Shown: positions 1 to 64,000, counted from the first letter of the stretch. The stretch is DNA of 64,000 bases from an uncultured Alphaproteobacteria bacterium (GCA_944391515.1 CALXTW010000002.1:4877-68876), one strand, 5' to 3'. Program-made: numbers and translations. Notes: a model not told the origin generated them from the sequence alone.

Positions 1-948
1 CCCCAATCTTTAGCATCGCCTTTCTTGAGTATTGAGGATGGGGGAGCCGGCTATGGGGATAAAGTTGTACTCAAACGACTGAATTTGCAAATCTCACAGG
101 ATGATAAGATAGCGTTACTTGGTGCCAATGGGAATGGTAAATCGACTTTGGCAAAAATCATTTCAGGACGTTTAGAATTATTAAATGGTCAAAGAAAGGC
201 TTCTCAAAAATTAAAAATAGGCTATTTTGCGCAACATCAGACGGAAGAATTGCCGATGGATTTGACCGCCTATGAATATATGAGTTCAATAATGCCCTCA
301 AAAACAGAAACCGAAATCAGGTCTCACTTGGCCGGATTCGGATTAGATAAGGAAAAAGCGTTAACACAAATTGCGCGCTTGTCGGGAGGGGAAAAAGCGC
401 GTTTGCTGTTTGCCGCCATGACTTATGATGCTCCTCAGCTTTTAATCTTGGATGAACCGACCAACCACCTGGATATTCAGGGTAGGGAAGCTCTGGTAAA
501 AGCTTTGAACGAATATGATGGAGCCGTCATACTCATCACGCATGATTTATATTTTTTGGAATTAACGGCAGATGAATTATGGTTGGTCGACAAGCAAACC
601 TGTAAACCTTACTCCGGCGATTTGGAAGATTATCGTCAATATCTGCTGTCCATAAAGGATAAAGAAAAATCCGTTGCATCGAGTAAAGCAATAAAAGAAA
701 CAGAAAAATCAAAAGCTAATAATTGGCAAGAAAAGAAAAATTTGCAGTCTCAGTTGCGTCGTTTAGAGAAGGAATTATCACAATTATCAGAGCAAAAGAA
801 GCAAGTAGAGGCACGTTTTCTGCAAGAATTAAGTGTAGATGAATTGATAAACAATCAAAAAGAACTCTCTGAAATAGAGAAAAAACAGCAAGATATTGAA
901 AATCAATGGGTTTTACTATCGGAGCAATTAGAAACTCTAAAAGATTGA
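1..948 (+). CDS. ABC-F family ATP-binding protein, 5'-truncated by the window (second NBD plus C-terminal coiled coil)
   Basis: Walker A GANGNGKST, signature LSGGEKARL, Walker B LLILDEPTNHLD, no TM segments; the frame is open to the window edge. Confidence 0.9.
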   Translation, partial: PQSLASPFLSIEDGGAGYGDKVVLKRLNLQISQDDKIALLGANGNGKSTLAKIISGRLELLNGQRKASQKLKIGYFAQHQTEELPMDLTAYEYMSSIMPSKTETEIRSHLAGFGLDKEKALTQIARLSGGEKARLLFAAMTYDAPQLLILDEPTNHLDIQGREALVKALNEYDGAVILITHDLYFLELTADELWLVDKQTCKPYSGDLEDYRQYLLSIKDKEKSVASSKAIKETEKSKANNWQEKKNLQSQLRRLEKELSQLSEQKKQVEARFLQELSVDELINNQKELSEIEKKQQDIENQWVLLSEQLETLKD

Positions 949-1106
949 AGCAACTTTTAAGGGAAAAATTATAATAAATAACAATTCTATTCATAATAAA
1001 GAAAATAAACTTGCAATCAAAAACAGGTTACATTATTATCCAACATATAAAATTAAATTAGAAGCTTTGAATGGCTCTTGTAAAATAAATCTGGGATATA
1101 TACAAA

Positions 1107-1544
1107 ATGACAAAATATTATATCGTAAGCGGTGGATTTGACCCAATACATGAAGGCCATATAGAAATGATAAAGGCCTCTGCAGCCAAAAGTGATGGAG
1201 TGATACTTCTTCTTAATTCCGATGATTGGTTGTGCCGTAAAAAAGGCAAAAATTTCATGAATTATAACACGCGCCGAATAATTTGCGAAAACCTCAAAGG
1301 TGTTATAGATGTGCTGTCTTTTGATGACAAAGATAACTCAGCAAGTGATGGCATAAAAAAAGCGAGAGCCAAATATGCTGATTGCGAATTAGTATTTGCC
1401 AACGGTGGAGATCGAACCAAAGACAATATTCCGGAATCTCCTATTTGTAGAGAGTTAGGGGTAACCTTGGAATTTGGTGTCGGAGGAGAAAATAAAGCCA
1501 ATTCATCATCATGGATTTTGGCAAATTGGAAAAAAGAAAACTAA
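1107..1544 (+). CDS. Cytidylyltransferase-family nucleotidyltransferase (TagD/RfaE-like)
   Basis: SGGFDPIHEGH (HxGH motif), ANGGDR, C-terminal SSS motif; first gene of the glycan locus. Confidence 0.8.
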   Translation: MTKYYIVSGGFDPIHEGHIEMIKASAAKSDGVILLLNSDDWLCRKKGKNFMNYNTRRIICENLKGVIDVLSFDDKDNSASDGIKKARAKYADCELVFANGGDRTKDNIPESPICRELGVTLEFGVGGENKANSSSWILANWKKEN

Positions 1545-1558
1545 AGAGCCAAGCCCCC

Positions 1559-2599
1559 ATGACAACACTAAAAGTAAAATTTACGGATTTCCTAGGAGAT
1601 TACAAAGGTAGCGTTATATATCAGGTATTGTCAGAAAGGTATTCTTTGGAAGAATCTGACCATCCTGATTTTTTGTTTTACTCAAATTATGGTTATCAAT
1701 TTAAAGAATATTCCGATATCAATTGTGTCAAAGTTTTTTATACCAACGAGAATATTGTTCCTGATTTTAATGAATGTGATTATGCTATAGGTTTTGATGA
1801 CTTAAGCTTTGGTGATAGGTATCTGCGCTTGCCTTTTTCTTATTTACAGTTAAAAGAAGAATGGAAACAACCTCGTCAGTTTGATAGAACCCAAGCTTTG
1901 CAACGAAAGTTTTGTAATTTTATCTACAGTAATAACTTTAGCGGGGTAGGGGCTAAACTGAGGGAAGAATTTGCAAAACAGCTAATGGAATATAAACAGG
2001 TTGATTGCCCAGGAAAAGTCCTCAATAATATGAAAGATGCCATTACTCCTCGTTTTGGAGATTGGCAAGCCGGGAAATTGGAATTTATGAAAAATTATAA
2101 ATTTTCAATAGCTTTTGAAAATTCACGAACGGACGGCTATGTAACAGAAAAATTGGTTCATCCGTTTGCCGCAGGCAGTATTCCAATATATTGGGGTAAT
2201 CCGAAAGTTGCTGAAGATTTTAACTCAAAAGCTTTTATCAATTGCAATGAGTATGAGAATTTAGACGAAGTCATAGCCAAAATAAAAGAATTGGATAATA
2301 ATGATGATTTATATATGGAAATGCTTTCACAACCGCCGTTAGTTAATAAACATCTTCCTAATATAGAGGATTTACGGGTATTTTTATATAACATCGTACA
2401 AAAGGGGAATATGCCTTTTGTCAAAAATCCACACGGCATTTCGGAAGCAAAATTTTTAAGGCAAGAAAATCAAATGTTAAAAGACGAGATATACGCCTTA
2501 AAACAAAGAAAAAGTTTTCCGTTTATAAAAACGGTTGTGAAACATGGTTACTTAAAATACTATTTGCTAGGTATAAATATTTATAAAAAGAAATTATAA
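1559..2599 (+). CDS. GT10 alpha-1,3/4-fucosyltransferase-like protein (ORF track starts at 1511)
   Basis: Fucosyltransferase motif YKFSIAFENS-x4-YVTEKL-x7-SIPIYWG; also ENIVPDFNECDYAIGFD and RYLRLP. Confidence 0.85.
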   Translation: MTTLKVKFTDFLGDYKGSVIYQVLSERYSLEESDHPDFLFYSNYGYQFKEYSDINCVKVFYTNENIVPDFNECDYAIGFDDLSFGDRYLRLPFSYLQLKEEWKQPRQFDRTQALQRKFCNFIYSNNFSGVGAKLREEFAKQLMEYKQVDCPGKVLNNMKDAITPRFGDWQAGKLEFMKNYKFSIAFENSRTDGYVTEKLVHPFAAGSIPIYWGNPKVAEDFNSKAFINCNEYENLDEVIAKIKELDNNDDLYMEMLSQPPLVNKHLPNIEDLRVFLYNIVQKGNMPFVKNPHGISEAKFLRQENQMLKDEIYALKQRKSFPFIKTVVKHGYLKYYLLGINIYKKKL

Positions 2600-2635
2600 A
2601 CATAAAAACTCTTTGAACGGAGTATGGGGTAAAGA

Positions 2636-3571
2636 ATGATTAACAAGGCTGATGTAAGCATCATCACAGCCACCTATAATTTATTAGCAACAGGTCGGAA
2701 AGAAAAAATGTTGCGTTGCTTGGAATCAATCCATAATCAAGAAAAAATCCGCCTGGAGCATATTATAATTGATGGTGCCTCCACCGATGGCACTCTGGAT
2801 TTTTTAAAACCATACGAAGAAAAAGGCTGGATAAAGCTCTATTCTGAGCCGGATTCCGGCATTTACGATGCCTTTAACAAAGGGATTCAAAAAGCCTCAG
2901 GCGAGTATGTTTGCTTTATCAATTCAGATGATTATTTGTTCCGCAATGACGGTTTGTTTGCCGCCATCAGCCTTTTAAGGAAAACCCAAGCAGATTTTTC
3001 TTATTCTCCGGTGCTTTATGAAAAAGGTGGAAAAATCATTTCCTCCGATGAAGCAACGCTAGATTTCAGAGACATATTTTATCACATGACCTGCAACCAT
3101 CAAGGCATGGTCTTTAAGCAGAGCTTGTTTGAACAAGTTGGTTACCATGACCAAACATACACGATTTGCGCGGACTATGATTTTATTTTAAGAGCTATAT
3201 TAAGAGGGGCAAAGTTTGTAAAACTGCCGCAACAATATGCGGTCTTTAGCATGGATGGCTATACCGGCACGCATATGGAGAACATTGCCGTCGAACAGCT
3301 CGGAATTTTGATGAAAAATTATGGTTGCACACAAAACCAAGCCCAAAAGATTCAAGAAATTAGCTATATCCCGTGGAAAGAATTCATAAAACTTTTGAGC
3401 TTAAGCAAAATAAGGGATAAATATAAATATATTTTAAGAAATTGGCGGCACTCACCGTTTCGCAAAAAGTTGCGGGAAATACGCCATTTCTTTATTAAAC
3501 TCCGCACCCGCAAAGGTAACAGCGTATTACGAATTTTAGGCATTACACTAATAGACGAGGAAAACAAATGA
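2636..3571 (+). CDS. GT2 family glycosyltransferase
   Basis: [39 protein letters not shown]. Confidence 0.9.
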
Positions 3572-4635
3572 AAAAAGCACTCATCACCGGCATCACCGGA
3601 CAAGATGGTTCATATTTGGCGGAATTGCTGCTGGAAAAAGGCTATGAGGTTCATGGCCTCAAGCGACGTTCATCATTATTCAACACTGGCAGAATAGACC
3701 ATTTGGCCGGAAAAATTATTTTGCATGACGGCGACTTGACCGACAGCTCAAATTTGATACGTCTAATGAAAGAGATAGCCCCGGATGAAGTTTATAATTT
3801 GGCGGCACAATCTCATGTTAAAGTCTCCTGGGATTGTCCGGAATATACGGCAGATAGTGATGCCTTGGGCACATTGCGTTTGTTAGAAGCAATTCGCATT
3901 TGCGGGTTAGAGAAAAAGACCAAGTTTTACCAAGCCTCAACATCAGAATTATTTGGCTTGATTCAAGAACCTATCCAAAAGGAGACGACGCCGTTTTACC
4001 CGCGTTCGCCTTATGCGGTTGCAAAGCTTTATGCTTATTGGATTTGCGTCAACTATCGTGAGAGCTTTGGCATTTTTGCCGCCAACGGCATATTGTTTAA
4101 CCACGAGAGCCCCAGACGCGGCGAAACCTTTGTTACTCGCAAAATCACCATGGCAGCTTGCCGCATAGCCTTAGGCATGCAAGACAAGCTGCAACTTGGC
4201 AATTTGAGCGCCAAGCGCGATTGGGGCCATGCCAAAGACTATGTTGAAGGCATGTGGCGCATTCTGCAACAAGACAAGCCGGAAGATTTTGTTTTGGCAA
4301 CGGGTACCACCACGTCTATTCGTGATTTCTGCACCATGACTTTTAAGGAATTGGGCATTGACATTGAATGGCAAGGTGAGGGCGTAAATGAAAAAGGCAT
4401 TGATAAAAAGACAGGCAAAGTCTTGGTAGAGGTCAATCCTAAATTCTTCCGTCCGGCCGAAGTTGAGCTATTGTTGGGCGATTCCACCAAAGCCAGAACC
4501 AAATTGGGCTGGAAACCAAGCTATGACCTCGCAGCCTTGGTCAAAGAAATGGTGGCAGAAGACTATAAGTTAGCCCAAAAAGAAAAATTACTAAACGATA
4601 ACGGTTATGAAACCCTGACCCCGCGTGAGGCCTAA
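3568..4635 (+). CDS. gmd: GDP-mannose 4,6-dehydratase
   Basis: [52 protein letters not shown]. Confidence 0.98.
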
Positions 4636-4645
4636 GGAGGATAAG

Positions 4646-5710
4646 ATGGAAAAAAATGCAAAAATATACGTTGCCGGACATCACGGCCTGGTTGGTTCAG
4701 CAATTGTCAGAAAACTAAAAGCACAAGGCTATAACAACATAATTACACGCAGCTCTAAAGATTTGGATTTAACCAATCAAGCGGCAACGGATAAGTTTTT
4801 TGAGCAAGAAAAGCCCGATTATGTCTTTTTAGCAGCAGCCAAAGTCGGCGGTATTATGGCTAACCAAACCTATCCGGCGGAGTTTATTTATAAAAACTTG
4901 ATGATTTCCACCAATGTAATTAACAGTGCTTATCGCCACGGCGTAAAGAAATTGCTCAATCTTGGGTCATCTTGCATCTATCCGCGCATGGCGCCGCAAC
5001 CGATGAAGGAGGAGTGCTTGCTCACCTCTGAGTTGGAAAAAACCAACGAGGCTTATGCCTTGGCCAAAATTGCGGCCATCAAACTCTGTCGGTATTACAA
5101 TCAACAATATGGCACCAACTTTATTTCGGTAATGCCGACCAATCAGTATGGCATAGGAGATAACTTTAATATGGAAACAGCTCACTTATTGCCGATGATT
5201 TTGCGCCGTTTCCACTTAGCAAAATTGTTATCTGAAAATAATTTTGCGGCCATACGCAAAGATTTGCAAAGATATAAACTAGGCTGGGGTCTGGATGAAA
5301 AAATCAATTATGATGACAATCAATCATTAGAACAAGCCCTAAACCAAGTAGGCGCATATCGGGATAAGGTTGTCCTCTGGGGCGATGGTTCGGTTTATCG
5401 TGAAATGATGTGCTCGGATGACTTGGCCGATGCTTGCGTCTATCTGATGGAAAATAAGGATTATAAAGACATCGGGGAACATGTAAATATTACGGATGGC
5501 ACGGATATTCAATTAAAAGACTTGTTTGCTATTGTAAAAGAGATAGTAGGCTTTGCTGGCAAGATTGAATACGACCCGAGCAAACCCAACGGCACCCCGC
5601 GCAAGCAAATGGATGCCACTCGTATCAAATCCTTAGGCTGGCAACCCAAAATTCCATTAAAACAAGGCATCCAACAATTCTATGAATGGTATGTAACAGA
5701 AGAAAGGTAA
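4646..5710 (+). CDS. fcl: GDP-L-fucose synthase
   Basis: AGHHGLVGSA, AAAKVGGI, LGSSCIYP, YALAK, KPNGTPRK; AGGAGG SD before ATG 4646; adjacent to gmd. Confidence 0.95.
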   Translation: MEKNAKIYVAGHHGLVGSAIVRKLKAQGYNNIITRSSKDLDLTNQAATDKFFEQEKPDYVFLAAAKVGGIMANQTYPAEFIYKNLMISTNVINSAYRHGVKKLLNLGSSCIYPRMAPQPMKEECLLTSELEKTNEAYALAKIAAIKLCRYYNQQYGTNFISVMPTNQYGIGDNFNMETAHLLPMILRRFHLAKLLSENNFAAIRKDLQRYKLGWGLDEKINYDDNQSLEQALNQVGAYRDKVVLWGDGSVYREMMCSDDLADACVYLMENKDYKDIGEHVNITDGTDIQLKDLFAIVKEIVGFAGKIEYDPSKPNGTPRKQMDATRIKSLGWQPKIPLKQGIQQFYEWYVTEER

Positions 5711-5714
5711 AGCA

Positions 5715-6950
5715 ATGTATGATTATTTAATAATAGGCGCAGGAGTAACAGGTATAACTCTTTGCAAAAAATTAAAAGAGAAGGGAATAAATAACGTCAT
5801 TGTCTTAGAAGCGCAAAAGGAAGCCGGTGGGCTTTGTACCACAAAAAATATTAATGGACATCAACTTGATATTGGTGGCGGACACTTTTTTCATACCAAA
5901 CATCAAGAGATTTTTGATTACGTTTTTAAATATATTCCAGAAAGTGAATTTAATTTTATTCCGCGTGTATCAAAATTAAAAATGGGTAACACGACAATAG
6001 ATTATCCAGTTGAATCCAATTTATGGCAGTTGCCGTTAGCTGAACAAATTGACTACATAATTTCGGTTGTTCGTAATGGGGAATCTTTAGGTAAACCGGA
6101 ACCAAAAAATTATGAAGAGTGGATTCGTTGGAAACTAGGGGATAAAATCTGCGATAATTACATGATTCCCTATAATAGTAAATTATGGGGAGTGGCTCCT
6201 TCAGAAATGGATGTTGATTGGTTGTATAAAATTCCTCGTGTTAATGTGGAAGAAGTCTTGCAATATTGTTTGGAACACAAACAAGATAAAAGTAAATTCC
6301 CTGCACACATTAATTTTTATTATCCCAAGAAAGGTGGCTTCCAACGTATCTTTGACGCCTTGTATGCAGATGAAAAAGCTAATGTCGTACTAAATACGCC
6401 AGTTACCAAACTTACCTTACAAGCAGACGGTACTTGGCTTGTTAATAATAAATACCAAGCAAAAAATATCATTAATACATCTCCTTGGAATGATTTGTAT
6501 GAGGCATTAGGTAAACCGGCTCAATTAGCTGAGGATTTTGCCAAAATCAAATACAATCGCATAGTCGTATCATTGTATGAAAAAGATTATGATGTTGATT
6601 GGCATTGGCGTTATGTCCCGGATATTGACCGCAATTATCACCGTGAATTTTATATTCATAATTTTGCGGCAGACAGCAAACCGAATGGTTTGTATGTTGA
6701 AACCAATGTAAAAAGATATAAAGGTGAAGAAAATTGCATTGGAGGTAAAGAAATCTATCATTATGAAACAAAGGCAGCCTATCCAATTCCGGTAATTGGC
6801 CACACTCAAGCCATTAAGAATATTTTGGATTATTACAAAACCAAGCATTTGTACGGTGTCGGACGTTGGGGGCAGCACGAATATCAAAACGCCGATGTTT
6901 CAATGTTTGAAGCCATTAAATTTGTAGAACAATGTAATTTCAAGGAATAA
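5715..6950 (+). CDS. FAD/NAD(P)-binding oxidoreductase, UDP-galactopyranose-mutase-like
   Basis: N-terminal GAGVTG dinucleotide-binding motif, GGLC, DIGGGH, PYNSKLWG, AYP, GRWG; lies in the glycan locus. Confidence 0.65.
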   Translation: MYDYLIIGAGVTGITLCKKLKEKGINNVIVLEAQKEAGGLCTTKNINGHQLDIGGGHFFHTKHQEIFDYVFKYIPESEFNFIPRVSKLKMGNTTIDYPVESNLWQLPLAEQIDYIISVVRNGESLGKPEPKNYEEWIRWKLGDKICDNYMIPYNSKLWGVAPSEMDVDWLYKIPRVNVEEVLQYCLEHKQDKSKFPAHINFYYPKKGGFQRIFDALYADEKANVVLNTPVTKLTLQADGTWLVNNKYQAKNIINTSPWNDLYEALGKPAQLAEDFAKIKYNRIVVSLYEKDYDVDWHWRYVPDIDRNYHREFYIHNFAADSKPNGLYVETNVKRYKGEENCIGGKEIYHYETKAAYPIPVIGHTQAIKNILDYYKTKHLYGVGRWGQHEYQNADVSMFEAIKFVEQCNFKE

Positions 6951-6954
6951 TTTA

Positions 6955-9837
6955 ATGAACAAAAATGATCAAATTTTTTTTTCTGAATTATTTGCAGAAC
7001 ATAAAAAACTAAAAAAGAATATTTATATTTTGCAAACGCACGCTGGAGAAGTAGCAATGTTTGCACGATTAGTAAATGAGATTTTGAAAAAAGAACCAGA
7101 AATTACAATTGTAGCATCGAAGCCATACCATCTAGATATATTAAAGTTATTTATATCAAACGATGTACATATTGTGTATTTTAACTATTTAGAAAAAGGC
7201 TTAACCCATTTACAAAATGATTTTTATCAACTAAAAACATATCACATTTCTGTAATAACAAGTGTAGATTTTTGGAAACCATTTTGGCCAGATAGTTCTA
7301 AAATATTTTTTGATGAATTATTAAAATTGCTTAAGTTAGATAGAAAACATATATCATTCAATCCAACTCAGAAAAGTTTTGACGAGGAGAATTTATTAAA
7401 TAAAATTAGTAAAATTAATCTAAATTTAGAAAAATTTATAATTTTAACTCCTGAAGCAGCATCTTTTATTCCTCTTTCAGAAGCTTTTTGGATGGAAATC
7501 TGTCAGTTATTTTATGATAATGGATATGATATATTTTTAAATACTACAAATAGCTCATATACTCTTCCTCATACAAAAAAATGCATATTAAGTTTTGAGG
7601 AAATCTATCAGCTAGCCAAAAAATCAAAGGGAATTATCGGCTTGAGAAGTGGTTTATTTGATGTTGTAGCAGATATAAGAAATGTGCCGATGTATATATT
7701 ATATCGCACACACATAGACAATGCTATAGGAAATGTTGGAAAAAATGTATTAGGACGCTATAGTTTAAAAACGTTTCCATATTGTAATTCAGACTTAATA
7801 AAAGAATACGAATGCCATTACAGATCTGACGATTTAATTAAAGATTTAGAGATAGATTACAAGTTAAAAACAAAAGAACAAAGTAAAATTGATATAGTAT
7901 TATCTCCTGATGATAATTATGTTGAACATTGCCTCGTTTCTATGATTTCTATAATGGAAAATAAAAAAATAACAGATGAGGTAACATTTTATATTTTAAA
8001 TGGAGGTTTGCAAGAATATAACAAACAATTATTTAGATTGTTTGCTCAGAATTATAAAATTCCAGTTATTCTAGTTGATATTAATCCAGAAGATTTTAAA
8101 GAATATCAAAATGAAAGATGGGGGTTAGCTTATGCCTATCGTTTAAAATTACCCTCACTTCTACCTCATGTATCCAAAGTTATTTATTTAGATTGTGATA
8201 CCATAGTAAACTCTTCCTTGTCATCATTTTTTTATTCTGACTTAGGAGAAAACAGTTTAGGAATGATTCCAGACATGTGGTACAAAAAACAAGGAGCTAG
8301 ATTCCCTCAAAAAACAAGACCATATTGTAATTCAGGTGTTCTTTTAATTGATTTGGATAAATGGAGAAAACGTAATATAGAGCGTAAGTTATATGAGAGC
8401 TTTTTAGAAAATAAAGAAATTTTTGATTTTCCTGATCAAGATATTTTAAATACAGTTTTAGATAATCAAATCAAAATATTTGATTATAAATATAATTTAC
8501 AATGGCACGCATATCATGAGATAGAATATGCAGAAGAAGAGGCATATTTAGAAGCGTTGAAAAATCCAATAATAATTCACTACATTTTTGAAAAACCTTG
8601 GAATAATGATTGCAGACATTTTTTTAAGAATTTATATAGAAAATACTATGATGTTTTTCTTAGAATGAGTGGACTCTCAAAGGTTTTAGATGCTGCTCCG
8701 TATAATATTGAAAGTTTTTACCAGCAATTTTTAAAATATTCTCATGTAGGAGAATATAATATCATACTACATAGACATTTGGGAGATAATTTTATTATAG
8801 TTTCTTTGATCGAAGAATTTGAAAAGGAATATAAAAGTAAAGTTCATTTTGTTATCTCTCCAGAAACAGAAATTGTTATGAAATTGTTTAAAATAGACAA
8901 TTATACAGTAGTAAATATGAGACAATTTATTAAGGATAAATTACCACTAAAAGAAATGTCTTCTATGCAAATAGATAAAATAGAGGAAGAATTATTTGCA
9001 TATTATGTACCGTGTATTCCTGTAAAAACATTACCTTTTATAGTTTGGCCAACTCAAAATCGTTTAATTAAGAGCCAATCTTTTCCAAATTTTTTAACAT
9101 CATGGAGTTATTCTTTGGGATTAAATACAATACAAACAAAACTTCCAACAAAGTATCCAGCTATATCACAGAAATTTGCTAAAAAAATTGAAGAAATCGC
9201 TCCTCTTGATAAAATAGTACTCTTTGCCCCGGAAGCACAAAGTTTTAAAATGCTAGATGAAAGAATATGGGAAACTTTAGCGAAAGAAATAAAGTCAAAA
9301 GGATTTGAAATAATTTCAAATGTGATGCAACCTGAAAATTGTATCAAGGGTACCCATTACCTACAAATGAGTTTGGAAGAAGTAATAGCTCTCGCGATGC
9401 ATTGCCATTCGGTTTTCTCTTTAAGAAGTGGATTTTGTGATGTCATTGCTACAAAAGGAAAAAATTTGTACGTGTTTTATACTCCAGAGATGGGAGATAT
9501 GGCGTATTATTCCCTAAATAATTTATTTAAACTTCCATCGCCAGTACACGAGCATTTACTAACCTCATCTCAAAAAAAATCTTTAATTTGGCAAGGTGTC
9601 GATTTATTAAAAAATATAAATCGAAAGTGGTTGACGAAATACAAGAAAATACCACAAGCAACTCATAAATATTATTTATTTGGCTTAATACCTATACTTA
9701 AGAAAAAAATTTGGCCCAATAAAGTAAAATACTATCTTTTTGGAAGAGTCCTACTTTGGAAATCTGTAAAAAAAGGGCTAAATAAAGAAAAACATTACTT
9801 ATTCGGAGTGATTCCAGTTCTAAAAATAAAACGTTAA
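6955..9837 (+). CDS. Multidomain glycosyltransferase: GT-B-like repeat, GT8, GT-B-like repeat, then KxYLFG tail repeats
   Basis: Central GT8 motifs YLDCD, NSGVLLIDL, PDQDILN, IIHY..KPW; the two flanking domains resemble each other (PEAxSF...LRSGxxD). Confidence 0.7.
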   Translation: MNKNDQIFFSELFAEHKKLKKNIYILQTHAGEVAMFARLVNEILKKEPEITIVASKPYHLDILKLFISNDVHIVYFNYLEKGLTHLQNDFYQLKTYHISVITSVDFWKPFWPDSSKIFFDELLKLLKLDRKHISFNPTQKSFDEENLLNKISKINLNLEKFIILTPEAASFIPLSEAFWMEICQLFYDNGYDIFLNTTNSSYTLPHTKKCILSFEEIYQLAKKSKGIIGLRSGLFDVVADIRNVPMYILYRTHIDNAIGNVGKNVLGRYSLKTFPYCNSDLIKEYECHYRSDDLIKDLEIDYKLKTKEQSKIDIVLSPDDNYVEHCLVSMISIMENKKITDEVTFYILNGGLQEYNKQLFRLFAQNYKIPVILVDINPEDFKEYQNERWGLAYAYRLKLPSLLPHVSKVIYLDCDTIVNSSLSSFFYSDLGENSLGMIPDMWYKKQGARFPQKTRPYCNSGVLLIDLDKWRKRNIERKLYESFLENKEIFDFPDQDILNTVLDNQIKIFDYKYNLQWHAYHEIEYAEEEAYLEALKNPIIIHYIFEKPWNNDCRHFFKNLYRKYYDVFLRMSGLSKVLDAAPYNIESFYQQFLKYSHVGEYNIILHRHLGDNFIIVSLIEEFEKEYKSKVHFVISPETEIVMKLFKIDNYTVVNMRQFIKDKLPLKEMSSMQIDKIEEELFAYYVPCIPVKTLPFIVWPTQNRLIKSQSFPNFLTSWSYSLGLNTIQTKLPTKYPAISQKFAKKIEEIAPLDKIVLFAPEAQSFKMLDERIWETLAKEIKSKGFEIISNVMQPENCIKGTHYLQMSLEEVIALAMHCHSVFSLRSGFCDVIATKGKNLYVFYTPEMGDMAYYSLNNLFKLPSPVHEHLLTSSQKKSLIWQGVDLLKNINRKWLTKYKKIPQATHKYYLFGLIPILKKKIWPNKVKYYLFGRVLLWKSVKKGLNKEKHYLFGVIPVLKIKR

Positions 9838-9853
9838 CTATAATAAGGAAAAT

Positions 9854-11098
9854 TTGATGATTTTTAAGAAAATAACAAAATATCAAAAAGAACATTATAA
9901 AATGTTTAATATAACTTTATTAACGAAAAAACAAAAAAATATGCATATCCAATACTTCATTGGAGGAGTTTGCATATTAAAGAGATTTTTATTATATTCT
10001 TATCTCAAAAAACATTTTTCAATATTAAAACAAGAAATAGACAACAATAGAGAAATAATGTGTCAAAAAAAAGAAGAAGAGATAATAGAATTCATTAATT
10101 CAAACTTAGAAAACCCTTATAAATTTGAATTAATGAAACGAATCTATAATATATTTCGGTATAATCAATTTTTTCATTTTAATCACATAGTTTATCAGCG
10201 TTTATCTATGCAAGATATTGAAAAAGCCATGAAAGAATATAAAGAGCGCTATCCAAAACAAAAGCTATATCTAATGACTGATGTTATATATACAGATTTT
10301 GAATGTCAGAAAATAGAAGAAGATCAATTGGATAAAATAGAGAAAAGCAACACCTTAATAGTTTTGGGATTTAATAATGATGAAAAAGCCAGAAATATTA
10401 TAAATAAATTAAAAAGTTTAAATCTGAAATATATACCCGTGCTACAGTCTGTACCTATGGCAGAATATTATCATCTAGATAATACAGCAATGCAAGTCTT
10501 ATTAAAAGAGGCTGAAAATAATACTCATTGGCATTTTTGTCATGTTGATTTTCAAAATATTTTTCAAGCATTGCAAGCAACGAAGAATTTATCAGGGGAT
10601 TATGTAGAAATAGGAACTTACAAAGGGGATTCTGCGAGAGCTACATTAAATTATATGAAAACAGCCAATATAGAAAGAACTTCATATTTCCTTGATACGT
10701 ATGAAGGCTTTACTTATGATGAAGCTAAAACATCAGATGATGCAATTTGGCAAGACACACATACTGATACATCAATTGAACAAGTTAGAGCTTATCTCAA
10801 AGATTATCCCGAAGCGATATTGGAAAAAACAAATATTATATCTGAGGAATTACCAAAAGAAATAACACAAATAGCAGTTTGCAATGTAGATGTAGATATG
10901 TATGAGGCAATTTATGCTGCGCTCAATAAAGTAAAGGATTTAGTCGTTTCAGGAGGTATCATTATTGCAGAAGATTGTGGACATACCCCTGCCTTAATAG
11001 GAGGGCAAAAAGCAATTTTTGAATTTATTGAAGAAAATCAGGAGATGTTTATTCCAATTTATTTAAATAGTGGACAAATGTTTTTAATAAAAAAGTGA
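9854..11098 (+). CDS. TylF/MycF-like SAM-dependent O-methyltransferase with N-terminal extension
   Basis: GDYVEIGTYKGDS, DTYEGF, NVDVDMYE, GGIIIAED. Confidence 0.75.
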   Translation: MMIFKKITKYQKEHYKMFNITLLTKKQKNMHIQYFIGGVCILKRFLLYSYLKKHFSILKQEIDNNREIMCQKKEEEIIEFINSNLENPYKFELMKRIYNIFRYNQFFHFNHIVYQRLSMQDIEKAMKEYKERYPKQKLYLMTDVIYTDFECQKIEEDQLDKIEKSNTLIVLGFNNDEKARNIINKLKSLNLKYIPVLQSVPMAEYYHLDNTAMQVLLKEAENNTHWHFCHVDFQNIFQALQATKNLSGDYVEIGTYKGDSARATLNYMKTANIERTSYFLDTYEGFTYDEAKTSDDAIWQDTHTDTSIEQVRAYLKDYPEAILEKTNIISEELPKEITQIAVCNVDVDMYEAIYAALNKVKDLVVSGGIIIAEDCGHTPALIGGQKAIFEFIEENQEMFIPIYLNSGQMFLIKK

Positions 11099-11105
11099 AT
11101 ACAGA

Positions 11106-11834
11106 ATGACGATATATGTATTTGATATGGATGGGACGTTAACCCCAGCACGCAAACCAATGGAAGCTGATTTTGCGGCCCGCTTTTCTTTATGGCTTGA
11201 CGAACATAAAGCTTTTATAGCCACAGGATCAGACATCTCTAAAGTAAAAGAGCAGGTATCAGAGCCGATTCTTGATAAATTTGCCGGTGTGTATTGCGCC
11301 ATGGGTAATGACTTGTGGCATAAAGGAGCTTTCCTTTATCATAAGGATTTTACTCCGGAGCCGGAACTCTTAGCTGATTTGGAAATGTTGCGTCAAAATA
11401 GCCAATATCCTTATACTTTTTATCCAAACTATATTGAAAAACGTACCGGAATGTTAAATTTTAGCATTTTGGGACGCGATTGCCCTTATGAGGAGCGTGA
11501 GAGATACAATCAATGGGATAGTCAAAATCAGGAGAGACAAAAAGTCAGCCAATATCTGAGCGCGCGCTATCCGCAATATGACTTTGTGTTAGGTGGATCG
11601 ATTTCGATTGATATTGTTAAAAAAGGCTGTGGCAAAGGCCAAATTGCGTCGCACCTTCGTCAAAGCTATCCCCAAGAAACCATAATGTTCTTTGGCGACA
11701 AGACCTTAAAAGGCGGAAATGACTATGAATTAGCTCAAGCCCTGCGTCAATTAAGCAATACGGTTGTTGTTCAGGTGGATGGTCCGGAGCACGTCTGGTC
11801 AATTTTATCAAATCAATTAGCTCAAGCCGCGTAA
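11106..11834 (+). CDS. HAD-IIB (eukaryote-type) phosphomannomutase-like protein
   Basis: FDMDGTLTPARK, TGSD, IEKRTGMLNFS.LGR, GGSISID, FFGDKT..GGNDYE. Confidence 0.8.
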   Translation: MTIYVFDMDGTLTPARKPMEADFAARFSLWLDEHKAFIATGSDISKVKEQVSEPILDKFAGVYCAMGNDLWHKGAFLYHKDFTPEPELLADLEMLRQNSQYPYTFYPNYIEKRTGMLNFSILGRDCPYEERERYNQWDSQNQERQKVSQYLSARYPQYDFVLGGSISIDIVKKGCGKGQIASHLRQSYPQETIMFFGDKTLKGGNDYELAQALRQLSNTVVVQVDGPEHVWSILSNQLAQAA

Positions 11835-11840
11835 GCTATC

Positions 11841-11877
11841 AAAAAACTCCCGATTCGGAAGAATTGGGAGTTTTTTT
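11841..11877. terminator. Bidirectional intrinsic terminator
   Basis: AAAAAACTCCCgATTC...GAATtGGGAGTTTTTTT between convergent genes. Confidence 0.8.
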
Positions 11878-11895
11878 AAGCTAAAATCAAATAGA

Positions 11896-12210
11896 TTATA
11901 AGAATTTATCAAGGTTTTGAATATGTCTGACCGGAACTTTGTATTCTCTGGCGACATCGTCATCTTCAATTTCAACAATCAGCAACTCATCAACCGATTT
12001 GAGCGGAGATCTGGCTTTTTCATTAATATTGTCCAGCATAATTGCGCTTTCTCTGCTACGATACAAAAGGGCGCTTGAACCGCCGTCATAAACAAAACGT
12101 GGGTTTTCAGGGCCTCCTTGATGATATTTGATAATAATCAAAATTTCACCGGCAGCATTCTGCAAGATATCATATCTGCCTTCTTGTTCAGAGTTGTTTG
12201 TTTTTGCCAT
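11896..12210 (-). CDS. Hypothetical protein
   Basis: Clean ORF; AAGGA SD before ATG at 12210. Confidence 0.6.
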   Translation of the reverse strand: MAKTNNSEQEGRYDILQNAAGEILIIIKYHQGGPENPRFVYDGGSSALLYRSRESAIMLDNINEKARSPLKSVDELLIVEIEDDDVAREYKVPVRHIQNLDKFL

Positions 12211-12375
12211 AATAAGTTTCCTTATAAAATGAACCATCAAAATTTAAAAGCACGATAGCATATAATTATTAACAAATATACTACAAAATAAATTTTTTAC
12301 AAAAAAATGATTTTTTGTGTTGACTAAGTATCATTTATCTTTTATATATCACCTCGTTGTTGATAACAAATTATT

Positions 12376-12451
12376 GGGTGCGTAGCTCAGTCGGTAGAGC
12401 ATTTGACTTTTAATCAAAGGGTCTCGGGTTCGAATCCCGACGCGCTCACCA
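12376..12451 (+). tRNA. tRNA-Lys (anticodon TTT)
   Basis: 76-nt cloverleaf GGGTGCG...CGCGCTCACCA, D-arm TAGCTCAGTCGGTAGAGC, anticodon loop CTTTTAA, T-loop GTTCGAATC; TTGACT-N17-TATATA promoter at 12320-12348. Confidence 0.98.
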
Positions 12452-12635
12452 ATAGAAACCCTAGCCCGTTGGCTAGGGTTTTTTGTGTATGGAGCCAAGA
12501 TTCGAACCCGAGACAGAGGGTTCGGATTCAAGCAAGAGGCAGACGTGTCTGCCGGTGAGGGCTTTAGCCCGAGCGCGCGCCGAAGAACGAGCAACGCTTT
12601 AGCGTTGTTGAGGACAATCCCGACGCGCTCACCAA
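12433..12635. repeat. tRNA-linked element bounded by a 20-bp direct repeat of the tRNA 3' end
   Basis: AATCCCGACGCGCTCACCAA at 12433-12452 and 12616-12635; inverted copy of tRNA nt 12421-12436 at 12499-12514; several GC-rich hairpins between. Confidence 0.85.
12456..12484 (+). terminator. Intrinsic terminator after tRNA-Lys
   Basis: AAACCCTAGCC-cgtt-GGCTAGGGTTT followed by T run. Confidence 0.8.
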
Positions 12636-12790
12636 GTTTTTCTTAGAATCGCCTTCAAAACTAAAATCTCAAACAAAATTCCGATTCGCTTTGTTCAAAT
12701 GAGATGTTGTTAAAATCCCCATAAGCCTTGCAATTTCCATCCAAAAAATTTACTTATGTCACATAAGCCTAATTATTAAAAAATAATTGT

Positions 12791-12997
12791 ATGAAAGATG
12801 TGATTCTAACACAAACGGCAATAAAATATATTGTCGAGCACAGACAAGGCACGAGAGAAGAACTGATAGAACAAATCGGAGACGAACTATATAGTGAATT
12901 TTGTGAAGCAGGAATAATTTCTCGAGACGCCTATTGGAAATTGTTACGGCTTTCTAAAGCAAATTATGAAACATACTTTGGAACGCCCGAAAGCTAA
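12791..12997 (+). CDS. Small hypothetical protein
   Basis: 68-aa ORF followed by a terminator hairpin at 13021-13051. Confidence 0.5.
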   Translation: MKDVILTQTAIKYIVEHRQGTREELIEQIGDELYSEFCEAGIISRDAYWKLLRLSKANYETYFGTPES

Positions 12998-13133
12998 TCT
13001 ATGAGATTAGTCCCTAAAGAAAAATCCCCGACACCAAAACTCGGGGATTTTCCGTCAGATAAGCCAAGAAAGCGCTTGACTCAAAAGAAAGTATAAGTCT
13101 AAATAAAACTAAGTTTAAATTTTGAGAAAAGTA

Positions 13134-14318
13134 ATGACTACCGCTAAAAACTTGTATTTAACCAAAATTCAGCTCAAAGCCGAGTTGGATAGGTGTTTGA
13201 ATTGCCCAACCAAACCCTGCATGAACGCTTGTCCGGTTAACTGTAGCCCTCAGGAATTTATTTCCCATGCCCAAAAAGGCGAATATGACGAAGCTGTCAA
13301 GACCATTACGCGGAATAACCCCATGGGGCAGACATGCGGACTGATTTGTCCCGATAAATTTTGCATGAAGGCTTGCACGCGGAGTCATATTGACTTTTCG
13401 GTGAATATTCCCAAGGTTCAAGCCACCATATTGGAAAACTTTAGAAAAACCACAGAGGATTATCAAAACACGCACGCCAACGGGTACAAAATTGCCATTA
13501 TCGGTGCCGGACCGGCCGGAATGGCGGCAGCCTCTACCTTGGGTAAACAAGGCTATCAGGTAACCGTCTATGAGGCTTCGGAAGAAATCGGCGGTGCGCT
13601 GAATTTAATTCCCGATGAGCGTTTACCCCACGCCGTGATTGAGAAAGATTGGTCTTTTATTTATAATCCCGACTATATCAAACTCGAGCTAAATGCTAAA
13701 GTGGCAAATCCTGAGGAGTTGTTGACCCAAGGCTTTGACGGCGTGATTGTTTCGACCGGCGAGCCCAATTGCACAGCCTTAAATATAATAGGCGAAGACA
13801 ACAGCATTTCTTATATGAAATATTTGCACAATCCCGAAATTTATAAAACAACGGGCAAAGTAGCAATTATCGGTGGCGGAAATGTTGCGGCTGACTGTGC
13901 GCTAACGGCTGCGGCCAATGGCTCTGAACATGTGGAAATGTTTGTTCGTCGTCGGTTGTCGGATATGCGTATTTCCAAACACGAATATCTGGAGCTGATT
14001 AATCGTCAGGTAAACATTACGGCGCTGACCAGCCCTGAGAGATTCGAAAAGAAAAACGGCAAAATCTCGCTCTTTGTACATAAAAATCAATTTGAGAACG
14101 GAAAACTCCAAGCCTTGCCCAATTCCACCATCGAGCTTCCGGGGTTTGATTTAGTGATTAAAGCTGTCGGCAGTAAGGCCGACCCCAAAATTGATAATCC
14201 GCGCATTATCTATGCCGGTGACTGCAAAACCGGAGGTTCGACCATTGTGGAGGCTTTGTCTTCAGGCAAAACGGCGGCTGAATTGATGATGCATGAATTG
14301 GCTTGCGCCGCAGAATAA
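13134..14318 (+). CDS. PreT/GltD-like Fe-S flavoprotein oxidoreductase
   Basis: RCLNC-x4-C-x3-CP, CGLICP..C..AC, IIGAGPAG, IIGGGNVAAD, YAGD; terminator at 14328-14364. Confidence 0.8.
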   Translation: MTTAKNLYLTKIQLKAELDRCLNCPTKPCMNACPVNCSPQEFISHAQKGEYDEAVKTITRNNPMGQTCGLICPDKFCMKACTRSHIDFSVNIPKVQATILENFRKTTEDYQNTHANGYKIAIIGAGPAGMAAASTLGKQGYQVTVYEASEEIGGALNLIPDERLPHAVIEKDWSFIYNPDYIKLELNAKVANPEELLTQGFDGVIVSTGEPNCTALNIIGEDNSISYMKYLHNPEIYKTTGKVAIIGGGNVAADCALTAAANGSEHVEMFVRRRLSDMRISKHEYLELINRQVNITALTSPERFEKKNGKISLFVHKNQFENGKLQALPNSTIELPGFDLVIKAVGSKADPKIDNPRIIYAGDCKTGGSTIVEALSSGKTAAELMMHELACAAE

Positions 14319-14383
14319 AAGCAATAAAAAATCCCCTCTAAAAAAATAGACCAGAGGGGATTTTGTTTGAGGTCTATTGTATT

Positions 14384-14923
14384 TTAAGCGTGCAGGCCGG
14401 CCTGATAAGCCTCATCCATTGCCGGAGAGGACTGAATATCGCCGATATTCCAAGCCCCAGTGCCATAAATAATGCCTTTTTCTTTTGCATTATCCAAACA
14501 ATCCTCGGTAAAGCCGCGAAAAGCCTCTAAAACACGTTGCATATTTTGTTTGCTGGTATCCGCCGCAGCAATAATGAAATAAATGTCTTTGTTGCTGATT
14601 TCGGTATATCTCGGCACACAGCGGTCAATAAACGTTTTCATTTGCCCGTTCATAGAGTAGAAATAAACCGGCGTAGCAAACACAATCACATCAGCTTCAA
14701 CCATTTTGTTTAAGATTTCTTCCATATCATCTTTTTGCACGCATTTGTGCGTATTGTTACAAACACCGCATCCATGGCAAAAATTAATATGTTTGTCGTT
14801 GAGGTTGATTTTTTCAACTCTGTTTCCGGACTCAAGCGCACCTTTAATAAATTGGTTGCACAAAGTTTCGGAGTTGCCGTTTTTGCGAAAACTAGCAGAG
14901 ATAACTAAAATTTGTTTAGACAT
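14384..14923 (-). CDS. Flavodoxin-fold NADPH-dependent FMN reductase / iron-sulfur flavoprotein
   Basis: SFRKNGNS, CHGCGVC-x5-C, ATPVYFYSM..QMKTFIDR. Confidence 0.85.
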   Translation of the reverse strand: MSKQILVISASFRKNGNSETLCNQFIKGALESGNRVEKINLNDKHINFCHGCGVCNNTHKCVQKDDMEEILNKMVEADVIVFATPVYFYSMNGQMKTFIDRCVPRYTEISNKDIYFIIAAADTSKQNMQRVLEAFRGFTEDCLDNAKEKGIIYGTGAWNIGDIQSSPAMDEAYQAGLHA

Positions 14924-14950
14924 GTACTATTCCTTTCAAATAAGAAGTAA

Positions 14951-15736
14951 TTAGTTGTTGGTCAGAGCAGATACCGCGGCAATACCGTTAAGCGTTCTGG
15001 GATAACCGATATAAGGCAACATCTGCGTCAGAACCGCAAATAAGGTTTCTTTGTCGTTGCCGATGTTGATATTTCCTTGTGCATGAGCTTTGACCTGAGC
15101 ATCAGCACCGCCTAAGGCCACCAAGGTTGCAAAAGTCAGCAATTCACGAGTCTTGAGCTCCAAACCGGTTCGGGTATAATAATCACCGAAACAATTTGCC
15201 GACAAAAAGTCTTGAATATGTTTGAGGTTTGCGGGAGCATTTTCACGCATGGTTAAAATGTTTTGTTCCCCGAAAATTTGGCATTGAGCCTGCAATCCTT
15301 TGTCAAAACGAGTCTCAGTCGTAACGGTTGCTTGATTAGGCAAGGGAAGATTAATTCCCTTTTGAGCCATAATCTGGTTGGAAAGCGCTAAAAAGTCAGC
15401 AGCCTTTGCCATCCCGACATAAGGAATTGTCTGTACCACTGCTTCATGGAGTTTAATTGGCGAAATTTGAGCATCTAAGGCCTCATCTAAAACTTGGCGA
15501 AAACTCTCTTGTCCTTGCGCGGCCACATTGGCAACGATTAACACCAAATATCTCTCCTCATTTGAGAGTTTGTTTTGCGCTAAAACCTCATTTTTAACAA
15601 AGTCTTGCCATACTTGCACAATGTCGGTTTGGTTTAGTTTTGATGTCTGAGCCATTTTATTTCTCCCTATAACAATTCCTAAACTAAGTCCTACCACTAG
15701 TAAGACAAGGGAAAGAATAAGTCCTTTTGCCTTCAT
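14951..15736 (-). CDS. Carboxymuconolactone decarboxylase family protein (two CMD repeats)
   Basis: FGDYYTR.GL..KTRELLT, LPYIGYPR, duplicated PYVG motif. Confidence 0.85.
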   Translation of the reverse strand: MKAKGLILSLVLLVVGLSLGIVIGRNKMAQTSKLNQTDIVQVWQDFVKNEVLAQNKLSNEERYLVLIVANVAAQGQESFRQVLDEALDAQISPIKLHEAVVQTIPYVGMAKAADFLALSNQIMAQKGINLPLPNQATVTTETRFDKGLQAQCQIFGEQNILTMRENAPANLKHIQDFLSANCFGDYYTRTGLELKTRELLTFATLVALGGADAQVKAHAQGNINIGNDKETLFAVLTQMLPYIGYPRTLNGIAAVSALTNN

Positions 15737-17253
15737 TACTTATATTCCTCATCTTTGACCGGTTCCAGCCAAGTAGCCACATTGTTTGGCACATTAGTCT
15801 CAACCGAAATATGTGTAAACCAGCTATTTGGTGCGGCACCATGCCAGTGTTCAAAATCTGGCGCAATCCGAACAACATCACCTTTGTGCAAAATTTGAAT
15901 TTCTTTGCCTCGTTCTTGGTAACGACCTTCACCACTCAAGACAAGTAAGATTTGTCCGCCACTGTGCTTGTGCCAGTTTGTACGCGCCTTTGGTTCAAAG
16001 GTAACATTGCCGATAGGTGCATTAAAGGTTTTGTCATTAGGGCTAAGCATGGTGAGGTAAGTTTGTCCGGTAAAAAACTTGCCGTAAGGATTGGGCTCAC
16101 CTTGTTCAAAAACAGTATCAATCGGTGCTTTTTGCATATTCTCCTCCTCTTTGGGTTTAAGGTTAATGAGTGTAATTTCAGATTCTGCACCAAAACGCAT
16201 TTGCGGTCCCCATTGTCCGGCACCGTTAGAAACATAAATCAGAGCGCCATTTTCCAAATGATACAAACCGGATAAGTAAGGATTATAAGCTTTGGTCAGA
16301 ATATGAAAAGGAAAGATTTGCCCGCCGTGTGTATGACCTGAAATTTCCAAATCAAATATTGGCTCATTGTTAAAATCACTTGGTGTGTGTGACATTAAGA
16401 TTTTGTATTGATTGTTGCTCGCAAGTTTGAAAGCCCTTTGGGCGTCAGCTTCTTTTTTGTATGCCTGACCCGAGAATAAATCGGGGATTCCCGCCACATA
16501 AACTTCCCCAAGCGAAACACCGTCATTTTCCAACAACTTGAACCCTTGAGCTTTAAGAGCGGCAATGCTTGCCTGATAACCGTTATAAAATTCGTGATTT
16601 CCGGTTACAAAATAAATGCCGCGCGGCGCCTTTAAGTCTTTGAGCAAGGATAAGGTTTTAGCGCTGATTTGCGTGTCATCATCAATAATATCACCACCCA
16701 ATAAAACCACATCGGGTTTAAGCGCATTGGCTCTTTGCACAATTGCTTTGACCTTGTCATCAGCAATCACGCGGTGAATATGAATATCACTTAAATAAGC
16801 GATTCTCAGAGGCTTTGAGATTTTATCCGAGACAATGTTGACTTCTTGCACGTCGGGAACTTTTGTGCCGGCATATAACGCATAAGCAGAGCATAAAAAG
16901 GCTGCCAATATCAAACCCAAATTAATTTTTCCGCTATTAAGCCAATTGGCGGTAGAAGAGTTGATAAACTTGCATCCCAAGAGTGCTAAATCGCGCAATA
17001 CAACACCGCTGAATAAGATAATGCCCATAATAAAAATAAAATAGAGTAGGTAGCGGTAAAAGGGATAAACTTTCCCCAAAATTTGTTCCGCTTGGTAGGA
17101 GACGAAGAGAGGAATACACCCCATTATAAGCATAATGACCAACAAAGTAGCTTTGCCCGCCCAAGCAATATCCAGTCCGTAAACCAGCCTAAAAAACAAA
17201 TATAAAAAGACCAAACTCCCTAAGGCAGAGGTGGTAATAGCGCAAGAAATCAT
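15736..17253 (-). CDS. Membrane metallophosphoesterase fused to a C-terminal cupin domain
   Basis: SDIH, GGD, TGNHE, SHTP, SGHTHGGQ; cupin motifs NVTFEP.ART.WH.H..GQ and HWHGA; internal SD plus ATG at 16137. Confidence 0.85.
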   Translation of the reverse strand: MISCAITTSALGSLVFLYLFFRLVYGLDIAWAGKATLLVIMLIMGCIPLFVSYQAEQILGKVYPFYRYLLYFIFIMGIILFSGVVLRDLALLGCKFINSSTANWLNSGKINLGLILAAFLCSAYALYAGTKVPDVQEVNIVSDKISKPLRIAYLSDIHIHRVIADDKVKAIVQRANALKPDVVLLGGDIIDDDTQISAKTLSLLKDLKAPRGIYFVTGNHEFYNGYQASIAALKAQGFKLLENDGVSLGEVYVAGIPDLFSGQAYKKEADAQRAFKLASNNQYKILMSHTPSDFNNEPIFDLEISGHTHGGQIFPFHILTKAYNPYLSGLYHLENGALIYVSNGAGQWGPQMRFGAESEITLINLKPKEEENMQKAPIDTVFEQGEPNPYGKFFTGQTYLTMLSPNDKTFNAPIGNVTFEPKARTNWHKHSGGQILLVLSGEGRYQERGKEIQILHKGDVVRIAPDFEHWHGAAPNSWFTHISVETNVPNNVATWLEPVKDEEYK

Positions 17254-17291
17254 CTTTATCTCCTCTCACATAAGTTTTCGATTCTGTTACT

Positions 17292-17322
17292 ATCATAGTT
17301 TTTAGAGTTAACTCTAAGTCAA
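17292..17322 (-). promoter_or_regulatory. MerR-type promoter with 19-bp spacer and dyad operator
   Basis: Minus strand TTGACT-N19-TATGAT; the spacer carries the perfect 16-bp palindrome TTAGAGTTAACTCTAA (17302-17317); divergent from the merR-family gene. Confidence 0.85.
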
Positions 17323-17382
17323 GAGTTTTTGTTGACGTGGGATAAAAAATTTATTACAGTCAAGAAAACGAAGGAGGAAATT

Positions 17383-17811
17383 ATGGGATATTCAATCGGG
17401 CAAGTTGCCAAAAAAACCGGTTTGACGGCACACACTCTTAGGTATTATGAAAAAGAGGGCTTGTTACCCTTTGTCAAAAAGAGTGGCTCCGGCTTGAGAG
17501 TTTTTTCAGATTCGGATTTGGATTGGCTGGTGTTAATTGAATGCCTTAAAGGCACCGGTATGAGCCTCAAAGACATTAAACAATATATTGATTGGTATAT
17601 GGAAGGCGATTCGACCCTCAACCAAAGACTGGAAATGTTTAAGCGTCAAAAGCTAAAATTAGAAGAGCAAATGAGCCAGCTCCAAAAACACATGGAAAAA
17701 ATCAATTATAAAATTGCTTACTATACGGAAATCATTGCCAACGGCAGTGAAGGCGTTTTTGAGCGCAATCCTGAGTTGGCGGCCGAAAGAAAACGGGTCT
17801 ATGGCAAATAA
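17383..17811 (+). CDS. MerR-family transcriptional regulator (AdhR/NmlR-like)
   Basis: YSIGQVAKKTGLTAHTLRYYEKEGLL HTH, single Cys in IECLK; AGGAGG SD. Confidence 0.92.
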   Translation: MGYSIGQVAKKTGLTAHTLRYYEKEGLLPFVKKSGSGLRVFSDSDLDWLVLIECLKGTGMSLKDIKQYIDWYMEGDSTLNQRLEMFKRQKLKLEEQMSQLQKHMEKINYKIAYYTEIIANGSEGVFERNPELAAERKRVYGK

Positions 17812-18162
17812 ATGTTAGAAAACGACATATTTTCAAGACTTTCCAAGTCGCCGTTTCGTTCACGCTTTAAGCTTTCCCCGAAAGATACAGCCTATGTCAC
17901 AACCAAGGGATTGGAAACAATCAAAAAACACGCCGAGGATTTTATCTCTCAAAGATTAGCTCCGGCCGATATTGAAAACGACGGCAAACAAACGCCCATG
18001 CGCAATCACCCGGTTTTTGTGGCACAGCATGCGACGGCTTGTTGTTGCCGCGGTTGTCTGGAAAAATGGCACCATATTCCCAAAGGACGGGTCCTAACTC
18101 CGGATGAGCAGAGCTATATTGTAGAAGTGATTATGTGCTGGATTTCCCGCCAAATGAGCTAG
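17812..18162 (+). CDS. DUF4186-like protein
   Basis: SPFRSRF.L, NDGKQTPM..HPVF.AQHATACCCRGCLEKWH. Confidence 0.8.
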   Translation: MLENDIFSRLSKSPFRSRFKLSPKDTAYVTTKGLETIKKHAEDFISQRLAPADIENDGKQTPMRNHPVFVAQHATACCCRGCLEKWHHIPKGRVLTPDEQSYIVEVIMCWISRQMS

Positions 18163-18626
18163 ATGAGGGAAGCCACCTTAACCCCGACAACCTTTTGCAA
18201 ATCACTCAACGCCAGCTCCACCTGACAACCGATTTTTCCGCCGCTAAAGATAATGCTCTCAAAGTTTTGAGCGCTTTCATCAATAAATGTCGGAAAAACT
18301 TTTTTCATCCCAATTGGGGAGCATCCGCCGTGAATATATCCGGTCAAAGGCAGAAGTTCTTTACTTTTTACCATTTCCACCGACTTTTCTCCTGCGCATT
18401 CGGCGGCTTTTTTCAAATCAAGCTCTTGGGCCACCGGAATCATATATACATAATGTTGCTTAGATTTGCCGACGGTAACCAAGGTCTTAAAGACTTGTGC
18501 CGGATTTTGGTTAAGCCTGTCAGCTACTTCTACGCCGCTGAGTGCGGTGGCAGCGTCATAAACATAGTGTTTATAAACAATTTTGTTCTTGTCTAAGATT
18601 CGCATTGCATTTGTTTTCGCTTCCAT
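18159..18626 (-). CDS. ybaK: Cys-tRNA(Pro) deacylase
   Basis: KTNAMRILD, VFKTLV, TGYIHGGCSPIG, SGGKIG. Confidence 0.9.
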   Translation of the reverse strand: MEAKTNAMRILDKNKIVYKHYVYDAATALSGVEVADRLNQNPAQVFKTLVTVGKSKQHYVYMIPVAQELDLKKAAECAGEKSVEMVKSKELLPLTGYIHGGCSPIGMKKVFPTFIDESAQNFESIIFSGGKIGCQVELALSDLQKVVGVKVASLI

Positions 18627-18722
18627 TTTTTATTCCTCTGGTGATTAGTCGGCAATATGGCTTTAAAATCTGTGTTTTTTTGTTATATTACCGAAAGATT
18701 AGATTATAAAGAGGTTTTTTAT

Positions 18723-20387
18723 ATGCTGATAGAGGTTTTTTTATTTCTGGTAGTGGCAGGAGTTTTGCCCATTGCCATCAAAGGGAAAAGACTTTCATTT
18801 GTGTATTTATTGTTGCTGACCATTAGTATGGCATTAATGCTTGGCTATTTTTATCAGAATTGGCAACAAGGCACCAAAGATAATTTCACCTATGATTGGG
18901 TTTCATCCCCATACTATCCGATAAAAATACACCTATTTTCCAATTTTACACATTATGCGCAGATATTTCCGTTTTTCCTCATCAGCGTTGTGATGATAAT
19001 TTTTAACTGTTTCAGCAAGATTGAAAAACGAAAATTAGAGCAAAACGGATTGATTTGTTTGAATCTCGGAGCACTGATAATGCTCATCTGCGGCGAAAAC
19101 ACCATCCAACTTTTGGTAAGTGCCTGCGTGATAGATGTGTTGGGATTTTATATTATCAATGAGAGTGCCGCACGCCGAAAATATATCTTTTATAATCTGA
19201 TGGCTGATATGGGGCTGTTTATGCTGTTTGCCTTAATCTGGGGTTACACGGAATCAATCCGTTTAAGTGATTTGGGTAAATATTTTGAGCAAGGCGAACA
19301 CCGTGATTTGGTTTGCATTTTATTGTTATTGTGCTTGTTCATAAAATCGGGATTATTTTTGTTTCAAACCCCGTTGCAAAATTGGAATATTCTCAATATG
19401 CGTACGATCATGGTGCTGTCATTTTTATCCACGCCGATAAGCGGTTATATTTTATTGTTCAAGACTTTGCCGTTATTGCCGCTGTCCAAATATTCCGAAC
19501 CGCTTGTATTGTTTTTTGCTTATGCCTCTATGGTTTGGGGTGGAATAGGTGCCATTTTGATAGACAACTTACGCTCCAAGCTCATCTATCTTAATATGAT
19601 ATTATCCGGTTTAATGTATGCTTTGTTGCAAGCAGGTCTCACGCCGGATACGCCGATTTTTGCCTCTTTGATATTGGGCGGTTTTTTGCTTTCCGGCAGT
19701 TTGTTGTTAGTGGCATTAGGAAGTTCAAATGAAGTTTACGTTTCATCAATGGGCGGATTTATAGCCAATCTCAAGCTCTCGTTTATGGTAACATTGTTTG
19801 GCATATTGGCCTATATACAAGTTTTATATACACTTTCTCAAACCTATAATTTTATACCAATGATTGCTTTAGGTTTGATTTCTGTGAGTACGGCTTCAAT
19901 TTGGTCGCATATATATTTTAGCCCATCCAATGCAGATGAGCGTGTTTTAGCAATGTTAAAAAACCCGTTGTTTGTGTATTGGGGAATTATCTTAATCTTG
20001 GCTCTATATGTCCTTTATCAGGAAGGAACACCCGATATTGCATCTTATGCCATTTTAAGCGGAATATTCCTTCTTGCAATAAGCGGAATTTTTAATAAGA
20101 TACTCCCTATATACGAAAACGAGCAAGTTCAAGAAAGTGACAGATTTTCAGATTTTTATCACTATTTTGTTATTGGCCCGATTAAGGTTTTGGGGCGTGT
20201 CCTGTGGTTAACGATAGACTTTTTGATAATCGAACGAACCATAATCTATACCTCAAGAAACACGGTTAATTTACTGATAGGATTTTTTCAAAAAATACAC
20301 ACTCAAGCCAAATGGGCTTATCCGTTTTTCCTGATTTTAGGATGTGGAATGATATATGGGTCATATATTTTGGCAGAAGGGAGATAA
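18723..20387 (+). CDS. nuoL: Divergent NuoL/MrpA-like antiporter-type membrane subunit
   Basis: Polytopic membrane protein, KSG..L.. helix, MGG motif; position upstream of nuoM-nuoN-birA. Confidence 0.6.
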   Translation: MLIEVFLFLVVAGVLPIAIKGKRLSFVYLLLLTISMALMLGYFYQNWQQGTKDNFTYDWVSSPYYPIKIHLFSNFTHYAQIFPFFLISVVMIIFNCFSKIEKRKLEQNGLICLNLGALIMLICGENTIQLLVSACVIDVLGFYIINESAARRKYIFYNLMADMGLFMLFALIWGYTESIRLSDLGKYFEQGEHRDLVCILLLLCLFIKSGLFLFQTPLQNWNILNMRTIMVLSFLSTPISGYILLFKTLPLLPLSKYSEPLVLFFAYASMVWGGIGAILIDNLRSKLIYLNMILSGLMYALLQAGLTPDTPIFASLILGGFLLSGSLLLVALGSSNEVYVSSMGGFIANLKLSFMVTLFGILAYIQVLYTLSQTYNFIPMIALGLISVSTASIWSHIYFSPSNADERVLAMLKNPLFVYWGIILILALYVLYQEGTPDIASYAILSGIFLLAISGIFNKILPIYENEQVQESDRFSDFYHYFVIGPIKVLGRVLWLTIDFLIIERTIIYTSRNTVNLLIGFFQKIHTQAKWAYPFFLILGCGMIYGSYILAEGR

Positions 20388-20390
20388 AAG

Positions 20391-21824
20391 ATGAATACGT
20401 CCTTAACTCTATTATCTGCATTAATCGCCGTTCCGTTGATAGGTTTTTTGTTTACCTTATTGGCCAAAGATGATGAAACCACCAAAGGGCGCAATGTTTT
20501 TAGCGTAACCATTTTAACATTGGTTTCAAATTTGTTTTTATTGTGGCGGATTGCTCTGAATTTAGACATAGATAAGAGAGGTCTTCAGCTTTCCGAAACC
20601 TACAATTGGCTTGATTATCCCAAAATTGATTTGGTTTTTGGAATAGATATGTTTTCGCTTTTAATCATAGCCGCGATTCATATTTCTTTGATAATCAGTC
20701 TGGCTGGTATTCGCCATCGTGACCGTGCAAAAAAATCGCTTTATGCATTGTGTTTGTTATTTTTAGCCATGATAAACGGTTTATTTATTTCGGCTGATAT
20801 TTACTCATTTTATATCTTTTTTGAGGCGATGCTTTTGCCATTGTTTTTGCTGATAGGTATTTTCGGTGACATCAAGCGCCAAGTTATTGTGTCGCGCTTT
20901 TTTATCTATAACTTTTTAGGTGCAATCTTTTTGTTTATTGCCACGGCGGTATTGTATAACCATGAAGGGCATAGTATTTCACTTTCCTCCGTCAGCCGAC
21001 TTGATTTAAGTCCCAAATTAGAGCTTTGCGTTTGGGGAGCAATCTTTGTCTCTTTCTTATCTCGTATTCCGATATGGCCGTTCCACTATTGGATATCATC
21101 TATTAACTCAGCGGTTCGTAGTCCTTTGGTATTTAACGTGGTCAATCTGATACCTTTAACCGGAGTTTACGGCTTTATCCGCTATTGCCCCGAAGCCGCT
21201 CCCGACAATGTCAGCTATTATTTCTATATTTTGGAAATCATCGCCATCATCAGTATGCTGTTTATTTCTCTCATCGGGCTGATTAATAAGGATGTGCAGT
21301 ATAAAATTTTTTCATTTATGACGATTTACTATATTATGTATATGTTGGGTGCTTTGCTGCCGATTGATAAGATTTTGATAAATATCGGCTTTTCTTTGTT
21401 TGCTTTTATCATCATCACTGCCACGCTTGAGATGTTGACCGCCTATTTGGAAGATGAGCAAGAAGATAAATCAATAGGTGCTCATGGTATATTATGCCGA
21501 GTACCTAAACTCTCATTTATTTACTCATTTTTGGTTTTGGCCGCGGTGGGAATGCCTGTATCCTCTCTGTTTTTGAATAATTTTGTGATTTTGTCGCATT
21601 TATTCAGCTATAACATTCGCTTAGGTATTTTAATAATGTTTGCACTGTTGTTGGTTGCGGGCACACTTATTCAGGAGTTATACATCTTCAAAGACAACTC
21701 CAAAATCTCAGATGACACGGTTTGCATTATGGATATTTCCACCAAAATGTTCAGTTGGCTTATCTTTTTATCAGGGTTACTGATAGTCACGTTTATTAAT
21801 CCGTTATGGTTTATAGGAGGATAA
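20391..21824 (+). CDS. nuoM: Divergent NuoM-like subunit
   Basis: GIDMFS, FYIFFEAMLLP, PIWPFHYW, GVYGFIR, AAVGMP. Confidence 0.75.
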   Translation: MNTSLTLLSALIAVPLIGFLFTLLAKDDETTKGRNVFSVTILTLVSNLFLLWRIALNLDIDKRGLQLSETYNWLDYPKIDLVFGIDMFSLLIIAAIHISLIISLAGIRHRDRAKKSLYALCLLFLAMINGLFISADIYSFYIFFEAMLLPLFLLIGIFGDIKRQVIVSRFFIYNFLGAIFLFIATAVLYNHEGHSISLSSVSRLDLSPKLELCVWGAIFVSFLSRIPIWPFHYWISSINSAVRSPLVFNVVNLIPLTGVYGFIRYCPEAAPDNVSYYFYILEIIAIISMLFISLIGLINKDVQYKIFSFMTIYYIMYMLGALLPIDKILINIGFSLFAFIIITATLEMLTAYLEDEQEDKSIGAHGILCRVPKLSFIYSFLVLAAVGMPVSSLFLNNFVILSHLFSYNIRLGILIMFALLLVAGTLIQELYIFKDNSKISDDTVCIMDISTKMFSWLIFLSGLLIVTFINPLWFIGG

Positions 21825-21825
21825 G

Positions 21826-23250
21826 ATGAAAACTTATTACATCAGTCTCTTGCCCGAAATAACGTTATTATTAGGAAGCCTGATAATGATGCTGACAGAG
21901 CGTTTTCGGAGCGCATCCACCCCAAAAACCAATTTCACCATTGCCAAAGTTTCCATATTTTTGAGCATGGTGCTAAGCATTATTTTTTACAATCAAAGTT
22001 TTTGGCCGGAATATTTTAAAAACACACCCTATACCACAGCCTCAAAGGTTTTTATAGATATTTTGGCATTGGTTTCATTTTATTTGGGTTGCAAATGGTT
22101 TTTAAGCAAAAATCGCTCTAGTCTAAGTTTTTATATTTCAGGCACAATCTCAGTCCTTCTGTTATCTTTAAGCATCTCGGCGCAAAATTTATTGGTTATG
22201 CTAGGGTGTTTGGATATCGCCTTCTTACTCAATATTGTTTTTATCAAACTCTATCCAGATGCAGAAGAAGTTTCCCCAATCTTGCATAGATATATTGTGG
22301 GCTTTGTCATAATGAATATTTTTTGCATTGTGGGTTTATATTTAATGCACAGCAATGGCATATCGTTTGACTTTGCTGCCGCCAAAAAAGCCTATAAACA
22401 GATTGCCAGCCCTAGCTTTAGAGAATATTTATCGGTTGTTCTCATTATCATCACATTGTTTTATATGCTGGGTGTTGCACCGTTTCATTTTTGGTTTGCT
22501 AACGTTCAATCGGTATCAATTTTACCGGTCAGTATGTTTTTGAGTTTTATTCCGCCATTGGCATATATTTCAATTTTGATAAATGTTTTGTACAATGTTT
22601 TTTACCCGCTTTTTGATACGTTACATGTCTTTATCATTGGATGTGGTATTTTATCCGTCATATTAGGAGCCATTGGTGTCAATGGGGAAAGCAACCTCAA
22701 AAAAATGTTTTCTTATGTTTCGCTTTATAATTTGGGTGCCGTATTACTCTGCCTTGCCGATTTTAATGCCAAAGGCATTTTTACGGGCTTTGTCTGCCTG
22801 ATAGTATATATTTTGGCGCTGTTGGGAATATATACGGTGTTGTATGCTTTTAAGCGCAAAGGTGACTATGTGGCCGAAATCGGCAATCTCTCGGGCAGCT
22901 CAACTGTTTTACCCTATGCTTCGGCCTCGTTCCTGATTTTTTTTGTCTCCTTATTGGGAACACCGCCGATGTTGGGCTTTTTAGGCAAACTTTCCATAAT
23001 TAATTACTTGATTGTTCAGGGAAGTTATGCTTTTATAGGCATAATACTAATGGCAACGCTCCTTTTGGCTTATGCTTTTTTGAAGATTATCAAAACCATA
23101 TATTTTGATAAAAATGAGAGTGGATTTGACCGCGTTGATAAAGGTGTATATATCTGCCTGACCATTAATTTGTTTTTGGTTTTGATGTCAATCCTAAATC
23201 CGAGCTATCTCTTGCATGATGCGGAGCCGTTGCTAACAACCGTCTTATAA
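21826..23250 (+). CDS. nuoN: Divergent NuoN-like subunit
   Basis: LLPEI, APFHFW, LKKM..Y, SLLGTPPMLGFLGK, KIIKTIYF. Confidence 0.75.
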   Translation: MKTYYISLLPEITLLLGSLIMMLTERFRSASTPKTNFTIAKVSIFLSMVLSIIFYNQSFWPEYFKNTPYTTASKVFIDILALVSFYLGCKWFLSKNRSSLSFYISGTISVLLLSLSISAQNLLVMLGCLDIAFLLNIVFIKLYPDAEEVSPILHRYIVGFVIMNIFCIVGLYLMHSNGISFDFAAAKKAYKQIASPSFREYLSVVLIIITLFYMLGVAPFHFWFANVQSVSILPVSMFLSFIPPLAYISILINVLYNVFYPLFDTLHVFIIGCGILSVILGAIGVNGESNLKKMFSYVSLYNLGAVLLCLADFNAKGIFTGFVCLIVYILALLGIYTVLYAFKRKGDYVAEIGNLSGSSTVLPYASASFLIFFVSLLGTPPMLGFLGKLSIINYLIVQGSYAFIGIILMATLLLAYAFLKIIKTIYFDKNESGFDRVDKGVYICLTINLFLVLMSILNPSYLLHDAEPLLTTVL

Positions 23251-23259
23251 GGAATAAAA

Positions 23260-24003
23260 ATGGAATATATCGGCGAGTGGATGTTGCATGATATGGAAGA
23301 AGTCGGCAGCACCAATGACGAAGTAAAAAAACTAAGTGCCAATATTACCGGTGAAAAGGTCATCATTTCAGCCCAGCGGCAAATAAACGGTCGAGGACGC
23401 CGCGGCCGCAGCTGGATAGGCTTGGACGGCAACTTGTTTTTTTCACAAGGTCTGGAGTGTAACTTAAATGCCATCGGAGCCATGGTCTTTATCTCCACCC
23501 TAAGCCTATGGCGCACGATACAAGATTTAAATCCTGTATTAAATGTGGAACTCAAATGGCCCAATGACGTATTGGTTAATGATAAAAAAGTTTCGGGCAT
23601 GTTGCTTGAGAAAGGCGAAGGCGACTATTTAATCATCGGCATTGGCGTCAACATAAAAATTTCTCCCAAACTGGTGAGCATGCTTTATCCATGCACCAGC
23701 TTGGCAGAGGAGGGCGTTGATACGGACCGAATATCCTTTTTGCAAAGCTATATCGAAAATTTCAATTCGTATTATGAAACATGGCAACTCCAAGGTTTTG
23801 AACCAATAAGAACGGAATGGCTCTCACACGCCAAAGATTTACATGAAGAGATTATAGTTCATTTAGATAATGAGGACCTTGTCGGAATATTTGAAAGCGT
23901 AGATGAGCATGGTTCTTTATTGCTCAATCAGGGAACGGATATCAAAAAGATATATGCGGGTGATGTGTTTTATCCCCAAAGGAAGCAAGTAATCAATGAG
24001 TGA
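23260..24003 (+). CDS. birA: Biotin-protein ligase (no N-terminal HTH)
   Basis: STND, Q..GRGRRGRSW, LKWPND, KKVSGML, GIGVN, AGDV. Confidence 0.95.
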   Translation: MEYIGEWMLHDMEEVGSTNDEVKKLSANITGEKVIISAQRQINGRGRRGRSWIGLDGNLFFSQGLECNLNAIGAMVFISTLSLWRTIQDLNPVLNVELKWPNDVLVNDKKVSGMLLEKGEGDYLIIGIGVNIKISPKLVSMLYPCTSLAEEGVDTDRISFLQSYIENFNSYYETWQLQGFEPIRTEWLSHAKDLHEEIIVHLDNEDLVGIFESVDEHGSLLLNQGTDIKKIYAGDVFYPQRKQVINE

Positions 24004-25801
24004 AGAAATATTAAACCAAACAGAAGAACAAACACAAATGCAGGATAATGCAAAATTACCGCCTTTTTTGCAAAAGGAAGGATTTTATTTTATAGCTCTG
24101 GGCGGAGCCGAAAAAGTCGGCATGAATATGTATGCCTATATTTGCGAGGGCAAAATTATTGTCGTTGACGCCGGCTATGACTTTTTAAATGATGATTTCC
24201 CCGGAATGGAATTAGGACTGGCAGATCCAAGTTGGCTTGAAAATTATAAAGATTGTATAGAAGCAATGTTTATCACCCACTCACATGAGGATCACTTTGG
24301 GGCGATTGCTCATATCTGGCCAAAATTAAGATGTCCGGTCTATGCAACGGATTTCACCATTGGGCATATTGTGCCGCGCTTAAGAGAGTTTAAGTTAGAC
24401 GGTGAGGTCGAACTCATTTCGGTAAATGAAAACCCGATAGTAAAGTTAACCAATTTTGAGGTTGAATATGTGCCTGTTGTTCACTCTTTGCCCGAAAATT
24501 CGGCGCTGAGAATAAAAACCAAATATGGCACGATTTTTCATGCTACCGATTGGCGTTTTGACGACGGGAATATAGAGTTTTTGCAAACTTCTTATCAACG
24601 TTTGGAAGAGATTGGTAATCAAGGTGTAGATTTATACGTTGGAGATTCAATCCATATGGCACATGGAGCAACCCAACCATCCGAAATGGAAATCCGTCAA
24701 AGCCTGATAGATTTGATGCCGAGATTCAAAAATACATTGGTGGCAACGTGTTTTGCCTCTAATGTAGCCCGTATGGAAAGTCTGATTTTAGCGGCTCATG
24801 CTTGCGGACGTACGCCGGTTATTGCCGGAATGAGTTTAATCCAAAATATGAACATAGCCAAAGAATGCGGCATATTAAAAGATGTACCTTACTATGTTGA
24901 AGCCAAACAAGCGATGGATATTCCTCTGGATAAAATGCTCTATATCTGTGCCGGTTCACAAGGAAATTATCGCAGTGGTTTGACCAGAATAGTCAATGGT
25001 GAGAACAAAGATATTAAGTTAGGCAAAGGAGATGCGATAATCTTTTCCTCCCAAATCATTCCGGGAAATGAAGAAAAAATTGAGCGCATGCAAGAAAAAT
25101 TGCGCGATGCCGGCGTTGAGGTTATTTCGTCTGAAGAATATATGGTTCATACCTCAGGACACGGCACCAAAGAAGATATCAAAAAAATGTTTTCTCTTCT
25201 GCGCCCCAAGGTCGTCATTCCTGTTCACGGGGATAAAAGAGCCATCCGCCAACAAAAACGCTATACTGAAGAATTAGATTGCGGAGTACGGCAAGTTTTG
25301 ATTGTTCGCGACGGAGATGTCGTTTTAGTAAATTCGGATAAGGCTGAAATTGTGGGACTTGTTCCAACTGATGAATTAGGTTTTGATAGGAAGAAACTCA
25401 TTAGCCTAGGGTCTCAATTGGTCAAGAACAGACGACGCATAGCCTATAATTGCAGCTTGTTTATCACGGCTGTCTTGAGCGAAAATTGGCAGGTTGAAGA
25501 TTTAGAGATAACCTCGATTGACATCTTAGAAGAAGATGATTTTAAGGCTCTGGCCGAAGAAATCAAACAAGAGATGTTACAGGCAATCCCGCAAGAGGTG
25601 GTAAAGCTCAACTATCGCCCTCAGGCTGTTAAAGAATATATTGCCGCTAAAATCCGCAAAAAAGTCTTTAATGCAACAGGTATAAAGCCGGTAACATTTA
25701 TTCATTTTTATAAAAAGCCCTCGGCAGATGAAGAAATAACTTTTGAAACAGGTACAGACATTTCTGAAGACCAACCTGAGATTTTATACTTGCCGGATTA
25801 A
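23996..25801 (+). CDS. rnj: Ribonuclease J
   Basis: LGGAEKVGMN, THSHEDHFG, FASNVAR, IPGNE, HTSGH, PVHGD. Confidence 0.95.
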   Translation: MSEEILNQTEEQTQMQDNAKLPPFLQKEGFYFIALGGAEKVGMNMYAYICEGKIIVVDAGYDFLNDDFPGMELGLADPSWLENYKDCIEAMFITHSHEDHFGAIAHIWPKLRCPVYATDFTIGHIVPRLREFKLDGEVELISVNENPIVKLTNFEVEYVPVVHSLPENSALRIKTKYGTIFHATDWRFDDGNIEFLQTSYQRLEEIGNQGVDLYVGDSIHMAHGATQPSEMEIRQSLIDLMPRFKNTLVATCFASNVARMESLILAAHACGRTPVIAGMSLIQNMNIAKECGILKDVPYYVEAKQAMDIPLDKMLYICAGSQGNYRSGLTRIVNGENKDIKLGKGDAIIFSSQIIPGNEEKIERMQEKLRDAGVEVISSEEYMVHTSGHGTKEDIKKMFSLLRPKVVIPVHGDKRAIRQQKRYTEELDCGVRQVLIVRDGDVVLVNSDKAEIVGLVPTDELGFDRKKLISLGSQLVKNRRRIAYNCSLFITAVLSENWQVEDLEITSIDILEEDDFKALAEEIKQEMLQAIPQEVVKLNYRPQAVKEYIAAKIRKKVFNATGIKPVTFIHFYKKPSADEEITFETGTDISEDQPEILYLPD

Positions 25802-25810
25802 AAATACTTA

Positions 25811-25908
25811 TTAGCCAAAAGAAAAAAATCACTGTAAATCTGTTTGACAAACGCTTTCGGATATGCTAAGTTATAAAAAGACAAGGTTCAGTTATAACGG
25901 AGTGTATT
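25811..25908 (+). promoter_or_regulatory. Sigma70-like promoter and leader, duplicated at 54752-54849 on the minus strand
   Basis: TTGACA(25844)-N17-TAAGTT; near-identical ~100-bp copy upstream of the paralogous gene. Confidence 0.7.
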
Positions 25909-27708
25909 ATGAGAAAGCAGCTTGCGATAGGAGTATCGGTGCTTGCGCTTACTGCATTAGGTGGCGTAAGTGAAAGTGATTTTATTTTAATCAATCAACA
26001 AGGTGCAGATTCGCAATACACACACCTCGTAAAAACCAGTCTAAACCAATTTGAGCCTTTGTCGGGGGCAAGTCTTTTACTAGACTTGCCCAATCGTAAT
26101 TCTTTTCAAGCCACGTCTGTTCAATTCATCACCGGTGGAGATAATCTTGATTTCGGAAATATGGATTTTACCGACCCGACGATTGAGCAATGCCAAAGAT
26201 ATGGTTATTCCTTAACCAGTTGTGGAGCTGGTCAGCTTCAAGGTTTGAAATGTCCTTATAATTCAGCTTATTTTGATAGATGTTGCGATGGTCGTTACAA
26301 GTATGACAAAAGTGCTTGCAATTATCCTAATACAGTTAGTAGTGATAGCTGTGGCGGTAAATATATGTGCTATTGTGACAGAAGTTTGTATCCTGAAACA
26401 AAATGTGCCTCTCCGATGGTGGCGGAAAGCGGGGATAGTTGCATCGAAGATGGGGTAACTTATTATGCCCAATGCGTGTGTCCATCATCATACTCACAAA
26501 CCTGTGACGGGTTAAATCAAGAAGGATCGGGAGAGGGATGTACTCAAAACGGCGTAACCAAATATACAAGTTGTCAATGCAAGAGTGGTTATAATATGAC
26601 ATGTTCAGACTTTGGACCAACCAATCCTTCCGATTATTGTTTAATGAATGGAATAAAATATTACAACGACTGTAAAACTTGTGAAAAACAAGAAGATGTT
26701 GATCCTACAAGTTGTTCAAATGGGACAACTTTAGAGGATGATGGATGCGGAGGAACGAGAATAGTCTGTGCCGCATGTTCATCACAATATAAATATGACG
26801 AAAATAACTGTCCGTCATCAAAATTTTTTCATTGTGGAGAAGGTTGTGATTCATTATATGAGGATTGTTATCCAAAATATTCTTTAGATGAAAATGGACA
26901 ATTTAATACTCTTGATTTTTTAGGTGAAAACAGACTACTAAGTGATGTGATTTTTACCAATGATAAATCTTTTTGCCCAAGAGTAAAAGAACATTTTGTT
27001 GATTTATATGATGAAACCCGTAACACAATGTATACTTATAGATTAATTCTAGATGCTAAATATAACATTCAAAATAAAGTTTTAAAACTTTGTGTTGATG
27101 CAGATGATAAATGTCTGTCATTTGTACAAGAAATGATTGAAGCAATATCGGAAACATATAAAGATGGACAAGCAAAAGAACTAAATATAACAAGTGATAT
27201 GGAGTGTGGTAATCTACTTTTTTCAGGGAGTTCTTCTGGTAAAATAACTATCAATGGAAATGGCCATACAGTTTCATTTCGTTATTTAGGAGATCCTATT
27301 ATGGAGGATCTCAATGTAAATAATCTAAATATCGAAATTTTCAGTACAGGCTATTATGCTGCAAATAAAAAATTGGAGTGTTACTCCTCCTCTAAAATGG
27401 ACTATATTAGAAATTGTCATCTTCAAGATACAAATGTAAAGACCTCTGGAGGAATAGACGTAACTGATGTATTTTTGAACACAACAACATCAGGAACGTG
27501 TAATTTTGATCTAAATGGTATAATGTGGGGGGCGCATTATTCTGGAGGAATTCCCTATGGAAAGTTAGATATTACACCTTTGGAAGGACAACTAAACATT
27601 AAAACCATTCGTCCAAGGGATCCCAGTGTCTATCCGGAATACGAAAAGTTTAGAGTAGATCTAAACACAGGTGACGGTGATGTAAATGTAACTTTTTACG
27701 AGTCTTAG
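25909..27708 (+). CDS. Secreted Cys-rich protein with conserved N-terminal half and variable C-terminal half
   Basis: Signal-peptide-like N-terminus MRKQLAIG; many Cys; the first ~260 aa are paralogous to 53828..54751. Confidence 0.8.
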   Translation: MRKQLAIGVSVLALTALGGVSESDFILINQQGADSQYTHLVKTSLNQFEPLSGASLLLDLPNRNSFQATSVQFITGGDNLDFGNMDFTDPTIEQCQRYGYSLTSCGAGQLQGLKCPYNSAYFDRCCDGRYKYDKSACNYPNTVSSDSCGGKYMCYCDRSLYPETKCASPMVAESGDSCIEDGVTYYAQCVCPSSYSQTCDGLNQEGSGEGCTQNGVTKYTSCQCKSGYNMTCSDFGPTNPSDYCLMNGIKYYNDCKTCEKQEDVDPTSCSNGTTLEDDGCGGTRIVCAACSSQYKYDENNCPSSKFFHCGEGCDSLYEDCYPKYSLDENGQFNTLDFLGENRLLSDVIFTNDKSFCPRVKEHFVDLYDETRNTMYTYRLILDAKYNIQNKVLKLCVDADDKCLSFVQEMIEAISETYKDGQAKELNITSDMECGNLLFSGSSSGKITINGNGHTVSFRYLGDPIMEDLNVNNLNIEIFSTGYYAANKKLECYSSSKMDYIRNCHLQDTNVKTSGGIDVTDVFLNTTTSGTCNFDLNGIMWGAHYSGGIPYGKLDITPLEGQLNIKTIRPRDPSVYPEYEKFRVDLNTGDGDVNVTFYES

Positions 27709-27741
27709 CATTTTAAGTCTATACAATCCGGATTAAAAAAT

Positions 27742-27768
27742 AACGGGGTGATTTTTCACCCCGTTTTC
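27742..27768. terminator. Intrinsic terminator between convergent genes
   Basis: AACGGGGTGA-tttt-TCACCCCGTT. Confidence 0.75.
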
Positions 27769-29190
27769 TTATTCAAAGCTAATAGGCAGATAAATTGTAA
27801 AAGTCGTTCCGTTATAAGAAGTAGAGGTAACGGTCAGATTGCCCTTGTGGCGAAGGATAATATGCTTGGCAATAGCCAAACCAAGTCCCGTACCTTTTAT
27901 ATTGAGGTCTTTATGCTCTTGCATACGATAGAAACGTTCCGTTAAGCGTGCTAAGTTTTCGGGAGCAATTTTGGGACCTTTGTTATTAACCGAAATAGCC
28001 AAGGCTTTGCCCTGAGCCACCTTAAAACTTTTTGACGGAGGAATTTGTTCCACCACTTTAGCCTTAATTAATAAATCGCTTTTAGCCACGCCATATTTAA
28101 CGGCATTGTCTGTCAGGTTTTGAATAACTTGTTTAACCTGATGCTCATCAGCTGTAATAATTGGTAAATTATCTTCCAAGAAGGTATGAATTGAAATTTC
28201 TCTGGCTTTGGCTTTTATATCAAGAGCGTGAGCCACTTCTTCAATAATTTTCTTCACATCAACTTTTCCTTCCGGCAAGGTATCTTGGCTCATTTCAATT
28301 TTTGAAAGCGAGAGCAAATTCTCAATCAAAGAGGACATATATTCAGCTTGCTCTTGCATAATTTTCAAAAACTTATCTCTGGCCTCGGCATCATCTTTGG
28401 CGGTTGTTTGTAAGGTTTCAATAAAGCCGGAAATAATTGCTAAAGGAGTTCTAAGCTCGTGACTGGCATTTGCCACAAAGTCTGATTGCATTTTTTCAAT
28501 CTTCATGGCTTTGGTCATATCATAAAGTGAAATCACCGCTACGGCACGCCCTTTGGATTGATAGGGAAGTTGTTTGATATGGGCATAAAGTTTTTGCTCG
28601 ATAGGTTTTTTGATATAAAAAATCAAGTTTTCCGATTCGCTTTCTTTTTTCAGAACTTTTGAAACCGCTTCAATAAAATTATTAGACGAGATGAGCTGTT
28701 CTACATTTTTTGATGTAATGTTTTTGCCAAACAATACGCGAGATGATAAATTTGCCCCGATAATGTTTCCTGATCTGTCAATCATCATAATCGGGTCAGG
28801 TAAGGTGTCCAAAACGGCGGTATCAGAAATAGCTTGAGCCTCCAAATTATCAGTTTTAGCCGCCCAAAAACGATGCATCGAGTTTACGGCTTCAACAATT
28901 TCTTTGGCGTCTTTTTCTGAGACGTCAACTTCATCACGAGGCATTTCACCTTTTGCCACACCTTTAACATAGTTTTTGAGCTGTTGCATTTCAAAGGACA
29001 GCGGAAGCAAGAACACAATATTGAACACAATGATTGTGGCATAAGAGATAATAGCCATTGACGGCGCAAGCATTTTAAGAGCCACCAGCATAATAAATAC
29101 CAAAGCCGGAGGAAATGAGAGCACCAAGACACGGTCGGCAAATTTGTTGTTTTTTTCAAATTGATAAGCAGTAGAACTTTTCTTAAACAT
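27769..29190 (-). CDS. PhoR-like PAS sensor histidine kinase
   Basis: Two TM segments, PAS domain, DFVANASHELRTPL, NLTDNAVKY, RLTERFYR, GTGLGLAI. Confidence 0.85.
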   Translation of the reverse strand: MFKKSSTAYQFEKNNKFADRVLVLSFPPALVFIMLVALKMLAPSMAIISYATIIVFNIVFLLPLSFEMQQLKNYVKGVAKGEMPRDEVDVSEKDAKEIVEAVNSMHRFWAAKTDNLEAQAISDTAVLDTLPDPIMMIDRSGNIIGANLSSRVLFGKNITSKNVEQLISSNNFIEAVSKVLKKESESENLIFYIKKPIEQKLYAHIKQLPYQSKGRAVAVISLYDMTKAMKIEKMQSDFVANASHELRTPLAIISGFIETLQTTAKDDAEARDKFLKIMQEQAEYMSSLIENLLSLSKIEMSQDTLPEGKVDVKKIIEEVAHALDIKAKAREISIHTFLEDNLPIITADEHQVKQVIQNLTDNAVKYGVAKSDLLIKAKVVEQIPPSKSFKVAQGKALAISVNNKGPKIAPENLARLTERFYRMQEHKDLNIKGTGLGLAIAKHIILRHKGNLTVTSTSYNGTTFTIYLPISFE

Positions 29191-29285
29191 CTTCTTGTCC
29201 CATAAATGCTAAAAAAATCTGGACGAACTCTTAAATTATACTATTATACAGATAGTTTAAATTTACTAAATAATTGCAAAAAATA

Positions 29286-31973
29286 ATGACTGAAAATACA
29301 TCTTCTTCCATAACGCCGATGATGGCGCAATATCTTGAGATAAAAGCCCAACATAAAGATTATTTATTGTTTTATCGCATGGGCGATTTTTATGAAATGT
29401 TTTTTGATGATGCTGTTACGGCGTCAAAAGCATTAGACATAGCCTTGACTAAGCGTGGCAAATTCGATGGGGATGATGTTCCGATGTGTGGTGTTCCTTT
29501 CCACGCATACGAGAGTTATTTGGCAAAATTAATTCGTCAGGGTTATAAGGTTGCAATTTGTGAGCAAACCGAAGACCCGAAAGAAGCTAAAAAAAGAGGC
29601 TATAAGGCAGTTGTTCGCAGAGAGGTCATTCGTTTAGTCACCCCCGGAACTCTAACTGAAGACAACCTTCTTGAATCCAAACGTAACAATTTTATTTTAA
29701 GCCTAGCCAAATTAAATGACACTTTGGGGCTTTCTTGGTTAGATTTATCCACGGGAGATTTTTATACGCAAGAACTCAACCTCAAAGACAAAGAAGAAGC
29801 GGTTGTCTTGAGCTCTACCTTAGCGCGCTTAAGTCCGGTCGAAATTTTGGTTTCGGATAGTTATTTGCAAAATCAACGTGTCTTTAATATCTTAAACGAA
29901 TATCGTGAAAAGCTCTCTGTATTGCCGCAAGCCAGATTTAATAGTGAAAATGCAAAAAAACGCTTGCAAGATATTTTTAAGGTCGAAACCTTAGATGCTT
30001 TTGGCAGCTTTAGCCGAGCAGAAACAACCGCCGCCGGTATTTTGCTTGACTATGTTGAAAATACCCAAAAGGGGCAAATGCCAAGGATAGAAAAACCGAT
30101 AAAGGTTTATGAAAATAAAGTGATGGAGATTGACGGCGCCACCCGCAAGAATTTGGAGCTTTTGGAATCTTTAACAGGTGATAAAGGAGCCACACTTTTA
30201 TCGGTAATGGATAGAACGGTTACGGCTTGCGGCGGACGTTTGTTGGCGAGCCGTGTTGCCAGCCCGTTGGTCGATTTGGAAGAAATTAATAACCGCTTGG
30301 ATGTAATAGAATTTTTTATCAATCATCCGAGATTAAGAGATGATATCAGAGAGATTTTGAAGTCTTGCCCTGATATGGAAAGAGCCGTTTCCAGATTGAG
30401 TGTCGGTCGTGGCGGTCCGAGAGATATGGCTAACATCAACACCACTTTAACGGCACTGCCGAAGCTCAAAAATATGTTGGCAAATTTCAATTTTCAGTCA
30501 GATTCTCTTGACGAAGGCTTACCTCAAGCCGTTCAGGAGATAGTGGAAAAACTGGGTGTGTATGATAATTTGGTCGCTATGCTCACAAACGCTTTGGCAG
30601 AAGAGTTACCATTGTTAGCTCGTGACGGCGGTTTTATTAAAGAGGGCTATTATCCTCCCTTAGATTCTATTAAAGCGCTTAAGGAAGATAGCCATAAGCT
30701 GATTTTGGAATTGCAGAATAAATATGCCCAAGCAGTCAATATTCCGAATTTGAAGATTAAATACAACAATGTTATTGGTTATTTTATTGAGGTTCAAAGC
30801 AAATATGCCACAGAGTTGCTAGAGAATAAGGACTTTATCCATCGTCAATCAGTCTTAAATGCCGCCCGCTTTACCACGGTTGAGTTAACTGAGCTTGAGA
30901 ATAATATCAGAGGTGCCGCCGAAAAATCCTTGGCAATGGAATTAGAACTCTATGATGAGTTGGTCAAAGAAATCATTATCGCCTCAGACAATATTTCACG
31001 CACAGCTAAAGCTCTGGCAGAATTAGATGTTGGAGCCGGTCTGGCTGACCTTGCGGTTGAAAATGACTATACGCGTCCCAAGTTAGATAATTCTTTAGCC
31101 TTTGAGGTAGAGGAGGGCAGACATCCCGTAGTGGAATATGCCATTAAAAAGGAACATAACGGCACGTTTGTCGGCAATAACTGCACCTTGGATGAAAATA
31201 ATTTGATATGGCTTTTGACAGGACCGAACATGGCAGGTAAATCCACTTTCTTGCGTCAAAATGCCATCATTGCCATCATGGCGCAAATGGGGGCTTATGT
31301 TCCGTGTAAATCAGCTCATATCGGTATTATTGATAAGATATTTTCCCGTGTCGGCGCCAGTGATGACTTGGCCCGAGGCCGTTCAACTTTTATGGTTGAA
31401 ATGGTTGAAACCGCCAGTATTTTGAATCAGGCGGATGAACGTTCTTTTGTTATCTTGGATGAAATCGGACGTGGTACCGCCACCTTTGATGGCCTGTCAA
31501 TTGCTTGGGCGGTAATAGAGCATCTACACGAAGCAAATCATTGCCGGGCTTTGTTTGCTACGCACTATCATGAGCTCACAACTTTGGTATCAAAACTCAA
31601 CAAAATGAGCTTACATTGTATGAAAATCAAAGAGTTCAATGATGAAGTTATCTTTTTGCATGAGGTAATTGAAGGAGCGGCTGATAGGTCATATGGTATC
31701 CACGTTGCCAAATTGGCAGGCTTACCAAAAGTAGTTATTAAACGTGCCGAACAGGTCTTAAACTCATTAGAGCACACCGGCAAACAAAAAAATATAGCTT
31801 CGCTCGCTGATGACTTGCCCTTGTTTGCAACGCTCAAACCTAAAGAAGAAGTCGTTGAAGTAAAATCAGAAGTCTCAAAATTCATTGATGAGTTAAATCC
31901 AGACGAGCTCACACCTCGTGAGGCCTTAGAAAAACTCTATGAGTTGAAATCTCTAAACCAAACGCCCAATTAA
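29286..31973 (+). CDS. mutS: DNA mismatch repair protein MutS
   Basis: [56 protein letters not shown]. Confidence 0.98.
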
Positions 31974-31983
31974 GGAAAGCCAA

Positions 31984-32937
31984 ATGCCTTTAACAAAAGT
32001 ACAATGTAATCTAATAATATTAAGCGTGATTGTTCTGGGCATAATAGATTATTTTGCAATAAGGCATTATGATGCAAACATATTGGAGCTTTCACCACGT
32101 AGTTGGTGTGATGAAAAGTCATCTTTGCCCGATGTTATAAAATGCGTTGATGCAATTTATAAAAGTTCAAAGATGCAACAAATTTGGCAACAAAAAATTC
32201 GTCAGCAAGAAATTCGTTTAAATGTGAAAGTTCCTCAGGCGACCCCACTTAATACCTCGTATCAAGAAATCCATAATTTTTCCCCTATAAAAGAAAAACA
32301 ATACAGGGTAGGGATATATAACAACCACTCAGAACTCGCTGTTTATGACAAATTTGCCGACTTAGAAGTTATCTATCCGCAGATAAATACACCAGGTGTT
32401 ATTTTACAATCAATTAAATATCTCGATAAAGAAAATAAATGCAAAATAGAAACCCCAAATCTTCTCCCTTTTGAAATTTTTCATAATTGGACTTACCCCG
32501 GAGATAGGCCCTTTCTTTCAAAAGATGTTCTAATAACTCAAACCCAAAACACCTATAAAATATATACGGCATCTTACGAGGCTGTGCGTCTTAGAAAGAA
32601 TAAGGCATTATATGTAATAGGCATCTCAGCATTTGGAGAAGCTAAAAATGGATTTGATTATGAAGGAACGCATTATATTTACTTTATTGATGATTATAAT
32701 CCCCAAAAAGATTACTTGTCTGAGACCTCTTTACCGGCAAAATACAAGCAAGATAAAAACTTATATCTCAACTGCCCACCATATCCCCGAACGATTAATT
32801 ATATTCCCGATCCCAACCAACCGGAAAAAGAGATTGTGTTAAGTGCAGACAAAAGAAAAAATCCGCAAATCTTATTTGTGAACGTCAATAATCACTCGTT
32901 TTCAATAGATATCAGCCATATAGGAGAAAACAAATGA
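31984..32937 (+). CDS. Hypothetical membrane-anchored protein
   Basis: 317-aa ORF with one N-terminal hydrophobic helix. Confidence 0.65.
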   Translation: MPLTKVQCNLIILSVIVLGIIDYFAIRHYDANILELSPRSWCDEKSSLPDVIKCVDAIYKSSKMQQIWQQKIRQQEIRLNVKVPQATPLNTSYQEIHNFSPIKEKQYRVGIYNNHSELAVYDKFADLEVIYPQINTPGVILQSIKYLDKENKCKIETPNLLPFEIFHNWTYPGDRPFLSKDVLITQTQNTYKIYTASYEAVRLRKNKALYVIGISAFGEAKNGFDYEGTHYIYFIDDYNPQKDYLSETSLPAKYKQDKNLYLNCPPYPRTINYIPDPNQPEKEIVLSADKRKNPQILFVNVNNHSFSIDISHIGENK

Positions 32938-33983
32938 TAGAACTTTCTCCCCAAACTTTATTGCCCAAAGAGTATGAAAAATTTAAGCAACAAATTCCCA
33001 ATTTAAAATTGGCGGAAACTTTATCTCCCCGGAATCCATTAAAAAATCTATTATCAAAAATAGAAAATTATCACAATCACGGAAACTTCTATAATTTCAT
33101 TTTATGTTTGATAGTTTTTTATTTTATACTAATGGTCGTAAAGGCATTTTTGCAAGAGCATCCAACCTCATGGGGAATGTTGATGTTGTTGCTCCCGATT
33201 CTAGGTGTTGCTTATTTTTCCAGAAAAGGTTCACCTTTCAAAATTTATAGCCTAATGCAAATTGTTTTGTTGCGAGGGTTTGGCGTTTTGAATAAAGCAT
33301 TTCGAAAACTCCCCGCAAAAGAAGCCAAATGGCATACGAGCAAGCAAGGAACAATCCAGATATCCTCTTCTTGCGAGCTAAAATTTGATTTAAGACATTT
33401 GCACCCGACGTTAACACCTAAACAAAAGCAGTTAAAACAAATTCAAAAACATCTTATTCAAATTTTGAAAGATAGATGCATCTTACTGTTTGGAAGTATA
33501 TTGGGTGGTATTTTTTACTATCAATTAGCCTTTTTTGTCGCAGGCGATGTCATAAGTCAAAATGGTAAATTGCATAGCGCATTATCTGATATTTTTATGC
33601 TAAACGCCGAGCTAGGTCCTTATGCTTTTCAAAATATGTTTTTGCTTTCTTTGGTGGCAATCAATTTTATATTGTATTCGGGGAATGTTTTTTTACCTTA
33701 TGAATATTGTCAAGTTAAGCGCTATCTCAAGTCAGACAATAAGAATTTTTTTGAAAAATGGATATATACGCCTCTGATAAACTTAAGCCTGCTAGGTATT
33801 GGTATGGTAGCATTAATGTTTATCTGCGCATTTGTTACTATTATTTATACCTCTATATATGCGATTCCTTCAATGGTTGTAATTTGTATCTTAATGATAA
33901 CGCCGCATATAATTTTTTATTACTTGTTTCTAATTTTTGTGATTGTATTTCGGTATATATGTAGGTTCATAAATAAAGATTGA
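32934..33983 (+). CDS. Hypothetical polytopic membrane protein
   Basis: 349-aa ORF with several TM segments; ATGA overlap with the previous gene. Confidence 0.65.
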   Translation: MIELSPQTLLPKEYEKFKQQIPNLKLAETLSPRNPLKNLLSKIENYHNHGNFYNFILCLIVFYFILMVVKAFLQEHPTSWGMLMLLLPILGVAYFSRKGSPFKIYSLMQIVLLRGFGVLNKAFRKLPAKEAKWHTSKQGTIQISSSCELKFDLRHLHPTLTPKQKQLKQIQKHLIQILKDRCILLFGSILGGIFYYQLAFFVAGDVISQNGKLHSALSDIFMLNAELGPYAFQNMFLLSLVAINFILYSGNVFLPYEYCQVKRYLKSDNKNFFEKWIYTPLINLSLLGIGMVALMFICAFVTIIYTSIYAIPSMVVICILMITPHIIFYYLFLIFVIVFRYICRFINKD

Positions 33984-34057
33984 CAAACAGCAAAATTGCA
34001 TTACTCTGCCCACAGAGTGATTAGTAATTTTGTTGTATCATTTTAAACTATATTTTT

Positions 34058-34927
34058 ATGGAACCGAAAAATCAAATTAAACGCTATCTTTATTGGGATA
34101 AAAACACTCATGAGGTAGTGAAGTGGACTTATGGGCAGAGAACAGAACAAAAGGAAGTTAATGCAATTAGCATTGTTCCGAAGTTTTATTTGCTCTTGCA
34201 TCATGCATTTAGTCAAAAACTGAGCTATGATGAGGCTCAATCAATTTGCAAAGAGTATGATTTGTGTTTCCCGAATCAAGTTGAATTGACAATATGCCAA
34301 GTAGCCCAAAGAAGATTGAAAGAAGTTGTATCTTCGTTAGGAATTGACGAACAAGCCCTTTTGGAAGAGGATATCTTATCAAGCTGTTGGAGCGCAGAGG
34401 ATGAGCCAAACAGCTCAGATAAACAATATCTGTTGTTAGTTGCTCGCGAGACGCAAGATTTCGTACTGGTTAATGATAAATATCTTTTGGTAGATAAACA
34501 ATATCTGTATCAGTCTTTTTTGAACACATGGAATAGTGTGATTTTGGAATTGTTTTTAGGGAATAATGTTTCAACGCTCTACTTGGTTGATAAAGAGTTA
34601 TTCTTGCTGAAAAACACGGAACTATACTACATCGGTAAGTATATTAAACATCAAGATGAGGTTATTCTCTGTGATAACGGCTTGTATCAATATTACGACG
34701 ATGAAATGCGGTGCTTGGTAAAAGCAGATACCAGCTCTGAAAAATGGAATAATTCCAATTCAGGACATCAGGAATGGGTCACTTTGGAAAAGATTACACC
34801 AGAAGGCGAAATCATCAGCCATTTTGGAGTGTATGACTGGTGCGATGAAGGTGAACAAACTTATGAAAATGAGTCTGAACGGCGCTTTCGTAAGGATGAG
34901 CAAGGATTGTACCAACTCTGCGATTAA
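34058..34927 (+). CDS. Hypothetical protein
   Basis: 289-aa ORF ending at the bidirectional terminator 34941-34974. Confidence 0.6.
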   Translation: MEPKNQIKRYLYWDKNTHEVVKWTYGQRTEQKEVNAISIVPKFYLLLHHAFSQKLSYDEAQSICKEYDLCFPNQVELTICQVAQRRLKEVVSSLGIDEQALLEEDILSSCWSAEDEPNSSDKQYLLLVARETQDFVLVNDKYLLVDKQYLYQSFLNTWNSVILELFLGNNVSTLYLVDKELFLLKNTELYYIGKYIKHQDEVILCDNGLYQYYDDEMRCLVKADTSSEKWNNSNSGHQEWVTLEKITPEGEIISHFGVYDWCDEGEQTYENESERRFRKDEQGLYQLCD

Positions 34928-34988
34928 AAATTAGATTCAAGAAAACCGCCGAAAGTAAAACTCTCGGCGGTTTTGGCTTATTATAAAA

Positions 34989-37142
34989 CTAGTCTTTGGC
35001 AAGTTTTTCGTAAAGCTTTTTATCACGCATAAGTTTTGTAACTTTGGCCGCACTTTCTTTAGTCATTGGCTTGCCGGTTTGATTTGGATTTTCAATATCC
35101 GGTTTTTCAAAAACACCACGCTCATTCATTTCTTGCTGAGCAGCAGATTTAATTTTTGAACGCAATCCTTCTGCATGAGCTTTATAGCTGGCTTTTGCAC
35201 GTTTTTCATGCTCAGCCAACATCGGCTCTCCGCCAAATTCCTGACCTTTGAAAGTAAAGCTCAAAGCCTCTCGGGCTTTTGCTTGAAGAGCTGTGCGACG
35301 AGTTTCATAGTTTTGTGTTAAATGATTATGTCGCTCTCCAAGATTATCTTTTTCATAGTCCTTAACCAAAAGAGCAAGGTCGTTTTGCATAAATCCTAAA
35401 GTATTTCTTTCTTGTCGAGCCTGTTGAAGATTTTGATAGGCCTCATTATCCATCTTCGCAAAAGTATTGCGGTTAAAGTTCTCTTTGAGACGCTCAAATA
35501 TCTCTTTGTGCAGAGAGATATCTTGAATAGATGTGTTAAAGCTCGTTACCGCAACTGCCAAGTTTTCTTGACGTTCTTTTTCTTTTGCGTTCATAAACAA
35601 AGAAGACAATTTACCTTGCTTCTGATAGGCAATCTTATTGGGTTCTTTCCCTTCCAAGACGTTGAATACAATTGCTTCTAATTTTTCTTTAGTAAAATTA
35701 TCTTTCTCGGGTGATTGATGTCTCAAGATTTCATCAATTGAAGAAAAGACGCTCATGACAAAATGTTCGGCATTGTGAAGTTTATTTGCTTCAGCTTCTG
35801 CACTTTGGAGTTTCTTTTGTGCATCATTAATCTGCTTGAGCGTTTGGATATTTCTTTCGTTGAAATCATCTTCTCTTTTCACAAAAGGTTCGATAGCATG
35901 AATAAACTTATTCATTTCCGGAGAAACGGTTTTCATTTTTTCAGCTTCGGTTAAAAGAAATGAAATGTCTTCTTTTTTCAAAGCTCCTTTATCCCAAACT
36001 TTAATGTCTTTGCTCATAGCTAAAACATCGTTCATAATTTGCAAGCGTTTATTATCCGAGATTTTTAAGTTAGCATCTTTTAAAAGAGCTATTTTATTTT
36101 CGGCAGATAAATCTTTTTTGGATATCAAAAATTCGGGACGATATTGAGCCAATAAGCCAAGCTCTGCTTTGGAGATAGCTCTATGGTATTTGACAACATC
36201 ATCAACTATTTTTTGAGCGTCTAATTCTCTTACAGCATTTTTATAGGCATTTGAGTTCAAAGAATTTGACGATAAGAGACTAGAAGAGGGGGCTTTCATA
36301 TAATACATCATATTATAGAAAAGTTTTTGAGCTCCTTCGCAAGCAGGAACTTTTTCTGCCCAGTTAGAAGCTAAATTGCGATTTTCATATTGAAATAAAT
36401 GAGCTGCATTTTGAGCAATGTCTGCCAAGAGAGCAACTCTTTCCTCACGGTTAGCCTCGCCGGCGGTATTGAGCAAATTCTGATAAATATCAAGAAAAGG
36501 TAAATTGTTAGTAGTCTGAGTCGCAACATTCAAAGCCTGCGCTTTCAGCTCCCAAGGAATTTGGTCAAGACGCTTATATTGAAGGGCATTGGTTAAGAAA
36601 TTTTTGGCTGCATCTCCTGCGGCATATTTGTTCGCGTCATCAATTTGAGAGAATGTTCTATAATTAAAATCACGCAAATTGTAAGGATTCTTTTCGGTAT
36701 AGATATCGGCAATTGTAAATTTGGCTTGTGGGTCAAGTTTGTCAAGCCAATCAGGATTTTTTCGGAGCTGTTCGGAAACAACACTTTCAATCATATCCCT
36801 ATGCGGGGTTGGAAGATACGAACGAGATGGATTTTCTTGCCCTAAATAAGTAATAAGTTTACTAACAGCCTTCATGTTACCGACTTTAATGGTTTGCATG
36901 ATTGTGTTTCTGACAAAAAAGGCATTAAACTTTGCCTCTTCGCGATTGTCATTCAATATATATAACAAATCGGGGCTAGCATTTTCTCCAACCGGTAAAA
37001 AAGAGACCTCTTCACCTTTATCATATTTTTCTTTTGCCTGCTGATAATAAGTATTTCTCTCAAAATAGTCATTAATTTCAGAGAGTTCGTTATCATGATA
37101 AGTATAGGTTGTCATTTGCATTGCTCCGTTAATTCTAAACAT
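34989..37142 (-). CDS. Hypothetical helical/coiled-coil protein
   Basis: 717-aa ORF, A/E/K/Q-rich; probable start near 37121 after GGAG. Confidence 0.7.
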   Translation of the reverse strand: MFRINGAMQMTTYTYHDNELSEINDYFERNTYYQQAKEKYDKGEEVSFLPVGENASPDLLYILNDNREEAKFNAFFVRNTIMQTIKVGNMKAVSKLITYLGQENPSRSYLPTPHRDMIESVVSEQLRKNPDWLDKLDPQAKFTIADIYTEKNPYNLRDFNYRTFSQIDDANKYAAGDAAKNFLTNALQYKRLDQIPWELKAQALNVATQTTNNLPFLDIYQNLLNTAGEANREERVALLADIAQNAAHLFQYENRNLASNWAEKVPACEGAQKLFYNMMYYMKAPSSSLLSSNSLNSNAYKNAVRELDAQKIVDDVVKYHRAISKAELGLLAQYRPEFLISKKDLSAENKIALLKDANLKISDNKRLQIMNDVLAMSKDIKVWDKGALKKEDISFLLTEAEKMKTVSPEMNKFIHAIEPFVKREDDFNERNIQTLKQINDAQKKLQSAEAEANKLHNAEHFVMSVFSSIDEILRHQSPEKDNFTKEKLEAIVFNVLEGKEPNKIAYQKQGKLSSLFMNAKEKERQENLAVAVTSFNTSIQDISLHKEIFERLKENFNRNTFAKMDNEAYQNLQQARQERNTLGFMQNDLALLVKDYEKDNLGERHNHLTQNYETRRTALQAKAREALSFTFKGQEFGGEPMLAEHEKRAKASYKAHAEGLRSKIKSAAQQEMNERGVFEKPDIENPNQTGKPMTKESAAKVTKLMRDKKLYEKLAKD

Positions 37143-37373
37143 CTAAAACAAATAATACGCCAAGTTTGATTAAAAATCAATTAAATTTTCAGGAAAATGG
37201 ACAAAACAAAATAAAATGACTAAAATTGCGTAAAAACAGATAGCTAACGAATGGTATTATAATACCACTAGTTAATATATTGAAAAATAATGAAATTTTG
37301 TTGTTGACATTGCAAATATTTCCTGTATATTCAACACGAATTTAACAACCATCTTTTTGTAAAGAGAGAGAAT

Positions 37374-37841
37374 ATGAACACTTATGCAACAAAACCCTCT
37401 GACATTCAGAGAAAATGGTATGTCGTTGACGCTGAAGGTGTAGTATTAGGTCGTCTTTCTGCAGAGATTGCAAAGATTCTCCGCGGTAAACACAAACCTT
37501 GCTATGTACCTAACTTGGACTGCGGCGACTATGTAATTGTCATCAATGCTGACAAAGTAAAATTGACAGGTCGTAAATTGACCCACAAGAAATACTTCAA
37601 GCACACTGGTTGGATTGGCGGTATTAAAGAAACCACTCCTGCAAAAATTTTGGCAGGTCGTTTCCCTGAAAGAGTTATTGAAAAAGCAGTTGAACGCATG
37701 ATTTCCCGTAATCCTCTGGGCCGTCAACAAATGACCAAATTGAAAGTATATGCAGGTTCAAATCATCCGCACACAGCTCAAAACCCAGAAGTTTTGGACA
37801 TCGCAGCAATGAACCCGAAAAATAAAAGGAGCGCATTATAA
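37374..37841 (+). CDS. rplM: 50S ribosomal protein L13
   Basis: [40 protein letters not shown]. Confidence 0.99.
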
Positions 37842-38311
37842 TGGCTGAAACCATCGATTCTTTGAAAGAAATTAAATCTTCAGCTGTTGCTTCTGCTGAA
37901 GTTCGTAAACCAAAACGCGACAGACAAGGTCGTTCTTATGCAACCGGTAAAAGAAAAGACGCTGTTGCCCGTGTATGGATTAAACCTGGTAAAGGTAACA
38001 TCACCATTAACGAAAAATCAATTGATCAATACTTTGCTCGTCCGGTATTGAAAATGATTATCAATCAACCGTTTGAAGTTGCAAATCGCGAAAACGAGTT
38101 TGATGTAATCTGCACTGTAAAAGGTGGTGGTTTGTCAGGACAAGCTGGTGCTATCAAACATGGTATTGCCAAAGCTTTGAATGAATATGAGCCAGAATTA
38201 AGAACAGTCTTGAAGAAAGCTGGCTTCTTAACTCGTGATGACCGTGTTGTTGAACGTAAGAAATTCGGTCGTGCGAAAGCTCGTCGTTCTTACCAATTCT
38301 CTAAACGTTAA
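37841..38311 (+). CDS. rpsI: 30S ribosomal protein S9
   Basis: [40 protein letters not shown]-terminus. Confidence 0.99.
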
Positions 38312-38313
38312 TC
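38286..38313 (+). repeat. attL core
   Basis: GTTCTTACCAATTCTCTAAACGTTAATC, covering the last rpsI codons and stop; identical to 49482-49509. Confidence 0.95.
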
Positions 38314-38340
38314 TGACAGAAGAGAAAATGTTGTATTTTC

Positions 38341-38371
38341 AATGGGTTGTGAAAATTCACAACCCATTTTT
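38341..38371 (+). terminator. Element-supplied terminator for rplM-rpsI
   Basis: AATGGGTTGTGAA-aa-TTCACAACCCATT followed by T run. Confidence 0.7.
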
Positions 38372-38374
38372 CAT

Positions 38375-38396
38375 ATTCACATAATCTTCACATAAG
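38375..38396 (+). repeat. Putative integrase arm-type sites (TTCACA pair), left end
   Basis: ATTCACATAATCTTCACATAAG, 20/22 identical to 49419-49440; two more TTCACA copies at about 38429-38445. Confidence 0.7.
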
Positions 38397-38458
38397 CCTT
38401 GACTTTAGTAACTTACTAATTTACCTTTTTCACAAGTCATTCACAGTTTTGAGGAAAA

Positions 38459-39880
38459 ATGAGCAACAACTTCTATACTGAAACTTATTCTTACAGAGAG
38501 GGAAGGATACTTATTTATAAGAGGTCTAATTCCAAAAATTATCAATGTAGATTAAGGATAAAAGGGATTAAAGGTTATACAATCAAATCTTGTGATACAA
38601 CAAATTTGGGAGAGGCTCTGAATTTTGCAGAAGATTTATATGATAGCCTAAGATACAAGAAATTAAATAATCTTCCTCTCAAAACTAAAACATTTAAGCA
38701 AATTTTTGAAGAATGGTTTAAGAAAGCTGATAAATCTGAGTATAGGCAATCTTTTTACCAAAGTAGGGCAAAATTATATTTCTTCAAATATTTTGGAGAT
38801 TATAAAATTGAGGAAATTACTGAAAGCATAATTGAAGATTATTGGGATTGGAGAAAAAACTATTATAAAGACAATCCTGATGAAAAGAAGGGTAGAGCAG
38901 CAGAAAATCCATCTCCACAATCATTAAAAATGGAAAAAACAGCTATTCAAGAAGTTTTTGAGTATGCTTATAGAAGAGGATATATTAGGGCTGTTCCAGC
39001 CATTAGATTTAAGCCAAGAGCTCAAACAGAAAATAGAGATACCTTTACCAAAAGTGAATATACACAACTTATTCTTGCTCTGCAAGATTGGTATGGGGAA
39101 TCTCCAAAATCAACAGATACCTACCAAAGAAAAATGATTTACAATTTGGTGGTTTTTCTTGCTAATTCAGGAATCAGACCTAATGAAGTTTATAAAATAA
39201 AATGGAAACATTTGGAAGTTTATGAACAAAAGGGAGTTAAAATATTATATGTAACAATTCCAGAAGAGACAAAAACAGGAGTGAGAATAGTAGTTTGTTT
39301 ACCTGAGGCCTATTCTTGTTATCAAAATATTAGAGATTTTTCAAAATATATAGGAGAAAATGACTACTTTTTTACTAATTTTGATGGAACCCAAATGAGA
39401 AATTGGAGCAAAACATATACAAATTTTCTAAAAAAAAGAAAATTTTATTTGAGTTCAGATAATAAACCAAGACCTCCATATTCATTAAGACACTATTATG
39501 CAACACAAAGATTGTTGGAGGGTGTGAGTGTCTATGACTTAGCAAAAAATATGGGGACATCTGTAAAACAAATAGAAAAACATTATGGACATATTTTGTC
39601 TACCCAGAAGACAGAAGAATTGGTTCAAGGAGCTAGAAAATCAGAGTATCAGTGGAATGAAGAGTATAGAGCAATATTTGGAAGGGATGCTCCTTTCTTT
39701 ATTGGTATGAATACAAAAAGATACACCTTTTCCCCAAAAAAAGATTTTTCAGAACAAATAAAAGAGATGTACGAAGATATTGAAAGAAGAGTAAAGCCTT
39801 TTGAAACAGAAGAGGATATAAGGAAATATATGGATTTTATGCATAGATATCTTACTTCATCTGATAATAAAAAGAAGTAG
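38459..39880 (+). CDS. Tyrosine recombinase / integrase
   Basis: SGIRPNE (R), TKTG (K), YSLRHYYA (xxRH), MGTSVKQIEKHY (Y); N-terminal arm-binding-like domain; adjacent to attL. Confidence 0.93.
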   Translation: MSNNFYTETYSYREGRILIYKRSNSKNYQCRLRIKGIKGYTIKSCDTTNLGEALNFAEDLYDSLRYKKLNNLPLKTKTFKQIFEEWFKKADKSEYRQSFYQSRAKLYFFKYFGDYKIEEITESIIEDYWDWRKNYYKDNPDEKKGRAAENPSPQSLKMEKTAIQEVFEYAYRRGYIRAVPAIRFKPRAQTENRDTFTKSEYTQLILALQDWYGESPKSTDTYQRKMIYNLVVFLANSGIRPNEVYKIKWKHLEVYEQKGVKILYVTIPEETKTGVRIVVCLPEAYSCYQNIRDFSKYIGENDYFFTNFDGTQMRNWSKTYTNFLKKRKFYLSSDNKPRPPYSLRHYYATQRLLEGVSVYDLAKNMGTSVKQIEKHYGHILSTQKTEELVQGARKSEYQWNEEYRAIFGRDAPFFIGMNTKRYTFSPKKDFSEQIKEMYEDIERRVKPFETEEDIRKYMDFMHRYLTSSDNKKK

Positions 39881-40117
39881 ATAATTAAAAAAATGCAAAT
39901 ATAGCATAATAATGTAAATTTTATAAGTTGAAAATTTTTTCATTTTATTTTTGATTTTGGGAAGAGTTTTATTGTATGATTTTGATAAATAAATTAAACA
40001 AAATGCAATAGACTTTTAGATATTACATTTTTTTTCAACAAATTCAATAATATATATGTTGCTTTAGAGATAATGCAGCATTCAAATATTATTATCTAAT
40101 ATAATTAAGGATAAACA

Positions 40118-40792
40118 ATGATAATTAACAATTTAGATGAGTTAAAACAAACATTTATTGAAAAAAATCTTATAATTAACAATTTAAATCAAACATCTGA
40201 ACAGACAAAATTAAATGAATTAAAAGTTCAACAACAAGATTTAAAAAATCAGACTATAAAAATATATAATGAAATAAAACATTTGAAAAAATTGGAATTA
40301 AATAATTGTCATACTAACAAATCTGATAATTATTATAAAAATTACAATTTAGAAAGAATGAGAGATGGTCTTATTAAGACTTTTACTCAAGATAGTAACA
40401 AATATAATTTAGCCTTAACCTTAAATTTTAATCCTAAAAATTTTAAAGATGATTTTAGAAAATCACCTGCAGAAAATAAATTAAAAGAATTTTGGAAACT
40501 GTATTGCCAATATAATTTAGGTGGAAATGCATCAAAATACAGGAAGATGAAATATGTTGCTATTATTGAACATCAGTTAAGTAATATCCATATACATCTT
40601 GCAATTAGTCATATTAATCAAAATATAAATGATGAATTTATATATGATGAAGAGAATGTCATTTCCATATTATGGAAAACAGTCATAAATAGTGGAACTG
40701 TCTTTCTTGAAAAACTATATGACAAAAATTGGTTTAATTACATATTCAAATCAGAAAACTTCTATGAAAATATGTTGATATCTGATTCTTGA
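40118..40792 (+). CDS. Probable HUH rolling-circle replication initiator
   Basis: Motif I LTLNF, motif II E-x5-HIHLAI, motif III YIFK, in Rep order. Confidence 0.6.
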   Translation: MIINNLDELKQTFIEKNLIINNLNQTSEQTKLNELKVQQQDLKNQTIKIYNEIKHLKKLELNNCHTNKSDNYYKNYNLERMRDGLIKTFTQDSNKYNLALTLNFNPKNFKDDFRKSPAENKLKEFWKLYCQYNLGGNASKYRKMKYVAIIEHQLSNIHIHLAISHINQNINDEFIYDEENVISILWKTVINSGTVFLEKLYDKNWFNYIFKSENFYENMLISDS

Positions 40793-40825
40793 TAAATAAT
40801 TATATCAATAAAACAAGGAGTTAAA

Positions 40826-41092
40826 ATGAATGATGAATTACAATATTTGTATCAGATTGCAAACAGTTTAAAATCAGAAAAGCTAATAAAAAGTTACAGA
40901 AACTTCAGTAAAAATTATTTGAACAAATGTCCTCCATACTTAAGTGTTTTAAAGTATTTGAATAAAAAACCAAGTTTAAGAGCCTTATCTTTTTTGCTAT
41001 ATAAATTGAATGTGCAAAAAATTTATCCTGAAATTCAAACTCAATTACACCTGTTAATTAAAAATAAGTTATGTCAAAAGGACTTGATATGA
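40826..41092 (+). CDS. Small basic protein, reminiscent of the DUF6626 family
   Basis: AAGGAG SD; pattern S.R.FS..YL.K...YLSVL.....PS..AL. Confidence 0.55.
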   Translation: MNDELQYLYQIANSLKSEKLIKSYRNFSKNYLNKCPPYLSVLKYLNKKPSLRALSFLLYKLNVQKIYPEIQTQLHLLIKNKLCQKDLI

Positions 41093-41757
41093 TGGAAGAT
41101 GTTAATTTTGAACAGCTAATAAGTAAGATTGATTGTATATTAAATTCACCCAAACCAATTCCAAACTTTATTAAAAAGGATAAAGAATTAGCTCAAATGT
41201 TGGAAGATTTGCAAGAAATTTCAGAATATGAGACTCTCAATCAATTTGAGGAGTTATTTGATAAAGAGCCATTTTTGATGCAATTTTTGATAGGTGCTGA
41301 TTTTACAAAACTTTTGAAAATTATAGATAGAACTACTATGAAATATGAGCATCTGGATGACTATACAGCTCTTCATATGATAGTGGTTAATCCTTGTATT
41401 GCTAATGTTGAAAAAACAGTAGTTATTGATAGAATTTTGGAAATGGGTTGCAATATTAATCAAACATCTGCAAAAGGTGAGACAGCTTTGTTTTTAGCTG
41501 TCAAAAGAAACAATAGAAAAATGATTGAATATTTGCTTGGAAAAGGGGCTAATCCTAATGTTTCTAATAATTTGGGAATAACTCCAATGATGGTGGCAGC
41601 ATTTAACTCACAGCTCTATAATATGGCTATTCTCAAATATTTTAATGCTCAAATGGGTGCAACCTGTACTTACTATCAATTTGATGTTTTTGATATTGCA
41701 GAAATAACAAAAATCTCAAATACAATAGAAGTCCTGAGGGATTTGAGAAGAACTTAA
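41071..41757 (+). CDS. Ankyrin-repeat protein
   Basis: TALHM, GCNIN, GETALFLAV, LLGKGANPN, GITPMMVAA. Confidence 0.85.
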   Translation: MSKGLDMMEDVNFEQLISKIDCILNSPKPIPNFIKKDKELAQMLEDLQEISEYETLNQFEELFDKEPFLMQFLIGADFTKLLKIIDRTTMKYEHLDDYTALHMIVVNPCIANVEKTVVIDRILEMGCNINQTSAKGETALFLAVKRNNRKMIEYLLGKGANPNVSNNLGITPMMVAAFNSQLYNMAILKYFNAQMGATCTYYQFDVFDIAEITKISNTIEVLRDLRRT

Positions 41758-41766
41758 TACTAAATA

Positions 41767-41793
41767 AAAAAGCCAGAAATAAATCTGGCTTTT
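41767..41793. terminator. Bidirectional terminator
   Basis: AAAAGCCAGA-aataaa-TCTGGCTTTT between convergent genes. Confidence 0.75.
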
Positions 41794-41796
41794 AGG

Positions 41797-42387
41797 TTAA
41801 ATAATAAATTCTGTTACATATCTATGAAGAGTAGTCCAAGTACACCCCATTAATCTTGCAATTTCAGCTTTTGAGACTTTTTTATCCAATAGTTCTTTAA
41901 TTTTATTATGTTTTTTCTTCAATTTTTTATAAGAAAACCCATAAGGTCTACCTAAATGTTTCCCCTCATTTTTTAATCTTTTTAATGATTCTTTTGTTCT
42001 CTGTGAAATTAGTTGTCTTTCAATTTCACTGGCAAGGGAAAAGGCAAATGCTAATACCTTACTCTGAATATCAGCTCCTAAATGATAGTTTTCTTTAACT
42101 GTTATAATTTCACACTCTTTTTCAAGACAAGTTTGCAAAATTCCCATAACTTCTAACATATTTCTACCAAGTCTTGAGATTTCAGTTGTAATTACTATAT
42201 CTCCTTTTTTGAGCTTATTTAACAACTTTCCCAATTTTCTTTGAGCTAAAGGTTTTCTTGATGAAATAATTTCCTCAACAAATTCATTTATGCATAAATT
42301 ATTTTTCTCTGAGAAATTTTTAAGTTCAAACTTTTGATTTTCACAATTTTGCAAATCAGTGCTAACTCTTATATAACCATATATCAT
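41797..42387 (-). CDS. Serine recombinase resembling the Mpi DNA-invertase family
   Basis: YGYIRVST catalytic Ser, EISRLGRN, KENYHLGADIQSKVLAFAFSLASEIERQLISQRTKE, C-terminal HTH. Confidence 0.88.
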   Translation of the reverse strand: MIYGYIRVSTDLQNCENQKFELKNFSEKNNLCINEFVEEIISSRKPLAQRKLGKLLNKLKKGDIVITTEISRLGRNMLEVMGILQTCLEKECEIITVKENYHLGADIQSKVLAFAFSLASEIERQLISQRTKESLKRLKNEGKHLGRPYGFSYKKLKKKHNKIKELLDKKVSKAEIARLMGCTWTTLHRYVTEFII

Positions 42388-42628
42388 ATTTAATCCTTTG
42401 TTATTACATTGATATTTATCAAAAATAACTATACAAAGGTTATAAAAATAATAGCTAAACTAAATGTCCATCTAGTTTAGCTATTACAGATAATGGTATT
42501 ATAAAACAATAAAAAATATATTAAAGCAAGTTATTTCCTTGTTTTTCATATAATTAAGGTGTTTTAAGAGATGCTTCCTCATTTATCATAATTTAGCTCT
42601 CCATAAATGGACATTTGTGGAGAGCATT

Positions 42629-43585
42629 ATGGCAACAGATTCTAATAATAAATTACATAAAGCTATGAAAAATAAAAATGATGAGTTTTATACTCAATTA
42701 GCTGATATAGAGAATGAATTAAGACATTATAGAGAATATTTTAAAGATAAAGTAGTTTTTTGTAATTGTGATGACCCAAGAGTAAGTAATTTTTTTCACT
42801 ATTTTTCTTACAACTTTGAATATCTTGGATTGAAAAAACTAATCACCACTTGTTATAAAAATCAAAATATGAACTTGTTTTCTCAAAATAAAAATGAAAG
42901 GGCTATTTATCTTGAATATACAGGTGTTAAAGGTAACAATAAAATCCCAGATATGAATGAGATTGGAATAAAAGCTCTTAATGGTGATGGAGATTTCAGA
43001 AGTGAAGAGTGTATAGAGTTATTAAAGCAAGCAGACATTGTTGTAACCAACCCACCTTTTAGCCTATTTAGAGAATATGTATCACAACTTATAGATTATG
43101 ATAAGAAATTTATAATAGTTGGAGCCAAAACTGCAATTGGATATAAAGAAATATTTAAACTTATAAAAGAAAATAAAATATGGTTGGGCTATACTCCAAA
43201 ATTAAAAACATTCAGAGTACCAGATGATTATGAAGGAAACTTAATGGTCATTGAAAATGGTGTAAAATATGTAAAAAATGTTGGAAATGTTGGATGGTTT
43301 ACAAATCTTGATGTTAAATACAGACATAATGATTTAATTCTATATAAAAAATATAATGAAAAAGAATATCCTAAATATGACAATTATGATGCTATAGAAG
43401 TATCTAGGACTTCAGATATTCCATTAGATTATGATGGTATTATGGGTGTACCAATCACATTTTTAGAAAAATACAATCCAAATCAGTTTGAAATTATAAG
43501 ATTTAGAAAAGGCAATGATAATAAAGATTTGTCTATTAATGGAAAATATTTATTTTCAAGAATCCTAATAAGGAGGAAAAAGTAA
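42629..43585 (+). CDS. EcoRI-family adenine DNA methyltransferase
   Basis: DEFYT, KVVFCNCDDP, GDGDFRS.EC, IVVTNPPFSLFREY, WFTNLD, MGVPITF. Confidence 0.9.
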   Translation: MATDSNNKLHKAMKNKNDEFYTQLADIENELRHYREYFKDKVVFCNCDDPRVSNFFHYFSYNFEYLGLKKLITTCYKNQNMNLFSQNKNERAIYLEYTGVKGNNKIPDMNEIGIKALNGDGDFRSEECIELLKQADIVVTNPPFSLFREYVSQLIDYDKKFIIVGAKTAIGYKEIFKLIKENKIWLGYTPKLKTFRVPDDYEGNLMVIENGVKYVKNVGNVGWFTNLDVKYRHNDLILYKKYNEKEYPKYDNYDAIEVSRTSDIPLDYDGIMGVPITFLEKYNPNQFEIIRFRKGNDNKDLSINGKYLFSRILIRRKK

Positions 43586-44682
43586 TGGAAATTAAGTTAA
43601 ATGAAATTCTGATAAGAGATTTATACAATGGCTATATTCATAATGAAGATGATAATAGTATAATTGGATATTATGGAAAATTAAATATAAGACCTAAATA
43701 CCAAAGAGAATTTATTTACTCAGGTAAACAAAGAGAAGAGGTAATAAAAAGCATTCAAAAGAGTTTTCCTCTTAATGTTATGTATTGGTGTAAAAATGAG
43801 GGTGATAGTTTTGAATTATTAGATGGTCAACAGAGAACTATTAGTATTTGTGATTATGTAGATAATGTTTATTCAATTGATGGTAAATATTTTCAAAATC
43901 TAACTAATACAGAACAAGAACAAATAATGAACTACAAATTAATGGTTTACATTTGTGAGGGTAATGATAAAGAAAAATTAGATTGGTTCAAAATTATTAA
44001 TATTGCAGGTGAAAAATTAACAGAACAAGAATTAAGAAATGCTATTTATACAGGTGAATGGCTAGAAAGTGCTAAACAATATTTCAGTAAAAATGGATGT
44101 ATAGCATATAAAAAAGGTAGTGACTATTTAACAGGGTCCTCTATTAGGCAAGAATATTTAGAAACAACCCTTTTTTGGATAATTAATAGAGATAATCTAA
44201 AAAGTATAGAAGAATATATGGCTCTTCACCAACATAATCATAATGCTATAGAGCTATGGAACTATTTTAGTTCTGTGATTGATTGGGTAAAAGCTATTTT
44301 TCCAAAATATAGAAAAGAAATGAAAGGTATAAGTTGGGGAATATATTATAATCAATATAAAGATACAGATTATAACCCAAAAGAATTAGAACAAAAATTT
44401 CAAGATTTATGTGCAGATGATGATGTTACCAATATTAAAGGAATCTATGAATATTTGTTAGATAACAATGAAAAACATTTACATTTGAGAGCATTTACAG
44501 ACAAACAAAAAAGAAAACAATATGAAAAACAACAGGGGGTTTGTAAAAAATGCAAAAAACATTTTAGTTTTGATGAAATGGAAGGAGACCATATAATTCC
44601 TTGGAGCCAAGGAGGTCATACAACAGAAGATAATCTACAAATGCTCTGTAAAGATTGCAATAGAAGAAAAAGTGATATTTAA
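43585..44682 (+). CDS. DUF262 (GmrS/ParB-like) plus HNH endonuclease
   Basis: PKYQR, LLDGQQR, FKIIN.AG.KL..QELRN; C-terminal CxxC...DHIIP...GG.T..DNLQMLCKDCN; start overlaps the MTase stop. Confidence 0.88.
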   Translation: MEIKLNEILIRDLYNGYIHNEDDNSIIGYYGKLNIRPKYQREFIYSGKQREEVIKSIQKSFPLNVMYWCKNEGDSFELLDGQQRTISICDYVDNVYSIDGKYFQNLTNTEQEQIMNYKLMVYICEGNDKEKLDWFKIINIAGEKLTEQELRNAIYTGEWLESAKQYFSKNGCIAYKKGSDYLTGSSIRQEYLETTLFWIINRDNLKSIEEYMALHQHNHNAIELWNYFSSVIDWVKAIFPKYRKEMKGISWGIYYNQYKDTDYNPKELEQKFQDLCADDDVTNIKGIYEYLLDNNEKHLHLRAFTDKQKRKQYEKQQGVCKKCKKHFSFDEMEGDHIIPWSQGGHTTEDNLQMLCKDCNRRKSDI

Positions 44683-44739
44683 TACTCTCTAAAGATACCT
44701 GATATATTTTATATAAAGATATGAATGGGAGTATATGAT

Positions 44740-46146
44740 ATGCAAATTAGCAAGATTATAATTCAAAATTTTAGAGGTATTGAAAGTGAAAATATTGAGT
44801 TAAAAAATTTAAACATCATTATTGGTAATAATGGAACATCTAAAACAACTATATTAGAAGCTTTGCATTATGCTCTGTCTCCTGCATATGTCCAAAACCA
44901 CATAAGCTACAATGATTTCTATAATAATACAAACTCACCTATATTAATTGAAGTATATTTTAGTGAAATAATAAATATTGATGTGCAATTTGGATACCAA
45001 ACTAAACAAATTCCATTCAAGAAAATTTGGCTTACTATAAGAAAAAGGGAAAACCAAATTGGGCTAAAAAAAGCATTTAATAGTGGATTTGTAATAACAC
45101 ACTGTTTAGTACCTGACTATGAAAATTTAAAAGAAGGAAAGGGATGGAATGTAAGAGATACCTCAGGTGCTTTGCTAACAGTTACAACTTTACAAGCCAA
45201 AGAGGCTATTAATTCTTTACCTATTAAAGGATTTTATTTTAATAAAGATAGAGAAAAGCAATTAAATAAAGGATTTAACTCATCTATTTCTGCTGTCTTT
45301 GAGGATTTTAATTGGAGATTTCTGTTAAATACACAAAAAGAACCAAATAATTTTTTTGATGATAAAAAGAAATTAGAACAGTATGTTTTGGATAATATTG
45401 CTGGAAATATATGGGATAAAAGTATTGGAACAATTAACAATAAAATCCAAACTTATTTCTCTTTAAAACCATTTAATATTTCTTTAATTGATTGTAATAA
45501 TCCATTTAACTCAGCCTTTTTAGCTAATCAAGAATATAATCAAGACCTACCAATATCAAAATTAGGTTCTGGAATTGAAATGATTATTTCTTTAATATTT
45601 TTAGAAACTATTGCCTCTTTATCTAAAAATAAGCTCATAATAATTGTTGATGAACCTGAAGTCCACTTACATCCAACACTACAAAAACAACTATTAAAAT
45701 ATTTACAGAAGCTTGCAAATGATAGTGATGTCCAGATACTTTTTTCAACACATTCTCCATATATGTTTAAAGATTGTGTTGAAAATGCTACAACTTCTTT
45801 AATAAGTAGAGAAAAAAATTACCAAGAAAGTATTTTCCCTTGGGGAAAAACTTGGGGTGAATTGAATTACTTTTCATATAATATGGCAACAGTAGAATTT
45901 TTTAATGAATTATTTGGATTTATACAAAATAACAGGAACCTGACTGAAACAGATGAATTTTTAAATCAATGTGGAATAGAAAGAACAAAAATATGGAAAA
46001 GAACACAAACACAAGAATTCAATTGTACCTTACCCATTTATGTTAGAAATTCAATACATCACCCAGAAAACACCTTGAATAAAAAATATACAGATGATGA
46101 ATTAAGTAATTGTATTAAAATACTTGTTGATATAGTAAAAAAATAA
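44740..46146 (+). CDS. ABC-type ATPase with putative C-terminal HEPN domain
   Basis: NFRGI, variant Walker A GNNGTSKT, LGSG signature, DEPEVHLHP, STHSP; C-terminal RNSIHH (Rx4H). Confidence 0.75.
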   Translation: MQISKIIIQNFRGIESENIELKNLNIIIGNNGTSKTTILEALHYALSPAYVQNHISYNDFYNNTNSPILIEVYFSEIINIDVQFGYQTKQIPFKKIWLTIRKRENQIGLKKAFNSGFVITHCLVPDYENLKEGKGWNVRDTSGALLTVTTLQAKEAINSLPIKGFYFNKDREKQLNKGFNSSISAVFEDFNWRFLLNTQKEPNNFFDDKKKLEQYVLDNIAGNIWDKSIGTINNKIQTYFSLKPFNISLIDCNNPFNSAFLANQEYNQDLPISKLGSGIEMIISLIFLETIASLSKNKLIIIVDEPEVHLHPTLQKQLLKYLQKLANDSDVQILFSTHSPYMFKDCVENATTSLISREKNYQESIFPWGKTWGELNYFSYNMATVEFFNELFGFIQNNRNLTETDEFLNQCGIERTKIWKRTQTQEFNCTLPIYVRNSIHHPENTLNKKYTDDELSNCIKILVDIVKK

Positions 46147-46154
46147 TCTTTTCT

Positions 46155-46286
46155 AATGTTAAATTTTGTAAATCCAGAGTAGAGGCTGATTTAACAATTC
46201 CAAAACTGTAAAGTTGAAATCAAAATACTTGACAATTTTACAGTTTTTATTTATTGTAAAGTTATGTTTAAGATTTTAACCTTACA
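46155..46286. promoter_or_regulatory. Putative res site (three inverted-repeat subsites)
   Basis: TGTTAAAT...ATTTAACA (46157-46196), AAAACTGTAAA...TTTACAGTTTT (46202-46247), TGTAAAGTTA...TAACCTTACA (46255-46286), directly upstream of the resolvase. Confidence 0.65.
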
Positions 46287-46295
46287 GGTGGCAAT

Positions 46296-46847
46296 ATGAT
46301 TTTCAATTACAAGAGAGTTTCAACAGTAGACCAAAATACAGAAAGACAGTTATTAAATATCAAATGTGATAGAGAATTTGAGGACAAATTATCAGGCAAG
46401 GATAGAAATAGGCCTCAACTGGAATTATTGCTCTCCATAATTAGAGAAGGAGACATCATCAATGTGCATTCTATGGATAGATTAGCTAGGAATACCAGAG
46501 ATTTGTTGAATTTGGTAGAGGAAATCACATCCCAAGGAGTCACTATAAAATTCCATAAGGAAAATCTGACTTTTGAGGCAGGTAAAAATGACCCATACCA
46601 AAAATTGATGATGACAATGCTTGGAGCAGTTGCTGAACTTGAGAGAAGTTTAATCCTTGAAAGACAAAGAGAAGGAATTGCTTTGGCTAAAATGAAAGGC
46701 AAATATAAGGGAGGAAAGCATAAATTATCTCCTCAAGAGGTTGCTGAGCTGAAAGAATTAGCTAACTCTCAAAAAGTTTCTTTATCTGAATTAGCTAGGA
46801 AATATCAAATTTCAAGACCTACTTTGTATGCATATCTAAAAAATTAA
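46296..46847 (+). CDS. Serine recombinase (resolvase)
   Basis: YKRVSTVDQN..RQ, RPQL, SMDRLARN, ERQREGIA.AK..G, C-terminal HTH. Confidence 0.92.
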   Translation: MIFNYKRVSTVDQNTERQLLNIKCDREFEDKLSGKDRNRPQLELLLSIIREGDIINVHSMDRLARNTRDLLNLVEEITSQGVTIKFHKENLTFEAGKNDPYQKLMMTMLGAVAELERSLILERQREGIALAKMKGKYKGGKHKLSPQEVAELKELANSQKVSLSELARKYQISRPTLYAYLKN

Positions 46848-47144
46848 ACTCCAACATCCTATCAATGTTGGAGATATTAATGGATTATTATATACTTATT
46901 GAAACTCATTCACATATATTTATCAAAAAGCCTAGTTTTAATAAATTTTTTTCAAGAAAATAAAAAAAGAGGGCTCCTTTTTAAAATTTTGCATGATACA
47001 TTTTTAAAGGATGCTCAAAAACTGTATGAATAGATAGGGTGGAGTTGGTATTTTTACCTCTCCACCTTATCTTTTATCTTATCTTGATTTAAATAAAAAT
47101 ATAAATTAGCATCAAAAAAGAAGTAAAACATATAGGTAGAAATA

Positions 47145-49361
47145 ATGAGTATAAAACTTATAAAAAAGATAAAAAATATTTTTAAAATAAAAAAGAAAGC
47201 TACACCCAAAAAGAAAGTTATGCCATCAGAAAAGAAAGTTATATCAAACAATATAGCTGATTTTGAAATAGACAGTCCTATAACATTACCTGAGGAAGAT
47301 ATATTTGGGTATAATAAATTTGCAATGAATTTTGCAGAGCTTTTGCATAATAGGATTTCATCAGAAGGATTTGTTACAGCTATAAATGCTCCTTGGGGAT
47401 ATGGAAAAACCTCTTGCATCAACCTAATAAAACATAAATTGAAAAGCTACAATGATGTGGAAATCATAAATTTTAATCCTTGGTTTATCCCCATAAAACA
47501 AAACACTTTAATTACACAATTTTTTATGGCATTAAAACCATACATACAAAAACTTTTTGCATTGAAAAGTTGGTCAAAAAAAGAAAAAGAAGGATTCTTT
47601 AGGGTATTAAGTGGATTTAGTATCAGTTGTGGAATTATAGAATATAATTGCAAAGATTTATCAGATGCATTTTTACAGCCTCAAACTATTTATGATGAAA
47701 AAAAAGAAATAGAAGACTTCTTAAATACAAAAAAAGAAAAAATTATAGTCTTTATAGATGATATTGATAGGCTTTCCAAAGAAGAGATTATTCAAATTTT
47801 TAGGCTTATAAAATCTGTTGCAAACTTTAAAAATATTACCTATGTCCTTTCTTTTGATTTGGATGTTGTATCTACAATTTTAGAAACAGAACAGTTAATC
47901 AATGGAAGAAAATATTTAGAAAAAATAATTCAATTGCAGCTTAATTTACCTCAACCCAGCAATAATGCCATTGAAAATTATCTTTTGAAAAAATTAAAAT
48001 TAATTTCTTCAGATGCTAACTTATCAGAAACAGATAAGCAAGTTTGGGTGGCAATATATTCTAAGTTAATACAATCAAATCTTTTAAGTATTAGAGATGT
48101 AAATAGATTATATAATGCTATTTTAACAACATACACTATGATAAAAGATGATGTAAATTTTATAGATTTTGTGGTTATAGAATATTTAAGATTATTTCAC
48201 AATAACATATGGAAAATCATAAAATATAATCAGTATCTTTTTTCATCTAATTTTTTACATAAAGCTCAAAATAAAGATGAATTAAAAAACTTAATTGATG
48301 AACTACCTCAAGAAGAGCAAAAAATTGCTCAAGTGATAATTACAATTCTTTTTCCTAATATAGAACAATATATCCCTCATTCTGGAATTTATAAGGTTAT
48401 TAATATTTCTAATCCTCAACAACTTTTACAGCTTTGTGAAAAAGAAAAAAGAATTTGTTCTCCATATAGAATAAATTATTATTTTACTATGAATGTTGGT
48501 GAAGATAGTATCTCAGATGTTGAGATACAACATATTCTCAATAATATAGCAACAGCAGAAGATTTGACTAATATATTTCAAAAATATTACCAAATAAAAT
48601 TATCAACAGGAAAAACAATGTTGCTTTTTTTATTAGAAAAATTAAGATTCTATGCAGATGAAATTAAACAAAAAAAATTAACAGAAATTTTTTATAAATC
48701 AATATTTGCTTCTGCATTAAGATATAACAATGAAGATGATATCTTATTTGATATATTTACCCCTACTATTAGCACAAAATTTGAATATTTGTTAATTGCT
48801 CTTTATTTAAAAAATTCTCCAAAAGAAAATTTTCAGCTACTCTCAAAAGTCATAGAAAATCCAGAACATATTGTATTTTCTTGTCAAGAACTTAGCATCA
48901 TAGGACAAAATTTTGGATATTTTACTTCATCATCAAGAAAAGATGAAACATACTTAAAAAAACAAAATTATTTAGATTTAGTAGAAAAATTAATAGAAAT
49001 TATTGAAATAAATTTTAGAAATATAAATAAAATGGCAGACAAAAGAGAGGTAATAAGGTTTATAAAGGAATTTGATAAACTAAAAGCCAACAATTTATTG
49101 TATGAGACAACATATTCTGACAAAGATTTTCTTAATTTTTTAAAAACTTTATATAAAGTATGTTATACATCCATCAATAATGGAACTTCTAAGAAAGAAA
49201 AACACATATATGATACAGATATATCATACTGGTTTGATTTTGAAAAAACAAAAACAAGGTTAATTTCTATCACTACAAACAATCAGGATTTAAGCAAAGC
49301 AGCTTTAGAAATATTATCAAATATTAAAATAGATGATTTTAATGAAAAGATATCAGTTTAA
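47145..49361 (+). CDS. KAP-family P-loop NTPase
   Basis: DIFG...FA, APWGYGKTS, FNPW, VFIDDIDRL, YLEKIIQ...LP, RDVNRLYN. Confidence 0.88.
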   Translation: MSIKLIKKIKNIFKIKKKATPKKKVMPSEKKVISNNIADFEIDSPITLPEEDIFGYNKFAMNFAELLHNRISSEGFVTAINAPWGYGKTSCINLIKHKLKSYNDVEIINFNPWFIPIKQNTLITQFFMALKPYIQKLFALKSWSKKEKEGFFRVLSGFSISCGIIEYNCKDLSDAFLQPQTIYDEKKEIEDFLNTKKEKIIVFIDDIDRLSKEEIIQIFRLIKSVANFKNITYVLSFDLDVVSTILETEQLINGRKYLEKIIQLQLNLPQPSNNAIENYLLKKLKLISSDANLSETDKQVWVAIYSKLIQSNLLSIRDVNRLYNAILTTYTMIKDDVNFIDFVVIEYLRLFHNNIWKIIKYNQYLFSSNFLHKAQNKDELKNLIDELPQEEQKIAQVIITILFPNIEQYIPHSGIYKVINISNPQQLLQLCEKEKRICSPYRINYYFTMNVGEDSISDVEIQHILNNIATAEDLTNIFQKYYQIKLSTGKTMLLFLLEKLRFYADEIKQKKLTEIFYKSIFASALRYNNEDDILFDIFTPTISTKFEYLLIALYLKNSPKENFQLLSKVIENPEHIVFSCQELSIIGQNFGYFTSSSRKDETYLKKQNYLDLVEKLIEIIEINFRNINKMADKREVIRFIKEFDKLKANNLLYETTYSDKDFLNFLKTLYKVCYTSINNGTSKKEKHIYDTDISYWFDFEKTKTRLISITTNNQDLSKAALEILSNIKIDDFNEKISV

Positions 49362-49418
49362 TAAAGTTATATTAGAGAGAAAATAGATTCTTTAACCAAT
49401 TTTTTAACTCAAAATACA

Positions 49419-49440
49419 ATTCACACAATATTCACATAAG
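49419..49440 (+). repeat. Putative integrase arm-type sites, right end
   Basis: ATTCACACAATATTCACATAAG, near-identical to 38375-38396. Confidence 0.7.
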
Positions 49441-49481
49441 AATTTTTGATTATGTAATAGATTGAAAAATAATAATAAAAA

Positions 49482-49509
49482 GTTCTTACCAATTCTCTAA
49501 ACGTTAATC
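49482..49509 (+). repeat. attR core
   Basis: Identical 28-bp copy of the rpsI 3' end. Confidence 0.95.
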
Positions 49510-49532
49510 GTTTGAGTTTAAGGATAAGTTAC

Positions 49533-49564
49533 AAAAAGAGGTGCAACTTGCACCTCTTTTTTTT
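49533..49564 (+). terminator. Displaced native rplM-rpsI terminator
   Basis: AAAAAGAGGTGCAA-c-TTGCACCTCTTTTT followed by T run, just outside attR. Confidence 0.8.
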
Positions 49565-49627
49565 GCGCCTCAAAAGTGACAATGCAAATTGTAACAAAAA
49601 TGTAACAAAATTGACAAAATTTCCGTA

Positions 49628-49656
49628 TTGACAGAATTTCCAAAAAATGGTATAGT
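49628..49656 (+). promoter_or_regulatory. Sigma70 promoter
   Basis: TTGACA-N17-TATAGT with extended TG; TGTAACAAAA repeats upstream. Confidence 0.75.
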
Positions 49657-49686
49657 CCTCTCATTGCTGACATAAGGAGAAACGAA

Positions 49687-49947
49687 ATGCAAAACACCAA
49701 CACCGTAAAAGCTATTGAGATTGAAGGATTATGCAACGCCATGGCTAAGAGCTATAATATTTCATTTCAAAAAGCATTTGGATTTTTGAGTGAAGAGCAA
49801 CAAGCCATTTATGATGAATATTTGACCCGTCAATACAAAAACAAACTCAATATGTTGTTTGGTAATAATTGGGCCAAACGAGCAGCTCCGGTTATGTTAT
49901 ACGCAACTTCGGTAAAAAATTACAAAAAGCATATTTACAGTTTATAA
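49687..49947 (+). CDS. Small hypothetical protein
   Basis: AAGGAG SD, own promoter, terminator at 49988-50022. Confidence 0.7.
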   Translation: MQNTNTVKAIEIEGLCNAMAKSYNISFQKAFGFLSEEQQAIYDEYLTRQYKNKLNMLFGNNWAKRAAPVMLYATSVKNYKKHIYSL

Positions 49948-50109
49948 TCAAGTTTCCGGGTATTCCCTCCCTGTTAGCCCGGACCCAATAAAGCCTCTTC
50001 CCCAAGAGGCTTTATTTTTTTTGCCTATATTACAAACTTCTTTTGTCTAAAATTTCTGGACAATTAAATCTGTTTATGTTAATCTCATCCCAAACTAAAA
50101 TTATTGCGT

Positions 50110-50583
50110 ATGAGACATTTATTATTTTTTCTTGTGGGGATGATGCTCAGCATTACTTCACTATCGGCACAAGACAAGTTTGACCGCTTTGTTGGGCAGT
50201 TAAATCGTCTTGAAGAAACTTGCCGACGCTTAATCAATACCGGCAATGAGTTCAAACGACTCTCTCCGGTACGAGAATATGACCGCCAAACCACTCAGGT
50301 AAAATTTATGCGCTCCAAAGTGCGTAGAATTACGATTGGTAATCTGGTGGTTGTAAATAAGAAAGACAGGATAGACGTTTACCGTCAAAAAAACGGTGAA
50401 AGAAGCCGTCTCACCCTGATTTCTAAACTGTATGACAGTAATCATATCTATACGGCTGATGCTTTGGTCGATGGCGGCGGTATTGTTAGCTATAAGGTAG
50501 TGATTATTGTTGAAGATGAAGAATCCGCACTCTTCAAGCTTGCAGGCAACCGCATTGCTGAGGAGTATGATTTAGAGTATTAA
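50110..50583 (+). CDS. Hypothetical secreted protein
   Basis: Signal peptide ending SLSA-Q. Confidence 0.6.
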   Translation: MRHLLFFLVGMMLSITSLSAQDKFDRFVGQLNRLEETCRRLINTGNEFKRLSPVREYDRQTTQVKFMRSKVRRITIGNLVVVNKKDRIDVYRQKNGERSRLTLISKLYDSNHIYTADALVDGGGIVSYKVVIIVEDEESALFKLAGNRIAEEYDLEY

Positions 50584-50603
50584 CCCTTTAATTTTTAATT
50601 ATT

Positions 50604-51005
50604 ATGAAAAAGTTTTTTCTGATGATGATTTTCATCATCGCTGGGGTGACATATATGCATGCCCAGCAGACCTACACAACGTCAAAAAAGACAACCGTAA
50701 CCACGGAGAAATACAATCATAACAAGATTGTTGCTCTCCAGTGGGGAAACCTGCGGATTGAGAGCTATTCAAAATTCTTGCAGGTCTACCGCTATCAAAA
50801 TGGGCAGTGGGTACAAGATACCTACATCCCGCGGGATAAACCGGGTACTTATCGGTTTGAAAAAACCCTCATCGCTGATGAGTTTATTCCGGGACGGTAT
50901 ATGACCCATACCATTGTGGTAACCGTCTTAAAATATGCCCAATCAGTGGACGTGAGTGTTACCTTTAAGGGGCAAACCAAGGAGGCATTTAGTCTCAAGC
51001 CCTAA
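50604..51005 (+). CDS. Hypothetical secreted protein
   Basis: MKKFF signal peptide ending MHA-Q; terminator at 51025-51056. Confidence 0.65.
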   Translation: MKKFFLMMIFIIAGVTYMHAQQTYTTSKKTTVTTEKYNHNKIVALQWGNLRIESYSKFLQVYRYQNGQWVQDTYIPRDKPGTYRFEKTLIADEFIPGRYMTHTIVVTVLKYAQSVDVSVTFKGQTKEAFSLKP

Positions 51006-51104
51006 ATGGTAATAAAAATTTAAGAGGAAAGTTCACTTTGAACTTTCCTTTTTTTTATTCTGTGGTTAAATAAAGCATGAAAGCTCTAACAAAAGGAAAT
51101 CACA

Positions 51105-52727
51105 ATGATTTATCAGGAATATGACATCAACCATGCTCGAGGCATACGTTTGTTTGAATCGGTTCGCTTGGATGGCTTAATTTTGGAAAAAGGGCATATT
51201 CTTGATGATGAGGATATTATCCAGCTCAAACTCTCGGGCATCAAAAAGATTTTTGGTGCCGAGATGAGTGAAAATGATTTAGATGGAGCAACCGCTCTAG
51301 GCGTCTTAAGTGCCAAGCTGTGTGGTTCTAATACAGCCTATGCCGTTACGCCTGAAGGTATAAGTCAGATTATTGCTCAAACAGACGGTGTTTTTTTAGC
51401 CGCAGATGATCGCATCGCCAAGTTTAATAGATTATCGCCAGATATCATCTTAAATACCATTCCGCCTTATTCAGAGGTTAAAGCTGGAGAGATAATTGCC
51501 GAGTTGGAATTAACCGTTCCGGTCATCATGTCGTCAAAGATTGATGAGATAGTGTTTAGTTTGTCAGGCAATATTGCCCTGTTGCAGGTCGCTGAGCCAA
51601 AAGAGCGCAAAGCCACTTTGCTTTATACTAAGTTTTATAATGATAAACTCGAAACCGCACACTTTACGGGTGTTGTTACCCAATTGGTAAAAGACTTCAA
51701 AAATTTGAAGTTAGATTTTGCTGTTGAGCATGAGGCAAAGCATGAGATTGAAAAAGTCGCCGACGTGTTAGAAGTTGCACTCAAAGGGGAAGGGGAGGTT
51801 ATCTTCATTATTTCCGGACAAAGAAATTCACAAGCCGATGATGTGATTTCAGCGGCCCTTAAAAGTGTCGCCGATGAAGTGATTGTTACCTCAATTCCAC
51901 AAATCGGAGCATCAGATTTATTAATTGCGCTCAAGCGGGGTAAAAAGATTATTTCTCTTCCTTTCAACTATGCTACGCAAAATAACAGCTTAGCTAATCA
52001 CTATATTAAATTAGCCTTGCTTAATGATAAAATCACGCCGGAGGACTTCAAACATCCGCAAAACGTCCAATTATCTCAAGATAAAATGTTTGATACGGAA
52101 AGTGGTTTAGAGCTGATTAAAGCCTCTTCAGATAAAGGAAAAAATGCCAAAGTAGCAGCAATCGTGCTGGCTGCGGGTTCAAGCCGCCGCGCCGGACGCA
52201 ATAAGTTGCTCTATGAGGTAGATGATGCACCACTCTTCCTAAAAGCCGTCCATGCCGCGGTATTTTCTGAGGCAAGTCCTGTGTTTGTGATTATTGGTGA
52301 CCACGCCGCTGAGTTTGAAGAGGCTATGAGCGATATTGATGTAAATATCATTTATAATCCAGCCTATCGTCAGGGAATAAAAACTTCCATAAATTTAGGC
52401 CTAAAGTCGGTTCCTAATTTCTGCGACGGTGCTTTGCTACTGCCGGCAGATATGCCAAACATAACGCCTGAGTTTATCAATAAGATGATAAAAGCCTTTG
52501 ATGCTAAGTCCGAAAAACAACTCGTTACCGCACAGCTCAAAGGGGTAAAGACCAATCCTATCATTTGGAGCAAATCGCTTTTTGATGGGGCTGATTTGGT
52601 GCCTGAAAACGCCAACCTCCGTCCGGTTTTGGTTGAGCACTCAGACTATACCAAAACCATCAAAGGCGATGAAAATTTGCTCTTAGATGTCAACTACCCC
52701 AATGACTTGCAATTATTGGATAAATAA
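51105..52727 (+). CDS. Molybdopterin-binding (MoeA-like) domain fused to MocA/MobA-like nucleotidyltransferase
   Basis: C-terminal AIVLAAGSSRR.G.NKLL, NP.Y.QGIKTS, PADMP, LLDVN.P.DL. Confidence 0.75.
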   Translation: MIYQEYDINHARGIRLFESVRLDGLILEKGHILDDEDIIQLKLSGIKKIFGAEMSENDLDGATALGVLSAKLCGSNTAYAVTPEGISQIIAQTDGVFLAADDRIAKFNRLSPDIILNTIPPYSEVKAGEIIAELELTVPVIMSSKIDEIVFSLSGNIALLQVAEPKERKATLLYTKFYNDKLETAHFTGVVTQLVKDFKNLKLDFAVEHEAKHEIEKVADVLEVALKGEGEVIFIISGQRNSQADDVISAALKSVADEVIVTSIPQIGASDLLIALKRGKKIISLPFNYATQNNSLANHYIKLALLNDKITPEDFKHPQNVQLSQDKMFDTESGLELIKASSDKGKNAKVAAIVLAAGSSRRAGRNKLLYEVDDAPLFLKAVHAAVFSEASPVFVIIGDHAAEFEEAMSDIDVNIIYNPAYRQGIKTSINLGLKSVPNFCDGALLLPADMPNITPEFINKMIKAFDAKSEKQLVTAQLKGVKTNPIIWSKSLFDGADLVPENANLRPVLVEHSDYTKTIKGDENLLLDVNYPNDLQLLDK

Positions 52728-52779
52728 AACAAAAGCCTCCACCAATTTATTGTGGTGGAGGCCAAAAACAAAAGTTTAT

Positions 52780-53787
52780 TTAGAATGGTGCTTCACAAGC
52801 GTAAGCATATGATGGTTCAGAACAGCTAGAGTCAAAATATAATACCCCACTACTCTTGCAATAACCTGTTCCTGTAATAGTTAGCGTACTGCAAGAGGGA
52901 GTAGAACCGAGAAGTTTGCATGTATGTGCCCCATTAGCTAAAGACCAATTCAAGCCACCTGCCGTCTTAGACATACAGTTTGTCGATGCTTGTTCCTTCG
53001 GCGCTGTTCCTCCAGAAATTGCAATATAACCATGTTGTCCGCTACTATCCACTTCAACAACTTTACCTAAAGTCACGCCATCTTTCACATAGGTATCCCC
53101 GACCTTGTATGTAGTTGGTGTTGGAGTAGTTCCATTAGCTAAATTTCCTAACATATTGACACAACGCATAATGCCATCATTAGATATGGCACATGAGTCA
53201 TATGCCTTCCCATCTCTAAAATATACATACTTATGACAGCTACTACCTGTGCTAAAAACGTATTTTCCCGATCCTAAGCTAATAACGGCAAGAGTTGACA
53301 GAGTAGCATTGATTTTAGTTCTATTGTCATAAATTGTTAGCAATTCCTCCTTAGTAGGATTTTTCCATCCTGTTGTGGCATTAGCTGAAAAGCTTGAACA
53401 CATAGTTGCTGAGACATTATTAAAGTTCTCAATATCCGTTTTATATGGAATCAATGAAACCACAAGACCTGAAGAATTAACCACTACACCAACAGGTATT
53501 TTAGACGGGACAGGCACGGCGGAATAAGTACCGTCAGAATAAGCAATATCACCAACAGCTATCGGAGCGGAGCCATCAGGATTCATATAAGCAGTACAGA
53601 AATATTTCGAGTCATCAAACGGGCAGCGCAGTTTTGCCAAACCGCCGCAATCTGAGGCAGTCTTATCATAGCCCAAACCTTCGCAAGTCGGTGGCACAAC
53701 GCAGGTTTGTGCTCGAACTTCCGCCACGGAGAAAGCCGTTGTCAATAACAGCATTGCTCCTATTGTCATTTTACAATTCTTGTTCAT
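52780..53787 (-). CDS. Secreted Cys-rich protein with DUF1566/C-type-lectin-like module
   Basis: Signal peptide, PTCEGLGY...CPFD..K.FC cap, VGD modules, GWKNPTKEELLTIY...MRCV. Confidence 0.65.
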   Translation of the reverse strand: MNKNCKMTIGAMLLLTTAFSVAEVRAQTCVVPPTCEGLGYDKTASDCGGLAKLRCPFDDSKYFCTAYMNPDGSAPIAVGDIAYSDGTYSAVPVPSKIPVGVVVNSSGLVVSLIPYKTDIENFNNVSATMCSSFSANATTGWKNPTKEELLTIYDNRTKINATLSTLAVISLGSGKYVFSTGSSCHKYVYFRDGKAYDSCAISNDGIMRCVNMLGNLANGTTPTPTTYKVGDTYVKDGVTLGKVVEVDSSGQHGYIAISGGTAPKEQASTNCMSKTAGGLNWSLANGAHTCKLLGSTPSCSTLTITGTGYCKSSGVLYFDSSCSEPSYAYACEAPF

Positions 53788-53827
53788 CGTCTTTCTCCTT
53801 TTATTTAATTTACTTAGTTTTGTTTAC

Positions 53828-54751
53828 TTAATTCATTGCCGGCATCCAGCACCTTAAGGCGCCGTCACACCAATAATTATCCAAGTCAACCTTGCCGATG
53901 GCACAGCCGATTGCGCAATATTTCTGAGAACAATCTTCTATCTCGCACACCAAACCATCCGGACAACTGTCCAGCGTGCATTTGTATTCACAAGTTTTGC
54001 AATTATTGTAATATTTAACCCCGTCTTTGAGGCAATAGTCGGTTGGGGTAACCGGTCCTAGTTCTGAACATGTCATATTGTAGCCAGCTTTGCACTGACA
54101 AGCTGTATATTTGGTTACTCCGTCTTGAGTACAGCCTTCGCCCACACCTTGGAGATTTTGTTCATCACAAGTCTGATTATAATATGCGGGGCAAACACAT
54201 TTGCTATAATATGGAACGCCTTCTTCTACGCAAGTATCTCCTTCTGGAATTTGGGGAGATACGCATTTGGTTTCGGGATACAAACTTCTATCGCAATAAC
54301 ACATAAATTTACCGCCACAGCTGTCGCCGCTGACAGTGTTAGGATAGGTACATTCATTTTTATTATATTTATAGCGAGCGTCACAACATTCTTTAAAATA
54401 AGCTGTATTATAAGGGCAAATCCCGCTAGGATTGCCACTCGGACAAGAGGTTAAGGTAAACCCAAAATTTTTACATTGTTCAGGAGAAATATCCGGAAAT
54501 TCCGGGAAAGATAATTCTCCCCCTCCGGTAATAAAAGATACGCTCGCCGTTTGGAAAGAATTGCGCATAGGCAAGCCTATCTCTAGGCTTGCCCGAGACA
54601 TAGGCTCAAAAGATTGGTTTAGACTAGCTTCTTTGAGGTGCGTGTATTTTGAAGCCGCATCTTGAGAGTTAATAGATACACCAAATTGATTTGCGTTACC
54701 AAATCCGGTAAGCGCAAACCACGATAATCCTATCGCAAGCTGCTTTCTCAT
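53828..54751 (-). CDS. Secreted Cys-rich protein, paralog of 25909..27708
   Basis: MRKQLAIG start; shared CCD.RYKY.K..C.YPNTVS.DSCGGK.MCYCDRSLYPETKC and CKTCE blocks. Confidence 0.8.
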   Translation of the reverse strand: MRKQLAIGLSWFALTGFGNANQFGVSINSQDAASKYTHLKEASLNQSFEPMSRASLEIGLPMRNSFQTASVSFITGGGELSFPEFPDISPEQCKNFGFTLTSCPSGNPSGICPYNTAYFKECCDARYKYNKNECTYPNTVSGDSCGGKFMCYCDRSLYPETKCVSPQIPEGDTCVEEGVPYYSKCVCPAYYNQTCDEQNLQGVGEGCTQDGVTKYTACQCKAGYNMTCSELGPVTPTDYCLKDGVKYYNNCKTCEYKCTLDSCPDGLVCEIEDCSQKYCAIGCAIGKVDLDNYWCDGALRCWMPAMN

Positions 54752-54849
54752 AATACACCTCGTTATAACTGAACCATGTCTTCTTATAACTTAGCACATC
54801 GAAAAGCGTTTGTCAAAGGGTTTTGGCGTGATTTTTATATTTTGGCTAA
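54752..54849 (-). promoter_or_regulatory. Duplicated promoter and leader of the Cys-rich gene family
   Basis: TTGACA(54816-54811)-N17-TAAGTT; matches 25811-25908. Confidence 0.7.
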
Positions 54850-54900
54850 AGATATTAAAACAAGAGCCTCTCAGATGAGAGGCTTGTTACTGTAGGCTAT

Positions 54901-55338
54901 TTAAACAAATTCATCAACATCTTCTAAAATTTTATTTTTTTCATATAAATGCTTGAGATAGGGATTATCTGCCGAATAATCTCTCTCATCCTTAACCATA
55001 GCTTGATTGTTATCATAAACATTGACTTGTTTGTTACGATAGTTTTGAGGTTGCTGAGTGTCATCATAAACGCCACTAGCACTCAATGCCTCTATAGCTG
55101 ATGCTGAAACAAAAGCCTGAGAGGAAGAAATTCCAGATTGTTTATCTTCTTTTTCTTTTTGCTCAAAAGCTGAATTTTTTTTGTTTTGCTCTTCAGATTC
55201 ATCCCGAACCAGAACATTATTTCTGGTATCAATATTTTCCACAAAGGGATGACCTTCCGCCCCCTGAGCGTAATGACGTTCTGTACGTTTGATAGGGGAG
55301 GAAGAGCTCGACACTTTTCTAGTTGACGATACATTCAT
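54901..55338 (-). CDS. Hypothetical hydrophilic protein
   Basis: GGAG SD, 145-aa ORF, downstream hairpin at 54861-54887. Confidence 0.6.
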   Translation of the reverse strand: MNVSSTRKVSSSSSPIKRTERHYAQGAEGHPFVENIDTRNNVLVRDESEEQNKKNSAFEQKEKEDKQSGISSSQAFVSASAIEALSASGVYDDTQQPQNYRNKQVNVYDNNQAMVKDERDYSADNPYLKHLYEKNKILEDVDEFV

Positions 55339-55469
55339 TGCTCTTCTCCAATGTTTATAAGTTTATGATAACATAAAAATAACTGAAAATCCACAATTTT
55401 TCATGTGAATGTTTATAACAGAATAATATAACAAAAAGGCTGTGATTTTTTCACAGCCTCATAAGTCAT

Positions 55470-55697
55470 TTATTTCTCACCCTCGTTAGAATCTTTAGCT
55501 TCTTTTTTATTGTCCTCAGCATTCTTTTGAGCTTTTTCTGCAAGTTTCTTATTGAGCTCTTCTTTACCTTTTTCTAAAGCGGCCATTCCAAGCTTAAGCT
55601 TTTCTTCCGCTTCTTTTCTCAGCTCAGGAAGTTTACCTGCGCCAAATATTGCAGCAAGAGCAATAATGATTAATACCCAACACCAAAAATCAGACAT
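55470..55697 (-). CDS. TatA/E-like protein
   Basis: One TM helix, FG..KLPEL hinge, charged tail; position after nagZ. Confidence 0.7.
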   Translation of the reverse strand: MSDFWCWVLIIIALAAIFGAGKLPELRKEAEEKLKLGMAALEKGKEELNKKLAEKAQKNAEDNKKEAKDSNEGEK

Positions 55698-56772
55698 TTT
55701 TATCTCCTTTATTACTGTCTTTTTGCAACATTTGGTTTAACACTTCCGTTGCGTCATAAGAGTAGTTATATTCTTCTTTACCGACCAATGCGTAATAATC
55801 TTCGGCAGAAGTTTTGAATTTAGGTTTATTTTGCAAGATATTTTTTATCTTGGCAAATTTTATCAAAGACTTATCCGACAAATTTGTGCAGTTTTTGCAA
55901 ACTTCCATTAAACCGTCTTCTTCTCCGGCGCAATAGCAAACCGCTTCACATCCGGCCAGAAGAGAGGCTTGAGTCTTTTCTCCCAAAGAACCATGTAAGG
56001 CTTTCATGTCAATAGCATCGGAAATAAGTAATCCCTTAAAACCGATAACTCCTCGGATAATTTCATTGATAACACGTGCTGAAAGTGTTGCCGGATTTTT
56101 ATCATCTATTGTCGAGAGTAAAATATGTGCCGTCATTCCGGCAGGTGCATCGTTAAGAAATTGAAAGGGATAAAAATCATTTTCCAATTCTTTTATGCTA
56201 GCATTAATAATAGGCAAACCCAAGTGCGGATCACATTGTGCACGTCCGTGCCCGGGCATATGTTTTAAGCAAGGACAAATTCCTGTTGCCATATATGTCT
56301 CAACCATGACTTTGCCTAATTGAGCAACCTTAGATGGCTCGCTACCAAAGCAACGTTCTTTTAGCGCTTCAGTGGTGTTATCATATTCCAAATCAAGTAC
56401 CGGAGCAAAATTCAGATTAAGTCCCGAACGTCTCAAATCTTCACTAATAATTTGGCAATGCAGTTGTGTAGCTTTTTGAGCCGTTTCTTCGGGCAAAGAA
56501 CCTAGTTTCTTTTGTGAAACTTCATCAAAAAATCCATTTCCTTGTAGTCTGCGAACTCTTCCGCCTTCTTGGTCAACGGCTAGTAAAATATCATCTCTTT
56601 CAACCACATCTTTAATTCTGTTGCACAAATCTTTAAGCTGAGTAGGGGTGACAATGTTCCTGCCAAATATCGTGACACCCAGAGGGTTGTAGTGGGCAAA
56701 GATTCTCTTTTCTGCATCTGTCAAATGCGGTCCTAAACAAGATAAAAAAGCCGCTAAAATCGGACGCTCCAT
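55690..56772 (-). CDS. nagZ: Beta-N-acetylhexosaminidase (GH3)
   Basis: FGRNI, VDQEGGRVRRL, APVLD, KHMPGHG, DPH, ISDAIDM; GGAGG SD before ATG at 56772. Confidence 0.92.
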   Translation of the reverse strand: MERPILAAFLSCLGPHLTDAEKRIFAHYNPLGVTIFGRNIVTPTQLKDLCNRIKDVVERDDILLAVDQEGGRVRRLQGNGFFDEVSQKKLGSLPEETAQKATQLHCQIISEDLRRSGLNLNFAPVLDLEYDNTTEALKERCFGSEPSKVAQLGKVMVETYMATGICPCLKHMPGHGRAQCDPHLGLPIINASIKELENDFYPFQFLNDAPAGMTAHILLSTIDDKNPATLSARVINEIIRGVIGFKGLLISDAIDMKALHGSLGEKTQASLLAGCEAVCYCAGEEDGLMEVCKNCTNLSDKSLIKFAKIKNILQNKPKFKTSAEDYYALVGKEEYNYSYDATEVLNQMLQKDSNKGDKNV

Positions 56773-56780
56773 TTTTCCTC

Positions 56781-57437
56781 CTACACCAAAAGAGAAGTAA
56801 GAAAACGGGTAGCAGAAATAATATAATAGCGGAACAAGTTCCAATCTTGACCGAAAGCTTTTCCGATTTCAGGAATAACAAAAATTAAAATGACTACGGC
56901 CGCCAAACCTGCTTTTCCTGAATTAATGTAATTGATTGACCAAGGTTTTCTTATCCACCCAAATAAAATCTTTGAACCATCTAAAGGAGGAATCGGAAGG
57001 GCATTAAATAATGCAATTACAATATTATAGACAATCATATTCAAAAAAAAGATGTTAAACATCATTTGCCAATATGCATTGGGAATAAAGGGGACTAACA
57101 ATAAAATTAAGGCAGAAACAATTGCGACCCAAGCATTCATGATAATACCTGCAGCGGAAACCAAAATCATACCTTTAGTCTTGTTTTTGAGCTTTCGAAA
57201 GTCAATCGGAACAGGTTTTGCCCAACCGAGAATAATGCCGGCATGAGCAATCCAGAGCATCAAGGGCAACAACACTGTCCCGAAAAAATCAATATGTTTG
57301 AGAGGGTTTAGTGAGAGACGACCTCTTTTCTTTGCTGTGTCGTCTCCCATCAATAAAGCCATATATCCGTGAGCAACTTCATGTAAAATGATAGCCGAAA
57401 ATAATGGAATGTATTTTAAAATCAAGTCGCTCAACAT
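56781..57437 (-). CDS. Site-2 protease (M50) family protein
   Basis: LHEVAHG, SLNPLKHID..G, GWAKPVP, FNALPIPPLDG. Confidence 0.93.
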   Translation of the reverse strand: MLSDLILKYIPLFSAIILHEVAHGYMALLMGDDTAKKRGRLSLNPLKHIDFFGTVLLPLMLWIAHAGIILGWAKPVPIDFRKLKNKTKGMILVSAAGIIMNAWVAIVSALILLLVPFIPNAYWQMMFNIFFLNMIVYNIVIALFNALPIPPLDGSKILFGWIRKPWSINYINSGKAGLAAVVILIFVIPEIGKAFGQDWNLFRYYIISATRFLTSLLV

Positions 57438-57438
57438 C

Positions 57439-58401
57439 TTACTTTTTCTTTACAATACAAGTTCCGCCCAAGGCTTTAATATCTTTGCAGAGCTCATCTG
57501 CACCTTGACGATTTTCAAAAGCACCGGCTTTGAGGCGATAAAATATTTTATCAAAGTCAAGGTCAGCAGTTTCAATTTCATGAGGCAAACCTTGAAGCAT
57601 TTTGTATTTTTTGCTCAAGCTAATCCATGCCTTCTCAACAGCCTGTTTGTTTGGTGAAGACATTAATTGAATTTGCCACATTCCGGCAACAGCCTTTTGT
57701 GGAGCAGGAGCTTTTTTCGGCTCAGCTTTTTCAACAGGTTCAGCCTTTGGAGCTACGGAAGTCGGTTGTGCTTGTTGAGCCGCAATTTTTTTGTTTTCCA
57801 TTTGAACCGCTTCTTTCAAACCGATAACTTTAGCTTCCGGAGCATCACCTGTTTGAGCTGCAGAAACTGCTGGTTTTACTTCTTTAACTCCGGCAACACT
57901 AACCGAGCCGACAACTTTTTCCGGCATAATGTCATTTGACTTTAGCTGATTGTTTACCACTTGAATAGGTTGAGGCTCAACTTCGGGAGCTGCGGCTTGA
58001 GTCTGAGCAATTACGGGCAACTGAGGTTGTTCCGGCGGCGGTAACAAATTTTCTGTTTTAGGTTCGTTATCTTTTCTTTCAATAATGTCGTAAACAGATT
58101 TATCTTGATTCAAAATTTCCATTCCGCCCGGTTCGCTCGGTTGTACCTTAACAGCGGTTTGCGGACGTCTGATAACCGGAATTTCAATATTTGTATTATT
58201 TGAGTATTGCGGAGCTAAAATAAAATATCCGACAATACCGGCTAAAGCCACGCCCGAAACGGCACCGATAAACACGCTTTTAGAGCGACGCATTTCATTG
58301 CGTCTTTCTTCCAAGCTGCTTGAAGGTTGGTCGGCAATTTTTTGGCGGAATTCATTTAAGAAATCATCACCTTTATTGTCGTCAGAAAAATCTTGAAACA
58401 T
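57439..58401 (-). CDS. SPOR-domain protein (FtsN-like)
   Basis: TM helix, P.I......KVQP..PGG, low-complexity linker, C-terminal SPOR (WQIQL.S, FYRL.AG.F, LC..IK..G..C). Confidence 0.85.
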   Translation of the reverse strand: MFQDFSDDNKGDDFLNEFRQKIADQPSSSLEERRNEMRRSKSVFIGAVSGVALAGIVGYFILAPQYSNNTNIEIPVIRRPQTAVKVQPSEPGGMEILNQDKSVYDIIERKDNEPKTENLLPPPEQPQLPVIAQTQAAAPEVEPQPIQVVNNQLKSNDIMPEKVVGSVSVAGVKEVKPAVSAAQTGDAPEAKVIGLKEAVQMENKKIAAQQAQPTSVAPKAEPVEKAEPKKAPAPQKAVAGMWQIQLMSSPNKQAVEKAWISLSKKYKMLQGLPHEIETADLDFDKIFYRLKAGAFENRQGADELCKDIKALGGTCIVKKK

Positions 58402-58473
58402 ATTTTATCTCCTGTTTAAAAACACTATTTACCACACTATAACGGCAAATTATTTAAAACCTCTTAATGAAAC

Positions 58474-59649
58474 CTAAAATCTGGTATGAACATCAAAAAG
58501 TTTTTTGTGTTCTTCAACGGCGGCCATATCAGTCATACCTGCAATGTATTCGCAAATCATTTCTGCTGCGGTTTCATCTTTCGTGGTTGGAGAGATTTGG
58601 GCCCGAAGTTCCATTGGTAAGAGGTTGTAATCATTCATAAATACCTCAAACAATTCTTCAATAATCTTTTGTGATTTCATGTCCATTCGAGCAACACTTG
58701 TGTGGGTGTAGAAATGTTGTTTGAGAAATTGTCGCAAGAGTTTAATTTCGCTTTTCATTTTCTCCGAAAAATCCACCATTAATTTCTTTTGAAAACGAGC
58801 ATCGTTTTCGGTATTTATTTTGTATTGTTTGAGGTTGTTTTTGGTGTTTTCTAATACATCAAAAATCATCCTTGCAATCATGTTGCGTGTAATGGCGTAG
58901 ATAAGCAAGCGGCTATCTGTACAACCATTATTTTCTTTTTCAAAATTCACCAAGATATCATTGATGAAAGGGAGTTCTCTAAGTTCATTGATGGAGAAAA
59001 ATCCGGCATTGAAGCCATCATCAATATCATGATTATTATAGGCAATATCATCAGCCACTGCACCGACTTGCCCCTCAAGAGAGGGATAATTTTTCAAATC
59101 CAAATCAAAGAGTTTGTTGTATTCTTTGAGGTAAGAATTAGAGATTTTTTTGATTGGTCCATTGTGTTTGACAGTGCCTTCCAAAGTTTCCCAAGTGAGG
59201 TTAAGACCGGGAAATTCTGGATAATGAATTTCGAGCTTGGTCATGATTTTTAAGGATTGAATATTGTGGTCAAATCCACCGAATTTTTTCATGGCGTTTT
59301 GAAGGCCGCGTTCACCAGCATGTCCGAAAGGCGAGTGCCCGAGGTCGTGCGCCAAAGCAATGGCTTCGCCTAACTCTTCGTTAAGGTGTAAAGATTTGCA
59401 AATGGTGCGTGTGATTTGCGCCACTTCAATACTATGCGTCAAACGAGTGCGATAGTTTTTTCCTTCGTGATAGGCAAACACTTGCGTCTTCCCGTCTAAT
59501 TTTCTGAAAGCAGAAGAGTGAATAAGCCTGTCTCTGTCGCGTTGAAAAGGAGAGCGAATCACATTTGTGAAGTCGGGATAAAGGCGTCCTCTGCTTTTTT
59601 TAGGGGTGAGGGCATAATTTGCAAGCTCCATAGTTTTTTTCCTTTCCAA
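58474..59649 (-). CDS. dgt: dNTP triphosphohydrolase (dGTPase)
   Basis: RSPFQRDRDR..HS.AFR.L..KTQVF, RTRLTHS.EV, AHDLGH.PFGH.GE, YIAGMTD. Confidence 0.95.
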   Translation of the reverse strand: MERKKTMELANYALTPKKSRGRLYPDFTNVIRSPFQRDRDRLIHSSAFRKLDGKTQVFAYHEGKNYRTRLTHSIEVAQITRTICKSLHLNEELGEAIALAHDLGHSPFGHAGERGLQNAMKKFGGFDHNIQSLKIMTKLEIHYPEFPGLNLTWETLEGTVKHNGPIKKISNSYLKEYNKLFDLDLKNYPSLEGQVGAVADDIAYNNHDIDDGFNAGFFSINELRELPFINDILVNFEKENNGCTDSRLLIYAITRNMIARMIFDVLENTKNNLKQYKINTENDARFQKKLMVDFSEKMKSEIKLLRQFLKQHFYTHTSVARMDMKSQKIIEELFEVFMNDYNLLPMELRAQISPTTKDETAAEMICEYIAGMTDMAAVEEHKKLFDVHTRF

Positions 59650-59699
59650 GAATATTATTTTAAGATACAGTACACTAAATAAATTAATAAAGGTATAAG

Positions 59700-60494
59700 A
59701 TGAAAATAGCCACGTTTAATGTAAATTCGATTAATGCTCGTATGGAAAACCTTTTGCCATGGCTGGAAAAGGTCAAGCCCGATATTGTCTTGCTGCAAGA
59801 AATTAAAAGCGAGGACAGTTCTTTTCCGTACTTTGATTTGAAATTGCAAGGTTATGAGGCGAAAATTTTAGGCCAAAAGAGCTATAACGGCGTGGCGATT
59901 TTAAGCCCTCACAAAATAAAAATCATCGAAGAGGGCTTGCCTGATTTTAATGATGAAAACGCGCGCTATTTGGAAGCGCTTGTAAATGTAAAAGGCGAGG
60001 ATTTTCGTGTTGCCTCAATTTATTTGCCAAACGGCAATCCGCCTTATAACGACCCTGAGGATACCTCAAAGTTTACCTATAAACTAAAGTGGATGGAGGC
60101 ACTGTTTCAACACACAAATGAGCTTATTCATAAACCGGAGTCGGTCATTTTAGGGGGCGATTTTAATGTGATAATGACCGATAATGATGTCTATAATCCC
60201 GAACTTTTCCGCAACAATGCTTTGTTCCGTCCGGAGGTTATAAGTCGCCTCAAAGCAATTGAGTATCAAGGCTGGACAGATGCTTATCGTGCACTATATC
60301 CTTTGCCCCTAAACGGCTATACCTATTGGGACTATGCCGGAGGCGCCTTCCAAAATGATACCGGTATGCGTATTGATTATTTGTTTTTATCACCCAAGGC
60401 AGCGGATAGGCTAATCTCTTGTGAGGTAGATAAACACCCACGCGGCCAATCCAAACCATCGGATCACACGGCTTTGGTTGCGGAGTTACGCTGA
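59700..60494 (+). CDS. xth: Exodeoxyribonuclease III
   Basis: ATFNVNSINAR, LQEIK, YNGVAI, YLPNGNP, GDFN, RIDY, SDH. Confidence 0.95.
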   Translation: MKIATFNVNSINARMENLLPWLEKVKPDIVLLQEIKSEDSSFPYFDLKLQGYEAKILGQKSYNGVAILSPHKIKIIEEGLPDFNDENARYLEALVNVKGEDFRVASIYLPNGNPPYNDPEDTSKFTYKLKWMEALFQHTNELIHKPESVILGGDFNVIMTDNDVYNPELFRNNALFRPEVISRLKAIEYQGWTDAYRALYPLPLNGYTYWDYAGGAFQNDTGMRIDYLFLSPKAADRLISCEVDKHPRGQSKPSDHTALVAELR

Positions 60495-62581
60495 TGAGAA
60501 AAAAACAAAAAGCCTCCACTTTGCCCGATACTTGCCATTTGCGAATTTGCGGAGCTTCGGATTTCGGAGACCTAATGGCTCAAACCCTAAACCCGCAGGA
60601 TAATCCTAAAAATTACAAAATTTATGTGCTGGATAATAAAAAAATCAAACCACCTTTGGCAGAAGGCGATTGTTTTATTGCCAAATTACATAATCAAAAA
60701 AACACCTGGTGGGCTAAGCCCATTGCCCGAACGCGTACGGCCGAAAATAATACGGAAGTTTTGCATGGCGTGATTGAGGAGAAGGATAAAAAGTTTTATC
60801 TAAAATCGGCCGAAAAAAATTCCCGAAAGGAGTATCTGTTAGATAGGTTGCAAGGCGCCAAAGTAGGGGATTTTGTGAAAGCCGAACTCTATGGCGAAGA
60901 GCGTTTCAAACAAGTCAAAATCATCAAAAACTATGGCAAGTTTAATGTCGCCAAAGGCACGGATTTGATTGTTTTGGAAAAATACAATATTGAGACCGAA
61001 TTCTTTCAAGAAGTATTAAAAGAGGCCAAACACCTCAAGCCTTATTCAAAAGATAAAAGAGAAGATTTGACCTCAATTCCACTTGTGACCATTGACGGAG
61101 ATGACTCAAAAGACTTTGATGATGCCGTCTGGGCACAAAAGATAGATAATGGTTTTGATATTATAGTTGCCATAGCCGATGTGGCCTACTATGTGCGTCC
61201 CAACAGTCCGCTGGATAGAGAAGCCTACAAAAGGGGCAATTCGGTTTATTTGCCCAATATGGTTGTACCGATGCTGCCCGAAATCTTAAGCAATGATTTG
61301 TGTTCTTTGCGCCCAAAAGAGGAGCGTCCTTGCATTGCCTGCCGCATGCGTATAGATATGGACGGCAATATCAAGAGTTATTCATTCCACCGAGCGATAA
61401 TGAAATCTTGCGCCAGATTGACCTATCGCGAAGCGCAACTCGCCTTTGACGGGGAGTTTAATCAACAAACCGCTGCTTTGTTTAAACCGGTAATTCAACC
61501 TTTATATGAGGCTTATTTTGCATTGAAAAAAGCCACTCAAAAAAGAGGTGCTTTGGAGTTGGAGCCAACCGAAATTAAAGTCAAAGTCGGGTCTCAAGGG
61601 CAAATCTTATCCATTGGTAAGGCAGAGCATTTTATAAGCCATGAGATAATTGAGGAGTTTATGATTGCCGCTAACGTTTCGGCCGCTCTTGCCTTGCAAA
61701 AATCAAAACTGCCGATAATGTATCGCATTCACGATAAGCCCTCAAAAGAAAAACTCCAAGATTTAGAACCTCTGTTACATAATCTGCACTTAAAATTGCC
61801 TGATTATGCCGCTCTCAAGCCAGAGCATTTTAATCATATATTGGAGCTATGCTGCAAACAGCATTTTTCTGCCGGTATCAATGATTTGATTTTGCGAACC
61901 CAATCTCAGGCACAATATTCCCCTGAAAATATCGGACACTTTGGTTTGGCGTTAAAAAACTATGCACATTTTACTTCGCCGATTCGCCGTTATGCCGATT
62001 TGCTGGTGCACAGAGCCCTCATCAGAGCTTATGAAATGCCAGATGGTGGAGATTTGGAAGAAAACGCTGATATTGAACTGTTTAAGCAAATCGGAGCGCA
62101 TATCAGCCAAACCGAGCGCACAGCAGCCCAAGCCGAAAGAGAAAGTGTGGCACGTTATATTTCAGCTTATCTCAATCCCTCAATCGGGCTAGACTTTGAG
62201 GTTAAAATCACCGGCCTGACGCCAGCAGGAATTTTTGTTTGTATTGAGAGTTTGGGCGCGGACGGATTAATCCCGATGAGAAGTTTGCCGATGGATAATT
62301 ATGTGTTGGATACATCGCAAACCGAGCTCGTAGGAAAACAAAGCAAAAAAACATTTTTATTGGGCGAAAAAATAATTGCCCGCTTAACGGAAGCCTCACC
62401 TCTGACCGGAAGTTTGGCCTTTAAGTTGGTGGATAAAGATGAAGGTGTTGACTATGCTGCCGGCTATCCTATAATCGCAAGACATAAAAAGCAGGACAAA
62501 GCATCGTCTCGCAAAACCAAAAAAGAGCGCAAAGCCAAAATCAAACGCCGTAATCGCCAAAAGGAAAAACGCAAAGCATGA
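60494..62581 (+). CDS. rnr: Ribonuclease R / RNB family exoribonuclease
   Basis: TIDG.DSKDFDDA, AIADV, IEEFMIAAN, HFTSPIRRYADL.VHR, S1 domain, basic tail. Confidence 0.92.
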   Translation: MRKKQKASTLPDTCHLRICGASDFGDLMAQTLNPQDNPKNYKIYVLDNKKIKPPLAEGDCFIAKLHNQKNTWWAKPIARTRTAENNTEVLHGVIEEKDKKFYLKSAEKNSRKEYLLDRLQGAKVGDFVKAELYGEERFKQVKIIKNYGKFNVAKGTDLIVLEKYNIETEFFQEVLKEAKHLKPYSKDKREDLTSIPLVTIDGDDSKDFDDAVWAQKIDNGFDIIVAIADVAYYVRPNSPLDREAYKRGNSVYLPNMVVPMLPEILSNDLCSLRPKEERPCIACRMRIDMDGNIKSYSFHRAIMKSCARLTYREAQLAFDGEFNQQTAALFKPVIQPLYEAYFALKKATQKRGALELEPTEIKVKVGSQGQILSIGKAEHFISHEIIEEFMIAANVSAALALQKSKLPIMYRIHDKPSKEKLQDLEPLLHNLHLKLPDYAALKPEHFNHILELCCKQHFSAGINDLILRTQSQAQYSPENIGHFGLALKNYAHFTSPIRRYADLLVHRALIRAYEMPDGGDLEENADIELFKQIGAHISQTERTAAQAERESVARYISAYLNPSIGLDFEVKITGLTPAGIFVCIESLGADGLIPMRSLPMDNYVLDTSQTELVGKQSKKTFLLGEKIIARLTEASPLTGSLAFKLVDKDEGVDYAAGYPIIARHKKQDKASSRKTKKERKAKIKRRNRQKEKRKA

Positions 62582-63708
62582 AAAAAATAGGACTATTAAG
62601 CATAATCTTGCCACTCATGGCCACCACGGCTCAAGCAGATGACAGAGTAGCTCTGGCGCAAGCCTATACGTCGGTCTTAGAGGATTATCTTCTGCCGGCA
62701 AATGTTGAAGATTTGGCGATTCCTGCGCTCCAAGCCTTAAATAAAATGGATAAAAATATTCGCATAGCCGATGATGGGGCCAGAATATCGCTTTATGCAA
62801 ACGGTCGTTTGCTCAAAACCCTGCGCAAGCCCGAAAACAAAAACGATGTGTCTGCTTGGTTAGAAATAAATGATAATTTGCTGCGTGCCGCCAAAAAAGC
62901 CTCTAAGACTTTAGACGTTAAAGATTTTGAAATCGTAGATACCATGTTGGCCTACGGAATTAAAAATTTTGATTCCGATTCGTCTTATTATCCCGATTTG
63001 GAGTTGAGCAATCCACCTACGCCGGAATTTAAACCGCAACGCGCCTATTATGACCGCTTGCAAGAAGGCAATATTTTATATATTCGCCTTGGCGCGATTA
63101 ATAAATACACCGCCCAAAATATTGAAGAAAGCTTGAAAAAATATGCCCAAGCCACAGGCTTGATTCTTGATTTAAGAGGAAATCCCGGCGGCGTGTTAGA
63201 AGAGGCCGTTAAGGTTGCAGGTCTATTTATTGATGGGGGAATTATCGCCTCATCTAAGGGCAGAGCAGGGAGTGAGATTGAATATTACAATGCTCCCAAC
63301 GGAGATATCTGGCAAGACAAACCGATTGTGGTCTTGATAGATGGGCAAACAGCATCTTCTGCCGAGGTTTTGGCGGTGGCATTGCAAGAGCAGAGTAGGG
63401 GAACGGTGGTCGGCACCAACAGCTTTGGTAAAGGAACGATTCAAAAACTCATTAAACTGGATAATAATAGCCGCTTAGCTCTGACCAACGGGTTAATATA
63501 TACGCCGTCAGGCAATAAATTGGCAGGGCGAGGTGTCATGCCTGATATTTGCACATCAGGCGAGTTGGAAAGCCGCAATCCGGAAAATATCTTGGCAAAA
63601 AATAAAGACTTGGCCTATTGCCCGGCCGAAGATAGAGAGGATAAGCAACAAGATATCAATGTGGCAAAAGCTTATTTGCAAAAGCACACAAAAAAAGGTC
63701 TGAACTAA
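62578..63708 (+). CDS. S41 family (CtpA-like) peptidase lacking an obvious PDZ domain
   Basis: Signal peptide, LDLRGNPGG, TASSAE, SFGKGTIQ, TPSG, GVMPD. Confidence 0.85.
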   Translation: MKKIGLLSIILPLMATTAQADDRVALAQAYTSVLEDYLLPANVEDLAIPALQALNKMDKNIRIADDGARISLYANGRLLKTLRKPENKNDVSAWLEINDNLLRAAKKASKTLDVKDFEIVDTMLAYGIKNFDSDSSYYPDLELSNPPTPEFKPQRAYYDRLQEGNILYIRLGAINKYTAQNIEESLKKYAQATGLILDLRGNPGGVLEEAVKVAGLFIDGGIIASSKGRAGSEIEYYNAPNGDIWQDKPIVVLIDGQTASSAEVLAVALQEQSRGTVVGTNSFGKGTIQKLIKLDNNSRLALTNGLIYTPSGNKLAGRGVMPDICTSGELESRNPENILAKNKDLAYCPAEDREDKQQDINVAKAYLQKHTKKGLN

Positions 63709-63737
63709 GTCAGACCTTTTATTTTGGGGAAAGCGAA

Positions 63738-64000
63738 TTATTTTGCAAAATGCTCTTGCGGCACTTCGCGGATAATCCGCTCAATGTTTTCCTTTCTTTC
63801 ACTCTCGCGCTCACGGATTTTTTTAATCCGTTTAGCTCTCATTCTAGCATCCCATTTATCGCCAAGAATAAATAAATACCCCAAGGCGTAGGGAAGAAGG
63901 GTGAAACAAGCAATTAAAATCGCCAGAACAATAGCGATTTTAAAATCATAAATTGCGGCACCCACTAAGGCTGCGGCAATCAGAATTGTTAAGAAAAATT
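63738..64000 (-). CDS. Small membrane protein, probably 5'-truncated by the window
   Basis: Hydrophobic ORF whose frame appears open to the window end; converges on the hairpin at 63693-63720. Confidence 0.5.
   Translation of the reverse strand, partial: FFLTILIAAALVGAAIYDFKIAIVLAILIACFTLLPYALGYLFILGDKWDARMRAKRIKKIRERESERKENIERIIREVPQEHFAK

Follow-up and report, generated by a model that had tools for sequence, protein, structure and literature searches.

Between positions 38314 and 49481 of the window (the whole stretch of 64,000 nucleotides from an uncultured alphaproteobacterium that was analysed) lies an element, E1, from which the dinucleotide CG has been almost completely purged. E1 belongs to a family of mobile islands with the same property, and the purge suggests that something that these elements meet treats CG itself as foreign. 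The 11,168 bp of E1 (GC 26.3%) contain one CG, at position 39772 in the integrase gene, where base composition predicts 191.1 (o/e 0.005); arithmetic from these counts puts the Poisson chance of one CG or fewer at a mean of 191 at ~1e-80. GC dinucleotides are present in the same tract at an o/e of 1.14 (n=217). The initial annotation, which described the element as nearly without CpG and roughly estimated 150-200 expected copies, is borne out on both counts; the phenomenon is larger than was first noted, and its candidacy for something undescribed stands.

Low GC content is insufficient as the cause, as had been argued from the start. CG has an o/e of 0.39-0.86 per kb in the AT-rich 7-11 kb stretch of the window and of 0.84 in other AT-rich 1-kb windows of the host genome (30 kb in all), and E1 lies far below these values in a comparison that had been set beforehand as a check. 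The whole window has a CG o/e of 0.91 and the host genome (G000) one of 0.99. Only three tracts account for the 2-kb windows of G000 with CG o/e <0.35: E1 and two further CG-free tracts (C13:1797-11064 and C37:2918-6806) that the initial annotation does not mention; the longest CG-free gap after those is just 387 bp. The CG-free tract of E1 is bounded exactly by two 28-bp att repeats, and CG does return at the att cores, as had been noticed, with one in each copy. So, too, with codon usage: the ten ORFs of E1 use 126 AGA/AGG and 0 CGN codons for arginine, and have no NCG codons; four flanking host ORFs use 52 CGN and 20 AGR. The companion claim, that the element is free of GATC, holds as a count (0 against ~28 expected) but not as something special to E1. 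GATC is avoided throughout the host genome (942 against 5912 expected, o/e 0.16), and its absence from E1 is therefore an intensified host trait. CATG (1 against 34 expected) and GGCC (2 against 6) are nearly missing from E1 as well, which the initial annotation had overlooked.

E1 is a complete integrative island and is probably still mobile. All features of the following list refer to positions in the window:

37841-38311, + strand: host rpsI, the 3' end of which is the attachment site; the 28-bp att repeat overlaps the gene end
38286-38313, + strand: attL, 28-bp direct repeat, CG at 38306
38459-39880, + strand: tyrosine integrase, 473 aa (Pfam Phage_integrase E 1.1e-10; PHROG integrase E 1.6e-40)
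40118-40792, + strand: putative HUH-type replication initiator Rep-A, 224 aa (motif residues, weak profile and fold matches)
40826-41092, + strand: DUF6626 protein, 88 aa, core gene (Pfam E 2.1e-11)
41071-41757, + strand: ankyrin-repeat protein, 228 aa, core gene (Pfam Ank_2 E 5.7e-19)
41797-42387, - strand: serine resolvase/invertase A, 196 aa (Pfam Resolvase E 8.1e-32; PHROG DNA invertase)
42617-43585, + strand: EcoRI-family N6-adenine methyltransferase, cargo (Pfam E 3.4e-132; PADLOC MTase_II)
43585-44682, + strand: DUF262(GmrSD_N)-HNH nuclease (PADLOC REase_II E 1.8e-129)
44725-46146, + strand: AAA_15 ATPase of AriA/GajA/OLD type, defence cargo (Pfam AAA_15 E 1.2e-36; PADLOC AriA E 2.8e-38)
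46296-46847, + strand: serine resolvase/invertase B, 183 aa (Pfam Resolvase E 4.9e-35)
47145-49361, + strand: KAP-family P-loop NTPase, PifA-like, defence cargo (Pfam KAP_NTPase E 2.9e-45; PADLOC PifA E 8.8e-85)
49482-49509, + strand: attR, 28-bp direct repeat, perfectly identical copy of attL, CG at 49502

The DUF262-HNH protein is likely to be the type II restriction partner of the EcoRI-like methylase; the pair is also found on Firmicute plasmids. Rep-A is a putative HUH protein on several grounds. His158 and His160 are invariant and Tyr208-x-x-Lys211 is conserved in five sequences, which would fit the HUH metal motif and catalytic Tyr; one copy only, that of E2, matches the profile PF23343 (E 2.4e-5; 25 bits, under the 27.8-bit cut-off); and the best Foldseek rows for the model are HUH nucleases, although weak ones (E 0.011-0.08, TM 0.2-0.36), with parvovirus NS1, AAV Rep, IS608 TnpA and SIRV1 ORF119 at the top. 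It is confined to E1, E2, E4 and E5; elsewhere among the CG-free loci searched, in 6 of the 10 genomes, it is absent.

In all, 13 CG-free tracts were found in 10 genomes. The species, also 10 in number, fall into 4 genera of a single family of uncultured gut Alphaproteobacteria, and the assemblies come from several studies. The tracts total 107,672 bp and contain 5 CG against 2117 expected, a residue of ~0.2% over 108 kb, with all 16 NCGN flanking contexts emptied. The elements are 9-15 kb in size, are integrated at rpsI or tRNA genes, and carry an integrase, a DUF6626 protein (its gene was found in 8 CG-free elements), an ankyrin protein and a pair of invertase-like resolvases; some also have an HUH-like Rep. 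Their cargo consists of restriction-modification and other defence genes. In E1 an intact tyrosine integrase gene lies beside one border; elsewhere in the family its place is taken by tyrosine integrases of DUF6538 or P4-like type, or by a large serine recombinase. At each border of E1 a direct repeat copies the end of a conserved host gene, and comparable repeats are present in E2, E4, E5 and the G124 element: the tracts without CG in E2, E4 and G118 stop at a tRNA gene, and E2 and E4 have direct repeats at either end; E5 is flanked by 17-bp repeats; and the G124 element has a 20-bp repeat at each side, in a split tRNA gene. Homologues of rplM-rpsI flank E1-like elements in G184, G154, G030 and G138. 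The integrase region of E1 is 96-98% identical in nucleotide sequence in the first three of these (at the protein level, the integrases found at rpsI in three further genera or species are 95-99% identical to that of E1), whereas identity falls to 80-84% in the neighbouring rplM-rpsI of the hosts. Copies so alike at rpsI in different genera speak indirectly for excision. Resolvase B is 92-96% identical (aa) at seven further loci, of which L045 is strongly CG-depleted and the remaining six are CG-free. As far as sequences can tell, the family consists of small defence-gene carriers that move between genera of one gut alphaproteobacterial family. Full elements remain CG-free despite recombination with CG-containing DNA, which shows in L043 and E3 as intragenic junctions between the two kinds of DNA, and in L045 as a locus that is half of each. 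The partly purged tract of L045 retains 11 CGs, all of them non-palindromic and too few to read.

The constraint acts on DNA and not on coding. Non-ORF DNA of six elements (10.1 kb) has 1 CG where 172 would be expected, and host intergenic DNA 274 where 295 would be. The G124 element contains a complete tRNA-Arg(CCU) gene with 0 CG, its stems preserved through paired changes; in G000 none of the 39 tRNA genes is without CG (mean 5.9). The CG-free state also persists: E4 and E5 are separated by 756 substitutions; with the same spectrum re-dealt, ~49 new CGs would be predicted, and 1 is observed. At the protein level the removal of CG is synonymous, as the HsdR of E4 illustrates: it is 74% identical (aa) to the copies in L021 and L048, with 0 CG against 99 and 100.

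Relatives that keep CG provide a comparison within the family. CG-containing sister elements share core genes (the ankyrin gene, with 44 homologues in the fetched loci, among them), att sites and hosts with the CG-free lineage, and in a ResA tree CG-free alleles occupy at least two positions among CG-containing ones. Eight such sisters (66 kb) are strongly depleted of TCGA (o/e 0.09), GCGC (0.12), CCGG (0.17), GATC (0.06) and CATG (0.05), and have non-palindromic NCGN contexts at 0.95-1.68. Ordinary restriction pressure in the family therefore leaves most CGs, and the CG-free lineage has gone one step past ordinary restriction-site avoidance. Five CG-free elements summed have 2 GATC against 147 expected, 8 CATG against 199 and 4 GGCC against 44. 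In both groups it is palindromes of restriction type that fall short of the counts predicted from composition; the depletion is limited to target words, with other CG contexts spared, in the sisters but not in the CG-free lineage. In G000 itself, E3 is surrounded by the backbone of a sister element in which CG is at a normal level (25 in the resolvase gene alone), and this host therefore does not absolutely exclude kin that carry CG.

The explanation that we favour, with somewhat better than even confidence, is selection at the level of DNA by a barrier that reads CG whatever its flanks. We infer that selection rather than mutation is the driver, and that one agent reads CG. The whole element family would have been selected very strongly to be without restriction targets, and one sub-pool would have gone on to remove CG in all contexts, by synonymous recoding, by non-coding changes and, in the tRNA gene, by paired changes, with purifying selection on the DNA itself keeping CG out. 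The agent would be a DNA-targeting barrier encountered in transfer or episomal life: a restriction-type nuclease of some recipients, a nuclease that a helper element supplies, or a system that depends on modification and acts once CG has been modified. To such a barrier a CG-null island would be invisible. The CG-null state hides an island from every restriction enzyme with CG in its site, at no protein cost. Several observations count against this reading, as does the CG-bearing sister backbone in G000. No restriction enzyme that reads CG alone is known to us, and among candidates for the agent no CG-specific methylase, CG PAM, CG-free donor or role for DUF262-HNH was found in this analysis. 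Since E1 tolerates one internal CG and would carry that of the att core on excision, a single CG is not lethal. Nor are the invaders of one carrier, G115, generally CG-free: its CRISPR spacers have 27 CG against 18.7 expected, and two match a CG-rich element.

Restriction evasion, one of the readings offered initially, stands as the general frame, the family strongly avoiding 4-bp palindromes, but is insufficient as first put because relatives under palindrome pressure keep their non-palindromic CG. In an extended version, ordinary restriction systems of diverse hosts would add up, every CG being in or one mutation away from some target (TCGA, ACGT, CCGG, GCGC, CGCG, 6-mers, asymmetric type I/IIS/III sites), and no single reader would be needed. 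The family's avoidance of CG palindromes together with GATC and CATG, the HhaI-/HaeIII-like methylases of carrier genomes (below) and the absence of protein cost all agree with this; CG-free sequence is without 5 of the 16 palindromic 4-mers by our count, and few mutations make small replicons target-free, according to the sections of Shaw et al. 2023 (PMC10359461) drawn on here. We nevertheless consider it unlikely, since sisters under similar pressure hold non-palindromic CG at or above expectation, and about three quarters of CGs lie outside 4-bp palindromes by context, yet only 5 of 2117 are left. Mutation instead of selection would be at work if CG in the islands were methylated or deaminated, for example at a single-stranded rolling-circle stage, and so decayed much more quickly than it formed, with selection only repairing codons. 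TG/CA is raised in the islands (o/e 1.16-1.28, host DNA 1.05-1.07), all three CG sites of the G124 host's own tRNA-Arg(CCU), the halves of which flank the island, are TG/CA in the element copy, and four elements have the putative HUH-like Rep. Rep-A is missing, however, from the other CG-free loci searched, and at the 40 sites that align with a CG of relatives the islands have AG at 14-15, CT at 5-6 and TG or CA at 14-15, AG and CT not being products of deamination. A CG methylase was not found in the carrier genomes searched either. At the Pfam cut-off, a PF00145 search of 9 of the 10 carrier genomes (G124 and G138 left out) gave one match each in G000, G118 and G154 and two in G184, and no C5 methylase in G030, G114, G115 (= G061) and G113 (= G062), four of the nine carriers searched. 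Four of these methylases, the second G184 match being left out, have HhaI or HaeIII as best PDB match, with M.MpeI (4dkj) far lower or unlisted; HhaI-/HaeIII-like enzymes are present in G184, G154 and G118, and CG-only specificity was not recognised among the host-pool methylases compared. In Mycoplasma penetrans CpG is under-represented and a CG methylase is present (cited in PMC11282364, of which a part is drawn on here), and the island residue of ~0.2% is far under that level. The cases of M.MpeI and M.SssI (M. penetrans, Spiroplasma), as far as the same portion of the literature describes them, resemble the islands in being bacterial and CG-specific depletions, but they are genome-wide, partial and accompanied by a CG methylase; island depletion is near-total in a normal host. 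We regard hypermutation as distinctly improbable.

The initial proposal that the element resided for long in a donor that methylates CpG, and lost its CG by deamination, is not supported: host flanks and genome have normal CG, att sites and core genes are native to the bacterial family, CG-free alleles mostly have AG (Arg AGR) where relatives have CG, which deamination cannot reach, and the C5 methylases compared are HhaI-/HaeIII-like rather than M.MpeI-like, none having passed the Pfam cut-off in four of the nine carriers searched. Import from a donor that was itself CG-free would suit the low GC content of the islands (25-32%, hosts 39%), but CG-containing sisters are also AT-rich (33% GC) and the ResA tree does not set the CG-free alleles apart. 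Protection from the island's own DUF262-HNH nuclease fares no better. That protein belongs to a methylase pair that is widespread (a Macrococcoides plasmid copy of the pair holds 24 CG), and, present in E1, it was not found among the scanned genes of E2, E4, G118 and G124, which have other cargo (two genes were scanned in E5). Donor and own-nuclease accounts together merit very little credence; a nuclease of helper or host is possible as the CG-directed agent. Equally little can be given to selection on RNA, in which a CG-cutting ribonuclease, toxin or phage enzyme, would purge CG from all transcribed DNA. CG being self-complementary, its loss from transcripts removes it on both strands, the tRNA gene of the element is CG-free, and ACA-less messages that resist MazF set a precedent. 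Against this, the CG-poor non-ORF DNA includes 6.2 kb of ends and divergent promoters (114 expected), and the co-avoided GATC, CATG and GGCC are palindromic, which points to readers of double-stranded DNA. Least credible of all, to the point of being negligible, is evasion of a type II CRISPR-Cas system with a CG-containing PAM, to which a CG-free island would offer no protospacer. Arrays of a single type II system (Cas9 1170 aa) are present by repeat match in 55 of 283 genomes, the carriers G115, G113, G030 and G184 included, but the 12 nt to each side of a perfect protospacer in G132 (G156 has a copy with one mismatch) are free of CG, Cas1 was not found in G000, which is scored 100% complete, and 0 of 17 spacers match islands.

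The islands stand beside, and apart from, three further known kinds of system. Engineered CpG-free plasmids and transgenes, which are synthetic and built against vertebrate TLR9 sensing or methylation, share with them the feasibility of full CG removal by synonymous recoding with genes staying functional; the islands are natural and att-integrated, with diverse cargo. P4-like and PICI-like hotspots harbour integrative islands and phage satellites with variable defence cargo. They, too, are small, with an integrase at the end of a tRNA or conserved gene, a conserved core and swappable RM, Abi-like and NTPase cargo, but the core here is the DUF6626 protein, ankyrin protein, two invertase-type resolvases and, in some, HUH-like Rep. 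Among 10 core proteins compared with PHROGs no capsid, packaging or helper-interaction gene was recognised (matches are to integrase, invertase and unknown function only), and none of the viral contigs scanned encodes Rep, Ank or integrase. Also related is the restriction-site avoidance of phages and plasmids (Shaw, Rocha & MacLean 2023, PMC10359461), in which, in the sections drawn on here, short palindromes are depleted, more so in small mobile replicons, with proteins unchanged, and of which the GATC avoidance of the present host is a weaker version. According to the same sections 4-bp palindromes are not further avoided in plasmid genes than in core genes; even ordinary members of the island family are at 0.05-0.17 for five 4-mers, and the CG-free islands have lost a whole dinucleotide in 16 contexts, to 0.2%, over 108 kb.

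E1, the mobile element integrated at rpsI (window 38314-49481; 11,168 bp, 26.3% GC), holds one CG dinucleotide, at 39772, where base composition predicts 191, and the initial annotation was correct in calling it almost CG-free. The observed/expected ratio (o/e) of CG computed for comparison is 0.91 over the full window, 0.39-0.86 in its AT-rich 7-11 kb part and 0.84 in other AT-rich windows of G000, the genome that holds the window (1.67 Mb in 44 contigs, 39% GC, CG o/e 0.99); GC dinucleotides in E1 stand at 1.14. The ten ORFs of E1 encode arginine 126 times, always by AGA or AGG, and contain no NCG codon, against 52 CGN and 20 AGR arginine codons in the four host ORFs beside it. The CG-free tract is bordered by a perfect 28-bp direct repeat (38286-38313 and 49482-49509), a copy of the rpsI 3' end with one CG in each copy. 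The one internal CG is also present in the copy of E1 in the related genome G184. GATC is, as was also claimed, absent from E1, but the island accounts for this only in part, since GATC is scarce throughout G000 (o/e 0.16). CATG and GGCC, which the initial annotation did not mention, are nearly missing as well. The G000 genome at large also avoids CTAG (0.19), GTAC (0.35), TCGA (0.41) and ACGT (0.45), and it over-uses CCGG (2.35). Elsewhere in the window, the 2 kb at 26001-28000 hold seven of its 26 GATC sites and have a GC-dinucleotide o/e of 0.81-0.82 (1.2-1.7 elsewhere); the differing signature may mean that this segment is of foreign origin.

E1 is not alone. Two further CG-free tracts lie in G000: E2 (contig C13, 1797-11064) and E3 (contig C37, 2918-6806). 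The next longest CG-free gap of that genome is 387 bp and no other CG-poor region was found in it beyond E1, E2 and E3; it therefore has no CG-free prophage. Two modules are common to E1 and E2 (87% nucleotide identity); E2 is inserted at a tRNA-Gln gene, with an integrase and cargo unlike those of E1. A search for relatives, with an alignment of the Rep protein and the E1 DNA as queries, located CG-free tracts in nine more species-level genomes of the same family (two pairs of genome numbers being equated from identical contig numbers and coordinates).

CG-free tracts in related genomes
G115 (= G061): 14.3 kb, 1 CG
G113 (= G062): 14.9 kb, 0 CG
G118: at least 13.9 kb, 2 CG
G124: 13.5 kb, 0 CG
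G184, G154, G030, G114, G138: partial tracts at contig ends

Altogether there are at least 13 tracts in 10 genomes of four genera (107,672 bp) with five CGs where 2117 are expected, a non-exhaustive count, in that 151 of 283 genomes matched and the best 30 loci and eight extended regions were inspected. The carriers are uncultured gut Alphaproteobacteria known as metagenome-assembled genomes.

The islands are 9-15 kb long, with a site-specific recombinase at one border. Their core genes encode a DUF6626 protein, an ankyrin-repeat protein and two invertase-like resolvases, and the resolvases flank a cargo of defence genes.

Recombinases and insertion sites (E4 and E5 are CG-free elements of other genomes)
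E1, G184, G154, G030, G138: tyrosine integrase, at rpsI
E2, G118: DUF6538-type integrase, at a tRNA gene
E4: plain tyrosine integrase, at tRNA-Gly
G124: P4-like integrase
E5: large serine recombinase

Defence cargo (L numbers are fetched loci)
E1: type II methylase-nuclease pair, AriA/GajA-like ATPase, PifA-like KAP NTPase
E2: type IIG enzyme
E4 and E5: type I restriction-modification and PDC-S01
E3 and G118: type III or type III-like systems; G118 also a STAND NTPase
G124, L043, L045: type ISP; G124 also Fic

None of the island proteins was recognised as having a structural or packaging role in phages. E1, E2, E4 and E5 encode a 224-aa protein (Rep-A) that carries an HxH motif and a conserved Tyr; its model comes closest in structure to HUH nucleases, as weak matches. 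Rep type was ruled out as determinant of the CG-free state, Rep-A being found in four CG-free elements only. The E1 integrase region is 96-98% identical at the nucleotide level in G184, G154 and G030, genomes whose adjoining rplM-rpsI is 80-84% identical to that of G000, and the host flanks in G061 and G062 are 68-85% identical to G000. On these comparisons the islands move between genera.

The purge acts at the level of DNA rather than of codons. In the 10.1 kb of six elements that lie outside ORFs there is one CG against an expected 172, compared with 274 against 295 in host intergenic DNA. A structural RNA gene tells the same story in the G124 island, which splits the host tRNA-Arg(CCU) gene in the anticodon stem-loop, leaving its 5' half on the left and its 3' half on the right.

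Features of the G124 island, locus L109 (G124:C11)
2972-2991: 20-bp border repeat
14142-14218: the island's own full-length tRNA-Arg(CCU) (61 bits against the Rfam tRNA model)
16463-16482: 20-bp border repeat

CG is absent from the island tRNA gene, whereas each of the 39 tRNA genes of G000 contains it, at a mean of 5.9. Its stems are preserved by paired changes, and its T-loop reads TTCAA in place of the TTCGA of many host tRNAs. It may stand in for the disrupted host gene and read the AGG codons of the island. The constraint on CG can, as this case shows, reshape a structural RNA gene.

The CG-free state has also been kept up over time, with the proteins spared. E4 and E5 differ by 756 substitutions; when that spectrum is re-dealt, about 49 CGs arise, and one is seen. 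The HsdR, HsdM and AAA_13 proteins of E4 are 68-79% identical in amino acid sequence to the copies in L021 and L048, whose genes contain 99-100, 45-49 and 15 CGs, respectively, while those of E4 contain none. (Between CG-free and CG-bearing homologues at large, synonymous sites are too diverged, at 72-79% nucleotide identity, for CG losses to be polarised on a tree.) Nor is the CG-free DNA isolated: with CG-bearing DNA it forms one recombining gene pool. The type ISP genes of L043 (12472-17361) and L045 (12430-17304) are 90-95% identical in the nuclease-helicase part and 71-80% identical in the methylase/specificity part. In L043 the former, and again a stretch near the 3' end, is CG-free and the latter holds about 30 CGs; specificity modules have been swapped, the CG-carrying part being the one swapped into L043. 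The core of L045 carries CG, and its cargo half has 11 CGs where 170 are expected. E3 (L002, G000:C37, 2948-7793) takes in a type III res gene, free of CG, and of the adjoining mod gene no more than the 3' part; the 5' part of mod and an ankyrin/resolvase backbone around it have normal CG, so that a recombination junction lies inside the gene. In the protein tree of resolvase A, well-supported branches require that CG-free alleles fall among CG-bearing ones at two or more positions; the ankyrin tree groups eight E1-like copies, with G138 and G124 apart on long branches. These scattered positions indicate that the CG-free state was gained or lost more than once, or spread via recombination.

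What keeps CG out? Selection on double-stranded DNA is argued for by the att-bounded extent of the purge, by its reach into untranscribed DNA, by the loss of palindromes alongside it, and by its being protein-neutral and held against mutation and recombination; selection at the level of RNA is unlikely, and so is descent from a CG-free donor. A single reader of CG, modified or unmodified, would account for all contexts at once, and this is the explanation that we moderately favour. Such a reader would be met in some recipients, or in a helper-dependent stage, and defence islands would respond by turning CG-null, recoding of the tRNA gene included. Its cost per CG would be finite, not absolute, since E1 keeps one internal CG and that of the att core when excised. 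The main rival, additive avoidance of many CG-containing restriction sites (restriction evasion was among the proposals of the initial annotation), we judge improbable. It is weakened by the sister elements, related islands that keep CG, which have the same architecture and host family, 33% GC and a CG o/e of 0.76 (eight loci, 66 kb; the near-duplicates L016 and L020 and short loci left out). Palindromes are strongly avoided there (TCGA 0.09, GCGC 0.12, CCGG 0.17, ACGT 0.55, GATC 0.06, CATG 0.05), and all non-palindromic NCGN contexts stand at 0.95-1.68 of expectation. The family is thus under heavy restriction pressure, which alone leaves most CGs, and the CG-free lineage needs an additional factor. 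CG-specific hypermutation has a still slimmer chance: no enzyme was found for it and it would, to our knowledge, require a rate ratio above any known. At 40 aligned resolvase sites with CG in relatives, the CG-free alleles have AG at 14-15 (arginine AGR codons), TG at 7-9, CA at 5-8 and CT at 5-6, a synonymous pattern that deamination alone cannot yield.

The genomes were also searched for the agent. In the C5 methylase search (PF00145 at the Pfam cut-off; nine of the ten carrier genomes, with G124 and G138 left out), G030, G114 (81% complete), G115 and G113 had none above the cut-off. The compared enzymes of G184, G154 and G118 best match HhaI or HaeIII, that of G000 matches these weakly, and M.MpeI ranks far lower or is unlisted; among the carrier genomes searched, C5 methylases show no link with carriage of CG-free islands. 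A separate 2.8-kb contig of G000 (C43, L023) encodes at 190-2735 an atypical 515-aa C5 methylase, weakly HaeIII/HhaI-like, and adjoining it a 316-aa protein without Pfam match; the two may form an uncharacterised restriction-modification pair. The island's own nuclease, the DUF262-HNH protein of E1 from which self-protection had been proposed, is an unlikely agent. Its recognition site is expected to resemble GAATTC; it belongs to a methylase-nuclease pair also found on Firmicute plasmids, and the Macrococcoides copy of the pair has 24 CGs where 39 are expected. A type II CRISPR-Cas with a 36-nt repeat is widespread in the family (repeat matches in 55 of 283 genomes).

L072 (G061:C3), 9713-15767: type II CRISPR-Cas locus with Cas1, 18 repeats of 36 nt and a Cas9 of 1170 aa

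Cas1 was found in one of five genomes tested and not in G000, whose contig C8 has a repeat-like signal. The 17 CG-rich spacers of G115 (= G061) do not match the islands. A GC-rich element present in G156 and G132 is matched by two of the G061 spacers. For one protospacer, perfect in G132 and with one mismatch in G156, the 12 nt to each side are free of CG, which makes a CG PAM unlikely; the flanks that the two protospacers have in common are roughly NAATGG on one side.

No relative appeared among viral contigs scanned with the Rep alignment, ankyrin protein and integrase, and the Rep protein had no match among plasmids; a phage collection matches only the methylase and nuclease genes of E1, at 66-74%. 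Outside the family DUF6626 occurs in five of 300 other Alphaproteobacteria, and none of six such loci is CG-free. E1 itself is present, as contigs only and among the matches listed, in at least 20 sequencing runs of 10 studies, none of the matches listed being an RNA run; the labels are mostly chicken gut or bird, and also gut, synthetic or plain metagenome. In metagenomes, the Rep alignment picked out 32 loci, each of distant Rep type; none is a fully CG-free island, although two have CG-free or CG-poor cargo, and the six with a named source are all from human gut. The habitat contrast between these loci and the bird and chicken-gut runs is a lead only.

Islands with defence cargo are already known, and these are vehicles for restriction-modification and other defence genes across genera, so that their stealth bears on how defence genes move in the gut community. 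Site avoidance is the oldest known anti-restriction strategy and has been described word by word, for targets of 4 to 6 bp; we know of no selective agent with 2-bp specificity in prokaryotes. The purge implies either such an agent or restriction systems whose effects sum in a manner not foreseen by current models. It is possible rather than probable that the purge points to a CG-directed activity not yet described, and we hold just as tentatively that these gut Alphaproteobacteria, as a family, or a phage or element preying on them, have a DNA-targeting activity that takes bare CG, modified or not, as a mark of non-self. If true, the islands would be the trace left by a prokaryotic immune specificity at the level of the dinucleotide, so far undescribed, and ready-made natural probes for finding it. 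Among the literature matches listed there is no report of naturally CG-free bacterial mobile elements, though one may exist. Two papers offer the nearest parallels: palindrome avoidance in small mobile replicons (PMC10359461) and, as a mention, CG depletion in Mycoplasma penetrans linked to a CG methylase (PMC11282364). In these islands an entire dinucleotide has gone from natural mobile DNA without cost to the proteins, and it has stayed out although the islands diverged deeply and often recombined with CG-bearing relatives.
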